A DNA stretch of 60,000 nucleotides. Origin: Laetmonice hystrix. Lineage: Eukaryota. Location: positions 9,178,001-9,238,000 of the forward strand of contig OZ249436.1 in assembly GCA_965235115.1 (NCBI GenBank), in the 5' to 3' direction. The notes beneath the pieces were generated by a model. The model had not been told where the DNA came from. It did no database searches and was given only the letters and a program-made list of their open reading frames with translations. Within the stretch, counting starts at the first letter, position 1. The number at the start of each line of letters is the position of its first letter. The translations under genes were made by a program, and so were the position numbers. Shown one piece after another: positions 1 through 60,000 of this stretch.

Positions 1-979
1 TTGACAAAAGTCCCGCATTGGAACGTGAGTTTGTGGGTTGAACATTAGTTCATCCAACGGTGGCTGAGGCCAGAAGTAGCTGTATTTACCTGCAGAACTC
101 CACACTGAACAGTCAGCAAATACCTTCACTCTACAAAACACGGCAGCCAGGGTCAGGCCTCCTGAGGTATTGGAGAATGATGACAAGTTAGTGACGTCTT
201 TTTCCCAGGGCCCTGACTGGTAGCCACCCTACTACACTTGAATGTACCTCTGCCCGGAATAGACACCGACAAATTGAAAGACCATGTGGCAAGTCTGCCC
301 AGATTTGTGTCGAGAGTTTTGTGCCATATTCGACCTTCATTTGTTGCTTCGCAGTATGGATTTGGCCTTACAGTGCCATATGAAAATGATCCGTGTGCAG
401 TCCGAATAAATCTTTTTATCCTTGGTTCTGAAAATTATCACTATAGTAGATGTTCAGTCCGTAAATGCAGGTACTTCTTGGCAAGCCTTTGAATGAAACA
501 AAACGGGACGGTTACCATCAGTGAAATAATAACGGGACTGGAGTATGTTTAATCGTCATGTATACTTACATCTGAGTAGATAATTTCTGTTTGATTATTA
601 TGATTTGTAAATTATTGTTAATTTGTAATATATGAATTATATATATATATATGAAGAGAGATGTGTATGTGTGTGGGTGTATGTCTTTACCTTCTATGGT
701 TACTCTACACAGTTAGTTGCGTATTATTTAGAGTGTGTTATTTCAGCAGCTATGCAGGAATGCCAGGGCAAATTCCATGTGCTTGTCGATCGAGCCAATT
801 GAACCATTGCTATAATGTAATAATTGTTCAGGCATAATGCAGTAGCGACAGTCTGTGTAACATACATAATTCATTGAGTTTTCCAGTTAATCCAAACCAA
901 TTCTGTAAGACACACTGTTACCAAAGGTATTTCATGCCTTGTTGCTTCGAGGTTCCTGTACCGATATGTTTGCTAGAAG

Positions 980-3370
980 CTAGCCTGAGTTTTTATTTTG
1001 ACGAGAATAGACATACCAACGGCTACATGGTTTGTGTGGACACAGAGTGACGGCACAGTCTGATCGTAGAGTGACCAACGGCGTGACATTGTAGGGGTTT
1101 CCAGACATGAGAACCACAAGATGTTGTAGACGAGGGTGAAGTCAGTCAGAGCCAGCAACATGGTATCAATCATTTCACGGCAATCTATGGAAGCCCATGA
1201 AAAAAAAGACATGCTATGGTCCCAAAATATCTGCGAATGTTTCTTCCGTACAAGATTTGAAGGCTCTGATATTGTTCTGTCTCATTTACATGGATCTATA
1301 AGGCAGAATGAGAGTGAACGAGGGAAGTTTGGGCATTCGTGGTACTGCACTAAGTTGGTGCCGCAATTAGACTGCAGGCGGTTCTGATGGCAGAAGCAGG
1401 TGTCTGGGTGAGGAAGAGTGCCAGCATTTAAAAGGCCTTTTGGAAGTCATGTTGGATTATTTGTGAATGATTCAAGCAAGACAGGAACTTCCTTGTTCTG
1501 TTTAAAAGTTAAATTTGATCAATAGTAATTGTATTCCTTGACGTTGACACGTTTGAAGTTGAAAATTTGTGCTTTTTTTTGCCTAAGTAGTACCAAGTGG
1601 TGGTACCAGCAAGGAACAAGGTAACAGTCATTATATTAATGTAAGAGCATGAGAAAGGTGCCATTGTTGTTTTGACCATAAACATATCAGTTTTGTGTGG
1701 TTGGCGTTGCCGGATGCAGCTGAGGTCTGACCCGTCACTGGGGAAACGGGAGAACATTAGGTACTTGTACCGTGTCAGAAGAACTGAAACATACATTGTA
1801 GCCTTCTCCGTCTGATTAAAGACAAGTCGGATATGTGGGTCGATGTCGTCTATAACCAGTACACAAGGTGAAATATGTAGAGGCCCCCTGAGATCGCATG
1901 CACAGTCGTATCGTTCAGTGGAGAAATGTTACCAGATCAATAAGTAATGTATATGAATTCCATCAATACTTGCAAATCAATAACACTTACATATAAAAGG
2001 ACCTAGAAGGGGCGTGAATGAACCCAGGCTGTGTCAGTAGATCGTGCAGCATCCTGACAAATACAAACATCGTCAACTCTCATCCCCACCGCATGAAAAA
2101 AATGGATTACTCGTTTTATTGTAGACAGGAAGCAAGACACTGAGGACAATTTTAATCCACCTGCAAGGTGTTCAAAAAGGTGAAATAATTTTAAAATCCA
2201 GAGGAAGTTCTGGCGTGTTTGGTTGCATTATGGTATTGTTTCAAGTTTCCCACGAATAAAGCAGGTATGTAGAGAGTAGGACAGTTAATGAGTGTACAGT
2301 AGACCAGTGTTGTGTTACACACCAAGATATGCTAGGTGCATAGCTTGTGTCTGATGAAGTGATTCATAGAGTAGAGATAGTCACTTCTACAGTAGACATG
2401 CCCAGAGCACAGTTAAAACAGGAGATGTCATGTAAAGTCATGTCAGGTTGGACCAAGCAGTAGATCCATAATAATATTGTACATAAACCCAGATGTATAT
2501 GACCACAAAGATGAGAAAACTGCTACACGTATCTGACACAAGATGTAGAATGTATTTATTTTGTACACTCTCTATGATGGGAGAGGAATGAGTGACCAGA
2601 CTGGATGTAGGTCGGTTGTCTGTTGTTATACTTGTTAGTGTGTGTTAAAGGTGAAGGGTAGCAAACCAGAACTCAGTCTCTTAAAGTATATAACTGACTG
2701 GTAAATAAAGCAATGGGCCCACATGCTGTTTGGGCAAAACCTCAACTCTACACTTAGCATAGAAACTAGCAGAACATTATGCGCTGTAAGTGCATACCTG
2801 CAAGCTTTTATGCTACGTGCTAGAACAGGTAGAGTTCCGAAATCTTAGACGACAGCTTACATTCCTATTTCCTACATTTAGACTCGCTGAATCATTTCAG
2901 AGGGCATCTAGAAGTCTCTCAGCATGCTATTGTTACACAGGTCTTGAGTGTACAAAGAAAATCCTGTGTGCTGGCCAGATGGTAAAACACTTGGCTCACT
3001 CTTGTCTGTGACATGTTCATCAATACTGGTGGAAGAGAACCAGTACCGGTCTTAGCGGCGCTATCATCACAAGGCTTAGTGCTCGAAAATAGTTGAGGCT
3101 CAATGACGAGGTTTTCACCGGACGAACTCATTTTCCACGTGTTGTTTAATTGTGGCCGGTTAAGTCCCATCAGATTGACAAGGATGAACCAGTTGGTTGT
3201 GAGAAAGGCATTCACCATGAGATGACGGTTTGTTCGGTTTCTTAATACGGACTTTCCATGCTTCAGTCGGCCGACATTGTATTGGGATGACCCATGCGTA
3301 CAGCAATGGATGGTTGTGCCAAGTTGTGTATTAAAAAGGCAAAATTGCTTGTACTGTATGCGAGACAACT
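980..3370 (-). mobile_element. Possible highly degraded retroelement (Penelope-like) relic
   Basis: Broken minus-strand frames with weak RT-like fragments (MGHPNTMSAD*SME ~3290; VIDDI ~1850) and LVYNILWFSC ~1120; many stops and frameshifts. Confidence 0.25.
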
Positions 3371-3440
3371 TTTAACAAAGTGAGCATGTATCATAGCTGT
3401 CAGTGTCCTTGTTTAAAGAAAAACTCGTTTACTGTGACTT

Positions 3441-3575
3441 CAGGGCCCAGTTCGTTAAGATCTTGCTTAAGCTTAAGCTTAACGCTTCTGATTGGCTGAT
3501 TTATTGAGGCCAGCCAATCAGAAGCCTTAAGCTTAAGCTTAAGCAAGAGCTTAAGTTTTTAAGAACTGGGCCCAG
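3441..3575. mobile_element. Palindromic MITE-like element (~135 bp)
   Basis: Arms gggcccagttc...tcttgcttaagcttaagcttaa.gcttctgattggctg / cagccaatcagaagc.ttaagcttaagcttaagcaaga...gaactgggccc. Confidence 0.8.
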
Positions 3576-6500
3576 AGCTTAAGACTGGGCGCTGGTAATC
3601 GTATGACCAGCGAAGGGATGATGATGTCAATCTCTGGGACCAAACCATTGGCAGAGAAAATCGGGGGTAAATGACGTGGTGACCTTATAGTAGTGTATAT
3701 GTATGTCACACAACTGGAAAAAAGATGTATTTTATTTATAAGTTTCTTTGCTGGTATCGTAAACGTGTTACTGGTAGTGGCGAGCAGGTATACTGATACA
3801 TATTGAATGCGGGTTATAAGAATATACTAGTCTGCACTCGGGAGAAAGTACTACTGAACGCCCGTAATTCGTTGATATAGTTGTTGTGACTCTGTTAATG
3901 AATTGGTGGATAATCTGTGTATAAGAGCATCTGAATAGATAGCAGCTAGAAATAGGATGAGGCCTCAGATAGGGAGGCAATGTATAGCAAACTCGCATAG
4001 GGAGGCAATGTATAGCAAACTAGACGGCAAGGGTTTGTTTGGGCCCTGTTTGCATGCACCAAAATCACGTTGTGGCTATTAGTAATACTGGCGCCATGAC
4101 TACTCCAAACAGCTTTGAGCTATCCTCCACTATCGTACCAACCTGTACTCCTCACATCAGACCCCAAGCTCTAACAAGTGGGTTTTTATGCAGAAATCTA
4201 GGTGTCTAAGGTAATTAAGAAAAATACCTTTGTAATAGGTAAATATGGACCCATCCCTTCCATAACAGCACTCAGTCTCAGTACGGACTACAGAGGTCAA
4301 AATCAACACTCAGGTAGACCACCTGTTATCATCTTTGCCATAGCAGAGTTTGTGTCAAGTGTACATAATTATGGTGTTCTAAGTCATTCTACTTGGTTCT
4401 TTTACTGCTCAGCTGTCCATGTAGATCTAAGGCGCTTTGTTCGCTCTGGATTGGGAGAAGACCAGTCCGGTTGAAGGAATGATTCCTTTATGATAATTTA
4501 TTAATTTATTTCCAGTTCTGTTTACTTATTTTTCGGTAGATATGTCTGATATTTTCTTCCACGTATAATTCTACCTTGCCTCATAACCAGTGCTTTTTGG
4601 CTCTGGTACCGCATTAGTTATTCAGCATATGAAAAAGGCCAGATGAATTTTACCGTATGTTGCCAACATCGACATATTGACAAGAGACGTCACTAAGTAT
4701 TGATACGACTAAGTATGAGGTACCCGTTGTCAATGTGGCTACTGTATATATTGACAGAAACCGAGAGGGCCGACGCTAACATTGGTAACAACTTGCCATT
4801 CCGTTTTGGCTGAGAACTGCAACACAGTGTGTTACTGACACAGATGACAATGGGAATTGTTTCAGAATCCACCCGAACCAAACCTCTGACCGACCCGCGC
4901 TAGGATTAGGGCGGGGGCTGTCAGAGATGAGGAGCACAGGTGCCCTGTGTTATTGAACTGACGCTTGGATTACGTCAAACCGTCTGTTCAACAGCCCCGT
5001 GGTGTAATGTCGCACGCACGCACGCACGCGCACAAAGTTGCAGCAGTAAAGACATATCCTGTACTTCTGATATTTTACTCTATTTTTGTTTTAACCTGAA
5101 AATGTCCTGAGTAGACACGAATAGAAGTCACTGTGTACATGACAGAGAACATTATTATTTTTATCAGCCGTAAGTCGGAACCTCATACTAGAATATTGGG
5201 ATAAATGGACCAGCAGTAACTTGCCATTATTGAATGTTTTGAAAGTGTGGGTTTAGTGTAACAGCCAGAGGCCGGACACATGGACATATTTGCCCAAGAT
5301 CTGTGAATTTTGAGCGCCACCGTTTCTTACCTAACCTCACTTACGGACGGCTGGACAGGCTGTGTTGTTGGGGCACTGGGAGTATAATAGATTATGACAT
5401 TTGCTCCAAAGAGGGAAAAAGATGTTGCTAACAATATCTAATCTGTAAATTATCACGTAAATTATGACTCTAACATGTCAATTTATACTCGGCGACTCTT
5501 CCTCCACCCGAAAAAAATTCTTCCATGTTAAACAAAAACCATGGCGAATATGTGAACATGCTGTACGGAACATATCAGCCTGCCTTTTGATCTGTCTCTC
5601 CTGACAACTCTACTGGAATAACCCCACCCAGGTGTCCGCAGCAGCAGCAGCAGCAGCAGTAGCCCATCTTCCCGTAGCCCATACATAGGTTGTGTATCCA
5701 CTGTTACGTGTAGGCCGTGATGGTGTAGCTGTGACAGGACTGTCACTAATGACATCGGGGTGTAGCCGGACGGAGGACGACTCGCGGTGCCGCCCTACTA
5801 CTCGATAATCTCTACTGGTTGTGCCCAAAGTGTACGTGACAGCTACTACTACTATTAATACTACATGTACTACTACACTACTATTTACCACTACTTACTA
5901 ATATTACTACTAAATACTTGTTGATCAGTGAGTAACCGTGGCTTGTGTGTCAAGGTGTGCTTGTGTAAATGTGCTGGCACGGATCCACTCCGATGTAGAA
6001 ATAAAGTTGTAGGATAAGAATGGTGTAATAAAGTCCTTCAGATCTGAGCAACGTCTTGCTCTCGTTATGTGTTCGTCCGTACGCCTTTGTTGTAAGCAAC
6101 TCTCATTTAGGAGTCTCGGTGAAAATAGTAAGAAGACATTAAGTGCAGATATAATCCTTGGTATAGCACTGTTCACGGGAGTGCTGGGGGGGGGGGTGGC
6201 TCTGAAACTATTTCACTTGTTGAGAAACGGTCGATATCTCTTAAAAGTGAATAATTGATTTACTAATTCCAGTTTAGATAAATTAGTTGGACCCTAGATG
6301 TGTTGAGAAACGGTTTATCTGAACGGGAGTCGGTGGGACGGATTGAACGAGATACGACCTGTCGTAGACTTTGTCCCCTGCTGAAAGGTCAAGAGACTCT
6401 CATCGTCTGGCCCACATTTTATCCTCTCTCAAGTACGAAGTCCGTGCAAGAAAATAAAAAGGAAAGTTTGGTTCGTTATACCACCGGGGGGGGGGTCGTT

Positions 6501-9202
6501 TTGAATTAAAGGAATCGAAAACCTCTGAAAATTAAATGACAGAACGGGCATAGTCAGTGGTGGCTCCAGCCCGTTTTAGTTGGGGGCGGGGGTAAGTGGT
6601 GGCTACAGAAAAACAAATTTCGGGGGGGGGGGGGGTCTCAAGCCACTCCCTCGCGCCACCACTGGCGCATAGGTAGGCCAAGACGAGATACATGTCAACC
6701 ACAGGGCTGCACACTCTCAGGTCCCTGCGGGCTGACTGAAACCCACTTTAAAAAATTAATTGACGATCCCCGCCAGAGGTTCTTGACCCCAATGCCCTTT
6801 AGACTTGAGCGGGAGACCAAGCAGACGACAGATTGTCGTGACCAATGTAAATGGTAGAGTTAATCTCCACCAGTGGTAACCAGTGGTAACCAGTGGTAAC
6901 CAGTGGTGACAGTCACCCCTGGCCCGCCAATACCTGCCCGGTCCAGCCAATACTCGGCCTCATGTCCCTGGCAACGGTCCCGCAACTAGAGCCAGTGTCT
7001 CGCCTATTTACATGATCGGCGTGCAACTCGTATCATAAGACATGTGTCTAAATAAATTACACCTATAACTCCAGGGGTTCGTATCACCTGTAATAATGAA
7101 AGATCAACAGCGACCTGTCTCGTTTAATAATATTGCCTGATTCCAAGCTGAGTTGTGAAGTCAATAGAGAAAGAGCAGAGGCAGACAGGTGTAACTTTGG
7201 GCTAAGATCAGTGGCGGCCTGTCTTCGATTAGAGTAGGCGGATGTCGTGTGATCACAGCCTGGATGTCGTGACAATGAACCGAGAAAGGAGCAATTAGAA
7301 CACGTATAAGCCACTTTCTATCAATAACAAGCAATATTGTGGTGGCGATATGCCCGTATCACGCATGAAGAAAAGTGTTTAGAATCAGAAGAAAGAAATT
7401 GTTTGACCCAGATTTCATATAAAAGGTGCTGGCAAGCTACCGGTATAACCAAACAAAATTTCATGTACAGATCATTTATGATACAAGTCTTCCCGCTCCA
7501 TGCAAGAGATATGTGATACATATTGGAATCATTTTCTAGATTAAGATCAGTTATAATTTTATTATGTATGTTCTTTAAATTCCATTTAAGGCCTGTCGCC
7601 TGTCAGGGAGCTTAATTGTACGTAACTCTCACACCCACAGTTCAAAGACTTCAAATCACACCACAAGAGGGTGTAATTGAACGAAGTCGCTTTATTACCT
7701 TTCCTCAAGCGAATTATGTTTCTTCTCATTGGCAAAAATCAAGGGATCAGGCTCAGGGGGCATGCCCCTGCAGTCAGACACAGTGTAAAGCTGTATGTTG
7801 CTTCCTACGGTATGGAGCGGCTTTTTTTAATTGTAAATATTGCATCAATTAATATTTATATAATATATTGGAGAAGAACACTGAAATACACGAGTATGTA
7901 TATTTATTACAAAATAAGAGTACCGTATCCATCAATGACAGTTGGGTTGTCTGTGGTGTCTCCGTTAGAATACGGTCGTTTGTTACAAAAACCTATTGGA
8001 CATTTTAGCTTGGAACTAAAGGGATACATCAAATGAATGTCCAATAACACCTAAGGTACCGGTACATTTACAAATGTCTTGTATCCATCATAATAAATTA
8101 CCAGACTGATTCATTTAGATATCTTTACTCTTCCAATCTGTGAGATGAGTTTTAATGATCTGAGCATCTGAGTTTGATAGCAAATGAAATGAAGTGAAAA
8201 TCCTGTTCCCCATTTCAATAATCATTAAGCCAATAAAAAAACCAATGAACGAGTACCTGGTAAGGTATTTAAGAACCGTCTTTTGCAGAAAACAGATACA
8301 TTACATTTAGGTATGTATGAGTGTAGATATACATAATTAATGAAGCACTTATGGTCACCAAATAATTCATACTGACAGCACCAAACGATGGATTATTGTC
8401 TTTATGGCAGACAGTTGGTAAAATCACCAACCAACGGTCAGATTATACAATCATGCGTTATGTCAGAATAATCCTGTACCTCACATAACGTCCAGCCCTG
8501 TGTCCTACTTGACCTACTAGTAGTGACCCTACTTAATCTAGTAGTGACCCTAGGACCCTAGGACGGTAATCTAAACCCAATCTGTACCGTGATCCAAGAT
8601 AACACTGTGGGTAGGTCTTGATTATCGTAATCTGTCAAAGCATTTTGAACTTTCGAATTTCTCACCCCAAATAACGACACGGTAGGTGTGCTCAATGGTA
8701 AAGTGGACCTCCACAGCAACAAGGAAAGAGCAATTTGTAAACTATATTGACATTGGCATTGCCGTATGGGAATGTCTTGGTCCAGAACATTCACAGAGGC
8801 TGAGACCTACACACTACCAGCATAACATTAGGCATGTAAGCATATACAAATATATATTATGGAAACGGTACATGAATACAACAATCATATCAGTTAAAGG
8901 TTCAATGGACACTATCCAAACAATCTTCATTATGTACACTACAGTGCTTTCCATTTTACAACGGAGCGTGTGACTTGACATTTGATGTCCCGGATATTTT
9001 ACATAGGCCTATATACACTACACAATTCATCAGGTTCTCCGACGACAAATTTACATATATACACTACACAACTCATCAGGATACTCATCAGGTTCTCCGA
9101 CCACACAAACAGGTGAATAAAAAATCGTCGGGTCGCAGAGGCCAGTGCCCCCCCCCCCCCCGAATTTTCATTACATCTTCATTTGGAGAACATTACAAAC
9201 AA

Positions 9203-9412
9203 ACAATGGTTGGGTCACATGCAGGCTATCCATTGACACAATGGTTGGGTCACATGCAGGCTATCCATTGACACAATGGTTGGGTCACATGCAGGCTATC
9301 CATTGACACAATGGTTGGGTCACATGCAGGCTATCCATTGACACAATGGTTGGGTCACATGCAGGCTATCCATTGACACAATGGGTGGGTCACCAGGCTA
9401 TCCATTGACACA
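9203..9412. repeat. 35-bp minisatellite x~6
   Basis: acaatggttgggtcacatgcaggctatccattgac tandem. Confidence 0.9.
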
Positions 9413-9930
9413 CTGTAACAGTGCTGGACACACATTGGCCGATTACGAAGGTCAAATTCCACCATCACGTAGTACCAGATTGTATAGTCTTCTGTTTCCC
9501 ATTACCTTTGGTCTGGGATCATTCACGGTTTGGCTTCTCAATTTCCCCACATATCGTACCACACAAGTGTACGCTTGACGAAAGCCGGGTGTCGTATGTA
9601 TACTGAAGCTAAGTGGCACAGTGACAGACACTGAGTGCGGCAGACAATAACCAAATGCTCCACTCTGACGACAGCAAACAAAACAATGAATGGGAGTATA
9701 CAATACTCCTCGCGAGTATAAACTACATAACAATAGTTACAGTAGTTAGGGCAACCGTACTTCTAATCCTGTTCAAAAGAGTGTTTTTGGCCACTTATAG
9801 GCTCACTTGTTACCCCCACAGATATAGGCCCTACTGCCACATAGAACAGCACATAGTGGCTGTCAAGGGCCATGACCGTACAGTCAGGACAGCATGGTGA
9901 TTGAGATCAGAGGTATACAGGACAGACGTC

Positions 9931-11361
9931 CAGGGATGAAAGTGGCCAGCTGTAAAATTTCCTGAAATTCTGACCGGGGGGGGGGGGGGGGGAGCGGCGG
10001 GGGCCAATGTCCATAATTAATATTTGTTCATGCGCACATTCAAGGCTTACCCCCCCCCCCCCCCTTAAAAAAAGTCAGGCTAGGAACAGCAGACAATCAT
10101 GATCCGATATTCGGCAATAAGGCCTCCTAGCTATTATATATTATAGGGCCTAGCCCTCAGTATTTAGTCGCCACCCCCCACCCCCCAACCCCCAACCCCC
10201 AACCCCCCACCCCTGCAAATTTGCTGGATAGACTCCATCACTCATCAGTCCATGCCCCTGTTCAAGGCTGTTGCTTGCCTGTCACTCAGTCACGTCAACC
10301 TCTGCCTGGCTCTGCCGTCTCTCTCCAACATTGGAATCCAGTCGGCTTCTAGCGTCCAAAATGCACCCGATTACGTTGTCAAACAGCTTCCATGTGTTAA
10401 ACTGACCACACAGGCTGTCCATCAGTCTTGACCCTCAGCCCGTGTGTCCATGTGCCACTCATGTTGTTGTAAATATTGTCACTTCCGGTCTTATCAGGAC
10501 ACCTGCACTGATCGACAAATGTAATGAAAAGTCCTGACAACCCCAAAACTTCAGTGAAAACCACTTACGTAATGCCATTATCCTCAAATTTATATGCAAG
10601 AAAACATTATGAGAACTTACTGACATATATACTAGGCAGATTCATAGAACTAAATTGACCCAGTTTCCTGTGAGGAGTGACATTCTGATGGTGCGTAGTT
10701 CGTCAGCCTAATCACTATCACCGGGACTAGACAGACCGGTCTGCCTATAGTCTCGTTGCTATCACTAAGTGAGCGCTCAGGCAAAACTCGCGCATGGATA
10801 TGGCATAATGGCAAGCCTGAATCAACGGGCTTCGCAGCTGCCCGACCATCAGTTTTGCCTGAAGTCATTACCTGAGGTGAGTCGCTCTCACCACAGCGAC
10901 ACGGGGCCGTGCCTGCCAGACGGGACAGACGCCACCGCGTGCCGGTAGAAGTCAGCCCACGCGGGCCGGTCTATGTGAGCGATGTCACCACAGCTACAGG
11001 GACCGCGGGCAGTACACCAGCACCCCCGGCAGACCGGCCTATGCACGGCGGCACCCGTGACACTGGACGGGTTTGAGACACTCTAATATCCCCATCTATA
11101 AACGAACTTTGGCAGGTAGAGATATTGAGCTGCATGGTGTTAAAAAACGTCCTGGAAGGGGATATTGTTTCATTTGATATTAACAAATAAAATTGCCCAC
11201 CACACAGTCCAGGGCAATAGGCCTACTTAGCCTTGGCTTAGGCCTACCTCTTTTGCCTATAGATCTAGGCCTATTTCCTTTTTTGGGTGTTATTTCTTGG
11301 GGGGGGGGGATTTTTTCAAATTTCCTGATTTCAGGAAATTTCCTGAAAACTTTCATCCCTG
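9931..11361. mobile_element. Non-autonomous TIR DNA transposon, hAT-like (~1.4 kb)
   Basis: Ends cagggatgaaagt / actttcatccctg, each flanked by gacgtc; subterminal aaatttcctga motifs and poly-G/C runs. Confidence 0.75.
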
Positions 11362-11455
11362 GACGTCCTTCTAGACTCACGACGTACTATCGTACGTAGA
11401 GTCTACACGAAAACGATACGACTCGACACACCAAACGGTGGCAGCTAATGGCACA

Positions 11456-11633
11456 GCGGCCGTTCATAAATTACGTAACGCTAGGCCGGGGGTGGGGGTG
11501 GGGGTGGGGGTGGGGTATGGCCAAGCGTTACGGTCCATTATACACCTCCATTGAAAGCTTTACGGGGGGTGGGGGTGGGGGGGGGGGTTTCAGATTTTGG
11601 TCAAAATAGTGTTACGTAATTTATGGCCGCCCC
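11456..11633. mobile_element. MITE with cataaattacgtaac / gttacgtaatttatg inverted ends
   Basis: Imperfect ~25-bp TIR around G-rich internal tracts. Confidence 0.7.
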
Positions 11634-13934
11634 AAACGTTGTCACATAACCGTAAACGACTCTCCGATTTCCGCTGCGCCAATTGCTTTCAGTACAAAAT
11701 TTAACACCGCTCAAAAAAATCTAGGAATTTTGTAGAATTACAGGAAACTAATCGACTGCTGATCATGTTATTGACTAGAAAGGTGGCAGCGTCTCTATGA
11801 AGTTCTAACTCGAACATTATGACGCCAATCATGTCCGAATAGTGGGTCCATACTACAACATGGCGAAATACAATGTATATTCCAGGTGGCACACTTTAGA
11901 TATAGGTTCTAGACTGTCATGACCAGCAATGCTCAACGTATAATAATTTTATAACAACTGTCATTGGGGCCTTGCTATTGATCATTATACACAGGAATAC
12001 ACCCCTGTCATTGCTTCTCGACATGTTGATTACAGTGGGCGTATTTTTACTGGAAGCCGGCATGCTGTTTGAGTTATTGATTTCCATTCCTCCCGCTGAT
12101 TTTAGGCCTACTGGTATCTCGATAGGTATGACTCGCGTTCAAGACATGCTTCAGACATTCGTGACTTGTCAAACTCTGCCATTGGATTATAATATCAGTA
12201 TTATATACTAGTGGTCCATTTCAATGCCCGACAACTTTACACAGACGTAAAACACAATAATACACTGATATATGAGTATAACAATTACTAGAAACAGGCT
12301 GCCATCATCAAATCTCATCAGATCTCTCTATGGTTATGTTTCCAAGTCGGTGTGACAGGAATACAAGTCCCCTGAAATACAGGTCAGACGGACCTGCATT
12401 CCTAGGACTTTAAGTCCGTGATGTTGTATTATTTAAATATTTTTTTCACAATCCTATCCCTAATCCTAACCTTAACCCTAATCTAATTGTATTTTCTGAC
12501 TTGTATTGTCTGATACCACCTAGGACCTGCATAATCAAGGTTGCCTCTGTGATAGGCCTCGTATACTGCTGGCAACTGCATGGGACGACACTCAGTCAAA
12601 ACCAAGGAATCCGGCGGACTTCCGTTCACACCGGCATACTAAGCAACCATGGCAATATTTGCATTTACAAGATATGCGCCATTGTCAAAAGTGTAAATGT
12701 AATAAAAGATAGAGAGAATGGGCTGGTATATCCGGGACTTATCGGTGCCTTGGGAGTTGTATCTCAGTGGGATAACGAGACATGGTCCCAAGCCGCGGTG
12801 CACGCCGTTCTCCAGTCCGTGCCAAGTGTTGGTTTTGATTTGTATCATGTAACTCACATGGGAGACGGCTGTACTGCCGGGTCATTAAGAACACCCACAC
12901 AAACTAGGGCAGAGTCGTATGTTGTGCTGCCCCAAGGCCTCTATCCTATAGAGAGAGGGTTCGCCATTCTCTAATCTGAGCAAAGCGGCACACTACGCAA
13001 AGATTTCCGCCCCAAACCACTGGCAGTGCATATGTCAATGGAATAAATGATATAGTAGCCATCAATCTTCTGCTCAGTGACAGCTGAGACCCAGAGGCCC
13101 TAACATCATACCCATCACGGCGACGGGTTCAAGGATGGTGTAAAACGGGCATTCTTCAACCTGAACGCCACTCGTCATGTTTGTCTTCGAACAGGAATCA
13201 TTTACTTAGCTAATATAACCGAGGTAAAATGAAATGATTGGGGCCTAGAGGGACAAAATGCCAATGACGAGAGCTGCTGCAGTCGGTGGTATTGGCGGCA
13301 AGCTGCCGGGGCCGGTGGGAGGACTGCCGACAGTACGACCACCCCGGCCTCTGCCGCCGCCTTGGACCAGGACAAACCGGGCCTTGATCAATACCAGCGG
13401 CCGCCACCGCCACCGCCGCCGCCACCGCCACCGCCACCGCCGCCTGCGGGCTGCCAGACTCTCCTCCCGGATCGGCTTTCATACGGACGGCTATAATAGG
13501 CCGAACCGTGAACGATCAACTGTTGGTCAACAATCCCAGCACCTGGTGAGGAGTTGGAAGGACCCTCACTCAGCATACCCTCATAGATCTGGTGGTCCAT
13601 TGTCTATGTTGTGTACCCTCCCCGGCCTGGGCCGCTGATGAGGCCGGGCCTCCTGAGAAGACGGCCGGGATCGGGCCACTCGACGTCCGGCACCTCGTCC
13701 TCCTCACCCTCCTCCTCCAGGGGCTGATCATATTCCTCTGTACACTGGGACAAGCCGCTGACAGACTCTGACGAGCTCTCGCACTGCGCCCACGTCCGGT
13801 CCCGGTCCCCCCACTACCAGACTGACAGCCCCCTCCCTCCCCCTCCCTCCCCCTCCCTCCCCCACCTCCCCCATGGATCTCTCCGCGTGCCAGTGCATTC
13901 CCAACCCAAAGATCAGGTCCTGCGGCCAAACCTC

Positions 13935-14219
13935 CACATTATGTCACCCTGGCCGTACACTGACCTAACTCTATACACGATACGACTGGTTTCACATTAT
14001 GTCACCCTGGCCGTACACTGACCTAACTCTATACACGATACGACTGGTTTCACATTATGTCACCCTGGCCGTACACTGACCTAACTCTATACACGATACG
14101 ACTGGTTTCACATTATGTCACCCTTGCCGTACACTGACCTAACTCTATACACGATACGACTGGTTTCACATTATGTCACCCTGGCCGTACACTGACCTAA
14201 CTCTATACACGATACGACT
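13935..14219. repeat. 58-bp minisatellite x5
   Basis: cacattatgtcaccctggccgtacactgacctaactctatacacgatacgactggttt tandem. Confidence 0.92.
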
Positions 14220-14943
14220 CGATTGGTTTCAATGATTGGAAATCACCAATTATCAAGTGTTATAAATATTCACCTTGAGACGAACTCTATAATAATTTCT
14301 TGACAGAACTTTAAAAGCTGGAATTACCAGATCTCTTGAACGCATAGGCCTACTCCTACCTGCTCTAGGATGCTACATTCATACCTCACTCGCGCACATT
14401 TTTGATTGTTGCATTATTTACATTTGTGAACTATTACTCTCGTCTTTACACATCCCATTTCCTATATATACACACGTCTCTCTTTTTCACGATAGCACGT
14501 ACACATACAGGCTTTATCAGTTACTGCTTGATGGTGCAGTGGCACTGGTATACTACTGTCTACCAGAAATATTATACTCTGAAAATGTTTTAATAATAAC
14601 GTTCAATATATCTCTGTCTTTGTTCTCCTTCACATCAATATACACATGTAGAATACGGAGGCCCCACTACCAGCTGAACTCACACCTGGTCTCGTCTCAT
14701 AACGTCGTCTGATAACAACGGAAACATATCACCACCATCTTCAGGTCCAACTGGGTATTATCTTTCAAATTTACTACTTTAGACTTACATTGATACACAT
14801 TATTAGATTGTGCCCTCTTAATAAACACAGTCAGACACACACCAAAGACGGATCCAATATGTTTGCAAGGGGAGGGCAACTAGGAAACCAACAAATAGTT
14901 GAAGGGTCAAAGTCGTAAAAAAGCTGGGGGGGGGGGATGTTCT

Positions 14944-15447
14944 GAGCCCCTGGTCGTGACACTCACACAAACACACAAACATCATGTTGTCGGAGGCGGT
15001 CTGTTTTCGTCACAATAACTGCGCCGCGAGCCCCTGGTCGTGACACTCACACAAACACACAAACATCATGTTGTCGGAGGCGGTCTGTTTTCGTCACAAT
15101 AACTGCGCCGCGAGCCCCTGGTCGTGACACTCACACAAACACACAAACATCGTGTTGTCGGAGGCGGTCTGTTTTCGTCACAATAACTGCGCCGCGAGCC
15201 CCTGGTCGTGACACTCACACAAACACACAAACATCGTGTTGTCGGAGGCGGTCTGTTTTCGTCACAATAACTGCGCCGCGAGCCCCTGGTCGTGACACTC
15301 ACACAAACACACAAACATCATGTTGTCGGAGGCGGTCTGTTTTCGTCACAATAACTGCGCCGTGAGCCCCTAGTCGTGGCACTCACACAAACACACAAAC
15401 ATCATGTTGTCGGAGGCGGTCTGTTTTCGTCACAATAACTGCGCCGC
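14944..15447. repeat. 84-bp tandem repeat x6 spanning the Gv stop codon and proximal 3' UTR
   Basis: Unit starts at 14944, 15028, 15112, 15196, 15280, 15364; on the minus strand each unit carries (G/A)CGGCGCAGTTATTGTGA (AAQLL* in most copies). Confidence 0.95.
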
Positions 15448-15620
15448 CTCGAGATTTTCTTTGATGATGGTGTGCATAACGACCTGGAAGACAACCTGGA
15501 TGTTGGACGTGTCAGTGGCCGTCGTGAAGTGAGGGTAAACCACTTTACCAACGTTATTCACCTGTCTCAGGAACAACATCTGGATAAAGATGGCGGCTGA
15601 GTCGACGTCATAGTCAGCAC
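15430..15620 (-). CDS. gnav: Gv alpha exon 9 ([10 protein letters not shown]...HFTTATD...ENLEAAQLL*)
   Basis: GGCAG acceptor at 15621, G5 motif TTAT, TGA at 15430-15432; 191 nt. Confidence 0.95.
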
Positions 15621-18600
15621 CTGCCAAATATTGAGGGGGATTATTTAAGTTTATCAAGGAGCCAGGATCTAACATAGTCAGCACCTGCCAAATATTGAGG
15701 GGGATTAATTTAATTTATTAAGGAGTCAGGATCTAACATAGTCAGCACCTGCCAAATATTGAGGGGGGATTATTCAAGTTTATCAAGGAGCCAGGATCTA
15801 ACATAGTCAGCACCTGCCAAATATTGAGGGGTGGGAGGGGGATTATTTAAGTTTATCAAGGAGCCAGGATCTAACGTGATAAGACCTGGTTGAAACAGAC
15901 AGTGAGGAACATGCAATGTTTGATAACCTCATGCAGGACACTGGGACACGGAGTCAGAAAGTGAAGTCTGTGGGGTCAGCTCCTTCTCCCCGTCATGAAT
16001 AAGAATGGATGGTAAGGACCTTATTTACCCTACGGGATACTGGGGACCTGTCCCTTCACGGGCCCCATCTGGAGCGTGGTGGGGGAAGGGGCAAAGGTTA
16101 GCAATATGACCAGCAAGGTCAGTAAGACACGGTTAAAGTAGGACCTTGCGGGTAAAGTTGTGACGCCGCACGGGTGGGCATGATTGGCTAATCAATATTG
16201 ATCACCAATCGATTCAATATTAACCAGGGACCTGGCACCTTCGTGGGTGTTCAACGACCTACTTCTAATAACTACCCCACCTTACCTTTGGTAACGAAAA
16301 AATTAAACCACATATATCTTATTACTAGAGCTTTGATACAAAAATACACTCAAAAGTATCATATTATTCTCTTACAGCCTTACAACACTTGACTTCGGCA
16401 TGGAAATTCATAGAACCAATAGATAGAATAGGGAGCCTACAGTCCCCCACCCCCTTGAGAACTAATATAGGCGGCAATTAACTTCTACGCCTCCAATATT
16501 TAGAAAGACGTACCTGTGAAATGTGAGAAGTAATAGCGGAGATGACGGCCTGAGGTTAATATCTTCTCCCGGAACAAGTCCAGCTTGTTCAGAAACAGAA
16601 TCTGAAATACAAAAGGTTCAGGTTGTTATCAGGATCCTATTTCCACTTTCATTTATATAGCACTCCACCATCGCAGTAATCACCTCACGGAAATTTGATA
16701 TTGACCGTAAATTAACATAATTGTATACATAAATATATAATATACGTCGCTTAGGAATATGGAAACAAAAACAGTAAGATAGAAACAACGGTGACATATA
16801 GCAGTCAAATCAAAACACTGCACAGTCTGGTAATACAAGTACGAGAGCTTTGGCACCAGTCTGATTTAACTACACAGTTCCTTGAGATACAAGTACGAGA
16901 GCTTCATCACCAGTCTGATTTAGCTACACAGTTCCTTGAGATACAAGTACGAGAGCTTCATCACCAGTCTGATTTAGCTACATGTGTACAGTTCCTTGAG
17001 ATACAAGTACGAGAGCTTCATCACCAGTCTGATTTAGCTACACAGTTCCTTGAGATACAAGTACGAGAGCTTCATCACCAGTCTGATTTAACTACACAGT
17101 TCCTTGAGATACAAGTACGAGAGCTTCATCACCAGTCTGATTGAGCTACACAGTTCCTTGAGATACAAGTACGAGAGCTTCATCACCAGTCTGATTTAGC
17201 TACATGTGTACAGTTCCTTGAGATACAAGTACGAGAGCTTTGGCACCAGTCTGATTTAGCTACACAGTTCCTTGAGATACAAGTACGAGAGCTTCATCAC
17301 CAGTCTGATTTAGCTACACAGTTCCTTGAGATACAAGTACGAGAGCTTCATCACCAGTCTGATTTAGCTACATGTGTACAGTTCCTTGAGATACAAGCAC
17401 GAGAGCTTCATCACCAGTCTGATTGAGCTACATGTGTACAGTTCCTTGAGATACAAGCACGAGAGCTTCATCACCAGTCTGATTTAGCTACACAGTTCTT
17501 TGAGATACAAGTACGAGAGCTTCATCACCAGTCTGATTTAGCTACACAGTTCCTTGAGATACAAGCACGAGAGCTTCATCACCAGTCTGATTTAGCTACA
17601 TAGTTCCTTGAGATACAAGTACGAGAGCTTCATCACCAGTCTGATTTAGCTACATGTGTACAGTTCCTTGAGATACAAGTACGAGAGCTTCATCACCAGT
17701 CTGATTTAGCTACACAGTTCCTTGAGATACAAGTACGAGAGCTTCGTCACCAACTGATTTAGCTACATAGTTCCTTGAGATACAAGTACGAGAGCTTCAT
17801 CACCAGTCTGATTTAGCTACACAGTTCCTTGAGATACAAGTACGAGAGCTTCATCACCAGTCTGATTTAGCTACACAGTTCCTTGAGATACAAGTACGAG
17901 AGCTTCATCACCAGTCTGATTTAGCTACACAGTTCCTTGAGATACAAGTACGAGAGCTTCATCACCAGTCTGATTTAGCTACACAGTTCCTTGAAATCAC
18001 ATTAGTGCGCTAATCAAAAAGGGACATGAACGCTAGAAACAGGTAACTAACGTTCTTGTGTGTGACGGATATACTTGTGTATACCGTCACAGTATATCGG
18101 TCACACACACAACAGGTAACTAACGTTCTTGTGTGTGACGGATATACTTGTGTATACCGTCACAGTATATCGGTCACACACACAACAGGTAACTAACGTT
18201 CTTGTGTGTGGCGGATATACTTGTGTATACCGTCACAGTATATCGGTCACACACAACAGGTAACTAACGTTCTTGTGTGTGACGGATATATACGCAAGTA
18301 ATTTGAAACTTCTCTCGCCAACTGCCAGACAATATCGGTAATATACGGTAGGCTCGGGGTATTGCTTCTCACCCATACCGCAGGGAAATACTATAGTATT
18401 GCTGTCCGTATGCCATACAGTGTGTGCCACATCTACTTTCACATCACTGACCTGCCAATGCTATCTTACACAGAGAATCCAGCTCACCAACCTTGGGCAC
18501 TGCCACAGTCAAACCTATAGAGTGGTCTACTCATTTTTCTTTCTTTTTTAGTTCTGATTTCATCAACATTCCAAGGGCACGGGACAGACGTTACCATGGC

Positions 18601-21600
18601 AACAGAACGAAACAGTCAAAGGCTGGCGTCCGAAGTCACCTGGAAGGACTGGCGGCCTGTGGTGGGCCTGGTGGTGCACATCACTGATCTGAGAGCATCT
18701 GGCCTCCGTAATTACTGTCAGTGACTGGGTCCTGTGAAGTTACCCGCTCAATGGTGAAGGACACATGATAGTGGAAGCGAGGGAAATGAAAACTAGACCG
18801 TGGCAGCATGTTCGTTAATATGTTCGTTATACTTACTATAGAGGTATCATTGAAGAACTTGGTGTTAACAATTTGCTGGAATAGCTTTAGACTCTCCTCC
18901 AAGCGGTTCTGAAAGAAAATGATGGATTATGATTAAAATATTCATCTCTTAGACGCAAAAAGGAAAGTAAACGAATACTTATTCATCAAATTGTCTATGC
19001 CATCTAAAATCGGTACAGCGTAAATTATCTCGTTATTTTCAATCAGTGCTCCCTATATAGGCCTATTTATGTGAGTGAGAGACAATGCAATACCAAATGG
19101 CGTTCTTTTCATTGTTAGAAGAAATTTTATCCACAAGTCATATTAAAATTTTTCATACTTCAAATCCAATTAACAAGATAACCAACCGTTGCATCCAATT
19201 TTAGGCTTCATCCGATTTCAATAATTCACTAAAAATCCCCGATAGGTTACACCCGCTTAACACTGAACTGCCTTGCAATCTTTAAATTTTGAAATGTTTT
19301 TTTAACGTGGCGGGGAAGCCCTGCACTGTGGCCTGAGTGTGTGTGGGCGTGACTACCCCCCCCCCCCCCCCCCCCGATGATTTGGGAGGAGTTCGTACCA
19401 CTGACGGGTCCTCAAACAGCGTCATGTCGTATCCACTGAGTGCCGTCACAAACAATAGCGCTCGCACGTCATCAAAACATTGGATCCACTTCCGACGCTC
19501 TGAGCGCTGGCCTCCCACGTCAAACATTCTGTTAACATATCAAACCTCAAACTTGACTACAATAGGGTTAGGGTCAATGGTCACACTTACAACACTTACT
19601 GGCCTCCCACGTCAAACATTCTGTTAACATATCAAAACCTCAAACTTGACTACAATAGGGTTAGGGTCAATGGTCACACTTACAACACTTACTGGTCTCC
19701 CACGTCAAACATTCTGTTAACATATCAAAACCTCAAACTTGACTACAATAGGGTTAGGGTCAATGGTCACACTTACAACACTTACTGGCCTCCCACGTCA
19801 AACATTCTGTTAACATATCAAACTCGACTACAATAGGTGGGCAATGGTCACACTTACAACACATACTGGTCTCCCACGTCAAACATTCTGTTAACATATC
19901 AGACCTCAAACCTGACTACCATATAGGGTTAGGGTCAGTGGTCACACTAATTACATCACTTACATCTGGGCACAGATCAAATATGGCTTAGACTTCAGTA
20001 TTACCAATCTTCTATAGCAGTTAATGCACTGCTTGAAAGGATTTTCAGTTGTCTCGAAGGGCTAAGGTACGTTACCTGAATATGATGAAGGGCTAAGGTA
20101 CATTACCTGAATATGATGAAGGGCTAAGGTACATTACCTGAATATGATGAAGGGCTAAGGTACATTACCTGAATATGATGAAGGGCTAAGGTACATTACC
20201 TGAATATGATGCCATTTATTTTGAAGCACGTTTCAATGATGCTTGTCGTCCGAATTCGAGCCCTCAGCACATCTGCTTGAGTAGGTCTGAACTTTTCCGA
20301 GCATATCCGGTCCATATGGTTGAAATAACTACAACAGCAAATGGTACAACGCATGAAGCTCAACGACACATGATTTCAGAGAAAAACACTTGAATAACTA
20401 CAACAGGAAATGGTACAACGCATGAAGCTCAAAGACACATGATTTCAGACAAAAACACTTGAATAACTACAACAGGAAATGGTACAACGCATGAAGCTCA
20501 AAGACACATGATTTCAGACAAAAACACTTGAATAACTACAACAGGAAATGGTACAACGCATGAAGCTCAAAGACACATGATTTCAGACAAAAACACTTGA
20601 ATAACTACAACAGGAAATGGTACAACGCATGAAGCTCAAAGACACATGATTTCAGACAAAAACACTTGAATAACTACAACAGGAAATGGTACAACGCATG
20701 AAGCTCAAAGACACATGATTTCAGACAAAAACACTTGAATAACTACAACATCAAATGGTACTACGCATGAAGCTCAAGGACACATGATTTCATACAAAAA
20801 CACTTGAACTGAAGGGCTTCTTTATTGGGAAATACCAACTTTTTTTTAAATAGCTCAAATGTTAAAAACGATTCTTTTTATTGTAAAAAATGCAAGTAAC
20901 AATAGCTACATTGGTCCTTGCCCACACTCCAGAGGGGGAAATATTCTGGCTAAATTAGATGATAAAATAAGATGGAGATAATGAATGTATTTCCTGAATG
21001 ATCAGTCAGAATCATAATTCAGTCCGGCTATATAGATAGAGGCAGCTAGACAATACATTATGTCCATTAATGATCATTAGCGGCACAGTTGTAATCCATA
21101 CAACTCCCACCAGACCATTAATACGGCACTGTCAGCTAGTAATTCCTTCCCGATAAACCTCATCAATCCTGATAGTTTAAATGGCTTAAAACTTGTTTTA
21201 TCCATGTTGCTTTACAGATGAAGCCCTCCCTCTTTACTTGTCTTAATAATTCATCATTTCCCAAAAAGATTTGTTTCAAATGGCCTGACAAATTGTGACT
21301 TGTGTATAACTTATACAAGGAAACCCCATTATGCAATGACAATTAAATGTATCTTCAGACTACACGGGATACGCCACCGTGTTCTACAGACATAATACAA
21401 CAGTCATCAGCGTGAAGCGCCAGACGTGCATGATAACACCCAGAATCAACGCTCGTCTGAGGTCTGATTAAAATGCTATAGCCCACGTCCATACGGTCTA
21501 TTGCACGTATACGGCTGGCCTCCGTTCACCAACACCTCATCGTCCCAGGCCATGGCCTCATCACTTCTACTTATCACCGGCTCTGGCACTCAAAATATCC

Positions 21601-23424
21601 CATGCATTTCAGCATGGAAATGTCAGAAGTTTTATTCCTCCCGTTCAGCCACCATTGACAGTATTGTGCAGCAAGTGGTTTCTTTGAATTGACTGGTTTC
21701 CCGATGCTGCACAGCCAGCAGCACCAGGAGCGGCGCGCTATCTATCAATCGCAGTGTAGAGTCGGCCTGGCGCAGTGGGGACCGAGCAACTATCGTTGTA
21801 TGCACAGTGGACGGCCGCCAGAAAGCCTGTGCTGGGATGACCAGATTACCGTGATGGGACCTAGGTTACAAACCGAGTCATGATAACACTGAACATAAAT
21901 GGCTATACTCATGTGGTCACACGTAAGTCTCCCAAGGCTTGAAGGCCGACAGTTTCATCGGCTTATTCATACCAACATTTCCATGGCAATCCCCATTGGC
22001 CTTTTCTTCTCAATCAATTCTAAATGCACATAGAAATTCCCTTCTATTTAATCTTATAATGGATGATATCCATTTTTAATCAACTTTTTTCAACAACATA
22101 AGGTGCATACGGCAGAGTGACTAATTAACTACCATATTTCAGATGTATTTAAATGAAACCTAAAAATGCCACTGCAATATTCCAACGTTTGAGATTAGAA
22201 TCCGCCACTGAAAGCGAAATATTTTATTATTTGCGTTTTATCTAATAACCTCCATTCCTTTATAAAGTTATGAGGGTTATTTTATAACCATTATCATTTA
22301 TACATGGTATCGTTATATCAGTTGGTTCCACTTGTCTTTTTCTGACATAGTAACACCAGAATACTGGTTTAAACAACCAGTGTGTTTTCATTTTTAAATA
22401 CCGGTAAAATATATAGTTTATAGTTAGCTTCGCTCTGACTTTTCCTGATAATATTGTAATACGTAATCTAATCGGACGTCAGTCGTAGAAACGGTACTGA
22501 TGGCTTGTGATAATTTTTCAGCTTGCAATATTAAAGGTCAACGTGTGCATCGAATTATGGAGAGAAAAGCTGGTGAGAAACTGTAGCAATGGAGTGTCCA
22601 TTAGTGTGAGCGTCCGTGAGACTACACTTGTCACCCCCACATTGAGCCATATGGATGGCAATACAATACACGACCAGTTGTGTGTCCATCTCCTGATTGT
22701 AGTGGGGACCCCGACTCCCTCTCCCTGCTGCCACCTTATAACTTCTCCATGCAATCTCTGGACCATGTGACAACTCGCAACCAGCCCAGTCACTACCAGA
22801 ACCGACATGCAAATCTTTTGCCACGCGTCAACATGAAAACATGATCACACACGAATGAATAATTGATTAACACAGCATGCTACGAAAAATCACTCCGAGG
22901 CAAAACCAAAATATAACGGCTATGTAGACCTAATTTCTAGGTTTGACTTCACTCATCAGAATACCTCTTATAATATATTGATTGTGATGGTAGAGGGCGA
23001 TTGTTTGAATCGTTTTTCGAGTATCCACAGATCTGGTATGATGGAAGAGCCTCTACAGTGGTAGTTCCAGTGGTAGCTCCCCACAGACAAGACGGGAGAG
23101 GTGACTGACTGGTAGGTACAGAGCTCTGCTCAAACCTGCCACAGTCTTCCGATCTGAGGCCGATCCACCACCACCACCACTATCACTGCAATTACCACCA
23201 CCGCCACCACCAAACACACAACCAATTAGGGGACATTTTAATACATCTCAACGATATATTTAAGGGGGCGTAATTAGAGCAAAAGTGTACAAAATAATAT
23301 TATCCTTATCGGATAGAAGGGTGCAAGATGGATTAGGTCAGAGGCCTCCGTCGATATGTGATTCGCCTGGCAACTGAGCTGTGGGAAGACGTGTATGTGT
23401 GTGTGTGCTGCATGGAGCAGCCAG

Positions 23425-23505
<81 letters not shown>

Positions 23506-26500
23506 CCCTGCCACATCGCTTGCCAGAATGAGAATGGCCGGCGTTCATTATTATTATGCATAACACCCCGCGATCAATACCTGGCTCGACGGTGCTGACG
23601 CCTGGTGCCACGCAACACAACTACACTGATTAAACAGTATTGATCTTTCGAGCCCAATTCGAGAACCACTCGACGTTTGTTAAAGCATTATTGCCTTTAC
23701 GTGGCACGTATCCAGACTATGAGTTTGAAATACATTACGGTTAATCCTTGTACTGACCATAAGGCAGCCATGATTCTACGCTCATTACCATGAGGTGGGG
23801 GTGGGGGTGGGGTCCTGAACCAAAACCCACACGCTCGGGAAAACCTAATGAATGGAGCCGTACCCTGTAACTAAGAACCCCTTGGTGTATGAAGGCAATG
23901 TTAGTGGTCGTAACGGGGGAACAGAAATCGCTGAATCGGCAAGATTTATTTGCTCACATTCAGCCAATGCAAATCTTTGTGGATTTAAATTCATTGAATT
24001 TTGCTGTTTGTGACATCAGGTTTTTATACCATTGATTTACTCTACATCCCCTGTAACATAAGAAAATTAAAGAAAAACTTACTACACAGCCGAGTCATTG
24101 AGTTCATACTCGTATCCTCTGTCGACAGCCAGTCGTATGCCCTGATCGTTCCACAAACACTTGAGGGCGTTAAAGATGAACGGCAGCATGATCTGTTCTT
24201 CGTCATAACATCGCTGGCAGGCCAACACCGTCTGAGCATGGAGCTGAAGTCCAAAAAATACACCATGGAAACGTTAATACACATGTATATGCCAACACCG
24301 TCTGAGCATGGAGCTGAAGTCCACAAAATACACCATGGAAACGTTAATATACCAACACCGTCTGAGCATGGAGCTGAAGTCCACAAAATACACCATGGAA
24401 ACGTTAATACACATGTATATACCAACACCGTCTGAGCATGGAGCTGAAGTCCACAAAATACACCATGGAAACGTTAATACACATGTATATGCCAACACCG
24501 TCTGAGCATGGAGCTGAAGTCCACAAAATACACCATGGAAACGTTAATACACATGTATATGCCAACACCGTCTGAGCCTGGAGCTGAAGTCCACAAAATA
24601 CACCATGGAAACGTTAATACACATGTATATGCCAACACCGTCTGAGCATGGAGCTGAAGTCCACAAAATACACCATGGAAACGTTAATATATGCCAACAC
24701 CGTCTGAGCATGGAGCTGAAGTCCACAAAATACACCATGGAAACGTTAATATATGCCAACACCGTCTGAGCATGGAGCTGAAGTCCACAAAATACACCAT
24801 GGAAACGTTAATACACATGTATATGCCAACACCGTCTGAGCATGGAGCTGAAGTCCACAAAATACACCATGGAAACGTTAATATATGCCGACACCGGCTG
24901 AGCATGGCGCTGAAGTCCACAAAATACACCATGGAAACGTTAATATATACCGAGGTATATACGAAACACTGAAATGTCACGTTGAAATTAAAGATATCCA
25001 TCAATTACATACATCTAGTTTGGATTCACTAGCTGTGTCTCGTGTCCGAGAGAGGGCAATAGGCCTAGTGAACCTGGCGGAAAGTTAAACAAATCTGCCC
25101 CTCCTCCGGTTTAATCAACATACTTCAAGGTTTCAAGGTAACTTCAGTTGTATTCATGTTTAAATTAAAGAACTGTGGCGTATCTGATCCTTTAAGTGTA
25201 AATCCTATAATCATTTAATGGTGATTGTGTTGTGGTCTGGAATCACGAGGGACACTTTCCACCAACTCGCTGCGCGCCATCTATATCAGGTAGTTAGTTG
25301 TTCAGCTAGCCGCCAGATGGCAGCGCTCCAACCTGTATGTCCACTTTCATGTAGGCCTGAAAGATATGGCCACTGGCCAGACTCAGAGCGATCTAAGAGC
25401 GAGTCGGTAACACCGGCTGACATCAAAGAAATGATAATGAATGTTACGGATGCTGTAAAGGCACCCCCCCTACTATCCCCAGGAGAAACAACTCCATATT
25501 TCCCCGACCACTCCGGGTTATTCCCCCATGGTAACTTTCAGACAAAATTTTGGGTATAGGTTCGGGTTAAGGTCAGGGATAGGGATAGGATATAGGCGGG
25601 GTATGCTTTTGGGTGGGACTGGGATTAGGGGTTAGGGATAAGGTCGGGGCTATGGATCTTTACTTTCGGCGACCAAATTTCGTGGGGTCTAAGTTACCAC
25701 GGGGGATGTACCCGACGCCGGTCCTGTCTCATGCACCGACTGACCTTGTTCTTTGGGTTGTCGAGGTTGATACGGAGGAGCCCCATACCATTCAGTACGT
25801 ACTTCATGGACGACAACAGGTTCTCGATCACCGTTGTCTGAAAATATATCATTTATCACGGTTATAATACAAGGTACGAAATACAGTCAATTGTGTCATA
25901 GCTTCATCAAAACAAACCTGAAACAACCGCGGATCCAGCACTGCATGAAAGGGGGGCGCTCTTTTAGGGCTCAAGGCGAAAGTGCGCGGGGGGGGGGGGC
26001 TCCCTCCAGTGTTTTTTTTTTTAATTTAGAAGGCAAAAAAAGGAAAAACACGCTGTTTCCCGGCAGCTGGAGGTAGAAATTGTGACAGAAATGAAAATGT
26101 TCGCCTACAAATTATATTTTTCACTTCTTCAAAATAAAGAGGGGGGGGGGGGGGGGCTGCGCGCCTCCCCCTTTATTCGAGCCTGTGAAAATGGTCATTC
26201 ATTTATTTCTTTCACTGTCGCATGTAGTATCTGTAACATGTGTAGACAAAAATAAGAACACGCAGCAGCATTTACATGTTACTACTGTCATTGCTCCATT
26301 TCATTTCAGCTGCATGGACACTCTCCAAGTTCTATTCCATAACACATCATTCTCCATTTCATTTCAGCTGGATACTCTCCAAGTTCTATTCCATAACACA
26401 TCATTCTCTATTTCATTTCAGCTGGAAACTCTCCAAGTTCTATACCATAACACATCATTCTCTATTTCATTTCAGCTGGGCACTCTCCAAGTTCTATTCC

Positions 26501-29500
26501 ATGACACATCATTCTCCATTTCATTTCAGCTGGATACTGTCCAAGTTCTATTCCATGACACATCATTCTCCATTTCATTTCAGCTGGATACTGTCCAAGT
26601 TCTATTCCATAACACATCATTCTCCATTTCATTTCAGCTGGACACTCCCCAAGTTCTATACCATAACACATCATTCTCCATTTCACTAAAGCTGGATACT
26701 GTCCAAGTTCTATGCCATAACACATCATTATACCTAATACCATTACCATTGACACAGCTCACTTTAAGGTCAACCGACGACACCCAACCAATTAATTGAC
26801 TGCATGCTTACATGCATGGTTGAACGTTTTACTGGCAAACCATCTTGTTAGCAACATTATGCATGTTCCTGGAAATTACCTAGAAGTGTCAGAAAATCCC
26901 ATGGCGAAAGGTATATTAATATACTACGAAAGGTATACATGTAGTAGTACTACATGGGCAGATCTGTAATGGTTCGTGTATAGCAATTTGCCACCATTAC
27001 GTCAGCGTTAGACCCGCCGGGTAAAGTTCAAACCAGGCACTAAGCTGCTTGATGTATATCATACTACAGACCAGTGTAAATGTTTCCATTGTGTGTGCGG
27101 TAATGTAATACCGCTGAGCTTTGATCAATGGACCTAGTAACGTAAACATTATGGTCTAAACCACACCTTAGTATACTGAACCACCAGGAACCGTCCCCAC
27201 GTCTTCTACAACAATAAAAATACGCATGTATTTCCTATTTACCAACTCCTTTGTTAGATATTGCTACAATGTCAGAATGACTTCAAAGATATATTTTACA
27301 ATTCTAAGGATTACATACATGTAAATGATCTAATACTAACTTTAAAGGCCCTGAATTAATTCACTGACTGTAGGTTCGGTTGTGGGAGGGGGGGGGGGGA
27401 CAAATTACTTGTAAAGTCTTGTATATTATCTCCCCTGTGGCAGCCGGCCCACCCTCGACAAGTTGATATCAGTATACTGTAAAGTACATGTCTAATATAA
27501 GCGACATGACCTCGCCACCACGCACGGAGTTCTGCACGGTGGGATCCTCAAACAGGTGTTCCATTTAATGCTTTGTATACCATGCATAAAGTTATCGTAC
27601 TTTTAGCTGCGTGACATGATTCATGCTGCAATGCATTGGGCACGAGCTGACAATTACGTATAGGTTACGGTCAGTTACTGTTATAAACTGTCAGTTACTG
27701 TTATTTATAAACTGTCAGTTACTGTTATAAACGGTCAGTTACTGTTATAAACGGCCAGTTACTGTTATAAACGGTCAGTTACTGTTATAAACGGTCAGTT
27801 ACTGTTATAAAAGGCCAGTTACTGTTATAAACGGTCAGTTACTGTTATACACGGTCAGTTACTGTTATAAACGGCCAGTTACTGTTATACACGGTCAGTT
27901 ACTGTTATAAACGGACAGTTACTGTTATAAACGGTCAGTTACTGTTATAAACGGTCAGTTACTGTTATACACGGCCAGTTACTGTTATACACGGCCAGTT
28001 ACTGTTATACACGGCCAGTTACTGTTATACACGGTCAGTTACTGTTATACACGGCCAGTTACTGTTATACACGGTCAGTTACTGTTATACACGGCCAGTT
28101 ACTGTTATACACGGCCAGTTACTGTTATAAACGGTCAGTTACTGTTATAAACGGTCAGTTACTGTTATAAACGGTCAGTTACTGTTATAAACGGCCAGTT
28201 ACTGTTATAAACGGTCAGTTACTGTTATAAACATCTACTGTCAGACCGTTCAGAAGTATTCAACTATATTCTACACGAGTACGATGTACCACTAATTGTC
28301 CGATCCATTCGTAAATTACCACGGCTTCATTAATTTAGAACGATTATTATGTTAAAAGATCGGAAACGTTGCCGGTGAGACTCCTTGCGACTGTCTCGTG
28401 AATGCTATCTTAGTACAGCCATGGCAATGTACCACAGGAAACGTTGCCGGTGAGACTCCTTGCGACTCTCTCGTGAATGCTATCCTAGTACAGCCATGGC
28501 AATATACCGTACCACAGGAAACGTTGCCGGTGAGACTCCTTGCGACTCTCTCGTGAATGCTATCCTAGTACAGCCATGGCAATATACCACTAGATCCTGT
28601 TTCCACTTCCTTAATTTATTATTGATCCACTTTTTATATCTTTTTATGGAGAGCACATTCGTGACAGATTCCCTGCCATTCTGTCTATAAAACATCCTGA
28701 ATACGGGCCAGGGTAATTAACCAGGCTGATGGGAACTCAGTGTTTCTTAGAGAAGTCGATATGCAGCCTGAAGTCGCGTTTAACTGTACAATCCCATGTA
28801 GTCGTTTGTAGTCGGTGGTATTTGCCATAGTTGACATACCTAAGATAACCACTCATTAATTGGCAGCGGGCCAGCAGAGCGCGTGTTCAAGTATGCCCCC
28901 CCCCCCCGTTCATTGTTGGATCCAAACTTTCACCTCCGATGTTAACCACGCGAATATATGTCAAGAATATGTGATGCATGTCTGCTTACAATAAGCCGTT
29001 AAGGTAAGTGTATAGGCATGTCTATTAGTAGTTAAATTTGGGACTTATTATAGTCGGACAGAGCAGCCTTTGGACCTTGTAATGCATTCACAAAACCTTT
29101 AGAAGAAAAGAGTCAAATTAACAGTTCAAACCAGTCTTTATTATACTGTCCATTCTTCGTCCTTTAAAAACAACTCTTCCTTGAATATTATAATCTTTAC
29201 GTCTTAGTGCCCCGAACCCTCTTAAAGACCAAACTTAAAAGCTCCTATCTAAGCTAGGATATCAACAATAAACATGGAGAATGTGTGCAGTCTTTCTCCA
29301 TCATTTATCATAACGTGACAAAGACTAATCCTTAGAAAGGCAGGATTCTTCTATCAGCCTTGAAACTAGACTCTCGACTTTAGGACACGCCATAACCACA
29401 TAGCTTAGATTACAAAGTTTGTTATAGTCTTACAGTAATCATAACCAGCCAGTGCATGACGTGTGGTAATTTTAGAGATTACCAAAAGAGATTGGCCTGA

Positions 29501-32500
29501 CATTATGTATAGACGTAGAAATGGTGCAAAAAATGCCTTACGTTTTGCTCCTCGCCCATGCCTGTATACCCTACTATAGAACTGGCAGAGCTGCGGGACC
29601 CTTCTGTATAATCATATCGCAGCCTTTGGGTCGTTATTTGCTTCTCTAAAGGCGGACTCTATGCGATTCTTTGACCGACCGACGCGACGGTGGAGTTGCA
29701 TCGCAATGAGTCGTGTCGCTCTGTCTGAGTCCGCCTTAAGACGAGATATTTGAATTTTAATTTATTCTGTACCTTTGTCTTTCACCCGAGAGGAGCCAAG
29801 TATGCAAACGACTCCAGGTAATAACATATACACAATGAGAACAAGAACACAGACAGAAACACACAAGAGAGAATGTGCGAGTGGTTGACAGAGACAAATG
29901 AACGGGAACAATAAATACTTAGGCCTAGGGAGGGCCTCTCAGTCACCTTTACCCGGAAGAAAGGGTTAAAAGAAAGGATCAAAAGAAAGTACTGCCGCGT
30001 TGTTGCTTTTAAGAAAGTGTACTTGCTCAGTAGATACCGTAAGCCTATTAACTTTTAAACAGCCCCACGGGCTCCGCGGACGGGACTTCGGGGACTTCTC
30101 ATCGTCTCCCACTCATCCCCATTTTACCTGCTCGCTCACAGTCACATTGCATTCGAATCACTGGAGGCCCAACTACCATAAGTATGTACACTGCACAGTG
30201 TTTAGGCCTAACACTCACAGAAATGAGAGAGTGGGACATAATGTGTTGCAAACAAAGTCAAAGCACGGTTATTATATTTTCAAACAAGCGACAAGAGTTT
30301 GTTATTTTAACAACCACATTTAGAAGGTAGAAATCTCTCTTAATGAATTTTTTTGGGAAAACTCCATTTCTACCCTCGTATATATCCTGGTTCATCAGAC
30401 TACAGCTAATTTATGCACCCATTAATACTCCCATTTAATCAACTAATGATAATTCCACATACTGTCGTTACGTACTAGTTACCCATCACCAGTGAACCCT
30501 ACAATCTGTCGAATCATTTGTTGTCCTCAGGGCGGAAGTGTTCACTACGCATCATTATAATACGTTTAGCCTGAGGAAACGATCCATCAACTAATTACCT
30601 GCGTGACACACGGTGGTCTATGTACTCACACGTACTTATAATATACATTGTACCGGGACACCAGTTCATTTGTACCTACATAACAATACAAGGGACCGTC
30701 CTCAAGTCCTGGCTTAAGCTTAATTTCTTCAGAACACAGTTTCATTAATGAAATTCAAATCTGTGTAGGGTACTCCTTTACCAAAATGGAAGGGGAGGGG
30801 GAGGGGGGAGGGAGGGAGGGGGACGGGGGGGGGGCTCCCGTCCAATCTTTGAATCTTCCGGTGCCTATGTCCCTTACCATATATTATTACCGTGCCTTGA
30901 TTGCAATGCATAAGTCTGTTTCCTTTGTGTTAAAGGTTTTAAAAAGCGCTCTAATTGATGTAATAAGACTAACAATGTGGTGTCGTGGTAGTTAATCCCT
31001 CAAGGTGTTCTATAATATATAAAACAAGCTTTACTTACAGCTCCTTACAATCTCCAAATTTTGAGTTTATAAGTAGGCCTGCTTATTGACTACATAGGAC
31101 GGTTGTGGGTAAAGCAAACGTAACAGCCATTTGGTATCTTTACAAACTGTGATTTATACCACACTGACGTCAAGGGTAAAGCTGTTATTCAGGACCACTT
31201 ACAAAATGTTCACCGTCTATTGACGATCAGGTTCATTGTTGATAACGGCACCGCAGTCCTAATATCAATATCATCGCATATCTGCATGATGTCAGGTGCC
31301 TTATGAATATACACTCTGACACCGTTATGATTTAGGCATAAAGCACCAGGCACACTTATTTACGTGCAATATTGATTACTCGTGCATATCGTCAATATAA
31401 ATCTCCCTAATTACACACCATGCATTATACAAAATGTTCTATCAACCTAGCCTCAATCAATGTCCCGTTTACTCTCCGCGAATGTATAATGTTCTCATCA
31501 GCACATTCATAACAGATTGATTTATGGTGGCCTTTAGTTTCATCTACTGGTACTTAAATACACCCGATACCCTACATTTCTTCCAGTTCACGAAAGGCTG
31601 CTAAAATTGAAATTAAGCAATAAAGTTAGTTTTAAATAAGTCAGACCAATTCAATGACAAATATTTGTCGACTCCTTCACCCAGTAATTCTGTATACTGT
31701 ACGTTTCCATGACAGTGTATGACATTATATTGATGTCATGACAACCCAACCAATGTTATGGTAAGTGACATGTCAACAGTCCATTGTATACTGATGTCTG
31801 TAGTCAACGTAACCTGTAATGCTTAGCCCGTCAACATGCCACCTGGAGGATAATGCATCTAGTCTTACAAAGTGATATGTTCAGTCTAGCCTGAAATTAC
31901 TACAACTTCTCACGGCATAAGTTATTCGGTATTGTGTATTGGACCACTGGGCGAAACCAAACATGGGGCAAACTACCTAGTAATAACATTACCCTCCCTC
32001 GAGCTCTGCCTTGTAGCTTTTTATAGCATAATTCATATAGCACTGGCACTTTTTTCGGTACAGACTGCCATAACTTGATTCGACGTATAGGAATGTACGA
32101 CATAATTAAATGAGTGATAGAAAACAGATGATTTCTGTGTAAAATCGAGGTACAATGGACGTTTAGAATAGAGACTGATTATTTTATAGGTGATTGTTGA
32201 GATCCAGAGATATAGCCGATCTTAATTATGACAAACCTTATCAATCGCTATTCGCGACCGTTACCGGTTATGTACAATATTTGAAATAACGTTCACAAGA
32301 TGAGCTAACGTTTGGTAGGTTTGTTTATGTTATGGTGAAAGCCCTTGGATAACGTTCACAAGATGAGCTAACGTTTGGTAGGTTTGTTTATGTTATGGTG
32401 AAAGCCCTTGGATAACGTTCACAAGATGAGCTAACGTTTGGTAGGTTTATTTATGTTATGGTGGAAGCCCTTGAATAACGTTCACAAGATGAGCTAACGT

Positions 32501-35500
32501 TTGGTAGGTTTATTTATGTTATGGTAAAAGCCCTTGAATAACGTTCACAAGATGAGCTAACGTTTGGTAGGTTTGTTTATGTTATGGTGAAAGCCCTTGA
32601 ATAACGTTCACAAGATGAGCTAACGTTTGGTAGGTTTGTTTATGTTATGGTGAAAGCCCTTGAATAACGTTCACAAGATGAGCTAACGTTTGGTAGGTTT
32701 GTTTATGTTATGGTGAAAGCCCTTGAATAACGTTCACAAGATGAGCTAACGTTTGGTAGGTTTGTTTATGTTATGGTGAAAGCCCTTGAATAACGTTCAC
32801 AAGATGAGCTAACGTTTGGTAGGTTTGTTTATGTTATGGTGAAAGCCCTTGAATAACGTTCACAGGATGAGCTAACGTTTGCTAGGTTTATTCATGTTAT
32901 GGTGAAGCCCTTGAATAACGTTCACAAGATGAGCTAACGTTTGCTAGGTTTGTTCATGGTATGGTGAAAGCCCTTGAATAACGTTCACAAGATGAGCTAA
33001 CGTTTGGTAGGTTTGTTTATGTTATGGTGAAAGCCCTTGGATAACGTTCACAAGATGAGCTAACGTTTGCTAGGTTTATTTATGGTGAAAGCCCTTGGAT
33101 AACGTTCACAAGATGAGCTAACGTTTGGTAGGTTTGTTTATGTTATGGTGAAAGCCCTTGGATAACGTTCACAAGATGAGCTAACGTTTGGTAGGTTTGT
33201 TTATGTTATGGTGAAGGCCTTGAATAACGTTCACAAGATGAGCTAACGTTTGCTAGGTTTGTTTATGGTGAAAGCCCTTGGATAACGTTCACAAGATGAG
33301 CTAACGTTTGCTAGGTTTATTTATGGTGAAAGCCCTTGGATAACGTTCACAAGATGAGCTAACGTTTGGTAGGTTTATTTATGGTGAAAGCCCTTGGATA
33401 ACGTTCACAAGATGAGCTAACGTTTGCTAGGTTTATTTATGGTGAAAGCCCTTGGATAACGTTCACAAGATGAGCTAACGTTTGCTAGGTTTATTCATGT
33501 TATGGTGAAGCCCTTGAATAACGTTCACAAGATGAGCTAACGTTTGCTAGGTTTATTCATGTTATGGTGAAGCCCTTGAATAACGTTCACAAGATGAGCT
33601 AACGTTTGCTAGGTTTATTCATGTTATGGTGAAAGCCCTTGAATAACGTTCACAAGATGAGCTAACGTTTGCTAGGTTTATTCATGTTATGGTGAAAGCC
33701 CTTGAATAACGTTCACAAGATGAGCTAACGTTTGCTAGGTTTATTCATGTTATGGTGAAAGCCCTTGAATAACGTTCACAAGATGAGCTAACGTTTGGTA
33801 GGTTTATTCATGGTGAAAGCCCTTGGATAACGTTCACAAGATGAGCTAACGTTTGGTAGGTTTGTTTATGTTATGGTGAAAGCCCTTGAATAACGTTCAC
33901 AAGATGAGCTAACGTTTGCTAGGTTTATTCATGTTATGGTGAAAGCCCTTGGATAACGTTCACAAGATGAGCTAACGTTTGCTAGGTTTGTTTATGTTAT
34001 GGTGAAAGCCCTTGGATAACGTTCACAAGATGCGCTAACGTTTGGTAGGTTTGTTTATGTTATGGTGAAAGCCCTTGGATAACGTTCACAAGATGAGCTA
34101 ACGTTTGCTAGGTTTGTTTATGTTATGGTGAAAGCCCTTGGATAACGTTCACAAGATGAGCTAACGTTTGCTAGGTTTGTTTATGTTATGGTGAAAGCCC
34201 TTGGATAACGTTCACAAGATGCGCTAACGTTTGGTAGGTTTATTTATGGTGAAAGCCCTTGGATAACGTTCACAAGATGAGCTAACGTTTGGTAGGTTTG
34301 TTTATGTTATGGTGAAAGCCCTTGGATAACGTTCACAAGATGAGCTAACGTTTGGTAGGTTTGTTTATGTTATGGTGAAAGCCCTTGAATAACGTTCACA
34401 AGATGAGCTAACGTTTGCTAGGTTTGTTCATGTTATGGTGAAGGCCTTGAATAACGTTCACAAGATGAGCTAACGTTTGCTAGGTTTGTTTATGTTATGG
34501 TGAAAGCCCTTGGATAACGTTCACAAGATGCGCTAACGTTTGGTAGGTTTATTCATGGTATGGTGAAAGCCCTTGAATAACGTTCACAAGATGAGCTAAC
34601 GTTTGGTAGGTTTGTTTATGTTATGGTGAAAGCCCTTGGATAACGTTCACAAGATGAGCTAACGTTTGGTAGGTTTGTTTATGTTATGGTGAAAGCCCTT
34701 GAATAACGTTCACAAGATGAGCTAACGTTTGCTAGGTTTGTTCATGTTATGGTGAAGGCCTTGAATAACGTTCACAAGATGAGCTAACGTTTGGTAGGTT
34801 TATTCATGTTATGGTAAAAGACCTTGAATAACGTTCACAAGATGAGCTAACGTTTGGTAGGTTTATTCATGGTATGGTAAAAGACCTTGAATAACGTTCA
34901 CAAGATGAGCTAACGTTTGGTAGGTTTATTCATGTTATGGTAAAAGACCTTGAATAACGTTCACAAGATGAGCTAACGTTTGCTAGGTTTGTTCATGTTA
35001 TGGTGAAAGCCCTTGAATAACGGTCACAAGATGAGCTAACGTTTGCTAGGTTTATTCATGGTAAGGTGAAAGCCCTTGAATAACGTTCACAAGATGAGCT
35101 AACGTTTGCTAGGTTTGTTCATGTTATGGTAAAAGCCCTTTGATAACGTTTACAAGATGAGCTAACGTTTGGTAGGTTTGTTTATGTTATGGTGAAAGCC
35201 CTTGGATAACGTTCACAAGATGCGCTAACGTTTGGTAGGTTTATTCATGGTATGGTGAAAGGCCTTGAATAACGTTCACAAGATGAGCTAACGTTTGCTA
35301 GGTTTATTCATGGTATGGTGAAAGCCCTTGAATAACGTTCACAAGATGAGCTAACGTTTGCTAGGTTTATTCATGGTATGGTGAAAGGCCTTGAATAACG
35401 TTCACAAGATGAGCTAACGTTTGGTAGGTTTATTCATGTTATGGTGAAAGGCCTTGAATAACGTTCACAAGATGAGCTAACGTTTGGTAGGTTTGTTTAT

Positions 35501-38500
35501 GTTATGGTGAAAGCCCTTGAATAACGTTCACAAGATGAGCTAGCGTTTGCTAGGTTTATTCATGTTATGGTGAAGCCCTTGAACTGATGGAGGAGAGATA
35601 AGTTGTCTACGCTGACCGAGTCAGGATGAATTCGATGATACTGGTTGATTAATCACAACAGGTGGAAGATGACACTGCATTATCTCGAATAACGTTCATG
35701 TTAACACAAAATAGCGACTTCTGGGTCAACACGCACTCCTGCCCAGCCTACATCAGCCAACACACAACCATCAGCTAGCCGCTACAGCAGGGCTCAGGTT
35801 ACTTGGAGATTTGTTACAGCAGGAAAAACAAAAACCATAAGTCACTATTGTTGATCCACAATAAAACTTAAAACACGCGCAGGTATTTGAGACTTCCTTC
35901 AAGAGCAGTTTTTCAATTGACAACATATGAAACAAAGGTTCGCACTGTGGGTAAAGGAATTATTCCGTGTGTAAATCAGCAGAATAAATACTGGACAGAA
36001 ATGTGTATAAAACAACTCTGAGCTGTTTCCGTTTTCAGCAAATTAGCAAATCCGCCATTTTTTCTTATTTGACTTGACGGCAAATACCGTACATGAATGC
36101 ATGCGTAAGGTTGACTTATGGGAAAGCTGAGCTATAACATATATTACAAGAAGGAAGTAATCAGTGTAGCATGTTTCCTCCATCCCTCGCGTGATCTAAT
36201 CAACAAATAACCTCTTTCCGATTTCATCAATAATTCAACTTTTGTTACCCTCAGGCTGACACACAGTTCGTGTTGTAGTAAGCCCACCGATATGTCTGGG
36301 GGTCCTTTTAAATCTTTGCAACTCTCTCAGAGTCTTGAACAGTGCATCAACGGTTGAGATTTATACTTCGTCTTCTTAACGTTGTTTTAAGGTCACAAAG
36401 TTAATCTCATTTAATGCCAAGTTACATCCCATCAGTCTCATATTGTAAACATCTACAATCCTCCTTCATGCATATCCTCTTCACAAGAATTACATCTCAA
36501 TCAAATCGCAAGAAAAACTTGCGGACCTGTCGCCATTTTAAGCTTAAATTAATCGTGCAACTGACAAAAAACTGATTCAAGGTCAAAGGTGTGAAATAAG
36601 TTGACGTATGAAGATCCAGGATACTGTACAGTTCGTTACCTGTTGTTCTTTAACTACATGTATACCCTTGTCTGTGCACCATTAGCCCACTGTTTGTTTA
36701 CATCTAAAGCTTCCCTTTTGAGCCCCTCGCGTTAACACATGAACTGTTCACCTCTGTCAGTGGGTCTGCAGTTCTGAGTGAGAAAACTACACAAAACGAT
36801 GACAATTCTCAATGTCTCTACATTTCGTGCCCCCAATCCTGCTTGTTTAAGTCCCAGTTCTCACTAGAATCAAAAGCAAGTTCGAGGTCATCGCAGCAGT
36901 GTCAATAAAATGAAAAAAAAGAAGAGACGGTGCACAACCAAACAGTGTTGTCACAAACCGCCCGATGCCAGAGCCCTTACTCTGAGGTGTGTAGTTTAAA
37001 TGCTGGTCCTGCGGCCATACACTGGGGGAACCGTCTGTGATTTATATTCGTATTGACCCTTGTGGATCGTGTCAGAGCTGTTTTCATGTTCAACACATGT
37101 ACTTTTTATGCTATTTCCCGTCTCAGTGAAGGCCACTTGTGACGAGGGAAAAAAACACTTAGGTTACACAGAACAGAATGAATATACAAATAAACAACAA
37201 AGAGATTATTCATGTTCACTGAAACATGAGTGCATGCTCTGAAAACTACAGAACCTTCAACTGAATATCTTATCATCGTGTAGAGTATATCCTGCATGGC
37301 TTTGTGAGAGCCATTAGTAAGACACAACTCCCAAACCGTCATTTGGTATATGTATTTATAAACAAGGCTAGCCATGCAGAAGGCTTATCAAACTCCAAGG
37401 GGCTGATCTGACGGGCGTGACCCTTTGCCCCCTTAGCAGACTCACCACCTGACCCCATCTACTGTCAAACAGTTGACATGACTGACAGCAGTGACCTTCG
37501 CTCTGACAAGTCACACCATGACTTTCTCAACGGCTTCCTCCCCGTGAAACTGAAACTGGAGAAACCCGTCCCAATCACTAAACAATCTCAAACATTGCCA
37601 TGATTTAATGTTTTGTGACACCTCACACGGAAAGCGACGCATCCTTATACAATACAAGAAAGAAATTGAGAGAGAGAAGAGATAGAGGATGATGAGAATT
37701 ACTTTGAGTTGCTTTCACTCTCGCTGTGATTCTCAGATGTGTGCTTCTACGAAATCTAAGGAAGTCAAAGCCAAAGGAAAGTTCTACAGCCCACAACTAA
37801 ACTGTGGCCGGTTTCATCAATAGCGATTCCTAGAGAATACTAGACCTTTGTGTTACGTAATTTGTAGTTTCAATTATAAGAATGACCTTTTCCTCATTGT
37901 TACCTTTACCATAATATACCCCATGGAAGGTGTTTGGTGGGGTCGTGAACTCTGACCACTGACCCATGGCCGGTACTATCAGACTGAGGCGAGTCAGAAG
38001 GTCACACGTAGGGACCCCCTCCCGTATGTGTCAAATGAGCACTGATCAAAATTACTCCCAGTACGGTATCCCATTCTCTGGTTGGTGTCAGTATTCTCTG
38101 ACATCACCACTCCCACACTGTCATCCCGCCAAATCACCACAAAACCCAGGACTCAGCTACAGTGGGGGGTAAACTGCCACTGAGCCGCTGAGAACATTCT
38201 CTGGTTGGTGTCAGTATTCTCTGACATCACCACCCCCACACTGTCATCCCACCAAATCACCACAAAACCCAGGACTCAGCTGAAATTCTAATTGTACTCT
38301 CCACTTGACCCCACACAGTCAGATCTGACCCAAAGCCATAAAACTTTCAAGGGCTCACCTCTAGGACACCGTAAGAGGGTACTATGGACTGACTCCCGGT
38401 ACCTGAGCAAATACAATGGCAGGTATTCGGTCTTTGATCAGTGACAAGTGAAGGATGTACGTGGGCTGCCGGCCGGCCAGGGTGGGGGTTGGCATACAGG

Positions 38501-41500
38501 GTGCTGGGAGGTCCCGATGGTGGGTGAGGGAGCCGACCTCTTATCTCATCTGTCACCTTAATGAGGATCCTGCTGTGCTCATCGCTCTCTGTCTACACTT
38601 CACATTGTAACCCACACCAGACCTCACACTGCTAACAAACCTAATGTTTCTCTTTGGTAACTTCACGTAACAAAAACGACAGGATAGTGACCCCCTCGCG
38701 TTTTCCATTTGACTGCGAAGAATTATAAGCAGTTCTGTAGAGGTGTCGCCGGTTTTTTCTTTTATATTCAGGAGTTTTCATACTTGAATGGTTTATTATG
38801 CAATGAAGCGTGAAAACGGCATTAGGTCCTCTCCTGTATGCTTCAGAGTTATCGGCCTTTGCCCTTCCAGACATTAATCTTAAATCAATGAGATGCTATT
38901 ATGCATATTCAGTAGGCAGTCACCGTTTAAAGGTCACACTCGTAGTAGTAACTATTAAAGCGGACAGCTTTATTCCCTGCGGCACTGGGGGAGGTTTATA
39001 GTGAATGGGTCTGGCGTTGACCAGATTGTTCCGGTCAGTGTTGGGGTCACTTTAACCAGAGGGATAGCCCATAAACACTTCGGACATATTTTGGTCATCA
39101 TAAAGGCTACAGGTTGTATGCCGTCGGGCGGCGGTCACGTTAGTAATGACAGAGGGTGAAGGGGTAGGAGAGCTCAACCCTCAACCACCAATGTTGGCTT
39201 TCCAGAGTCCAGATAATGGTCTACCATTGACAACAAGAACACCCAAAGACTTTGCCCTCCAGCTGGCTATATGGTGGCAATAGGATTTTCTCCTTTCGGA
39301 CATAATAAGGGCCTTCTCTTTTGATTGCCTTCAATGCGAAATAAATTCCACACTTTTCGGAGAAATGGCTTTTTATGTCCTTTAACAGGTATCTGATCTT
39401 CTCTGAAAGTAAACACTATGAGCTATATCTTACTTATTTGCGATTTCCCCCTTATCTTATCCAAATGACTGCTTCTGTTTTTATCTGAATAATGACCGGT
39501 ATATTAACTCCTATATCTTCTCGTTGGTTGTTTACCGTACCAGCAGCCAGTCAGGACAGAAAGGATGTTATTCCCTTGTGTAGAAACTCCCAGATTTGAG
39601 ATGACAGTGGGCCGCCTGGCAAGGACAGGTGCTGACGTCAGGTAATACCACCCGTAGACGACCAAATACCTGCTCAGACAGGTCATAATTGGGTCGGTGG
39701 AGCAGAGATTTGGGGCGAGGCACAGACGTCTTGGACGATTACGGGCACACTTATTACTACAGTGACCCCGGACCCAGTCCTACTCACTTTTGAAAGGATG
39801 TCTTGGCTACATAATACTATGTTAGAGGGAAACCTGTAAAATCGACCAGTTTGTATATCTCTGCTCTCTGCTTTCTCTTGATGTACGCGTGTGATGAAAC
39901 AAGCAGAATAGCCCTGGGCCAGAGAGTCCAGTGTTGGCAACTTGGCGGTCGTGGAAGTGGGCGCTATGGTTGAAAGCTCGTGGTGTGGTTCCAAATAAAA
40001 TGTTACTTTTCATAAGAGATCACAGCTCCAAGCATTTCAGGGTTATGTCTAGCCCGATTTGGCCATTCATACCTTTTGAAAATTCCTTGTGATTGCTGAA
40101 AACTTATGCTAACACAATATAAAACCATTCCAATTTAAGTGTTAGATGTTGGTGTATAGTTTGGACATTAAATTTATTTACAAACACTCCTACATAATAT
40201 TGGACCTCGTACTTCTAGAGGTTTACGGTAAAGTCAATATACCGTACACGTCGTTTTCCAGCCAAACCTTTGCCAGTATGACATACCTATGCTCTATCCT
40301 CTCCGGGATTCAACAATAGAAAAAGGTATTCGCCTCGATAATACCACCTCAGCAATGTGAGGTATTTCGAGAGTAGTGTTTTTACGGCTGTAACCTCTAA
40401 CATGGCATGCCATGGCCACTCGAGTCTGGGATAGGTACATGGACAGTCGGGGCCACGTGGGCGGCAGGACAGCTCTACACACATCTCCATTGTATTTTTA
40501 TACTTTTTTTGTACCCGTCATTTTTGTACCACGGATACGGGGTCTGATCTGTAGCGGGGTCTGGTCTGTAGCAGTGGTAGATCCCCCCCCCCCTTTACCT
40601 TTTTTTCTTACAGAGCCTTTTGAATTGACCATTTTGGACCCCTTTTGCCAGATTTTCCCCTTGGATACCCCTCTCTAAAATCCTGGATTCACTCCTGCAT
40701 ACAGGCCTAGATAAAACATAATACAATACTGATCTTCAAAAAGTAAAATCTTCTATGAGGGCATATTGTATATAAATCGTGGAATTTAGTGTAGTTTAAT
40801 TTACACAGTGCATATAAGAAGTTATAACAAATATCACTAAACTGAAAAGCGTAGCGTCAGTTTTCGATGCGTGACATCCTTTGAAGGGAGGAAGAATAAA
40901 ACATGCTACCTGTCTCCTCTTACATGTCACTGGCATGTGTCTGGTGACGGTCCCCTCAATAGGCCGACATCATGGTTGACATGTAGAGTTAGTGCAATTA
41001 CGCTTAGCCAAAAAAAGGAGATAATTTGGGCTGAAGATAGCTTGCACTGGCGGCGGGCGCTTGACATGCGTGTGTGTACCTAGCATGGAATTGTCGCACT
41101 TACGGCGACGACACCAAGAGTTGTGGCGAGTGTCAGGTTTCATGTCGAGCCGGTCACGATACCTCCCTAGATTATCGACCGACGGCAAAACACGCCGGAG
41201 CATTTAATAGATTTTAAAAACCTAGTGTAAGTCACGAGAGTCAACAAAGTATGTATGCAGAAGTTTAGGTGCGGTAGCACGAGTCCATGACAAATTAACA
41301 TGAAATCCCTAAAAAAACATGTCTTTATTGAGGAGGGTGATCAGTCGAATTTCAGTTCTGAATGCAGGGATTAGACCAGAGAAGTAATGGATGTGATTAT
41401 CTGGATCCCTCACACGGTAACACCCCTTTATCTCCGTGGTAGTGTATCAGAAAATGACAATGAGTTATCAGAGGTGGACGACTTGAAAGCATGTATGGGT

Positions 41501-44500
41501 GACTTACTCTGAAACTGGCCAGTTCGTCCTCAGTGAAGCCGTGACTGTGGATAATCTTCATCTGTTTAACCAGCGTGCTCTTCCCGGACTCTCCGGCTCC
41601 TGAGTGACAAAATCAAATCATATACTCACAAAATTCATACTCATAAAATTCAAATCAACAATTCAGCTGAGACTCCCACCCCCTCAAACAGTTATAGGGT
41701 TTCTATCTACACTATACAGGATGACCACAAAAATTTCAATTTCAAACTCCCCGTGTTTTCCCTGCAGGGAATTTACTTTTGTCATTTTCCCTGTTTTCCC
41801 TGTGCTGTGGTCACCCTGACACTAACATCGTATCTATAACTTCTACGTACTATGTGACACGTTTCCGAAGATTCTGAATTAATTAAGAGAATGTTGGGAA
41901 GTTAGTAGTATGTCATATATCGTTGTTTTTCTTTCTTTCTTTTCTACTTAAACCGTGGGCCATATTTCCCTTTGTTTTTCTTTGTTTCTATTTAGTAAGG
42001 CCAGAAGAGTATTATGTCAATGGTTGATGTGGAGTCCTCTGCCCCCAAGCAGTACTCAATCAAAGAAACGCTTGGATAAACACACTACTTTTTATCAGAA
42101 GTTGTGGCAGAGAAGTTCCGCCGTAAACCATAAAGCAGAATGCCCTGAGCATTATGACATGTCATAACTACATGTCTTTCTCTGACGAAAAACCTGCACA
42201 TTATATTGATTTGTTCCCTAAAGTTGGACATTAATCTTCACGGAGTTGTCATTTTAAGGATTCGAAATTAACTTTTATGGACATAAGACTGGAATAAGCC
42301 GTACTAATAACAATAGAAAAACGAGATTAAAATGTCTGTTAAAAGGACCTAATCAATACCTCATATACAGTTATCTAAAGATCATGTGTAAATAACCTCT
42401 AGTCCTCAGATCTTTAACCCTGACTTGCACTGAAATGGTTTTACATGTACCATCATATCTCGATACTTGAATAAAACTCCTTGGCCGGCATCTACAAATT
42501 TATTCGTATTATATTTATTCTCTATCAATAATTAAAGTAAGGATATAGGGATGCATAGCCTTTCGTGTGCAGCCTTAATTAATTCACAAAGTCATTGTTT
42601 CTGTTTCTGACCAAAAAAAGTGATACAAATCAATGGCCATTGAAATTTGCCCTTCAAAGTTAAAGAAGTTTCAAAGGCATTGTTTCCTGGTACACGTGAA
42701 CAATAACACAGCACTATGGTATGGAAAACCTATTCATGTATATAGTCCACTACAACAATAGTTTCTACTTAGAGGAACTTTCTCATTTCATGAAGAATTT
42801 TGAAAATGTAAGATAACATACGAGAACATCACATCTGCTGATCGATCTATTCAGTTTCAGCAAAACTAATCAATTTTTATAGATTTTGAGTCAACTGATT
42901 ATTGGGTGTTTGCGTTTGTTCATGTACAGAGACATAATAACGCATCAACCGCAGCAAGCATTTATTTGAATACACAGAGGCTATGGATTTTATGTCTAAC
43001 TAGGGCACACACTGCAAACACCCACAGCTGATAGTTCAAAAGGCAATGAGACAGGACAAATGTTTATCTTCTGACTAAGGGTGCACTAAACATGTACTGG
43101 TATTCATCATTCATGGATTAAAGCGTTTTAAATGGGTCATGATGGCGGCACAGCGGTTGTGGCATTCTCTGGCGAGTAGAACCATGACGTTTATTCAGTA
43201 CAGGTGACTTCCTATTGTCACCTCAACTTCATATCTCTGAGGGCGTGTCACATCATACAGGGGCCATCGTTTTCCATGCATCTCCCCTCACATCAATGTG
43301 TGCTAACTTTGTGTTCCAGGATATGCATGGCTTTAGCCAAGGACAATGACCGCTTTCTTGGTACTTATCCCTCCTAACCCAGGCTATGGTTCATTCTCAT
43401 GTTTCCCATTAAAAAGTCCAGGAAGGACTGAATGTTAGAAAAACCATCTTCCTGTGACCCGGCCTCTGTCACGTGCGGGTTGCTGATGCCAGCGATGGCT
43501 GCGCGCCAAGTCTGGGGCTGGCGTGGTTGGTGGGTCTGGTGGATGAGGCCCACAGCCGGCGTGGTTGGTGGGTCTGGTGGATGAGGCCCACAGCCAGCAT
43601 CTATTCTCTGTGACAATGTGTCCTCAGACCATCACCATCATTATGACAACCACCCAGGGACGCCCTGGCAAGGTGAGTTAGGCTAAGATGTGCTCCGGCT
43701 CTGTGCATGCCCCCGTATGGTTGACGAGATATGAGTCACACACACTCGGAGAGTTATTAATGAGGATGGACAACTACTAACTAACTATGGAAAGAGAGCT
43801 GTTCTGATCTCTGCCTCTGGACACGGATATACGATCTAACGAAAACAAGGGGGTGAACTCTAACCGAGTAGCAGGCCCAACATGTCCTGAAACCATTAAG
43901 GCATTTATATCCAAGATTTCGATATAATTGGTTTGTGAAAGGGGAAAAACTGATAGGAAAACTGAAAAGGGGGAAAACTGATGGGAAAACTGATTTCAAT
44001 GATTGTGAAAGGGGGAAAACTGATAGGAAAACTGATTTCAATGATTGTGAAAGGGGGAAAACTGATAGGAAAACTGATTTCAATGATTGTGAAAGGGGGA
44101 AAACTGATAGGAAAACTGATTTCAATGATTGTGAAAGGGGGAAAACTGATAGGAAAACTGATTTCAATGATTGTGAAAGGGGGAAACTGAAAGGTTACTG
44201 ATCCACTGCTGCACCAATATCTAAACGGAAACCAAACGAATATTTAATGAAAAGCCGGATCTTTGATATCAGTTCTCGATCCACTTTAAACAGTTTGGGA
44301 ATGTTTATATACTTATACCCTTCTCGTGTCGCTTAAACAAAACCAAAACTTCCTGTCACAACACTCAACAACTGGATGTCATATCAGGATTTACATGTCT
44401 AAGTCATGCCAAATGATATCAGAAGTCAGCCTTCCCGTTCAGTGTGCATTGGGTTTAACATTTCACGTCATGAGTGTTGGTACCCCGGTCTGAACACCAG

Positions 44501-47500
44501 TTATACTATTAACATTTCACGTCATGAGTGTTGGTACCCCGGTCTGAACACCAGAACATTTCACGTCATGAGTGTTGGTACCCCGGTCTGAACACCAGTT
44601 ATACTATTCATAATGCACTAATTGAGAGCACAGCCAGTTTCCATTGTTCACAGTACATGGTCTGCTACCCTGCAGAATGAGAGCACTCGGAGTACCTGGA
44701 GGTAGTCAGAGAGAGGTAGTCACTGGGTACAGGTTACATTATGCACTGAGGGGGTTGGCACCATTCCATGGCTCTACAGGACAGCATCCCGCGGCATTGC
44801 ACTCACTATATATTACACGCTGTCAACCTGGACAATATCGCAAAAAGCGTTGACGATTTCAACTGCAACGCATGTATGAGAAATCAGCATATTTCAGGTA
44901 CCTCCACGAATTTCCTAAAGAATGAATAGATTTTAGAGACCGGGGATTTATTCATTTCTTAGAGGCACAACGCAAGACATAATATTGTTTTCTGGAAAAC
45001 TTTATCTCTGATTCTTTAAGTGTACAGACAAAGTGCTTTATGTAGAGCACTGTAGTCTGTTTACCCATTGCACTCCATTTGATGTCAGCCCAACGTTTGT
45101 CAGCACATCACACAAAACTCCTGGCACTCAAAAAATTGAGTGAACACAAAGCTACAAGATGATTCGTCCCAATAGCCGAGGGCCATCACAGCATGGGATT
45201 GTCTGTCTCTCAGCGGTCAGCTATTTACATCAAACACCCTGGTCAATCTAACCATATAGCTAACCCCTTGACCACGACCCTTCAGTGTAACAATATACCC
45301 CAGCAGGGCATGTGTCCTACCCACAGGCAATGTACTCACCTCTATCTACATACCCTGACCAACTGATGAAGGTCTTGTTCTGTGCGGATATCACATGTAC
45401 ACGGGGTATTGTCACACCAACACATGGACTGACATCGGGAAGAATACATTTAACAAAATCCCTCATTAGTGCCAAGGAAAAAAATGTCCACTTTCTGCCT
45501 ACGTTTCGAGTTTTCTTTAATCGTCCTTAGATTACCGTCTGATGCCGAGCTGGCCCTAACGCCGCTCTAATGTTGTATCAAATATCCATCATTTTAAATA
45601 TTTCAAACTTACGAGCACAAGTCATGTTTTGAAATAAATATGTAGTAGGCAGAAATGGTTACTGGCCAGATGTCAGATGATGTTTGAAATAGTATACAAT
45701 GTTACCGCTACTTTGCTACGCAAACTTCATTCATTCTAATCGTAAATACCAAGACTTTCAACGCTATATCCCGTAAATTACGTATCAATAACTACTTTTT
45801 TCGGACTAGCATGGTTATGGCCTTTCCCATCTCCCAAGCGCATGCAGTCATGCCATCAATAATAGCAGATCTTGATCTGAACAATGCCAGATTATAATAG
45901 ACTTACATATAGAAGCCGCAGCACCAAGTGTAAATCATTTAATGTGATCGATTAATAGATTTTCTTTAATGCACATATTTATTCCAGTTACTGTATGAAC
46001 GACAGTGAAAAGTACAGGTGTACCAGGTTTGATATACCCCCCTGTTCGGTATAGCACTACCCCCCGGTCATTTGAACCTAGGTTCAAACGACAGGGGTTA
46101 GTTAGGGTTAGGGTTATAACCCTAACTAACGCTAACCCCTTCCAGTTTCAAATGACAAAATAACTAGTCTACACACTACTATCAGCCACCAAATGTTATA
46201 AAATAGATTCTCTCATCGGGTAGATGGTGGTCAATACTTGCACTAGTCTTTCGGGACACGGTGTACAATGTATTGATTTCCTGTTATTGATTGCTAGATT
46301 TCCACCGCTGCTTCAGTCACTGTCACTTAAACTATAGATAAGGCAAAGACGCTTCCCTTGTACCTAATCCGTAACTATAGTTAGACAGAGAAAGACGCCA
46401 TGAAGCTCAGGAACAAAACTCAGGAACGTTCTGAAATTTAGAATGGGCTAGATCATGCAAATCGGAATGACGATAAGCTCCCGCAATACCTGGGGTAAAA
46501 CTATTTACCCTCGCGATTTTCGTATTCTTTTCTGAGCTCAGTACAATCCGTTATCGTCTTAACATACTTCTGCTCAGATGAAAACCTAAAGATCCTTTTA
46601 GACAAACCTCTAATCTTCATACCAAGCTGCCTGGCTTCTTGGATTTATTTCAGTGATCACTAAAGATCTGTACTAATGCAGTGGAATCAACAGCAATCAA
46701 TTCTAAATCCCATGGAATCAACAGCAATCAATTCAAACTCCATGACCTCAGAAAGTCTGGTGACAGGTGGAATACGTTTTTGTTCGACTTGGCGTACCTT
46801 ACACAAAACCTTGCAGAGAAACAATTACGTATTCTCCAAGGTGGGCCTGAGGTTAGAAGGGGGTAGTACCTTAGAACATGATCGGTTCAGTAAGTCAAGA
46901 TTGACCTCACCCGATGGCCCTGGCAGATCGCCAGACAGACTTTGATAGCGTGCCACTAAAAGGGATAGACGCGTTTAACATAATGGTGCACGAGGGTCAT
47001 AAACATAGACAGTACAAGAAACGTGCCAATAACGCTACAATAACGGAAAGTCATAAGTCCACGAGTCCCAAAGAATTCATCTATGTCGGCACGCTCTTCT
47101 TTGAATGACCTGAAGCATGACCTGATGAAACTATTGCCAGTAAACACTGACCCATTCTCCTTAGATTGGCACTAAGGACTAGACCATCTAGGATCGCCCA
47201 TTGTAGGCAGACTATCTGATCTCGCCAGGATCCCTGCCTGGAGGCAGGCTTTCTGATCTATCCAGGAGCCTTCACTGGAGGCAGGCTTTCTGACCTCTCC
47301 AGGATCCCTCACTGGAGGCAGGCTATCTGATCTCTCTATGATCCCTCACTGGAGGCAGGCTGTCTGACCTCTCCAGGAGCCTTCACTGGAGGCAGGCTAT
47401 CCGATCTATCCAGGATCCCTGCCTGGAGGCAGGCTATCCGATCTCTCCAGGATCCCTCACTGGAGGCAAGCTACCTGACCTCTCCAGGATCCCTCACTGG

Positions 47501-49609
47501 AGGCAGGCTGTCTGACCTCTCCAGGATCCCTCACTGGAGGCAGACTATCTGATCTCTCCAGGATCCCTTACTGGAGGCAGACTATCTGACCTCTCCAGGA
47601 TCCCTCACTGGAGGCAGACTATCTGATCTCTCCAGGATCCCTTACTGGAGGCAGGCTATCTGATCTCTCCAGGAGCCTTCACTGGAGGCAGGCTATCTGA
47701 CCTCTCCGGGATCCCTCACTGGAGGCAGGCTATCCGATCTCTCCGGGATCCCTCACTGGAGGCAGGCTATCTGATCTCTCCAGGATCCCTCACTGGAGGC
47801 AGGCTATCTGATCTCTCCAGGATCCCTTACTGGAGGCAGACTATCTGACCTCTCCAGGATCCCTCACTGGAGGCAGACTATCTGATCTCTCCAGGATCCC
47901 TTACTGGAGGCAGGCTATCTGATCTCTCCAGGATCTCTCACTGGAGGCGGGCTATCTGACCTCTCCAGGATCCCTTACTGGAGGCAGGCTGTCTGACCTC
48001 TTCAAGATCCCTGACTGGAGGCAGGCTGTCTGATCTCTCCAGGATCCCTCACTGGAGGCAGGCTATCTGATCTCTCCAGGATCCCTCACTGGAGGCAGGC
48101 TATCTAATCTCTCCAGGTGCCTTCACTGGAGGCAGGCTATCCGATCTCTCCGGGATCCCTTACTGGAGGCAGGCTATACCTCTCCAGGATCCACCTGCCT
48201 GGAGGCATACAGTATCTAGCTGGGGGTACATCTGTCTCAATTCCATGAAATACGTGTCTTTCAGGGAATCCCCAAGCTGGGTATTTTAAAATACTTGTGA
48301 CACACTGGTGGTACAAATGATGTAATTAGTTGCACTCTTACTTTGGTGACTGGACTTAATAAACCTCAGTGAATATCAAAATCTGAATAATCACTAATAC
48401 CTTGCACTATAAGTACAGAAAGCTGCCAACTTGCAAAGGGATAATTCTAAATTGCGCGCGCAAGGTCACATCCAGCTGTGCACCTTGCGGTGACAGAGTG
48501 TATATAGTTCCTGGTATTGATCCAACATATGTTCAGGTATGGAGCTTTATGCCTGCCAAATAATTCACCAATACGCCATTGTAAACACCTGAATATATAA
48601 CAACGGGATATTCATTTAGTTTGTATTTTATACCTCTTTGCAATTGTGTTCTACTCTCTTGCCTAATTATAGCATAATCTCACTTGGAAACAATACACCT
48701 GTCGGAGCACCTGATACAATCAGTATGGTTCACTAATACAACCCCGACATTGTGCCACTGTCTGACACTATCTGGCATAATGCGCATAGTTCACCTCCTT
48801 TGGTGCACTATAAATCACGCCATACACCAACCGGCATGTCACCACCTATATGTATACACTGACAGAATAGACTTATCTAGGATGATCATCTAACTAGAGA
48901 GGCATTCTAGGAATTCTTGTCATTGTGGAGTCGCAATAAAGACCACCTATTCACCTAGCCTTGTCACGGCTTTTTCATCTGCATTATCAAGCCATTATGA
49001 TCTCAAAATCCTTTGAGAATTAGGGTCTAATATGGCTTACTTGGACGGCAGGCGACAGACAATAAGAGACAACCAACTGTGTCTGCATGCAACTGATGAC
49101 AGTATACGTAAATGTTTTATGTTACCTGGCGGAATACCTGGAAATCAGGCAACCGTACGCGTCGGTGAGTAATTCAAACACGGAAAGTGAAGACCATGAA
49201 TCAATGTTACCTGTGTTGTGAAGATACACCTACAGCGCACAATGCAAGTTATCAAACTATATCCTTTCTCAATAAATAAACCGGTCTATCAAACAAGTAA
49301 GTCCTCATGGGGTGTGGGGGGTTGTGGGGGTGGGGGGTGGTCCATAAGTCGGTGTTGGGGGAGACAGCCTGATAATCATACTTTTATCAATTACTTATTT
49401 TAATCAATTAACGCTTTCCTTATATCCTTGAAAGTACTTGAAATAGAGTGAGATTAAGTTTTCAGACTAGGAGATTTGATCTTACCCAGCAGTAGAATCT
49501 TGATGATGCCATTCTCTTGCTGTGCCAGGTACTGCAGTTTCCGATCAATGTCGTCGCTGCGAGCTCTTGACTTTCTCTCTTCATTGTCCAAACTGAGGCA
49601 TGCTCCCAT
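15430..49609 (-). CDS. gnav: Heterotrimeric G protein alpha subunit, Gv class; 9 coding exons, 359 aa
   Basis: Joined exons give [63 protein letters not shown]...[11 protein letters not shown]...[12 protein letters not shown]...FLNKLD...[33 protein letters not shown]. All G1-G5 motifs are present. [49 protein letters not shown] and IIKENLEA match Gv (fish gnav1) sequence as I recall it. Exon lengths 124+92+93+161+129+130+72+88+191 = 1080 nt. Confidence 0.95.
15609..15875. repeat. ~64-bp tandem repeat x4 spanning the exon 9 acceptor
   Basis: catagtcagcacctgccaaatattgagggg at 15609, 15673, 15737, 15802. Confidence 0.95.
16514..16601 (-). CDS. gnav: Gv alpha exon 8 ([30 protein letters not shown])
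   Basis: TTTCAG acceptor, G|GTACGT donor, 88 nt; NKxD G4 motif. Confidence 0.95.
16832..17995. repeat. 54/58-bp minisatellite x~21 (intron 7)
   Basis: gagatacaagtacgagagcttcatcaccagtctgatttagctacacagttcctt tandem, with +TGTA-type variants. Confidence 0.95.
18038..18290. repeat. 73-bp tandem repeat x3.5 with internal hairpin
   Basis: Unit contains tgtgacgg-atatac-ttgt-gtata-ccgtcaca inverted repeat. Confidence 0.9.
18837..18908 (-). CDS. gnav: Gv alpha exon 7 ([24 protein letters not shown])
   Basis: TTTCAG acceptor, GTAAGT donor, 72 nt. Confidence 0.94.
19399..19528 (-). CDS. gnav: Gv alpha exon 6 ([21 protein letters not shown]...FEDPSV), switch II
   Basis: AACAG acceptor, GTACGA donor, 130 nt; DVGGQ G3 motif; matches ORF 19282..19527. 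Confidence 0.96.
19507..19948. repeat. ~92-bp tandem repeat x5 spanning the exon 6 acceptor
   Basis: ctgg(c/t)ctcccacgtcaaacattctgttaacatatc repeated five times; one shortened 81-bp unit. Confidence 0.95.
20056..20210. repeat. 31-bp tandem repeat x5 spanning the exon 5 donor
   Basis: gaagggctaaggtac(a/g)ttacctgaatatgat x5. Confidence 0.95.
20200..20328 (-). CDS. gnav: Gv alpha exon 5 ([43 protein letters not shown]), switch I
   Basis: TTGTAG acceptor, AG|GTAATG donor, 129 nt; G2 motif with catalytic Arg. Confidence 0.94.
20324..20808. repeat. 69-bp tandem repeat x7 spanning the exon 5 acceptor
   Basis: aataactacaaca...gatttcagacaaaaacacttg with 69-bp period. Confidence 0.95.
23431..23504. 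repeat. (CAG)n microsatellite, interrupted, in intron 4
   Basis: Two CAG runs separated by gcc. Confidence 0.95.
24083..24243 (-). CDS. gnav: Gv alpha exon 4 ([17 protein letters not shown]...[12 protein letters not shown])
   Basis: TTCAG acceptor, GTAAGT donor, 161 nt; LWxDxG and EYELNDSA motifs. Confidence 0.94.
24221..24950. repeat. 60-70-bp tandem repeat x11 spanning the exon 4 acceptor
   Basis: ccaacaccgtctgagcatggagctgaagtccacaaaatacaccatggaaacgttaata repeated 11 times. Confidence 0.95.
25745..25837 (-). CDS. gnav: Gv alpha exon 3 ([31 protein letters not shown])
   Basis: TTTTCAG acceptor, GTCAGT donor, 93 nt, phase 0-0, helical-domain sequence. Confidence 0.93.
26297..26727. repeat. 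54-bp minisatellite x~8
   Basis: catttcatttcagctggatactctccaagttctattccataacacatcattctc tandem. Confidence 0.92.
27667..28232. repeat. 20-bp minisatellite x~28
   Basis: acgg(t/c)cagttactgttata(a/c) tandem. Confidence 0.95.
28362..28590. repeat. ~78-bp tandem repeat x3
   Basis: ggaaacgttgccggtgagactccttgcgact...cagccatggcaat x3. Confidence 0.88.
29650..29736. mobile_element. Tiny Harbinger-like MITE
   Basis: taa|aggcggactc...gagtccgcct|taa (TAA direct flanks). Confidence 0.65.
32284..35583. repeat. 58-63-bp satellite array, ~3.3 kb (~53 copies), intron 2
   Basis: gaataacgttcacaagatgagctaacgtttggtaggtttgtttatgttatggtgaaagccctt tandem. Confidence 0.97.
38072..38281. repeat. ~87-bp local duplication (2 copies)
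   Basis: cattctctggttggtgtcagtattctctgacatcaccac...caggactcagct twice. Confidence 0.85.
41508..41599 (-). CDS. gnav: Gv alpha exon 2 ([31 protein letters not shown])
   Basis: CAG acceptor at 41600, GTAAGT donor at 41507, P-loop GAGESGKS; 92 nt. Confidence 0.95.
41717..41818. mobile_element. Short hAT-like MITE near the exon 2 acceptor
   Basis: caggatgaccaca / tgtggtcaccctg TIR; flanks acactata / acactaac (imperfect 8-bp TSD). Confidence 0.65.
43933..44190. repeat. 42-bp minisatellite x~6
   Basis: ttgtgaaagggggaaaactgataggaaaactgatttcaatga tandem. Confidence 0.9.
44457..44608. repeat. ~40-52-bp tandem repeat x3
   Basis: aacatttcacgtcatgagtgttggtaccccggtctgaacaccag x3. Confidence 0.88.
47205..48208. 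repeat. 37-bp minisatellite x~27 (intron 1)
   Basis: actggaggcaggctatctgatctctccaggatccctc tandem. Confidence 0.95.
49486..49609 (-). CDS. gnav: Gv alpha exon 1 (MGACLS...KILLL-G), phase 1 end
   Basis: ATG at 49609; donor G|GTAAG at 49485; N-terminal MGxC lipidation motif and KILLLG lead-in to the P-loop. Confidence 0.93.
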
Positions 49610-50029
49610 CCCGTCACAGTTACAGCTGGAAACCTTGGCCTCACATTACACCGCCGCATCCAAAGGGGTTCCCTTCGGAATCCCACCCAGCTGGATCCTA
49701 TAGCTGGACTTACCGAGTGTATAGACACACCAACTGTCACAGTCAGTTGGATGGTATATCACACTCTCAAATATCTCAAGTTCTGATGAGTTCTAATGCA
49801 GCATCCTTGACAACTGAAGCTAATTATCGCTATGTAGGCCTAATGTGGACAGGTAAATTCCAGTGAATCGGTGTCTCTTCATTAGTCATCCATGGATCAT
49901 GTCATAAACATTTGTAAACTCCTCCAGCGCTGCGGTAGCAGGTCAGTGGTATCCTAGTTGGCATCCAAGTACACGGTTTAGGATAACATGCAGAGGTGTA
50001 GGCCTGGCTGCATGGCCAGCCTCATCAGT

Positions 50030-50530
50030 CTCAGCCGGAACAGGTGAAACAGATCTGTATCCTGAACGTGATCGTTAGGTCGTTGATCCCTGCCTGGTTC
50101 AGGTAGTCGGGGGCGCCCACTGTAGAACCCCCAAACACCCTGTCCTCGCCTATACACAGCGTATCACGCCGAGCTGAGGTCGTCCACGTCCTAGTGCCAG
50201 GACAACACGTCCATGTGTTTGCCAGACGGCGTGCGTGCTGCCTGCTGCCGTCACCGCCTCGTGTTCGCGGTCCCCGTCTGACGCGGGTTGTGTGTACTCG
50301 GCCTGAACCGGCGCCCCCGACACGGCCGCCTCGGTCTGTCCGGACGGCGACACACGATTCACCTCCCGATCGCAGCCCGACACACGCCCGCAGGAATGCC
50401 ACCTGACGTGACCTGGGTCGCTTCTCCAAAGCCACAACTCCTGCCGAGCCTGAATCAAATTAACGCGCGCCATCCACACAGCGCCTTTAATGCGCTCCAT
50501 AGCGACCAGGCTGTGTGCATTGTTGCGTGA
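50030..50530 (-). promoter_or_regulatory. GC/CpG-rich segment upstream of the Gv ATG; putative promoter / 5' UTR
   Basis: Clearly CpG-dense relative to the flanks, 0.4-0.9 kb upstream of the start codon; TSS cannot be determined. Confidence 0.5.
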
Positions 50531-51775
50531 CGCCTAAAATAGTAATTAGGCCTAATTGAATGCCTTTATATATTTTGATATAAAACTTTGCAATGACTGC
50601 ATTTCCCCCTATTCAAACTGTGCCTTTGGTCTTATAGAGATCAAGGACTAGATCAGGCATGCATGTATATAGGCTAGCCAATATCATAGGCGCCAGAGTA
50701 TATTCACGTCGGGGGGGGGGGGGGGCGTAAAGTCGATGGTCGTAAATTTTAAGGGTATTTCAGCCGAGTCGGAAGTGAAAGAGTGGTACTCAATATTATG
50801 AAGACAGCTACCTTCGAAATCAAAGGCCGCCGACAAAACACGTTTTCATCTCACTGAAAAAATGCTTTCTCCATGATTTATATGCAAAATCTCCATTTTC
50901 ATGATATCTTTAATAAATACATTCCTCCTTGGAGATTTTGTAAGTTCATTTCCTATAGAGGTATCCCCCAGGGGTGTAGGCATGCAGAACTGAGGACCCT
51001 TGCCCCCCCCCCCCCCCCGGTGACTTAAGAGTTGGGGGCGCCGGAACCGGGGGCATGGGGGCCCTCCCCCCTTCCGGCGCCCATGCATGTAGGTGGTCCA
51101 TAAGCCGCCTACATTGTAGAACATTACCCTGTTTAGACTTTAGATGTAGGACCACCAACAGACGCTTAGCCAGCGAGGTCTTTTATATGCTCTTTCCAGT
51201 ATAGTTCTCGTGAAGAGCCGGGTAACAATAAGTCCCTTTTATTTACTGTTCAATTTCTATGTTTTCTCCGTGAATTAAGATGGCCTCAGATAAGCCTACT
51301 GATTACGGTGTAAAACAACGCACCATGGTGCACCTTTGAAGTTGCCGCTTGCTATGTGACGCATACACATCGTTGGCGCTGACAGACGACAATGATTGAT
51401 CCACAAAGCATTATGGGGGGGGGGGGGTGTTCACGCTTTAACGCAAGATGGCACCTGTGTATGCCTATATCGTCCGTGTAGTCTCTTGTATTACCACCAG
51501 GTCTATGGCCTGAGAGCAGCGACCATGCAGTGGGCCTGTGAAAAGAATTGGGGCGGCTAGAAATAACTTGAACCGGTGTCCAGTGATCAATTTAAAGGCG
51601 CCTATATTAATATTGAACTTTCTGAATTGACCGGGTTGGACCTCCCATCAAGGCTTTGTAGGAATTTCCCCTTGGGATGCACCCCCCCCCCCCCATTCAT
51701 AAATCCTGGATCTGACCCTACAGATGGCGGCATTGGGCCTGATTAGGCCCTCATGGCCTAGAACGGTACGGCTAA

Positions 51776-52017
51776 AGCCGTGTTTCCATGTGTGCGTCTC
51801 CGTTTTCCGATTGCGTTTTCCCATTCTCCCCATGTGTCCGTTTCCATGTGTCCATTGAAAACGATGGATCGTCCAGGAAGCGATCCAGAATCAGGAAACG
51901 GACTCACAAAACGGAATCGGACAACAAAACGTACACATGGAAACGCTCCCATAGAAAATAGGAATGGGCGATATCAAATCGGAAATCGGAAACGCACACA
52001 TCCATGGAAACGCGGCT
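51776..52017. mobile_element. Palindromic Harbinger-like MITE
   Basis: taa|agccgtgtttccatg...catggaaacgcggct|taa, with long imperfect internal symmetry. Confidence 0.75.
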
Positions 52018-52020
52018 TAA

Positions 52021-52862
52021 AGGCTAAACACCCACGGCAAATAAGGTTTCGTAGACCAAATGAAACACCAGCATTTACCTCAGGGCAATAAATGCCACAA
52101 TTACGTTGTCTGAATGAAGTAATTAACGTGTAACTGCCCGATCTGTGACCAGGGGCGCCGGAAGCAAATTATTATTGGGGGGGGGGGGGGGCAAGAGAGC
52201 TGAAGCGAAAGTCCGAGGCTACAACAAGCAGGGTCGAATGCCCTCCCCAAGAAATTTTTGAAAACTACACACGGCCTAAAATGCTTTTCTACACCATTTT
52301 GAGGCAAGATTTTTTATGTTTTGATGGCGTGAATGAATAGATTACAATGTATCAATAGGACAATCGACCCACTCTTTGACGCACCCAAGTCATGGTTTCA
52401 ACAGGCCTACTGTATGTGGAAAAACCTGCCTTTTTTCATTCATGTTCAGAGATTATTGGGGGGGGGGGGCGATGCCCCCCCCCAACCAGATTATTGAGGG
52501 GGCGGTAGACCCCCCCTGCCCCCCCCGCTTCTGGCGCCTATGTCTGTGACGCCGCTGGTTCTACTTGTGTGTTCAACACCTCGGACGTTTACAAACGTTG
52601 GGACTCCAAACATCGTGTAGACAAGGTCTGTGGACAGAGTAACAATGTTACGCAATATGCCGCGGTGTGCAGCATTTGGCTCTGATGAACACACAAGAAG
52701 GTCAAGGTAAGAACCAGCGGCGTCACACATCGGGCGGTTACACGTTAATTATTTATACTTCATTCTGACAAAGTAATTGTGGCATTTATTATACCCTGAG
52801 GTAAATGCTGGTGTTTCATTTGGTCTACGAAACCTTATTTGCCGTGAATGTTTACCCTGCCT
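52021..52862. mobile_element. Long-TIR non-autonomous element, Kolobok-like (TTAA flanks)
   Basis: ttaa|aggc...gcct|ttaa; ~125-bp inverted arms (cacggcaaataaggtttcgtagaccaaatgaaacaccagcatttacctcaggg and its reverse complement). Confidence 0.75.
52150..52542. mobile_element. hAT-type MITE nested in the Kolobok-like element
   Basis: caggggcgccggaagc / gcttctggcgcctatg ends; perfect 8-bp TSD tctgtgac at 52142-52149 and 52543-52550. Confidence 0.85.
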
Positions 52863-53893
52863 TTAATGCTGTTCGGATACAGTGAATGATGCACACCTGT
52901 CCTGAAAAAAGATATGGTAATAGCCATATAGCCCCCCCCCCCCCTATTTCAAATTAAGCTTAGCCTAGGCCTACATGATACGCCTAGGCCTAATGATATG
53001 TTACTTTAAATTTATTCGGTGAAAGGAGTCTAAGCTAATCCCCACAGGGACGAATAATTAATTAGCGTATAATCCATAGGGGGCCTACACGTTGGCGCCA
53101 AGGGGGTGCGTTTCAATATCAAAAGGGCGAGGGACTCTTTGACTTTGGTGCTAGTTCACGATATACGCGCTCATTGTTTTCACTTTGGGCACTTCACAAT
53201 GATGACAAGTGTCTTTGATGGCGCAGCACCCCCACCCCCTCCAGGGCACCTAATCCGCCCATGCTGCCCCCGCTGTATAGGCCTACTGTGGCGCCTACAT
53301 GCATAGTTAGCCTACACTATTTACGCCTCCAGCTTGTCGGTCAAGCTGTCAGCACAGAATCCCATGAGATGGCTCAGTCATCATGATCACAGAAAAAGAT
53401 GGCAGAAAGCTACAAAACCGCAAGGTGTAGCTCTACCCGCTCGAGCATTGTCAAGCCTCTAGGTGGCAGCACGTTAGAGTCAAATAGTAAAGCCTTTCCC
53501 TGCTTGGAAGCCTCAAAGATAGAGGGCAGCATCAGGTAGGCCTACGTGTCGATCTTTTACCCAGGCTAGCGGATTCCCCAAGCCTGGCGTGAATTATGTT
53601 TTGTATTTTCGAAAAATGGTTTGTTCAGCAGATGTGCACAACTGTAAAAAAAGGAGGATTCTGGAGAGTAGACCTAGGGCTAGGGCCATAGGCCTATTTG
53701 TATGATTGGAAGAAACCTTCCAAATTAAAATTGTAATCATTCATTGAATCAGGGCACCGTTTTTTTTATTAAAGGGGCCTAGGCCTAAAAGAATTACCTG
53801 AATAGTCCTAGATTGGGATTTTGGAAAAGATCTATTTATTACGTCTCCCCCCAGCTGGGGGAGACGTTTTGTTTTGCACGCTGTTTCTGACCG

Positions 53894-53940
<47 letters not shown>

Positions 53941-54916
53941 TGTTTCTTTTATTTTCTTCTTTTTGGAATAACTCGGCCACTGTTAGAGAGGGAGTTATCA
54001 AATTTGAAATGGCCCGACAGAACCTTCTGAAAAATCTTTGTTTCTACTTATAGTGCCATTTGACCTTTGACCTCTTCTGTGGCACGAATGTGCCAACTTG
54101 TGCTGTGATCACGATAACGCGAGAAAAATAGCCTGAATCGATCCAAAATTGGTATGTCGGCCTTCTTTCATCCGGGGCTTGGACAAGTTCGAAAACCAGT
54201 TTGGTTGACCCAGAACTTTCAAGATGGCGGCTGATCTAAAAAAAATGGCACGTGCCATTTTTTTGCCAAAGCCATAACTCGGAAAATACTGGCTGGAATA
54301 ACATCAAATTTGGTCAGCAGGGTCATCTATGTGCCAAATTTAGATTTCCCGGAGGACACGTTCCTGTGACCCCAGATGACCTCTGTGTGACCTTCAACAT
54401 TTTCGAAGTGGTTGGGCGCTTACTTGACGTCAGCTCAAAAACTACCGGGGCTAGAAAGTCCTAATTTGGGGAAAAGACAACTGTGGATATTTTCTCGGGA
54501 TTTTGCTATTTTTAGCACTTCATGACCTTTGACCTCAGTACCGTGCCAACCTTAGAGAAGCCTTTTATATATCCCAAACCCCTGACAGTATCTTTATGAA
54601 ACTTGGTGGAGAAGAATCTCCAGGTCTTTCCCTACAACCGCTACATTAAGTGTTTTTCTCTACAGTTAATAGTTTCCGACTTATGCGGCTTACACAGCGC
54701 GTAAACAACTTGTTTCTGATTGGCTGTATGCTAATGAGTATCCAGAACTAGCGTGGGAAAAAAATTCGCCAGCGGGCCCGCTCCCAGTCACTGGCCTGTG
54801 CGCCTGTTCTCAGCCGTTGTCCCTAGCAACTCCCGCCAATCCCCAGTCAGGCGTCCTTCTCAGCCGTGGTAACTCCCCACCAAACCCCTACACGGGCCGG
54901 CCGCCCGTCCCCCACC

Positions 54917-55154
54917 TATGGAATACCGGCGACGACATGCGAGATGCGAGACAGTGTGTTTGGGTTAGGGTAAAGGTTAGGCCTACGGTTAGTGTTAGTT
55001 TTCACTTTAGCCCCAAAATTATTGTTAAATAGGCACTAATTGAGCAGTGGATCGTGATGTCGGTGTCAATAAGAAACATTCTATGTGCTAAATTGACAGT
55101 GTTCGGTTCCATGTCGCTTCTCGCATCTCGCATGTCGTCGCCGGTATTTCCATA
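54917..55154. mobile_element. MITE nested in the Helentron-like element, with TTAGGG-like internal tract
   Basis: TIR tatggaataccggcgacgacatgcgagatgcgaga / tctcgcatctcgcatgtcgtcgccggtatttccata; ccccacc direct flanks. Confidence 0.75.
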
Positions 55155-55289
55155 CCCCACCACCGCAGATCCCACAACTGAGTTAGATAACACTTCCACG
55201 CTCCACCAACAACCACCAACTCCTTTACCACAGCCAGCACATCGCACCCACACACCCACACCCCTACCCACATACATACATACCTTATC

Positions 55290-55995
55290 GTCATCGGTAT
55301 TTTCAGCTAGCAGTAACTTGGCAATAGAGCCAGATAGGCCCATAGTTACTATTGAAGACAGATAGGAGTCATATATGGTCTTTAAAATTACACCATTTTT
55401 AATTAGGTCACGTGACCCTACGTGACTCTATGACGTCATCAGTATTTTCAATTAGCAGTAACTTGGAAATAGAGCCAGATAGGCCCATAGTTACTATTGA
55501 AGACAGATAGGAAGTCATTATGGCCTTTAAAATGACACAATTTTTAATTAGGTCACGTGACCCTACGTGACTCTATGACATCGGTATTTTCAATTAGCAA
55601 TAACTTGGAAACAGAGCCAGATAGGCCCATAGTTACTATTGTAGACAGATAGGAAGTCATATATGGCCTTTCAAATGACACCATTTTTAATTAGGTCATG
55701 TGACCATATATGGCTGTATGACGTCATCAGTGTTTTCAGCTGGCAGTAACTTGGAAAAAGAGCCAGATAGGCCCATACGTACTAGTGATACCCATAGGAA
55801 GTCATATATGGCCTTTCAAATGACACCATTTTTAGTTAGGTCACGTGACCCTACGTTGCCCTATGACGTCATTGGTATTTTAAGATGGCTGTAACTTAGA
55901 AACAGAGCCAGATGGGTCCATGGTTCCCATTAAACTCATATGGAAAATCATATATGAGTTTTCAATTTACGTCAATTTAAATGCTGTCACGTGAC
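55290..55995. repeat. ~145-bp tandem repeat x5 inside the Helentron-like element
   Basis: cagtaacttgg..agagccagataggcccatagttact...ggtcacgtgaccc repeated. Confidence 0.85.
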
Positions 55996-57639
55996 CCCAT
56001 CTGGCTTAATGACCCTTTTTAGGTAATTTTCAACCAAAGATCAGTGAAAACGGTTAAAGATATCAATGTCTGGGTTTCACCTTTGGGTTTAGCATAAAAA
56101 ACTTGACCCATCCTCAGCGAATTTGAAAAATCCAAGATGGCGGCCAAGTTGACCTAATTTCCAATTTCAGCACCATTGGATTGGGTAATAGGTCCACTAT
56201 CTCTGACACCGAGATGGCTCCCCTAAATTCGATAGTTTCCATCTTATGGCCCCTCAAAGTTGGCCCTTTTAGGTTATTTTCAACCAAACATCAGTGATAC
56301 CTCGAAAACGGTTAAAGATATCAATGTCTGGTTTTGACCATTGGGTTTGGGATGAAAACCTTGAGCCATTTTCCCTGAATTTGAAAAATCCAAGATGGCG
56401 GCCAAGTTGACCTAATTTCCGATTTTAACACCATTGGATTGGGTAATAGGTCAGCTGTCTCTGACACCGAGATGGCTCCCCTAAAATCAATAGTTTCCAA
56501 ATTATGGCTCTTCAAAGTTGGCCCTTTTAGTAGGCACTTTCATGACGTCACAATTTGTGGGGTCACTTTTTAACGTTACCGTTTGTGACCGGCGCTCCGC
56601 AAGGCGTTGGCAATGCCTAGTACCCGTTACAGGCGATTTGCACCCTTTTACGATAACTTCCGGTAGAGTTATTACTGTCAAGTTGAAGTAGAGGACGTGA
56701 TCTTTGACCTGCTGAAGGTCGGATGAAAATCAAGTAAGTACTTTTGATTTTATGGCCAAATGAAAGCAAAGCATGATTTTCAAAGCCTCATAGACTAAGA
56801 AATACATGTTCGACACTAAAATCCAACTTTAGACATGTTCCTTGATTAGTCCTCTGTCGGAAAATCTAAACTCTTTCAGCCTAAGATGCTGCGCACAATT
56901 AACTAAAGGGGGCGCAAAGAGCGCACCCCTCATAAACGAGCGTGATCCGCCAGGGGGCGCCACCTATCACTATGCTATCAGTGGCTCTGCAGTGCACTGA
57001 CCACCTTGACTATTGTGTGCCTGTAAAGCCATACATACAGTTATGTCATTTAGAACCGATTAATGAGAAACTGTAGATTTAAAAGTTGTTTGTATGCCAC
57101 AAAAGACATTTTATAAATAAGTGCAGGGATGAGAAATGGTAGTACTAGTATGTGGAACAAGTAAACTATTTTTTGAACAGGAACCTTGATTAATTTATGT
57201 CATTTCACGTTTTTCAGGATTTTACAAGTACCAGGCCTGAGGAACTCTCATGTCACCGTGTTAAAATTATATATTTAAGTATTCTGTGACATATTTTTCT
57301 TTGTAAAACAGGGGCTCTGCAATAATTTTGTTTATCAAACATTTGATCTGCGGTGTTTTATGCAGAAAGACTGATGAATGTTGTGTGTGATTCTGTCTCA
57401 CTATATACTGGTACTTTACCCATACCATACATCTCTATCTCTCTAACAACAGTAACATTATCTGTTCTCTTATGGTAGAGCAGAAATCATGAAAGTTTAC
57501 AAGAAAGACGTGCATAACAAGTACTATTTTAACGAAAGAATCTAACGAATACGTATCAGTATGAAAAGATGTGACAATGTATTTGCACTATCTATACTGT
57601 TATGATTAAATGAATCACTGGATCTGTACAAAATTATGT

Positions 57640-57732
57640 AACATAGGGCAGGGACCTGCATTTGTGACGGCAATTAGTCGAGCAGGACTCCCTGGGTAAA
57701 TATGATCAATAAAAAAAAAAAAAAAAAAAAAA
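57640..57732 (+). mobile_element. 3' end of a non-LTR retroelement (poly-A tail)
   Basis: cagggacctgc...gcaggactccctg hairpin followed by aataaa and a ~22-nt A run. Confidence 0.45.
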
Positions 57733-59190
57733 GTATGTAAAAATATGTTACCTTAACAACAAGTTAATATTTTGAAGAAATGAATTATCCGAAACGAAAA
57801 GAAATGGCATCCTGTTATAATCATACTTTGAGCACGCTGTCTAAGATATAACAGGGAGCATATTTTCCACAATATATGTCATAACGATAAAAAAAACTGA
57901 AAAAAATACACTTTTAGGAGTCTTGATTGAATCTTACTTTCTTAATTTTCATAAACTAACAGTCATAACAGCTTATACAATCTGCTGTCACATTGTAGAG
58001 CATTAAACAACCTTTCCGTAGAGCTATACAGCACCTTCCTATCTTTATTAGTTCCCGAGATACAGACTTCCTAAGAAACCAGAAAATTCAAGATTCATGG
58101 CGGCCATTTTGTTTTTCTTTGTTACCATGGCAACCACTATACATGTGTCGTCATAGAAGTAATGCCCAAAAATATCTCTTGTATAATAGCCAGGTCCTTC
58201 ATCTGAAAGTTTAAAATAGATTGATTAAATATATCAGGTTTTGCTGAAACGTGTCGCTTCAAAGCCTATCGAATGACCTTTGACCTTGACTTGACCTTTG
58301 AGTGACCTTCATAATTATGTGGGCAGCAGCTCATTATTATGACCTAGTTTTAAGCTGCAGTGAAAATAAAATCTCCAGTATACTGAATTTAAACATTTCT
58401 TTCCACATTAAACTGGAATATCCTCCCTCGTTATAGCCTTTTCTATAGGGAACGGTCACAAAATGCCCAATGTATTATGAATGGCAGTGGTGTCCCCAAA
58501 TGGGCTATCCGAAATGATAGTAAATGGGCAATATCTCGGCTAATATTCAACATAGAGCCAAAATCTAAACACCACCCGAATTCTTTTCTCAAGATACACC
58601 CATTAGGCCTATAATATGTGTTCTTAGATGTAATTAAATTTTTCATGAAAGTGCCTACTTTTAGGTCATTTTCAACCCAAAATCAGTGATATCTCTAAAA
58701 CGGTTAAAGATATCAACGTCTGGTTTTCACCATTGGGGTTAGGATGGAAAACTTGACCCATTTGAACAGAATTTGAAAAATCCAAGATGGCGGCCAAGTT
58801 GACCTAATTTCCGATTTTAACACCATTGACTGGTGAATGGGATACCTGTGCCCTGGGCACCTCGCAACTAGTTAATCTTTTCTTTCGCATAGAAAATCTG
58901 CCATAGCTATATCATTGCTTTTGCAACACACTACTTTCATACTAATTAGTCCTCTCTCAAAAATTATATGATGTCATTACTTTAAAAAAGGGGAGACGTC
59001 CTGTTCGGACTGAACAATTTCTAGTTTATCTTGGGCCTGAAGCAGTAAAGGTATCTTACTAGTTTACCTGGTGCTGCCACCTAGTGTTTTGTAATCTATA
59101 CACCATTTGTAGTTCGAGGGTACAACGCTAGGTTAGAAACCCCTCACGCATGTGGGGAGGGTGGCTTCTCAATGGAACAGCCACCGATTA

Positions 59191-59200
59191 GTGACGTCAC
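59191..59200. promoter_or_regulatory. CRE/ATF palindrome GTGACGTCAC
   Basis: Perfect TGACGTCA, ~40 bp upstream of the putative ATG. Confidence 0.5.
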
Positions 59201-59235
59201 GTATCAGCACTGGAGAATGGGTTGTTCTAGGGAAA

Positions 59236-59317
59236 ATGGCGGAATCTGGACGATGTGAGTGGAGTATAAGTCCGATACTAACGTTGATGTTTACCGTGAT
59301 ATATGCTTCAAAGATGG
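59236..59317 (+). CDS. Putative first coding exon of a divergent, unidentified gene (MAESGRCEWSISPILTLMFTVIYASKM, phase 1)
   Basis: aaaATGGCGG start context, G|GTAAGT donor at 59318, upstream CRE palindrome; no homology recognised. Confidence 0.4.
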
Positions 59318-60000
59318 GTAAGTAACATTATGGCTACTACAGACTACATGTCTTTCGTCCTCTGACTTTGCTGTATTGCACTGTATTCTAAAAGCATGCT
59401 TTATCGCAAGCATATTCGCCTTGCCCAGTGGCCATCATTCCTCGGCCGAGATTGAATCCTTGCAAGACATCCAATACACATCTGTCGGAGGACACACATG
59501 GTATTTCTTTTTTAAGTCTGTACCCCAGACGTAAAGTCTAGGTGTGCGTGGGGATAGGAGAAGGGAGGGAATCCCTATCAAGGATAGCGCTACTACTGGT
59601 GAATTCTAGCTAAACATTGTCCCAAGTAAAGGAGTGGAGGCTGTGGGACGAGCGGCCTCGGTCGGTCGGTCGGTGGGCCAACCGACCCGGCCCTTGCCTT
59701 GGGCCTCCGAGCGGGGTTCAGACACTCGCTGGCGGAACGGGTGGGAACCCCAGTGGCTTAGTCGGCTTGGGTTTCACAGACCGCCCTTCTTTCCTAGCGT
59801 AAACGTGCACGCGTATAACAGAGTAGCAAAAGAAATGTGTCGATGGTCTAGATCTAGCAGAAGCTTATTAAATGTCATGATATGATTTATATCATGGGCC
59901 CAGGCCAAAGGCTAATGGAGCAGACTGAGTCAGTGAGAGCTAGCTCAGTAGCTGTCTTCATTTCAGACACTGAGACAGATATATTTCAGGGGTAATTGGG

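Follow-up and report, generated by a model that had tools for sequence, protein, structure and literature searches.

Six tandem-repeat arrays across the coding boundaries of one G-alpha gene in a spiralian

Six tandem-repeat arrays, with units of 31–93 bp in 4–11 copies as called by TRF, each straddle one coding boundary of an intact G-alpha gene of Laetmonice hystrix. Four of these boundaries are acceptors (exons 4, 5, 6 and 9), one is the exon 5 donor and the last is the stop codon. The gene lies in a window of 60,000 nucleotides, which is the whole stretch of DNA that was analysed. The arrays form an unusually dense example of a known structure, the "mirage", in a spiralian. They are probably independent minisatellites of this type that arose as a by-product of a repeat-prone genome, and they are most likely harmless.

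The host gene

A single gene was recognised in the window, an intact nine-exon G-alpha (Gv-like) of 359 aa on the minus strand. The gene model was obtained by tblastn with 12 G-alpha homologues and by reading of the splice sites (Table 1), and it gave an open coding sequence of 1080 nt in which every intron is GT-AG. Per-exon identity to 359-aa invertebrate homologues was 48–89% by tblastn, and PF00503 matched four exon ORFs of the gene in a Pfam scan. The G1 to G5 boxes could be read in the translation, where TATDT and 19 further motif residues (not shown) were present, and the P-loop, switch and NKxD motifs were complete. The nearest homologues carry the automatic name "G(o)-like". The label Gv-like is that of the original prediction and refers to an existing G-alpha class as described in PMC11087313, to which this gene may belong. 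The Pfam scan took 150 of the 227 ORFs of at least 60 aa outside the arrays and scored only the G-alpha exons, besides nine weak sub-threshold matches, and it gave no second gene in the window that could serve as a control.

Table 1. Positions in the window of the G-alpha gene and of the arrays in and next to its exons
Feature	Position	Strand	Unit x copies, matches	Location	Basis
G-alpha (Gv-like) gene	15430..49609	(-)			tblastn, splice-site reading, Pfam
G-alpha exons 1-5	49609-49486, 41599-41508, 25837-25745, 24243-24083, 20328-20200	(-)
G-alpha exons 6-9	19528-19399, 18908-18837, 16601-16514, 15620-15430	(-)
G-alpha stop TGA	15432-15430	(-)
Array 1	14944-15447	(-)	84 bp x 6.0, 98%	stop codon	TRF
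Array 2	15609-15875	(-)	64 bp x 4.0, 89%	exon 9 acceptor	TRF
Array 3	19507-19948	(-)	93 bp x 4.9, 91%	exon 6 acceptor	TRF
Array 4	20056-20211	(-)	31 bp x 5.0, 99%	exon 5 donor	TRF
Array 5	20324-20808	(-)	69 bp x 7.0, 98%	exon 5 acceptor	TRF
Array 6	24221-24948	(-)	70 bp x 10.8, 91%	exon 4 acceptor	TRF
Small array	41622..41652	(-)	15 bp x 2.1	ends 23 nt upstream of exon 2 acceptor	TRF
Two ordinary intronic arrays	16833..18290	(-)	54 bp x 21; 73 bp x 3.5	intron 7	TRF

The arrays and their decoy sites

All six arrays are head-to-tail tandem repeats (units of 31–93 bp, 4.0–10.8 copies, 89–99% matches), and at each the authentic boundary is continuous with a full exon. In five of the six the unit spans an exon-intron boundary with its splice dinucleotide. 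Array 1 spans the boundary between coding sequence and 3′ UTR, not a splice site, and is a mirage only by extension; its unit combines 14 coding nt from the end of the reading frame with the TGA and 67 nt of 3′ UTR, with five extra copies downstream of the true stop. On the acceptor side, the unit of array 2 joins about 52 nt of intron 8 with the AG to the first 12 nt of exon 9 (three decoy acceptors), that of array 3 (81–93 bp, ~4.8 copies) joins the 3′ end of intron 5 to the first 22 nt of exon 6 (four decoys), that of array 5 joins 64 nt of intron 4 with the AG to the first 5 nt of exon 5 (six decoys), and that of array 6 (62/70 bp) joins the 3′ end of intron 3 with the AG to the first 23 nt of exon 4 (ten decoys). 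Array 4 repeats the last 12 nt of exon 5 with 19 nt of intron 5 and so presents four decoy donors (GTAATG three times and GTAACG once). The exon sequence in common with the neighbouring copy was 17 (at the stop, including the TGA), 12, 22, 12, 5 and 23 nt for arrays 1–6. In none of the six did it make up more than 0.39 of the unit (P = 0.003 under a uniform share), a skew that counts against the by-product reading.

Probes of ±10 nt around each boundary, with up to two mismatches allowed, found repeated copies at five of the 18 boundaries of the gene (11 at the exon 4 acceptor, five at the exon 5 donor, five at the exon 6 acceptor, four at the exon 9 acceptor and six at the stop). A search with a shorter motif gave seven copies of the exon 5 acceptor, and the remaining 12 boundaries were single copy. 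The original prediction of six unrelated arrays on coding boundaries was borne out by these probes and by TRF, which found every array at its predicted place. The predicted content of each unit, a splice dinucleotide (or stop) with 5–23 nt of exon, also matched what we found, as did the predicted range of 3–10 decoy sites per splice array (3, 4, 4, 6 and 10 were counted). The further point that the exon-continuous copy is always the terminal one is true, but it is uninformative because this geometry holds for every tandem array with an exon edge inside it.

In three clean arrays the length was a near-integer multiple of the unit (504 = 6 x 84, 156 = 5 x 31 + 1 and 485 = 7 x 69 + 2), and a CCAG microhomology lies at the bounds of array 3, as read from the sequence; both features fit simple tandem duplication. 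No core motif shared among the six arrays was found (best local score 17 against a shuffled maximum of 14), and a genome search returned no copies of them elsewhere. Since the units are mutually unrelated and absent elsewhere in the genome, each array represents a separate local duplication. An origin from a dispersed repeat was rejected because the genome search with positions 14900-25000 of the window gave no array match elsewhere; the off-locus matches were to a low-complexity patch at ~23165-23225 (16 of 17 rows) and between exon 6 and a paralogue (one of 17). No orthologous stretch was found in the other scanned genomes.

It is highly improbable that the arrays or their copy numbers are artefacts of the assembly. 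Internal and length variants among the units (62/70 bp and 81/93 bp; 89–99% identity) are typical of real minisatellites, and five structures of this kind were seen at other loci, spread over five contigs. The copy numbers come from the assembly alone, with the three DNA read runs from one sample that is possibly the assembly's source, and k-mer contigs were unable to span the arrays; however, these read-built contigs confirm the junctions, passing from unique sequence into arrays 1, 3 and 6 at just the positions that the assembly gives. The same-sample contigs extend about 30 nt into these three arrays before they end, the behaviour expected of real repeats.

The arrays contain 27 decoy splice sites, and the dinucleotide was kept in all of them (AG in 23 of 23 acceptor decoys, GT in four of four donor decoys). 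All 16 decoy usages that were translated, covering 12 of the 23 acceptor decoys and all four donor decoys, ran into a premature stop, which suggests that the copies add no coding capacity. In array 3, GTAAGT or GTATGT stands 21 nt after each decoy acceptor and marks a potential in-frame microexon of 21 nt; its use (AG + 21 nt + GTAAGT) would insert MFDVGGQ in frame.

The 27 intact dinucleotides and the strong donor regenerated after each array 3 decoy acceptor could suggest that the arrays are kept by selection for a decoy function, such as damping of expression through NMD, an aid to recursive-like splicing or raw material for new exons, and a mirage-based model of intron gain has been proposed in PMC3087553. 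We consider this improbable. The three cleanest arrays are 98–99% identical, so intact decoys are expected from youth or homogenisation without selection. The premature stops in 16 of 16 translated usages also argue against it, duplication of the DVGGQ box would probably be harmful to a G-alpha protein, and in unrelated genes mirages are about as frequent as chance predicts. Selection for splice-site choice or NMD tuning, which the original prediction had offered as one reading, is thus left without support.

The preferred reading, a neutral by-product, would start from a genome in which short tandem duplications are born at a very high rate. By chance, six of them, local and 31–93 bp long, would each have taken in a G-alpha coding boundary, and each may then have grown to 4–11 copies via slippage or unequal exchange. 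The gene would have survived because the exon-contiguous copy retains the whole exon, and the 47–70 nt of intron carried by the acceptor units would give room for a branch point and pyrimidine tract before the true AG. The decoys are presumably ignored, with the first donor and the exon-contiguous acceptor winning by exon definition, and any decoy-spliced transcript would have a premature stop and should be degraded.

Chance expectation in the gene and at control loci

Under a null of uniform tandem duplication, with the 21 arrays of period at least 10 in the gene and exons at 3.1% of its span, 0.74 straddling arrays were expected and six were seen (Poisson P = 1.2e-4; Monte Carlo 6.5e-5), with the P value being post hoc as the window was flagged because of its array pattern. 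The computed expectation agrees with the rough original estimate of about one array end against six. The excess was also present in the 3′ part of the gene alone (6 vs 1.13 expected, P = 1.1e-3) and against a rate scaled from the control loci (6 vs 1.2, P = 0.0016), and it became marginal (P = 0.065) only when the control rate was set to its upper confidence bound. Of the eight arrays in the 3′ part, all but the pair in intron 7 touch a coding boundary, and the small array near exon 2 abuts its boundary without straddling it.

The control sample comprised 50 loci of the same genome (236,442 bases, 75 arrays and 211 exon edges) from CCT, G-alpha and kinase genes, a non-random choice of families. 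Arrays occupied 9% of these 236 kb and 29% of the G-alpha gene. Five true boundary-straddling arrays were found in the controls, and 3.5–3.9 were expected from random placement of the founding duplication (P = 0.28–0.35), giving an O/E of 1.3–1.4 with a 95% interval of 0.4–3.3. The five mirages were of acceptor, donor and stop types, lay on five contigs and corresponded to about 2.4% of exon edges. An array at another control locus (L016) was first read as a mirage from an overlap of 4 nt with a tblastn segment, and was rejected since the array ends 15 nt upstream of the real acceptor.

The controls gave no evidence for a general targeting of exon edges, one of the two readings in the original prediction: enrichment above ~3.3-fold was excluded at 95%, and a weaker bias is compatible with the data. 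Arrays in the controls that ended 0–40 nt outside an exon edge numbered 10 against ~4 expected (~2.5-fold, P ~0.009, exploratory), and eight of these 10 were on the acceptor side.

This abutting excess, together with the six straddling arrays in the G-alpha gene, argues for a possible but doubtful alternative in which tandem duplications arise preferentially at exon edges, so that mirages are over-produced and clustered in some genes. Such a preference could arise where DNA breaks, or replication stalls, at the nucleosome-linker transitions that flank exons of nucleosome size, or from damage linked to transcription or splicing. The mirage-bearing exons are the four longest of the nine, at 129–191 nt (P = 1/126, post hoc), and both of the two arrays at control locus L015 straddle boundaries, which would also fit a bias of this kind. 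Against it stand the near-chance count of control straddlers, the post hoc nature of the P value for a flagged window, and the 13 of the 21 arrays of the gene that sit deep in introns 1-2. In a more tentative generalisation, minisatellite-rich genomes of marine invertebrates would gain short tandem duplications preferentially at exon edges, for instance through breaks where exon-positioned nucleosomes end or through splicing-coupled damage, and gene-wide clusters of splice-site-multiplying arrays would result. Should such an edge bias hold, these arrays would regularly give rise to intron sliding, intron gain, microexons and unproductive splicing.

Under the by-product reading, which we prefer, six arrays in one gene, ~8-fold over the uniform expectation, are accounted for only as chance or a local cluster. 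Tolerance alone cannot produce an excess over the neutral expectation, because purifying selection only lowers the count.

Comparison with known systems

Mirages, which are little known, are natural experiments in splice-site choice, with identical competing sites at fixed spacing, and a possible route to new introns or exons. The G-alpha gene brings together five such splice-choice experiments, four of them acceptor-side, where the published human models are donor-only, and it places mirages outside cephalochordates, in a spiralian. The control sample provides a first rough mirage rate for one genome, most of which is as random duplication predicts. Clustering within single genes and the surplus of arrays next to acceptors would, if they are real, bear on how local chromatin or splicing shapes structural mutation. 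The name "mirages" and the literature on them (PMC3087553, PMC3902484), as well as that on human F7 (PMC1557585), had escaped the original prediction. A limited literature search found no report of mirages from a non-cephalochordate invertebrate, although one may exist, and nothing relevant on whether repeats are enriched at splice junctions across a genome.

In the Rogers model, cited in PMC3087553, an intron is gained when the sequence around an AG|GT proto-splice site is duplicated in tandem. The likeness is that duplication gives paired identical splice signals, and the units of array 3 (AG + 21 nt + GTAAGT) would have the potential for a new intron or exon. In contrast to that model, an existing boundary was duplicated here and not exon-internal sequence.

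The amphioxus mirages described in PMC3087553 and PMC3902484 occur in Adh3, troponin C, the globins BflGb6 and BflGb9, and PGBD5, with several copies of units of 10–160 bp at 5′ or 3′ boundaries, most of which retain the AG or GT. According to these reports and to PMC1557585, normal splicing is undisturbed by the amphioxus mirages and by the human F7 VNTR. The arrays of the G-alpha gene resemble them in having boundary-spanning tandem units on either boundary side, in mostly keeping the signals and in lying in functional genes. They differ in that the host is spiralian and not cephalochordate, and in that five splice boundaries and a stop codon are involved in one gene.

Human VNTRs whose first unit lies across an exon-intron junction are described in PMC1557585 for F7 intron 7 (37 bp), interferon-inducible 6-16, CBS intron 13, LMNB2 and PDGF. 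In these the intron holds 4–25 reiterations of the donor, and splicing is usually confined to the authentic one, which lies furthest upstream. The architecture is the same in array 4 (31 bp x 5, exon 5 donor). The human examples described there each consist of one array on the donor side. Here acceptors carry four of the five splice arrays, and a single gene has six of its boundaries repeated.

The G-alpha gene and its boundary arrays

Within the 60-kb window, which occupies positions 9178001-9238000 of contig C1, TRF returned 45 tandem-repeat rows and the only recognisable gene was a minus-strand G-alpha gene. Outside the arrays there are 227 ORFs of at least 60 aa, and the 150 of them compared with Pfam gave nothing else above threshold. 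With one 43-aa exon ORF as query, 438 homologues were retrieved, among them proteins of 359 aa from many invertebrates that bear the automatic name "G(o)-like". Nine exon segments were placed by tblastn with 12 of these homologues, and reading of the flanks gave a model spanning 34.7 kb, in which nine exons are separated by GT-AG introns and the 1080-nt CDS is open and encodes 359 aa, with MGACLS at the N-terminus and TATDT among the motifs present. Switch I, in exon 5 (window 20241-20243, minus strand), reads RTTSI; all eight listed full-length homologues covering the exon carried Gly at the Ser position, mostly as RTTGI. A Gly-to-Ser change here makes Gi/o proteins insensitive to RGS proteins. 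Per-exon identity of the G-alpha to Branchiostoma was only 59-87% (tblastn), which excludes a lancelet as host. The gene is probably Gv-like, as the original prediction labelled it, and the Gv class of G-alpha is real according to PMC11087313. Just downstream of exon 3, in intron 3, k-mer contig depth rose from about 50 to 8,000-21,000 (window 25236-26000), pointing to a dispersed repeat of very high copy number. The 3.3-kb array in intron 2 had a marked positive GC skew of 0.22-0.25 in otherwise negative surroundings.

TRF, splice-site reading and boundary probes confirmed the claim that six arrays lie on coding boundaries of this one gene; all were present, each covering such a boundary. The copy continuous with the exon was indeed always the terminal one, but this is a geometric necessity and adds no finding. 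Probes reaching 10 nt to either side of a boundary, with up to two mismatches allowed, detected multiple copies at 5 of the 18 boundaries, and the exon 5 acceptor, whose array shares only 5 nt of exon, was counted with a shorter motif. The extra copies of splice sites, or decoys, retained AG at all 23 acceptor decoys and GT at all four donor decoys. Pairwise comparison showed the six units to be unrelated to each other, and a search of the assembly (G000; 627 Mb in 35 contigs, C1 onwards) found no copies of the arrays elsewhere, which together make them six separate local duplications. In three runs of one sample, k-mer contigs crossed from unique sequence into arrays 1, 3 and 6, extended there for about 30 nt and then stopped, as expected at true repeats, copy numbers being beyond such contigs.

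In array 3 (minus strand), each decoy consists of AG, 21 nt and GTAAGT (GTATGT in one copy), so that, judged from sequence, its units could form an in-frame microexon repeating the switch II motif MFDVGGQ. None of the six arrays had an exon share of the unit above 0.39 (P = 0.003 for a uniform share; exploratory). The splice-site arrays fell on exons 4, 5, 6 and 9, the four longest of the nine (161, 129, 130 and 191 nt; P = 1/126, post hoc), and the five exons free of them measured 72-124 nt.

Boundary arrays and one intron 2 array of the G-alpha gene (window positions), and mirages at control loci (L numbers, same genome). Exonic nt for arrays 1-6 are those common to the neighbouring copy.
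Feature	Location	Unit and copies	Boundary copies by probe	Exonic nt
Array 1, stop codon	14944..15447		6	17, including TGA
Array 2, exon 9 acceptor	15609..15875		4	12
Array 3, exon 6 acceptor	19507..19948		5	22
Array 4, exon 5 donor	20056..20211		5	12
Array 5, exon 5 acceptor	20324..20808		7 (shorter motif)	5
Array 6, exon 4 acceptor	24221..24948		11	23
Intron 2 array	32285-35583	63 bp x 53
Acceptor mirage	L004:1658-3039	86 bp x 16		~64
Donor mirage	L008:5495-6683	70 bp x 17		36
Acceptor mirage	L012:4930-5622	70 bp x 10		5
Stop-codon array	L015:671-1076	88 bp x 4.6
Donor mirage	L015:4755-4953	64 bp x 3.1		34

Array placement in the gene and in control loci

The chance expectation was derived from a founding duplication of unit length L placed uniformly in the array-collapsed non-coding length G, which contains a given boundary with a probability of about L/G. 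For the G-alpha gene, with 21 arrays of period at least 10, a summed unit length of 1003, 18 boundaries and a collapsed non-coding sequence of 24,450 bases, 0.74 straddling arrays were expected against six observed (Poisson P = 1.2e-4; Monte Carlo 6.5e-5). Restricting the calculation to the 3' part, with its 8 arrays and 14 boundaries, gave an expectation of 1.13 (P = 1.1e-3). Since the straddling pattern was what had flagged the window, these gene-level P values are post hoc.

Control exons came from the same genome and comprised 55 Cpn60_TCP1 profile matches (53 within fetched loci), 25 segments at seven loci matched by G-alpha proteins in tblastn, and 142 Pkinase profile matches, of which 86 rows were kept, 36 of these within fetched loci, after removal of rows that contained internal stops, represented full-length domains in a single ORF or came from tandem gene copies that were nearly identical. 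Among the kinases, seven intronless PLK4-like ORFs of 540-740 aa formed two tandem clusters (C1:21.06-21.07 Mb and C10:5.67-5.77 Mb; L018-L024); the one searched was 55-57% identical to spiralian PLK4 over the kinase domain, with Lingula, Capitella and oysters as best named matches, which makes the host a spiralian. Nine near-identical kinase-domain exon matches spaced by about 5.55 kb at C4:25253376-25298170 indicate a tandem gene array.

In all, 67 control loci were fetched, and the 50 with retained matches held 236,442 bases, 75 arrays and 211 usable exon edges. Six arrays overlapped a match edge, and inspection showed five to be true mirages, that is, minisatellites whose unit spans an exon-intron boundary (stop-codon arrays counted by extension). 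Their hosts were two CCT chaperonin genes, a Gi-like G-alpha gene and another G-alpha gene, and one unit was about three-quarters exon. The sixth array, at L016, was rejected because it ended 15 nt before the real acceptor. The last 20 loci contributed 42 edges, and no array straddled any of these. About 2.4% of control exon edges thus bore a mirage, five against 3.5 expected over whole loci (P = 0.28) or 3.9 over gene bodies only (P = 0.35), an observed-to-expected ratio of 1.3-1.4 (95% interval 0.4-3.3). This is roughly the random-duplication prediction; exon-edge enrichment above about 3-fold is unlikely, and the controls did not support the general exon-edge-targeting process that had been proposed. 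Scaled to the 2.9-fold higher array load of the G-alpha gene, the control rate predicted 1.2 straddling arrays (P = 0.0016), and at its upper bound 2.8 (P = 0.065). The gene is therefore a genuine outlier, yet within reach of selective reporting.

The controls richest in minisatellites all lay near contig ends: L004 is 0.66 Mb from the end of C1, L008/L009 are 0.77 Mb from that of C6, and L012 is 0.17 Mb from the start of C13. This suggests that arrays are in excess in subtelomeric regions. The window itself lies 9.2 Mb along a 73.8-Mb contig, away from contig ends.

Ten control arrays ended 0-40 nt outside an exon edge against about 4 expected (about 2.5-fold; P ~0.009, exploratory). Eight of the ten were on the acceptor side, and four were tiny 12-17 nt duplications in pyrimidine-tract regions. 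At L004, L008, L012, L016, L017, L045, L050 and L060 and at window 41622-41652, 3-38 nt separated the array from the exon edge, and in three abutting cases the gap between array and acceptor resembled a degenerate last copy. There may be a modest exon-edge bias and clustering at the level of genes.

Origin of the arrays and fate of the decoys

Each array was most likely founded by a simple tandem duplication and then grew by slippage or unequal exchange. Array lengths close to integer multiples of the unit (TRF) fit the first step, as does the CCAG that bounds array 3 in both intron and exon. The 98-99% identity in three arrays implies youth or homogenisation.

The gene presumably stays functional through its complete exon-contiguous copies. 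Predicted decoy usage led to a premature stop in all 16 translated cases, namely the four donor decoys and, for each of the four acceptor arrays, its three nearest decoys. Selection offers a simple explanation for the small exon share, since an acceptor unit that lacked the branch point and pyrimidine tract would deprive the authentic site of both; the intron part per acceptor-side unit was 47-70 nt in the G-alpha arrays. In addition, enhancers within long exonic parts could activate decoys. None of the evidence favoured a selected function for the arrays themselves.

Mirages in amphioxus and human genes

In amphioxus, mirages have been described in Adh3, troponin C, the globins BflGb6/BflGb9 and PGBD5, where they are said to leave splicing undisturbed and to be of unclear origin (PMC3087553, PMC3902484). 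Human minisatellites with the first unit across a donor site are listed for F7, 6-16, CBS, LMNB2 and PDGF in PMC1557585, which gives the most upstream donor of F7 as the only one used. The six-array structure is thus of a known kind, unusually dense here and in a new host group.

Follow-up and report, generated by a model that had tools for sequence, protein, structure and literature searches.

Why does an annelid G-alpha gene carry, ahead of its sixth exon, four further copies of that exon's start, each with a splice acceptor before it and a donor behind it, and does the gene make any use of them? A preliminary description of the window (the whole 60-kb stretch of Laetmonice hystrix DNA analyzed here) had proposed that these copies could serve as 21-nt micro-exons that duplicate the DVGGQ motif, or as a frame-safe way of neutralizing decoy acceptors. 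Tandem repeats that span an intron-exon boundary have been named "mirages" in amphioxus, according to the available portions of two papers (PMC3087553, PMC3902484).

Host gene

The G-alpha gene is the one recognizable gene in the 60-kb window. Among 123 stop-to-stop open reading frames (ORFs) of at least 75 aa, 38 lie in tandem arrays or G-alpha exons and were left out; a scan of the remaining 85 for other genes returned one weak, low-complexity Atrophin-1 match below the cut-off. The gene, traced by tblastn with a hemichordate homologue, occupies positions 15430 to 49609 of the minus strand, on which all of its arrays and decoy sites described below are also read. Its nine coding exons (E1, 49609-49486; E2, 41599-41508; E3, 25837-25745; E4, 24243-24083; E5, 20328-20200; E6, 19528-19399, 130 nt; E7, 18908-18837, 72 nt; E8, 16601-16514, 88 nt; and E9, 15620-15430) join into an intact coding sequence (CDS) of 1080 nt and 359 aa, and all eight introns, which range from 490 to 15,670 nt, are of the GT-AG type. 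The 359-aa ORF uses the last acceptor of the array at exon 6.

Assignment to the G-alpha family is supported by Pfam (PF00503), which matches all four of the exon ORFs tested, with exon 6 alone passing the curated cut-off. Over its full length, the predicted protein is 76% identical to a 359-aa protein, 73.5% identical to a Branchiostoma protein, and, over 359 aa, 65% identical to a fish "G protein alpha v1"; its identity to 359-aa invertebrate proteins that have been named "G(o)-like" automatically is 66 to 76%. The last exon is about equally far from the solved Gz, Gq, Go, and Gi chains (33 to 36 bits). In the available part of PMC5896119, GNAV genes of several phyla are described as having nine exons and a split between exons 7 and 8, and the gene studied here agrees with that layout in both its exon number and its exon 7/8 split. 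On the strength of exon layout and pairwise identities, rather than of a tree, we call it a putative Gv-type G-alpha. The genome itself is that of an annelid by its mitochondrial COX1, which shows 90% identity to the COX1 of phyllodocid polychaetes and whose best named matches all come from annelids.

Anatomy of the exon 6 array

With Tandem Repeats Finder, the region resolves into one array (19507-19948; period 93, 4.9 copies, 91% matches). The 93-nt unit of this minisatellite consists of the last 71 nt of intron 5 and the first 22 nt of exon 6, so that the array straddles the intron 5/exon 6 junction and its terminal copy supplies the real acceptor and exon start. Upstream of that copy lie four decoy units of 21 nt, whose coordinates, acceptors, donors, and spacers we reproduced to the base as previously described. 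The most upstream, unit 1 (19887-19867), reads AACAG, AATGTTTGACGTGGGAGACCA, and GTATGT and would encode MFDVGDQ. Unit 2 (19806-19786), unit 3 (19713-19693), and unit 4 (19620-19600) are each followed by GTAAGT and would encode MFDVGGQ, MFDVGDQ, and MFDVGGQ, respectively, giving a D, G, D, G order from upstream at the variable position. The 12 bases atatgttaacag stand directly 5' of all four decoy units and of exon 6 at 19528, and the acceptor is identical in all five copies, as had been claimed. The spacers after units 1 to 4 measure 60, 72, 72, and 71 nt; each begins with GT and ends with AG, and every 71- to 72-nt spacer holds a CTAAC.

Exon 5 ends in phase 2, and the in silico addition of one to four decoy units preserves the reading frame and inserts MFDVGGQ or MFDVGDQ, which bears out the phase 2-2 symmetry already proposed. 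When a decoy acceptor is instead used in silico without its junction donor, the frame hits a TAA at the repeat junction. The decoy donors match the CAG/GTAAGT consensus at six to seven of nine positions, compared with five to eight of nine for the eight real donors of the gene; those that reach a 7/9 U1 match equal or beat six of the eight real donors. The donors were previously held to be a creation of the repeat junction, a view that needs amending: a GTAAGT already exists at 19963-19958, in the unrepeated intron that borders the array on its left, and is the source of the junction donors, while the junction does rebuild it together with the G of the exon's CAG.

Searched with the 93-nt unit, the entire 627-Mb assembly (35 contigs) returned five matches. 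Because all five fall within the exon 6 array, chance does not account for the pattern. We also considered, and ruled out, a dispersed repeat or mobile element, as the unit occurs nowhere else. Relative to the reference unit, the inner copies are 100, 99, and 98% identical and the two outer copies 83 and 87%; the alignment shows copy-specific variants, namely, the G/A substitution, GTATGT, and deletions of 4 and 8 nt. Differences between copies amount to 5 events in the 39 columns of the acceptor and exon part (columns 60 to 98) and 16 in the 59 columns before it (columns 1 to 59); they are not clearly rarer in the former, and we do not take this as a real difference.

Assembly errors commonly arise at tandem repeats, and the available text of PMC3087553 mentions that a mirage was mis-assembled in the draft genome of amphioxus; the array might accordingly consist of mis-joined or over-expanded repeat copies. 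Reads from three public runs, which come from one sample of one study, contain 0.28 to 0.42 of the words of the stretch, and may stem from the assembly's own sample, bear on this point. Contigs assembled from these runs continue from exon 6 into the intron and contain no joints; because they do so, the runs behave as DNA. In one run, contig depth was 281.4 over the repeat versus 52.6 over the unique part of exon 6, and this ratio of 5.3 fits about five copies, with the proviso that the runs may derive from the sample that was assembled. The copies' own variants (G/A, GTATGT, and the two deletions) likewise speak against an artefact. We therefore consider the array unlikely to be an assembly artefact and assign that explanation next to no weight.

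Other arrays in the same gene

The transcribed span of the gene contains 19 arrays with a period of at least 10, of which five straddle splice sites, and a sixth array straddles the stop codon. In addition to the exon 6 array, the splice-site group comprises one donor array and three acceptor arrays. At the exon 5 donor, a 31-nt unit in five copies (20056..20211, minus strand) combines the last 11 to 12 nt of exon 5, GTAATG, and about 20 nt of intron; it offers four decoy donors, and read-through meets a TAA at once. The exon 5 acceptor lies in a 69-nt, seven-copy array (20324..20808, minus strand) that joins the end of intron 4 (tgttgtag) to about 5 to 9 nt of exon 5. Of the 671 nt of intron 5, 586 nt belong to the intronic parts of two arrays. 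At exon 4, a 70-nt unit in 10.8 copies (24221..24948, minus strand) holds the end of intron 3 (gacttcag) and the first 23 nt of the exon, and its junction has no donor. The exon 9 acceptor array, with a 64-nt unit in four copies (15609..15875, minus strand), holds the end of intron 8 (tttggcag) and about 11 to 12 nt of exon 9. Counted for frame, the exon portion comes to about 8 to 9 bases at the exon 5 acceptor and about 11 to 12 at the exon 9 acceptor, which are, as read, not multiples of 3. Finally, the stop-codon array (14944..15447, minus strand) has an 84-nt unit in six copies, each of which holds the final 15 coding nucleotides, the TGA, and 66 nt of 3' flank. Judged by the sites that it contains, the exon 6 array is predicted to be the most splice-competent of the arrays inspected.

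These neighbors bear directly on the earlier suggestion that the decoys are neutralized in a frame-safe manner, which does not generalize. Two of the acceptor arrays (exons 5 and 9) would break the frame, the junction of the exon 4 array lacks a donor, and the exon 5 donor array runs into a TAA.

To place a number on the clustering of arrays at junctions, we used a null model in which arrays were collapsed to one unit and one founder unit per array was placed uniformly on the gene. Five junction-straddling arrays were observed versus 0.47 expected (P = 9e-5). In the exon-dense 3' part of the gene, the comparison was four versus 1.09 (P = 0.013), and with the exon 6 array, which had drawn our attention to the gene, left out, it was four versus 0.39 (P = 0.0007).

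Junction-straddling arrays elsewhere in the genome

For a sample of other genes, exons were located in the assembly by Pfam searches and taken with flanks of 1.5 kb, and mirages were judged by eye on the printed sequence. Among the G-alpha paralogues, 29 exon matches (58 boundaries) came with 26 arrays, two of which were at an exon end. One is, by eye, a clear mirage (70 nt, 9.6 copies) that includes the acceptor and 5 exon bases; the second ends about 15 nt before it reaches the acceptor. The 41 matches to myosin-head exons (82 boundaries) were accompanied by 27 arrays, seven of them at or near an exon end. Four of these are mirages by eye, one at a donor and three at acceptors, and the other three start 20 to 50 nt from the splice site. 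In total, 5 of 140 boundaries bear a mirage, as judged by eye, versus 1.36 expected (P = 0.013). On the same chromosome, we also saw a 55-nt acceptor array in an EGF gene and a 53-nt donor array in LIG1. Junction-straddling arrays are thus common in this genome.

In five of the six acceptor arrays read closely at the junction, the intron-derived part starts at GT. Both this feature and the junction excess fit a process tied to splicing signals, and neither proves one.

Because arrays are found at junctions in excess of uniform placement, a random by-product alone fails to explain the pattern. The excess, together with the six arrays in one gene, needs either a mutational bias or an effect of tolerance or selection. 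One selective reading is that the decoy arrays around exons 4, 5, 6, and 9 bind U2AF/U2 and U1 and are kept for what they do, either tuning the speed or efficiency of splicing or sending some transcripts to decay. The excess over the uniform model and the presence of six such arrays in one gene would be expected if this were so; mutational bias, however, could equally produce the excess, the sequences of the copies drift freely, and amphioxus mirages are reported, in the available portions of PMC3087553 and PMC3902484, to be without effect on splicing. We consider a splicing role for these arrays improbable.

Coding potential of the decoy units

Alternatively, the four units may be genuine alternative micro-exons that give rise to regulated Gv isoforms with one to four extra MFDVG(G/D)Q heptads beside switch II, for example, inactive or dominant-negative forms. 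The units are well equipped for such a role, since each has a full acceptor, a length that is a multiple of 3 (21 nt, phase 2-2), and a donor that matches at six to seven of nine positions, and all four inclusion products are in frame. The remaining evidence points the other way. Two of the four copies exchange the invariant second Gly of DVGGQ (the G3 motif) for Asp; because of this change, the copies show no sign of coding constraint, although the test is a weak one. A relative's genomic ORF, whose exon 6 is 98% identical, contains no second MFDVGGQ in the 51 residues upstream, which is again a weak test. Furthermore, the other boundary arrays of the gene are not frame-safe. Known G-alpha structure also suggests that heptads added after beta3 and ahead of the DxxGQ/switch II segment should disrupt either that strand or the switch, and the expected outcome is a disabled switch. 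Taken together, these points make a regulated micro-exon series most unlikely.

A broader proposal is that, in this annelid, some process linked to splicing signals attracts minisatellites to splice junctions or retains them there, and that the exon 6 array, by pairing its decoy acceptors with GTAAGT donors inherited from the intron, yields an in-frame ladder of Gv forms with a duplicated G3 motif. If true, it would mark a step toward new exons and introns from mirage repeats. We rate it as a long shot, with little probability attached.

The sequence-level inferences of the preliminary description hold, and its functional readings are not supported, leaving it partly supported as a whole.

Origin and predicted splicing outcome

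The explanation that we favor, with a probability of roughly 0.8, is that the exon 6 array belongs to the mirage minisatellites and arose as a by-product of a tendency, present throughout the genome, to form such repeats at exon-intron junctions, rather than as a device of this gene, and that its decoys are mostly silent. That many minisatellites in this genome, the array among them, straddle junctions fits a mutational by-product. Under this explanation, a 93-bp segment across the intron 5/exon 6 junction would have undergone tandem duplication, after which slippage or unequal exchange would have raised the number of copies to about five. The left breakpoint would lie at the pre-existing intronic GTAAGT (19963-19958), and the right one after the G of the exon's CAG. 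The alternation between G and A suggests growth in blocks of two units.

Since only the last copy is continuous with the 130-nt exon body, exon 5 must join the last acceptor in productive mRNA. The decoys are probably silent for the most part because 21 nt leaves too little room for both an acceptor and a donor complex and because the rest of the exon is absent behind them. We infer both this silence and the mode of origin, the former from general knowledge of splicing and from the amphioxus RT-PCR results. Even so, some decoy inclusion is plausible, because the acceptors are identical over at least 70 nt, the donors match at seven of nine positions, and a CTAAC is present in each 71- to 72-nt spacer; low-level isoforms longer by multiples of 21 nt, as predicted from these sites, would not surprise us. 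Occasional use of a decoy would lead either to an in-frame insertion of 7 aa within the beta3/switch II region, with a product that is probably inactive, or to a TAA stop at the junction.

RNA folding does not conceal the array: its 481-nt transcript forms a poorer fold than shuffled counterparts do (z = +3.49), and 100 of 100 shuffles fold at least as well. No inverted repeats were found in 19380-20340, and no known RNA family matched the 60-kb window at gathering score.

Implications

The exon 6 array probably matters little to the gene and can be viewed as a tolerated intron repeat. It does, however, constitute a natural experiment, in that five identical acceptors, four of them with donors 21 nt downstream, are presented to the spliceosome, which has to find the one that belongs to the real exon. 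Among the 70 exons sampled outside this G-alpha gene, about 1 in 28 boundaries is straddled by an array of this kind. Were the whole genome to show the same frequency, gene predictors and RNA-seq aligners would often face the pattern, and mis-annotated "repeat-containing" proteins would result. The junction excess, if confirmed genome-wide, would bear on the origin of the repeats, which the amphioxus papers leave open, as well as on models in which tandem duplication gives rise to introns and exons.

Comparison with known systems

Arrays at exon boundaries are of a known kind. In the non-subscription literature that we searched, we found no account of junction-straddling arrays in annelids, and none is described in the available part of an earthworm metallothionein paper (PMC12783039).

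A human counterpart is the 37-bp variable-number tandem repeat (VNTR) in intron 7 of F7, whose first unit spans the exon-intron boundary; as far as the available part of PMC1557585 describes it, only the exon-adjacent donor is used and the identical pseudo splice sites are silent. This VNTR resembles the 31-nt exon 5 donor array of the G-alpha gene. The exon 6 array differs in kind, since F7 multiplies donors, the first of which is taken by 5'-to-3' scanning, whereas here acceptors are multiplied and the last of five is needed. Because that last one must be picked from five identical acceptors, the F7 scanning mechanism does not apply to the exon 6 array.

The neuronal micro-exons of animals are cassette exons of 3 to 27 nt. 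Those known are shared across species and mostly consist of unique sequence. The decoy units match them in size (21 nt) and in frame preservation; unlike them, the units are recent copies of the start of the adjoining exon and are absent in the one relative that was readable.

The Rogers model, as discussed in the available text of PMC3087553, derives introns or exons from internal tandem duplication. In keeping with it, a duplicated exon fragment bounded by AG and GT could come into use as a small new exon, together with a new intron. In contrast to it, the decoys bear no sign of recruitment, and their use would double a catalytic motif rather than extend a region that tolerates additions.

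The closest likeness is to the amphioxus mirages. The available portion of PMC3087553 describes them in the globins BflGb6 and BflGb9 and cites Adh3 and other loci, to which that of PMC3902484 adds PGBD5 and troponin C. Their units are 10 to 160 bp long, many with AG/GT signals; inner copies are homogenized and edge copies diverged, and the mechanism of origin is considered unclear (PMC3087553, in the part available). Mirages of Adh3, troponin C, and globin genes copy splice sites, and RT-PCR indicates regular splicing at them, according to the same portions of the two papers (PMC3087553, PMC3902484). The annelid cases differ in their host, which is not a cephalochordate, and in the concentration of five such arrays, plus the one at the stop codon, in one gene. 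They differ further in that all of the decoys of the exon 6 array are complete, in-frame 21-nt units that each possess a consensus donor, with their splicing predicted here from the DNA itself. In other respects, the resemblance is close. Both acceptor and donor boundaries are affected in the two lineages, and the exon 6 array, like the amphioxus examples, is arranged head to tail, has a unit that spans the boundary, and has as its authentic copy the one that is joined to the exon body, with inner copies alike (98 to 100%) and the two outer ones diverged (83 to 87%). In unit size, boundary span, authentic terminal copy, and edge divergence, the exon 6 array has the structure of a mirage.

Arrays at exon boundaries within the G-alpha gene

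Between positions 14944 and 25000 of the window, the G-alpha gene carries six minisatellite arrays, each of which starts 5-23 nt within a coding exon and runs outward into noncoding DNA. These are found at the acceptors of exons 4, 5, 6, and 9 (the first three at window positions 24243, 20328, and 19528, respectively), at the exon 5 donor, and at the stop codon. Against a background rate of 5 in 140 boundaries, judged by eye at G-alpha paralogue and myosin-head exons of the same genome, the probability of at least four arrays among the gene's other 15 boundaries is 0.0016; the gene is an array hotspot even compared with the rest of the Laetmonice hystrix genome. Arrays of period 10 or more occupy 29% of its transcribed span, versus approximately 10% in the G-alpha paralogue loci. 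Within the 15.7-kb intron 2, a minisatellite with a 63-nt unit repeated 53 times spans 3.3 kb (window 32285-35583).

Among the gene's eight acceptors, that of exon 6 has the weakest pyrimidine tract (Y 0.44 and G 0.28 over positions -20 to -3). On the sense (minus) strand, intron 6 contains 20 consecutive G residues (window 19356-19375), starting 23 nt past the weak exon 6 donor, GTACGA.

Arrays elsewhere in the genome

Junction arrays were also present at other loci of the assembly (G000). A Gi/o-like paralogue, L012 (G000:C13:168272-171433), has a 70-nt array of 9.6 copies (locus 1658-2350), with the acceptor gtgttgtag and the first five exon bases, AACCG, in every copy. The myosin genes have four junction-straddling arrays (G000 C12:11022056-11022529, C18:5557641-5558437, C18:5566017-5566382, and C20:22392033-22392362): one donor array (34 nt, 13.9 copies) and three acceptor arrays with units of 61, 57, and 59 nt (12.5, 6, and 5.6 copies, respectively). 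Several mirage acceptors in this genome, where the minisatellite copies the splice site, end in tgttgtag, tgttgcag, or tgttaacag. At L036, the EGF-gene acceptor array is followed approximately 700 nt further downstream by a second array (45 nt, 19.4 copies; locus 2157-3029). Unlike the many-exon paralogues, a G-alpha gene at L006/L007 (G000:C1:48232070-48267837) is matched by two long open frames only (194 and 179 amino acids, approximately 32 kb apart) and may be intron poor.

Close reading of six acceptor arrays showed that, in five, the part of each unit derived from the intron begins at GT or one base off (GTAAGT, GTGTTT, G|TTAGAT, GTTTCC, and GTTACA), the junctions read being at window 19866/19785/19692/19599, ~20320, and ~15609, in L012, and in L036; the exception, the exon 4 array, lacks a GT start. 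Two myosin arrays provided one further GT case (G|TGATAT) and one contrary case (CTGATG). Since the array regions are G+T rich, these starts may be due to chance.

Comparison with a relative

P0001 is a 110-amino-acid read-through open reading frame in genomic DNA of a related animal (789-kb contig). Its exon 6 is 98% identical to that of the window. The exon 6 array looks lineage specific, because the intron-derived residues upstream in P0001 are unrelated to the window's.

What the first reader, a model, noticed from the sequence alone, without database searches (positions are those of the whole stretch)
20241..20243. Natural Gly->Ser at the RGS-sensitivity position of switch I (RTTSIIE)
Seen: codon AGC gives R-I-R-T-T-S-I-I-E (Ser186, five residues after catalytic Arg181). 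Established: the aligned residue is Gly in Gi/o/q (Gi1 G183, Go G184, Gq G188), and its G->S substitution is the standard RGS-insensitive mutation. I recall fish Gv having TTG here. The other motifs ([21 protein letters not shown]) are intact, so the gene does not look decayed. Inference: this Gv may be naturally resistant to RGS GAPs and signal for longer.
Basis: partly seen in the sequence, partly recalled or inferred. Interest (0 to 1): 0.75.

Follow-up and report, generated by a model that had tools for sequence, protein, structure and literature searches.

The report
Worm-lineage G-alpha-v with RGS-blocking serine
An intact signalling-switch gene (G-alpha-v) in a marine-invertebrate-type lineage naturally carries the same glycine-to-serine change that, in lab mutants and a human patient, stops the switch's normal off-accelerators (RGS proteins) from binding, and related changes recur elsewhere in this little-studied protein class.

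Summary
Confirmed, on the minus strand. Window 20243-20241 (AGC) is Ser186 of an intact nine-exon, 359-aa G-alpha-v (Gv) gene and aligns to Gi1 Gly183. It is the only Gv found in this lophotrochozoan genome. It is very unlikely to be an assembly error. Two unnamed, intron-free Gv records, about 73% identical to it, also have Ser (AGC in the one whose DNA was seen). All three form one clade (100/97) with the Ser column removed. The other 149 Gv sequences that cover the site have Gly. Reads did not cover the exon. In published work G-to-S abolishes RGS binding by Go, so RGS resistance is likely (about 0.8) but untested in any Gv. Whether it lengthens signalling relative to other Gv is less clear. 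Gv repeatedly alters neighbouring RGS contacts: the T182 site changes 12 times on the tree, and insects carry T182N/Q plus E207Q, a change that also abolishes binding in Go. Best reading: the serine was tolerated because Gv is already loosely coupled to canonical RGS proteins. It is a new variant of a known class and makes Gv regulation directly testable.

The parts
20241..20243 (-). Codon AGC, Ser186, at the Gi1 Gly183 / Go Gly184 position of switch I
20256..20258 (-). Catalytic Arg181 (Gi1 Arg178)
49486..49609 (-). Gv exon 1 (start codon, N-terminal helix)
41508..41599 (-). Gv exon 2 (P-loop GAGESGKS); runs past the point where exon 2 of this genome's Gi ends
25745..25837 (-). Gv exon 3
24083..24243 (-). 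Gv exon 4
20200..20328 (-). Gv exon 5 (switch I, holds Ser186); single copy in the genome
19399..19528 (-). Gv exon 6 (DVGGQ, switch II; Ser209 and Glu210 Gi-like, Gln216 in place of Gi1 His213)
18837..18908 (-). Gv exon 7 (first half of the exon that GNAV splits in two)
16514..16601 (-). Gv exon 8 (NKLD)
15430..15620 (-). Gv exon 9 (TTAT, C-terminus, stop codon)

Best explanation
This is the animal's single working G-alpha-v. One GGY-to-AGY change in an ancestor put Ser at the switch-I glycine, and descendants kept it. SHOWN: gene intact, Ser shared by a clade, Gly elsewhere in Gv. INFERRED from mutants of other G-alpha: the Ser side chain keeps canonical RGS domains from docking on the transition state, so the protein still loads and hydrolyses GTP and couples to receptor and G-beta-gamma, but turns off at its own rate or through some non-RGS partner. 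INFERRED: the change was tolerated rather than selected, because Gv is already weakly tied to canonical RGS proteins, so signalling time may differ little from other Gv.
For: Gene intact and single. Ser shared with P0240 and P0269; same AGC codon in L031 although 65 of 98 four-fold sites differ from the window. One clade, 100/97, one change on a 54-row tree built without the Ser column. Go G184S shows no detectable RGS4 binding and is among the most impaired for RGS-driven deactivation. Loose RGS surface in Gv: the T182 site is T 107, N 23, S 11, Q 7, C 2, A 1, I 1, gap 1 of 153, with 12 changes on the tree against 0 at R181, R183, T184 and E189. Among 148 parsed exon hits, T182 is kept in 71 of 73 with K/P at the K180 site (Gi/o/q-like) but in 30 of 58 with R there (mostly Gv-like); Fisher p 2e-10, relatedness not corrected. 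All 19 E207Q carriers (16 named or clustered with insects) also lack T182, and E208Q abolishes RGS4 binding in Go. I184V occurs in 96 of 152, and Go I185V binds poorly. The genome keeps canonical-looking RGS domains, and its Gi, Go, Gq, Gs and G12 keep Gly, so this is specific to Gv and not a loss of the RGS system.
Against: Gly is kept in all 149 other Gv rows that cover the site, so the site is constrained; Gs and G12, which canonical RGS do not regulate, keep it too, so the cause of the constraint is unclear. In the window's protein T185, I187, S209 and E210 are all Gi-like, so Ser186 is its only strong RGS-breaking change. 18 of 152 Gv rows (Lingula, Branchiostoma, several echinoderms, a hemichordate, some molluscs, spiders) keep all five of these contacts, which fits an ancestrally RGS-competent Gv. 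H213Q alone barely matters in Gi1 (EC50 9 vs 5 nM). In plants the T-to-N change only weakens GAP action and does not track RGS loss. No biochemistry exists here, there is no read or RNA support from this individual, and the homologue set is fish-heavy with one named annelid.
Confidence: 0.5

Rival explanations
1. Lineage-specific escape. Ancestral Gv is switched off by canonical RGS proteins; the G-to-S change cut that link in this lineage, giving longer or more sensitive Gv signalling.
For: Ser186 is the only strong RGS-breaking change in the window's protein. Its nearest Gly-bearing rows by tree path, the two Lingula-type proteins, keep T, G, I, S, E. Gly is otherwise invariant in Gv. The same change prolongs signalling in Go and yeast Gpa1. 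Ser persisted across near-saturated synonymous divergence.
Against: Other Gv lineages shed RGS contacts in several independent ways, which looks like weak constraint. The Ser clade's branches sum to only about 0.57 changes per column, so keeping Ser does not show selection for it. I found no report of RGS action on any Gv.
Confidence: 0.3
2. The Ser form is still GAP-regulated: either Gv's switch I accommodates Ser, or a co-adapted RGS or a non-canonical GAP (an effector or an RGS-homology protein) serves it.
For: Plant G-alpha/RGS pairs tolerate a switch-I change once thought decisive. The genome search finds RGS exon by exon and is a lower bound, so a dedicated partner could be missed.
Against: G-to-S is used as the RGS-insensitive allele across Gi1/2/3, Go, Gz, Gq, G11, G14 and G15 (plasmid list and text). 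The three canonical-looking RGS domains inspected keep the usual E-[FY]-S-x-E-N and D-S-Y-x-R-F stretches (their role as the contact surface is recalled), and they must still serve Gly-bearing Gi/o/q.
Confidence: 0.15
3. Assembly error, rare allele or decaying gene.
For: One base from GGC. The exon is flanked by tandem arrays on both sides. The reads laid did not cover it, and no RNA run was listed.
Against: Independent intron-free records from other animals carry Ser in the same clade. The frame, splice sites and nucleotide-binding motifs are intact. The end branch (0.18) is not long. There is no second Gv or alternative Gly exon.
Confidence: 0.05

Closest known systems
G-alpha-v (Gv, GNAV/gnav1), the fifth G-alpha class
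   Same: Pfam G-alpha; groups among named gnav1 and invertebrate Gv proteins, up to 76% identity; nine coding exons with split exon 7/8 and shifted intron 2 as described in PMC5896119 (passages).
   Different: Ser in place of the switch-I Gly, seen in no Gv outside this clade (0 of 149).
RGS-insensitive alleles Gpa1 G302S, Go G184S, Gi1 G183S, Gq G188S; human GNAO1 G184S patient variant
   Same: Same position and same substitution (papers).
   Different: Those are engineered, selected or disease alleles of RGS-regulated classes. Here it is the apparent wild type of a lineage, in a class whose RGS regulation is untested.
Grass G-alpha T194N/N195 (rice RGA1)
   Same: A natural, lineage-wide switch-I change at the neighbouring residue that lowers RGS affinity (PMC3386157, passages). 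The same T-to-N occurs in 23 of 153 Gv.
   Different: Different residue, partial effect, disputed as the cause of RGS loss (PMC11061236, passages). Here RGS genes remain.
Gs and G12/13, naturally refractory to canonical RGS
   Same: Natural G-alpha that canonical RGS do not regulate; Gv often shares the Gs-type Gln at Gi1 His213 (46 of 153).
   Different: They block RGS by other residues (Gs D229, F208, Q236; G12 Lys) and keep the Gly. The window's Gv has Ser209 at the D229 site.

Membership tests
G-alpha subunit | G-alpha domain with P-loop, catalytic Arg and Gln, NKxD and TCAT-like motifs in one frame | tested here: met
G-alpha-v class | Falls among named Gv proteins, closer to them than to Gi/o/q/s/12 | tested here: met
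   59-76% identity to full-length Gv against about 44% or less to other full-length hits; trees. The trees held no Gi/o/q rows; Gi, Go, Gq, Gs and G12 are separate loci in the genome.
G-alpha-v class | GNAV exon structure: nine coding exons, exon 7 split, intron 2 shifted relative to GNAI | tested here: met
   against PMC5896119 passages; the genome's Gi exon 2 ends earlier
G-alpha-v class | Class-specific motifs as defined by Oka et al. 2009 | not testable with these tools
   paper not held
RGS-insensitive G-to-S allele | Ser at the Gi1 183 position | tested here: met
RGS-insensitive G-to-S allele | No RGS binding in GDP-AlF4 and no GAP acceleration | not testable with these tools
   needs purified protein
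RGS-insensitive G-to-S allele | The Gly form of the same protein is RGS-sensitive | not testable with these tools
   not reported for Gv in the searches made; comparative data are mixed
Fixed lineage trait (not error or rare allele) | Present in independent relatives as one clade | tested here: met
Fixed lineage trait (not error or rare allele) | Base confirmed in this individual's reads | tested here: inconclusive
   no contig covered the codon

The most novel reading that the evidence does not exclude
Gv is a further G-alpha class that runs largely without canonical RGS control, and several animal lineages have independently fixed known RGS-breaking changes in it: G183S in this lophotrochozoan clade, T182N/Q plus E207Q in insects, I184V in fish and many molluscs. 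In this clade the wild-type protein is a natural copy of the standard laboratory RGS-insensitive allele, which is a disease variant in human Go, and Gv's shut-off depends on intrinsic hydrolysis or an unknown GAP.
Probability: 0.4. Interest if true: 0.7.

Novelty: new variant of a known kind. Interest (0 to 1): 0.52.

Why it matters
Gv is the one G-alpha class whose receptors and effectors are undescribed (PMC11087313, passages), and I found nothing on how it is turned off. This lineage supplies a natural pair, Ser wild type against S186G, and orthologues with an intact Gi-like surface. One GAP assay on them would show whether Gv is an RGS substrate at all. It would also show whether a change that causes disease in human Go can be the normal state of an animal G-alpha. 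The limits: it is one residue in a little-studied class, non-Gly residues already occur in divergent G-alpha (6 of 150 hits, and a Gs-like paralogue in this genome), and no function is shown.

Tried and rejected
Reads: three runs of one sample hold the region, but their contigs touched only 20185-20211 and not the codon, so this is inconclusive. No RNA holder was listed, which says nothing about expression.

Homologue search with the 43-aa exon alone found nothing. An alignment query worked.

A metagenome scan with a degenerate pattern for the non-Gly motif gave one locus, L031, the DNA of P0269. It extends the clade no further and has no denominator.

A second Gv or a mutually exclusive Gly exon, as this genome's Go has, was looked for and not found.

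A single-sequence AlphaFold model of P0269 was useless (pLDDT 30.5). No complex prediction was sent: PMC12505447 notes that AlphaFold2-multimer models a Gs-RGS16 complex although RGS16 has no GAP activity on Gs, so a score could not decide the question.

Taxon: the erythrocruorin-linker search found nothing and its control was silent, so it is uninformative. Hox genes place the animal in Lophotrochozoa (Lox2, Lox4 and Lox5 signatures recalled).

Literature: Oka et al. 2009 was not held. The supplement of PMC5896119 gave no usable text and its tree files cannot be read; either could already show Ser in an annelid Gv alignment. Ten searches listed no paper on a natural G-to-S Gv or on RGS action on Gv; most listed papers were seen only as listings. 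The steric explanation of G-to-S is recalled; one search did not find a source for it.

Earlier scan findings: three look-ups returned nothing. Sixteen of 80 other open frames were scanned against Pfam with no match above cut-off.

Full report
OBSERVATION. The finding lies on the minus strand. Window 20243-20241 is AGC in the frame R-I-R-T-T-S-I-I-E. Nine exons between 49609 and 15430 give a 1080-nt frame with GT-AG at all eight introns and one terminal stop, 359 aa. The exon aligns without gaps to Gi1/Gi3 155-196 in PDB chains, which puts Ser186 on Gly183. The P-loop, DVGGQ, NKLD and TTAT are intact.

WHAT THE GENE IS. It is a G-alpha-v. It is 59-76% identical to full-length Gv proteins, many named gnav1. 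Its nine-exon layout, with split exon 7/8 and shifted intron 2, matches the GNAV structure described in PMC5896119 (passages). The genome (627 Mb, 35 contigs) has separate G12, Gs, Go, Gq and Gi loci plus two divergent G-alpha loci (class labels are mine, from motifs). No second Gv and no second copy of exon 5 was found. Hox genes with Lox2-, Lox4- and Lox5-type signatures (recalled) place the animal in Lophotrochozoa. Its Gv lies outside the supported mollusc, brachiopod and bryozoan groups. An annelid is my guess by exclusion and is not shown.

IS THE SERINE REAL? Reads did not settle it: three runs of one sample hold the region, but no contig covered the codon. Homologues did. Of the 120 best hits, 118 have Gly, 1 a gap and 1 Ser. 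The union and three cluster members gave 153 proteins after dropping P0166, a 606-aa row with a Gi-type switch I. Of these, 149 have Gly, 3 Ser and 1 a gap. The Ser rows are P0240, P0269 and P0270, unnamed JGI records; P0270 is a shorter copy of P0269, and P0240 and P0269 are 92% identical. L031, an intron-free contig encoding P0269, uses AGC as well. It is 259 of 357 residues identical to the window's protein, and 65 of 98 four-fold sites differ, so it is a distant animal. On a tree of 54 hand-picked rows (window plus 53 homologues; most fish, two outgroups and one long branch left out) with the Ser column removed, the three Ser sequences form one clade at 100/97, needing one change (SH-aLRT 92 on the 57-row quick tree). 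They also share other uncommon residues, such as T73, E77, D98, Q174 and Q357. An error or private allele would not be expected to match its nearest relatives. One old GGY-to-AGY change is the simplest account, though two origins within one lineage are not excluded. The only named annelid in the set, Owenia, has Gly.

WHAT THE SERINE SHOULD DO. G-to-S at this site is the standard RGS-insensitive allele across Gi, Go, Gz and Gq-family proteins (PMC7572916, passages). [quoted passage not shown] Gi1 G183S releases G-beta-gamma normally (PMC10996109, passages). The genome keeps RGS domains (9 matches). Three look canonical and keep the usual conserved stretches (contact role recalled). Its Gi, both Go exon variants, Gq, Gs and G12 keep Gly. 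So this Gv is probably a working switch that canonical RGS proteins cannot accelerate. I put that at about 0.8. It is inferred from other classes and not measured.

DOES IT CHANGE SIGNALLING? That needs Gly-bearing Gv to be RGS-regulated, and the comparative data make this doubtful. The residue before, Gi1 T182, sits at the centre of the RGS interface (PMC3386157, passages). In Gv it is T in 107 of 153 and changes 12 times on the tree, while R181, R183, T184 and E189 never change. Among 148 of 150 exon hits that could be parsed, T182 is kept in 71 of 73 Gi/o/q-like and 30 of 58 mostly Gv-like rows (grouping by the K180-site residue is a proxy, and kin are not independent). All 19 rows with Gln at Gi1 E207, mostly named insects, also lack T182; E208Q abolishes RGS4 binding in Go. 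Val at Gi1 I184 occurs in 96 of 152 Gv and in 0 of 73 Gi/o/q-like hits; Go I185V binds poorly. His213 is kept in 5 of 153, though H213Q alone is minor in Gi1 (PMC12505447, parts 1-2 of 6). In all, 126 of 152 carry at least one tested RGS-weakening change, in a fish-heavy set.

AGAINST THAT READING. Gly is unchanged in every other Gv row. The window's protein is Gi-like at T185, I187, S209 and E210. Eighteen of 152 rows across brachiopods, amphioxus, echinoderms, a hemichordate, molluscs and spiders keep all five contacts, so the ancestral surface looks RGS-compatible, and the Ser may be what cut the link in this lineage. The plant precedent warns against reading too much into one residue (PMC11061236, passages). 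Gly conservation is itself ambiguous, since Gs and G12 keep it without canonical RGS. Retention of Ser over branches summing to about 0.57 changes per column does not show selection.

COMPARISON WITH WHAT IS KNOWN. Membership of the Gv class is met on phylogeny and exon structure. It works like the G183S/G184S/G302S alleles by position and residue, but the defining biochemical test could not be run. The nearest natural parallel is the grass T-to-N change. Natural non-Gly residues also occur in divergent G-alpha: 6 of 150 exon hits, two of them Ser (unnamed, fungal- or protist-like by appearance), and Thr in this genome's Gs-like paralogue. Ten paper searches listed nothing on a natural Ser Gv or on RGS action on Gv. 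PMC11087313 has no occurrence of RGS, and the RGS passages of PMC5896119, PMC3971589 and PMC12716839 do not address Gv. Oka et al. 2009 and the Lokits supplements could not be read and might show the residue in an alignment.

VERDICT. A real, lineage-level natural copy of the RGS-insensitive substitution in an intact Gv. It is probably RGS-resistant. More likely it was tolerated in a class already loosely coupled to RGS (0.5) than an escape that lengthens signalling (0.3); still regulated 0.15; artefact 0.05. New variant of a known kind, interest 0.52.

Noticed in passing
window 24221-24948, 20324-20808, 20056-20211, 19507-19948, 15609-15875, 14944-15447: Minisatellite arrays end on 5 of 16 splice sites of the Gv gene and on its stop codon, copying bits of exon edge. 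Overlap alone is not above chance (28% of the gene is in arrays, P 0.49); overlap by array ends is (P 3e-5 on a rough model), but intact exons would stop arrays there anyway.
   Followed up: partly
window 19507-19948 (minus strand): Each of four upstream 93-bp-type repeat units copies the exon-6 acceptor and 21 nt of exon; three are followed by GTAAGT and one by GTATGT. They look like in-frame decoy micro-exons that would duplicate the DVGGQ motif if spliced in. No RNA evidence.
   Followed up: partly
G000:C21:3.69-3.70 Mb (L012, L025, L038): A divergent Gs-like G-alpha has Thr at the Gly183 site (RVMTNTIQK) and Gln at the Gs Asp229 site.
   Followed up: no
G000:C5:13.54 Mb (L013, L015, L019): A divergent G-alpha of unclear class with RKPTVGVHE in switch I and DVAGQ in switch II.
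   Followed up: no
G000:C7:18.561-18.562 Mb (L016, L021): The Go gene has two tandem versions of the switch-I exon, probably mutually exclusive, both with Gly.
   Followed up: no
P0251, P0257, P0264, P0265, P0278-P0280, P0286, P0290, P0291, P0294, P0295, P0297, P0299-P0301 and three unnamed rows: Insect Gv carries Gln at the Go E208 site, a change that abolishes RGS4 binding in Go, always together with Asn or Gln at the T182 site.
   Followed up: partly
G000:C4:22.89-22.93 Mb and C4:18.75-18.82 Mb: Two tandem runs of 10 or more homeobox matches with near-identical scores, spaced about 3-7 kb apart.
   Followed up: no
and one search hit names: Most invertebrate Gv proteins are labelled G(o) alpha or G(o)-like in public sources, which hides the class from name searches.
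   Followed up: no
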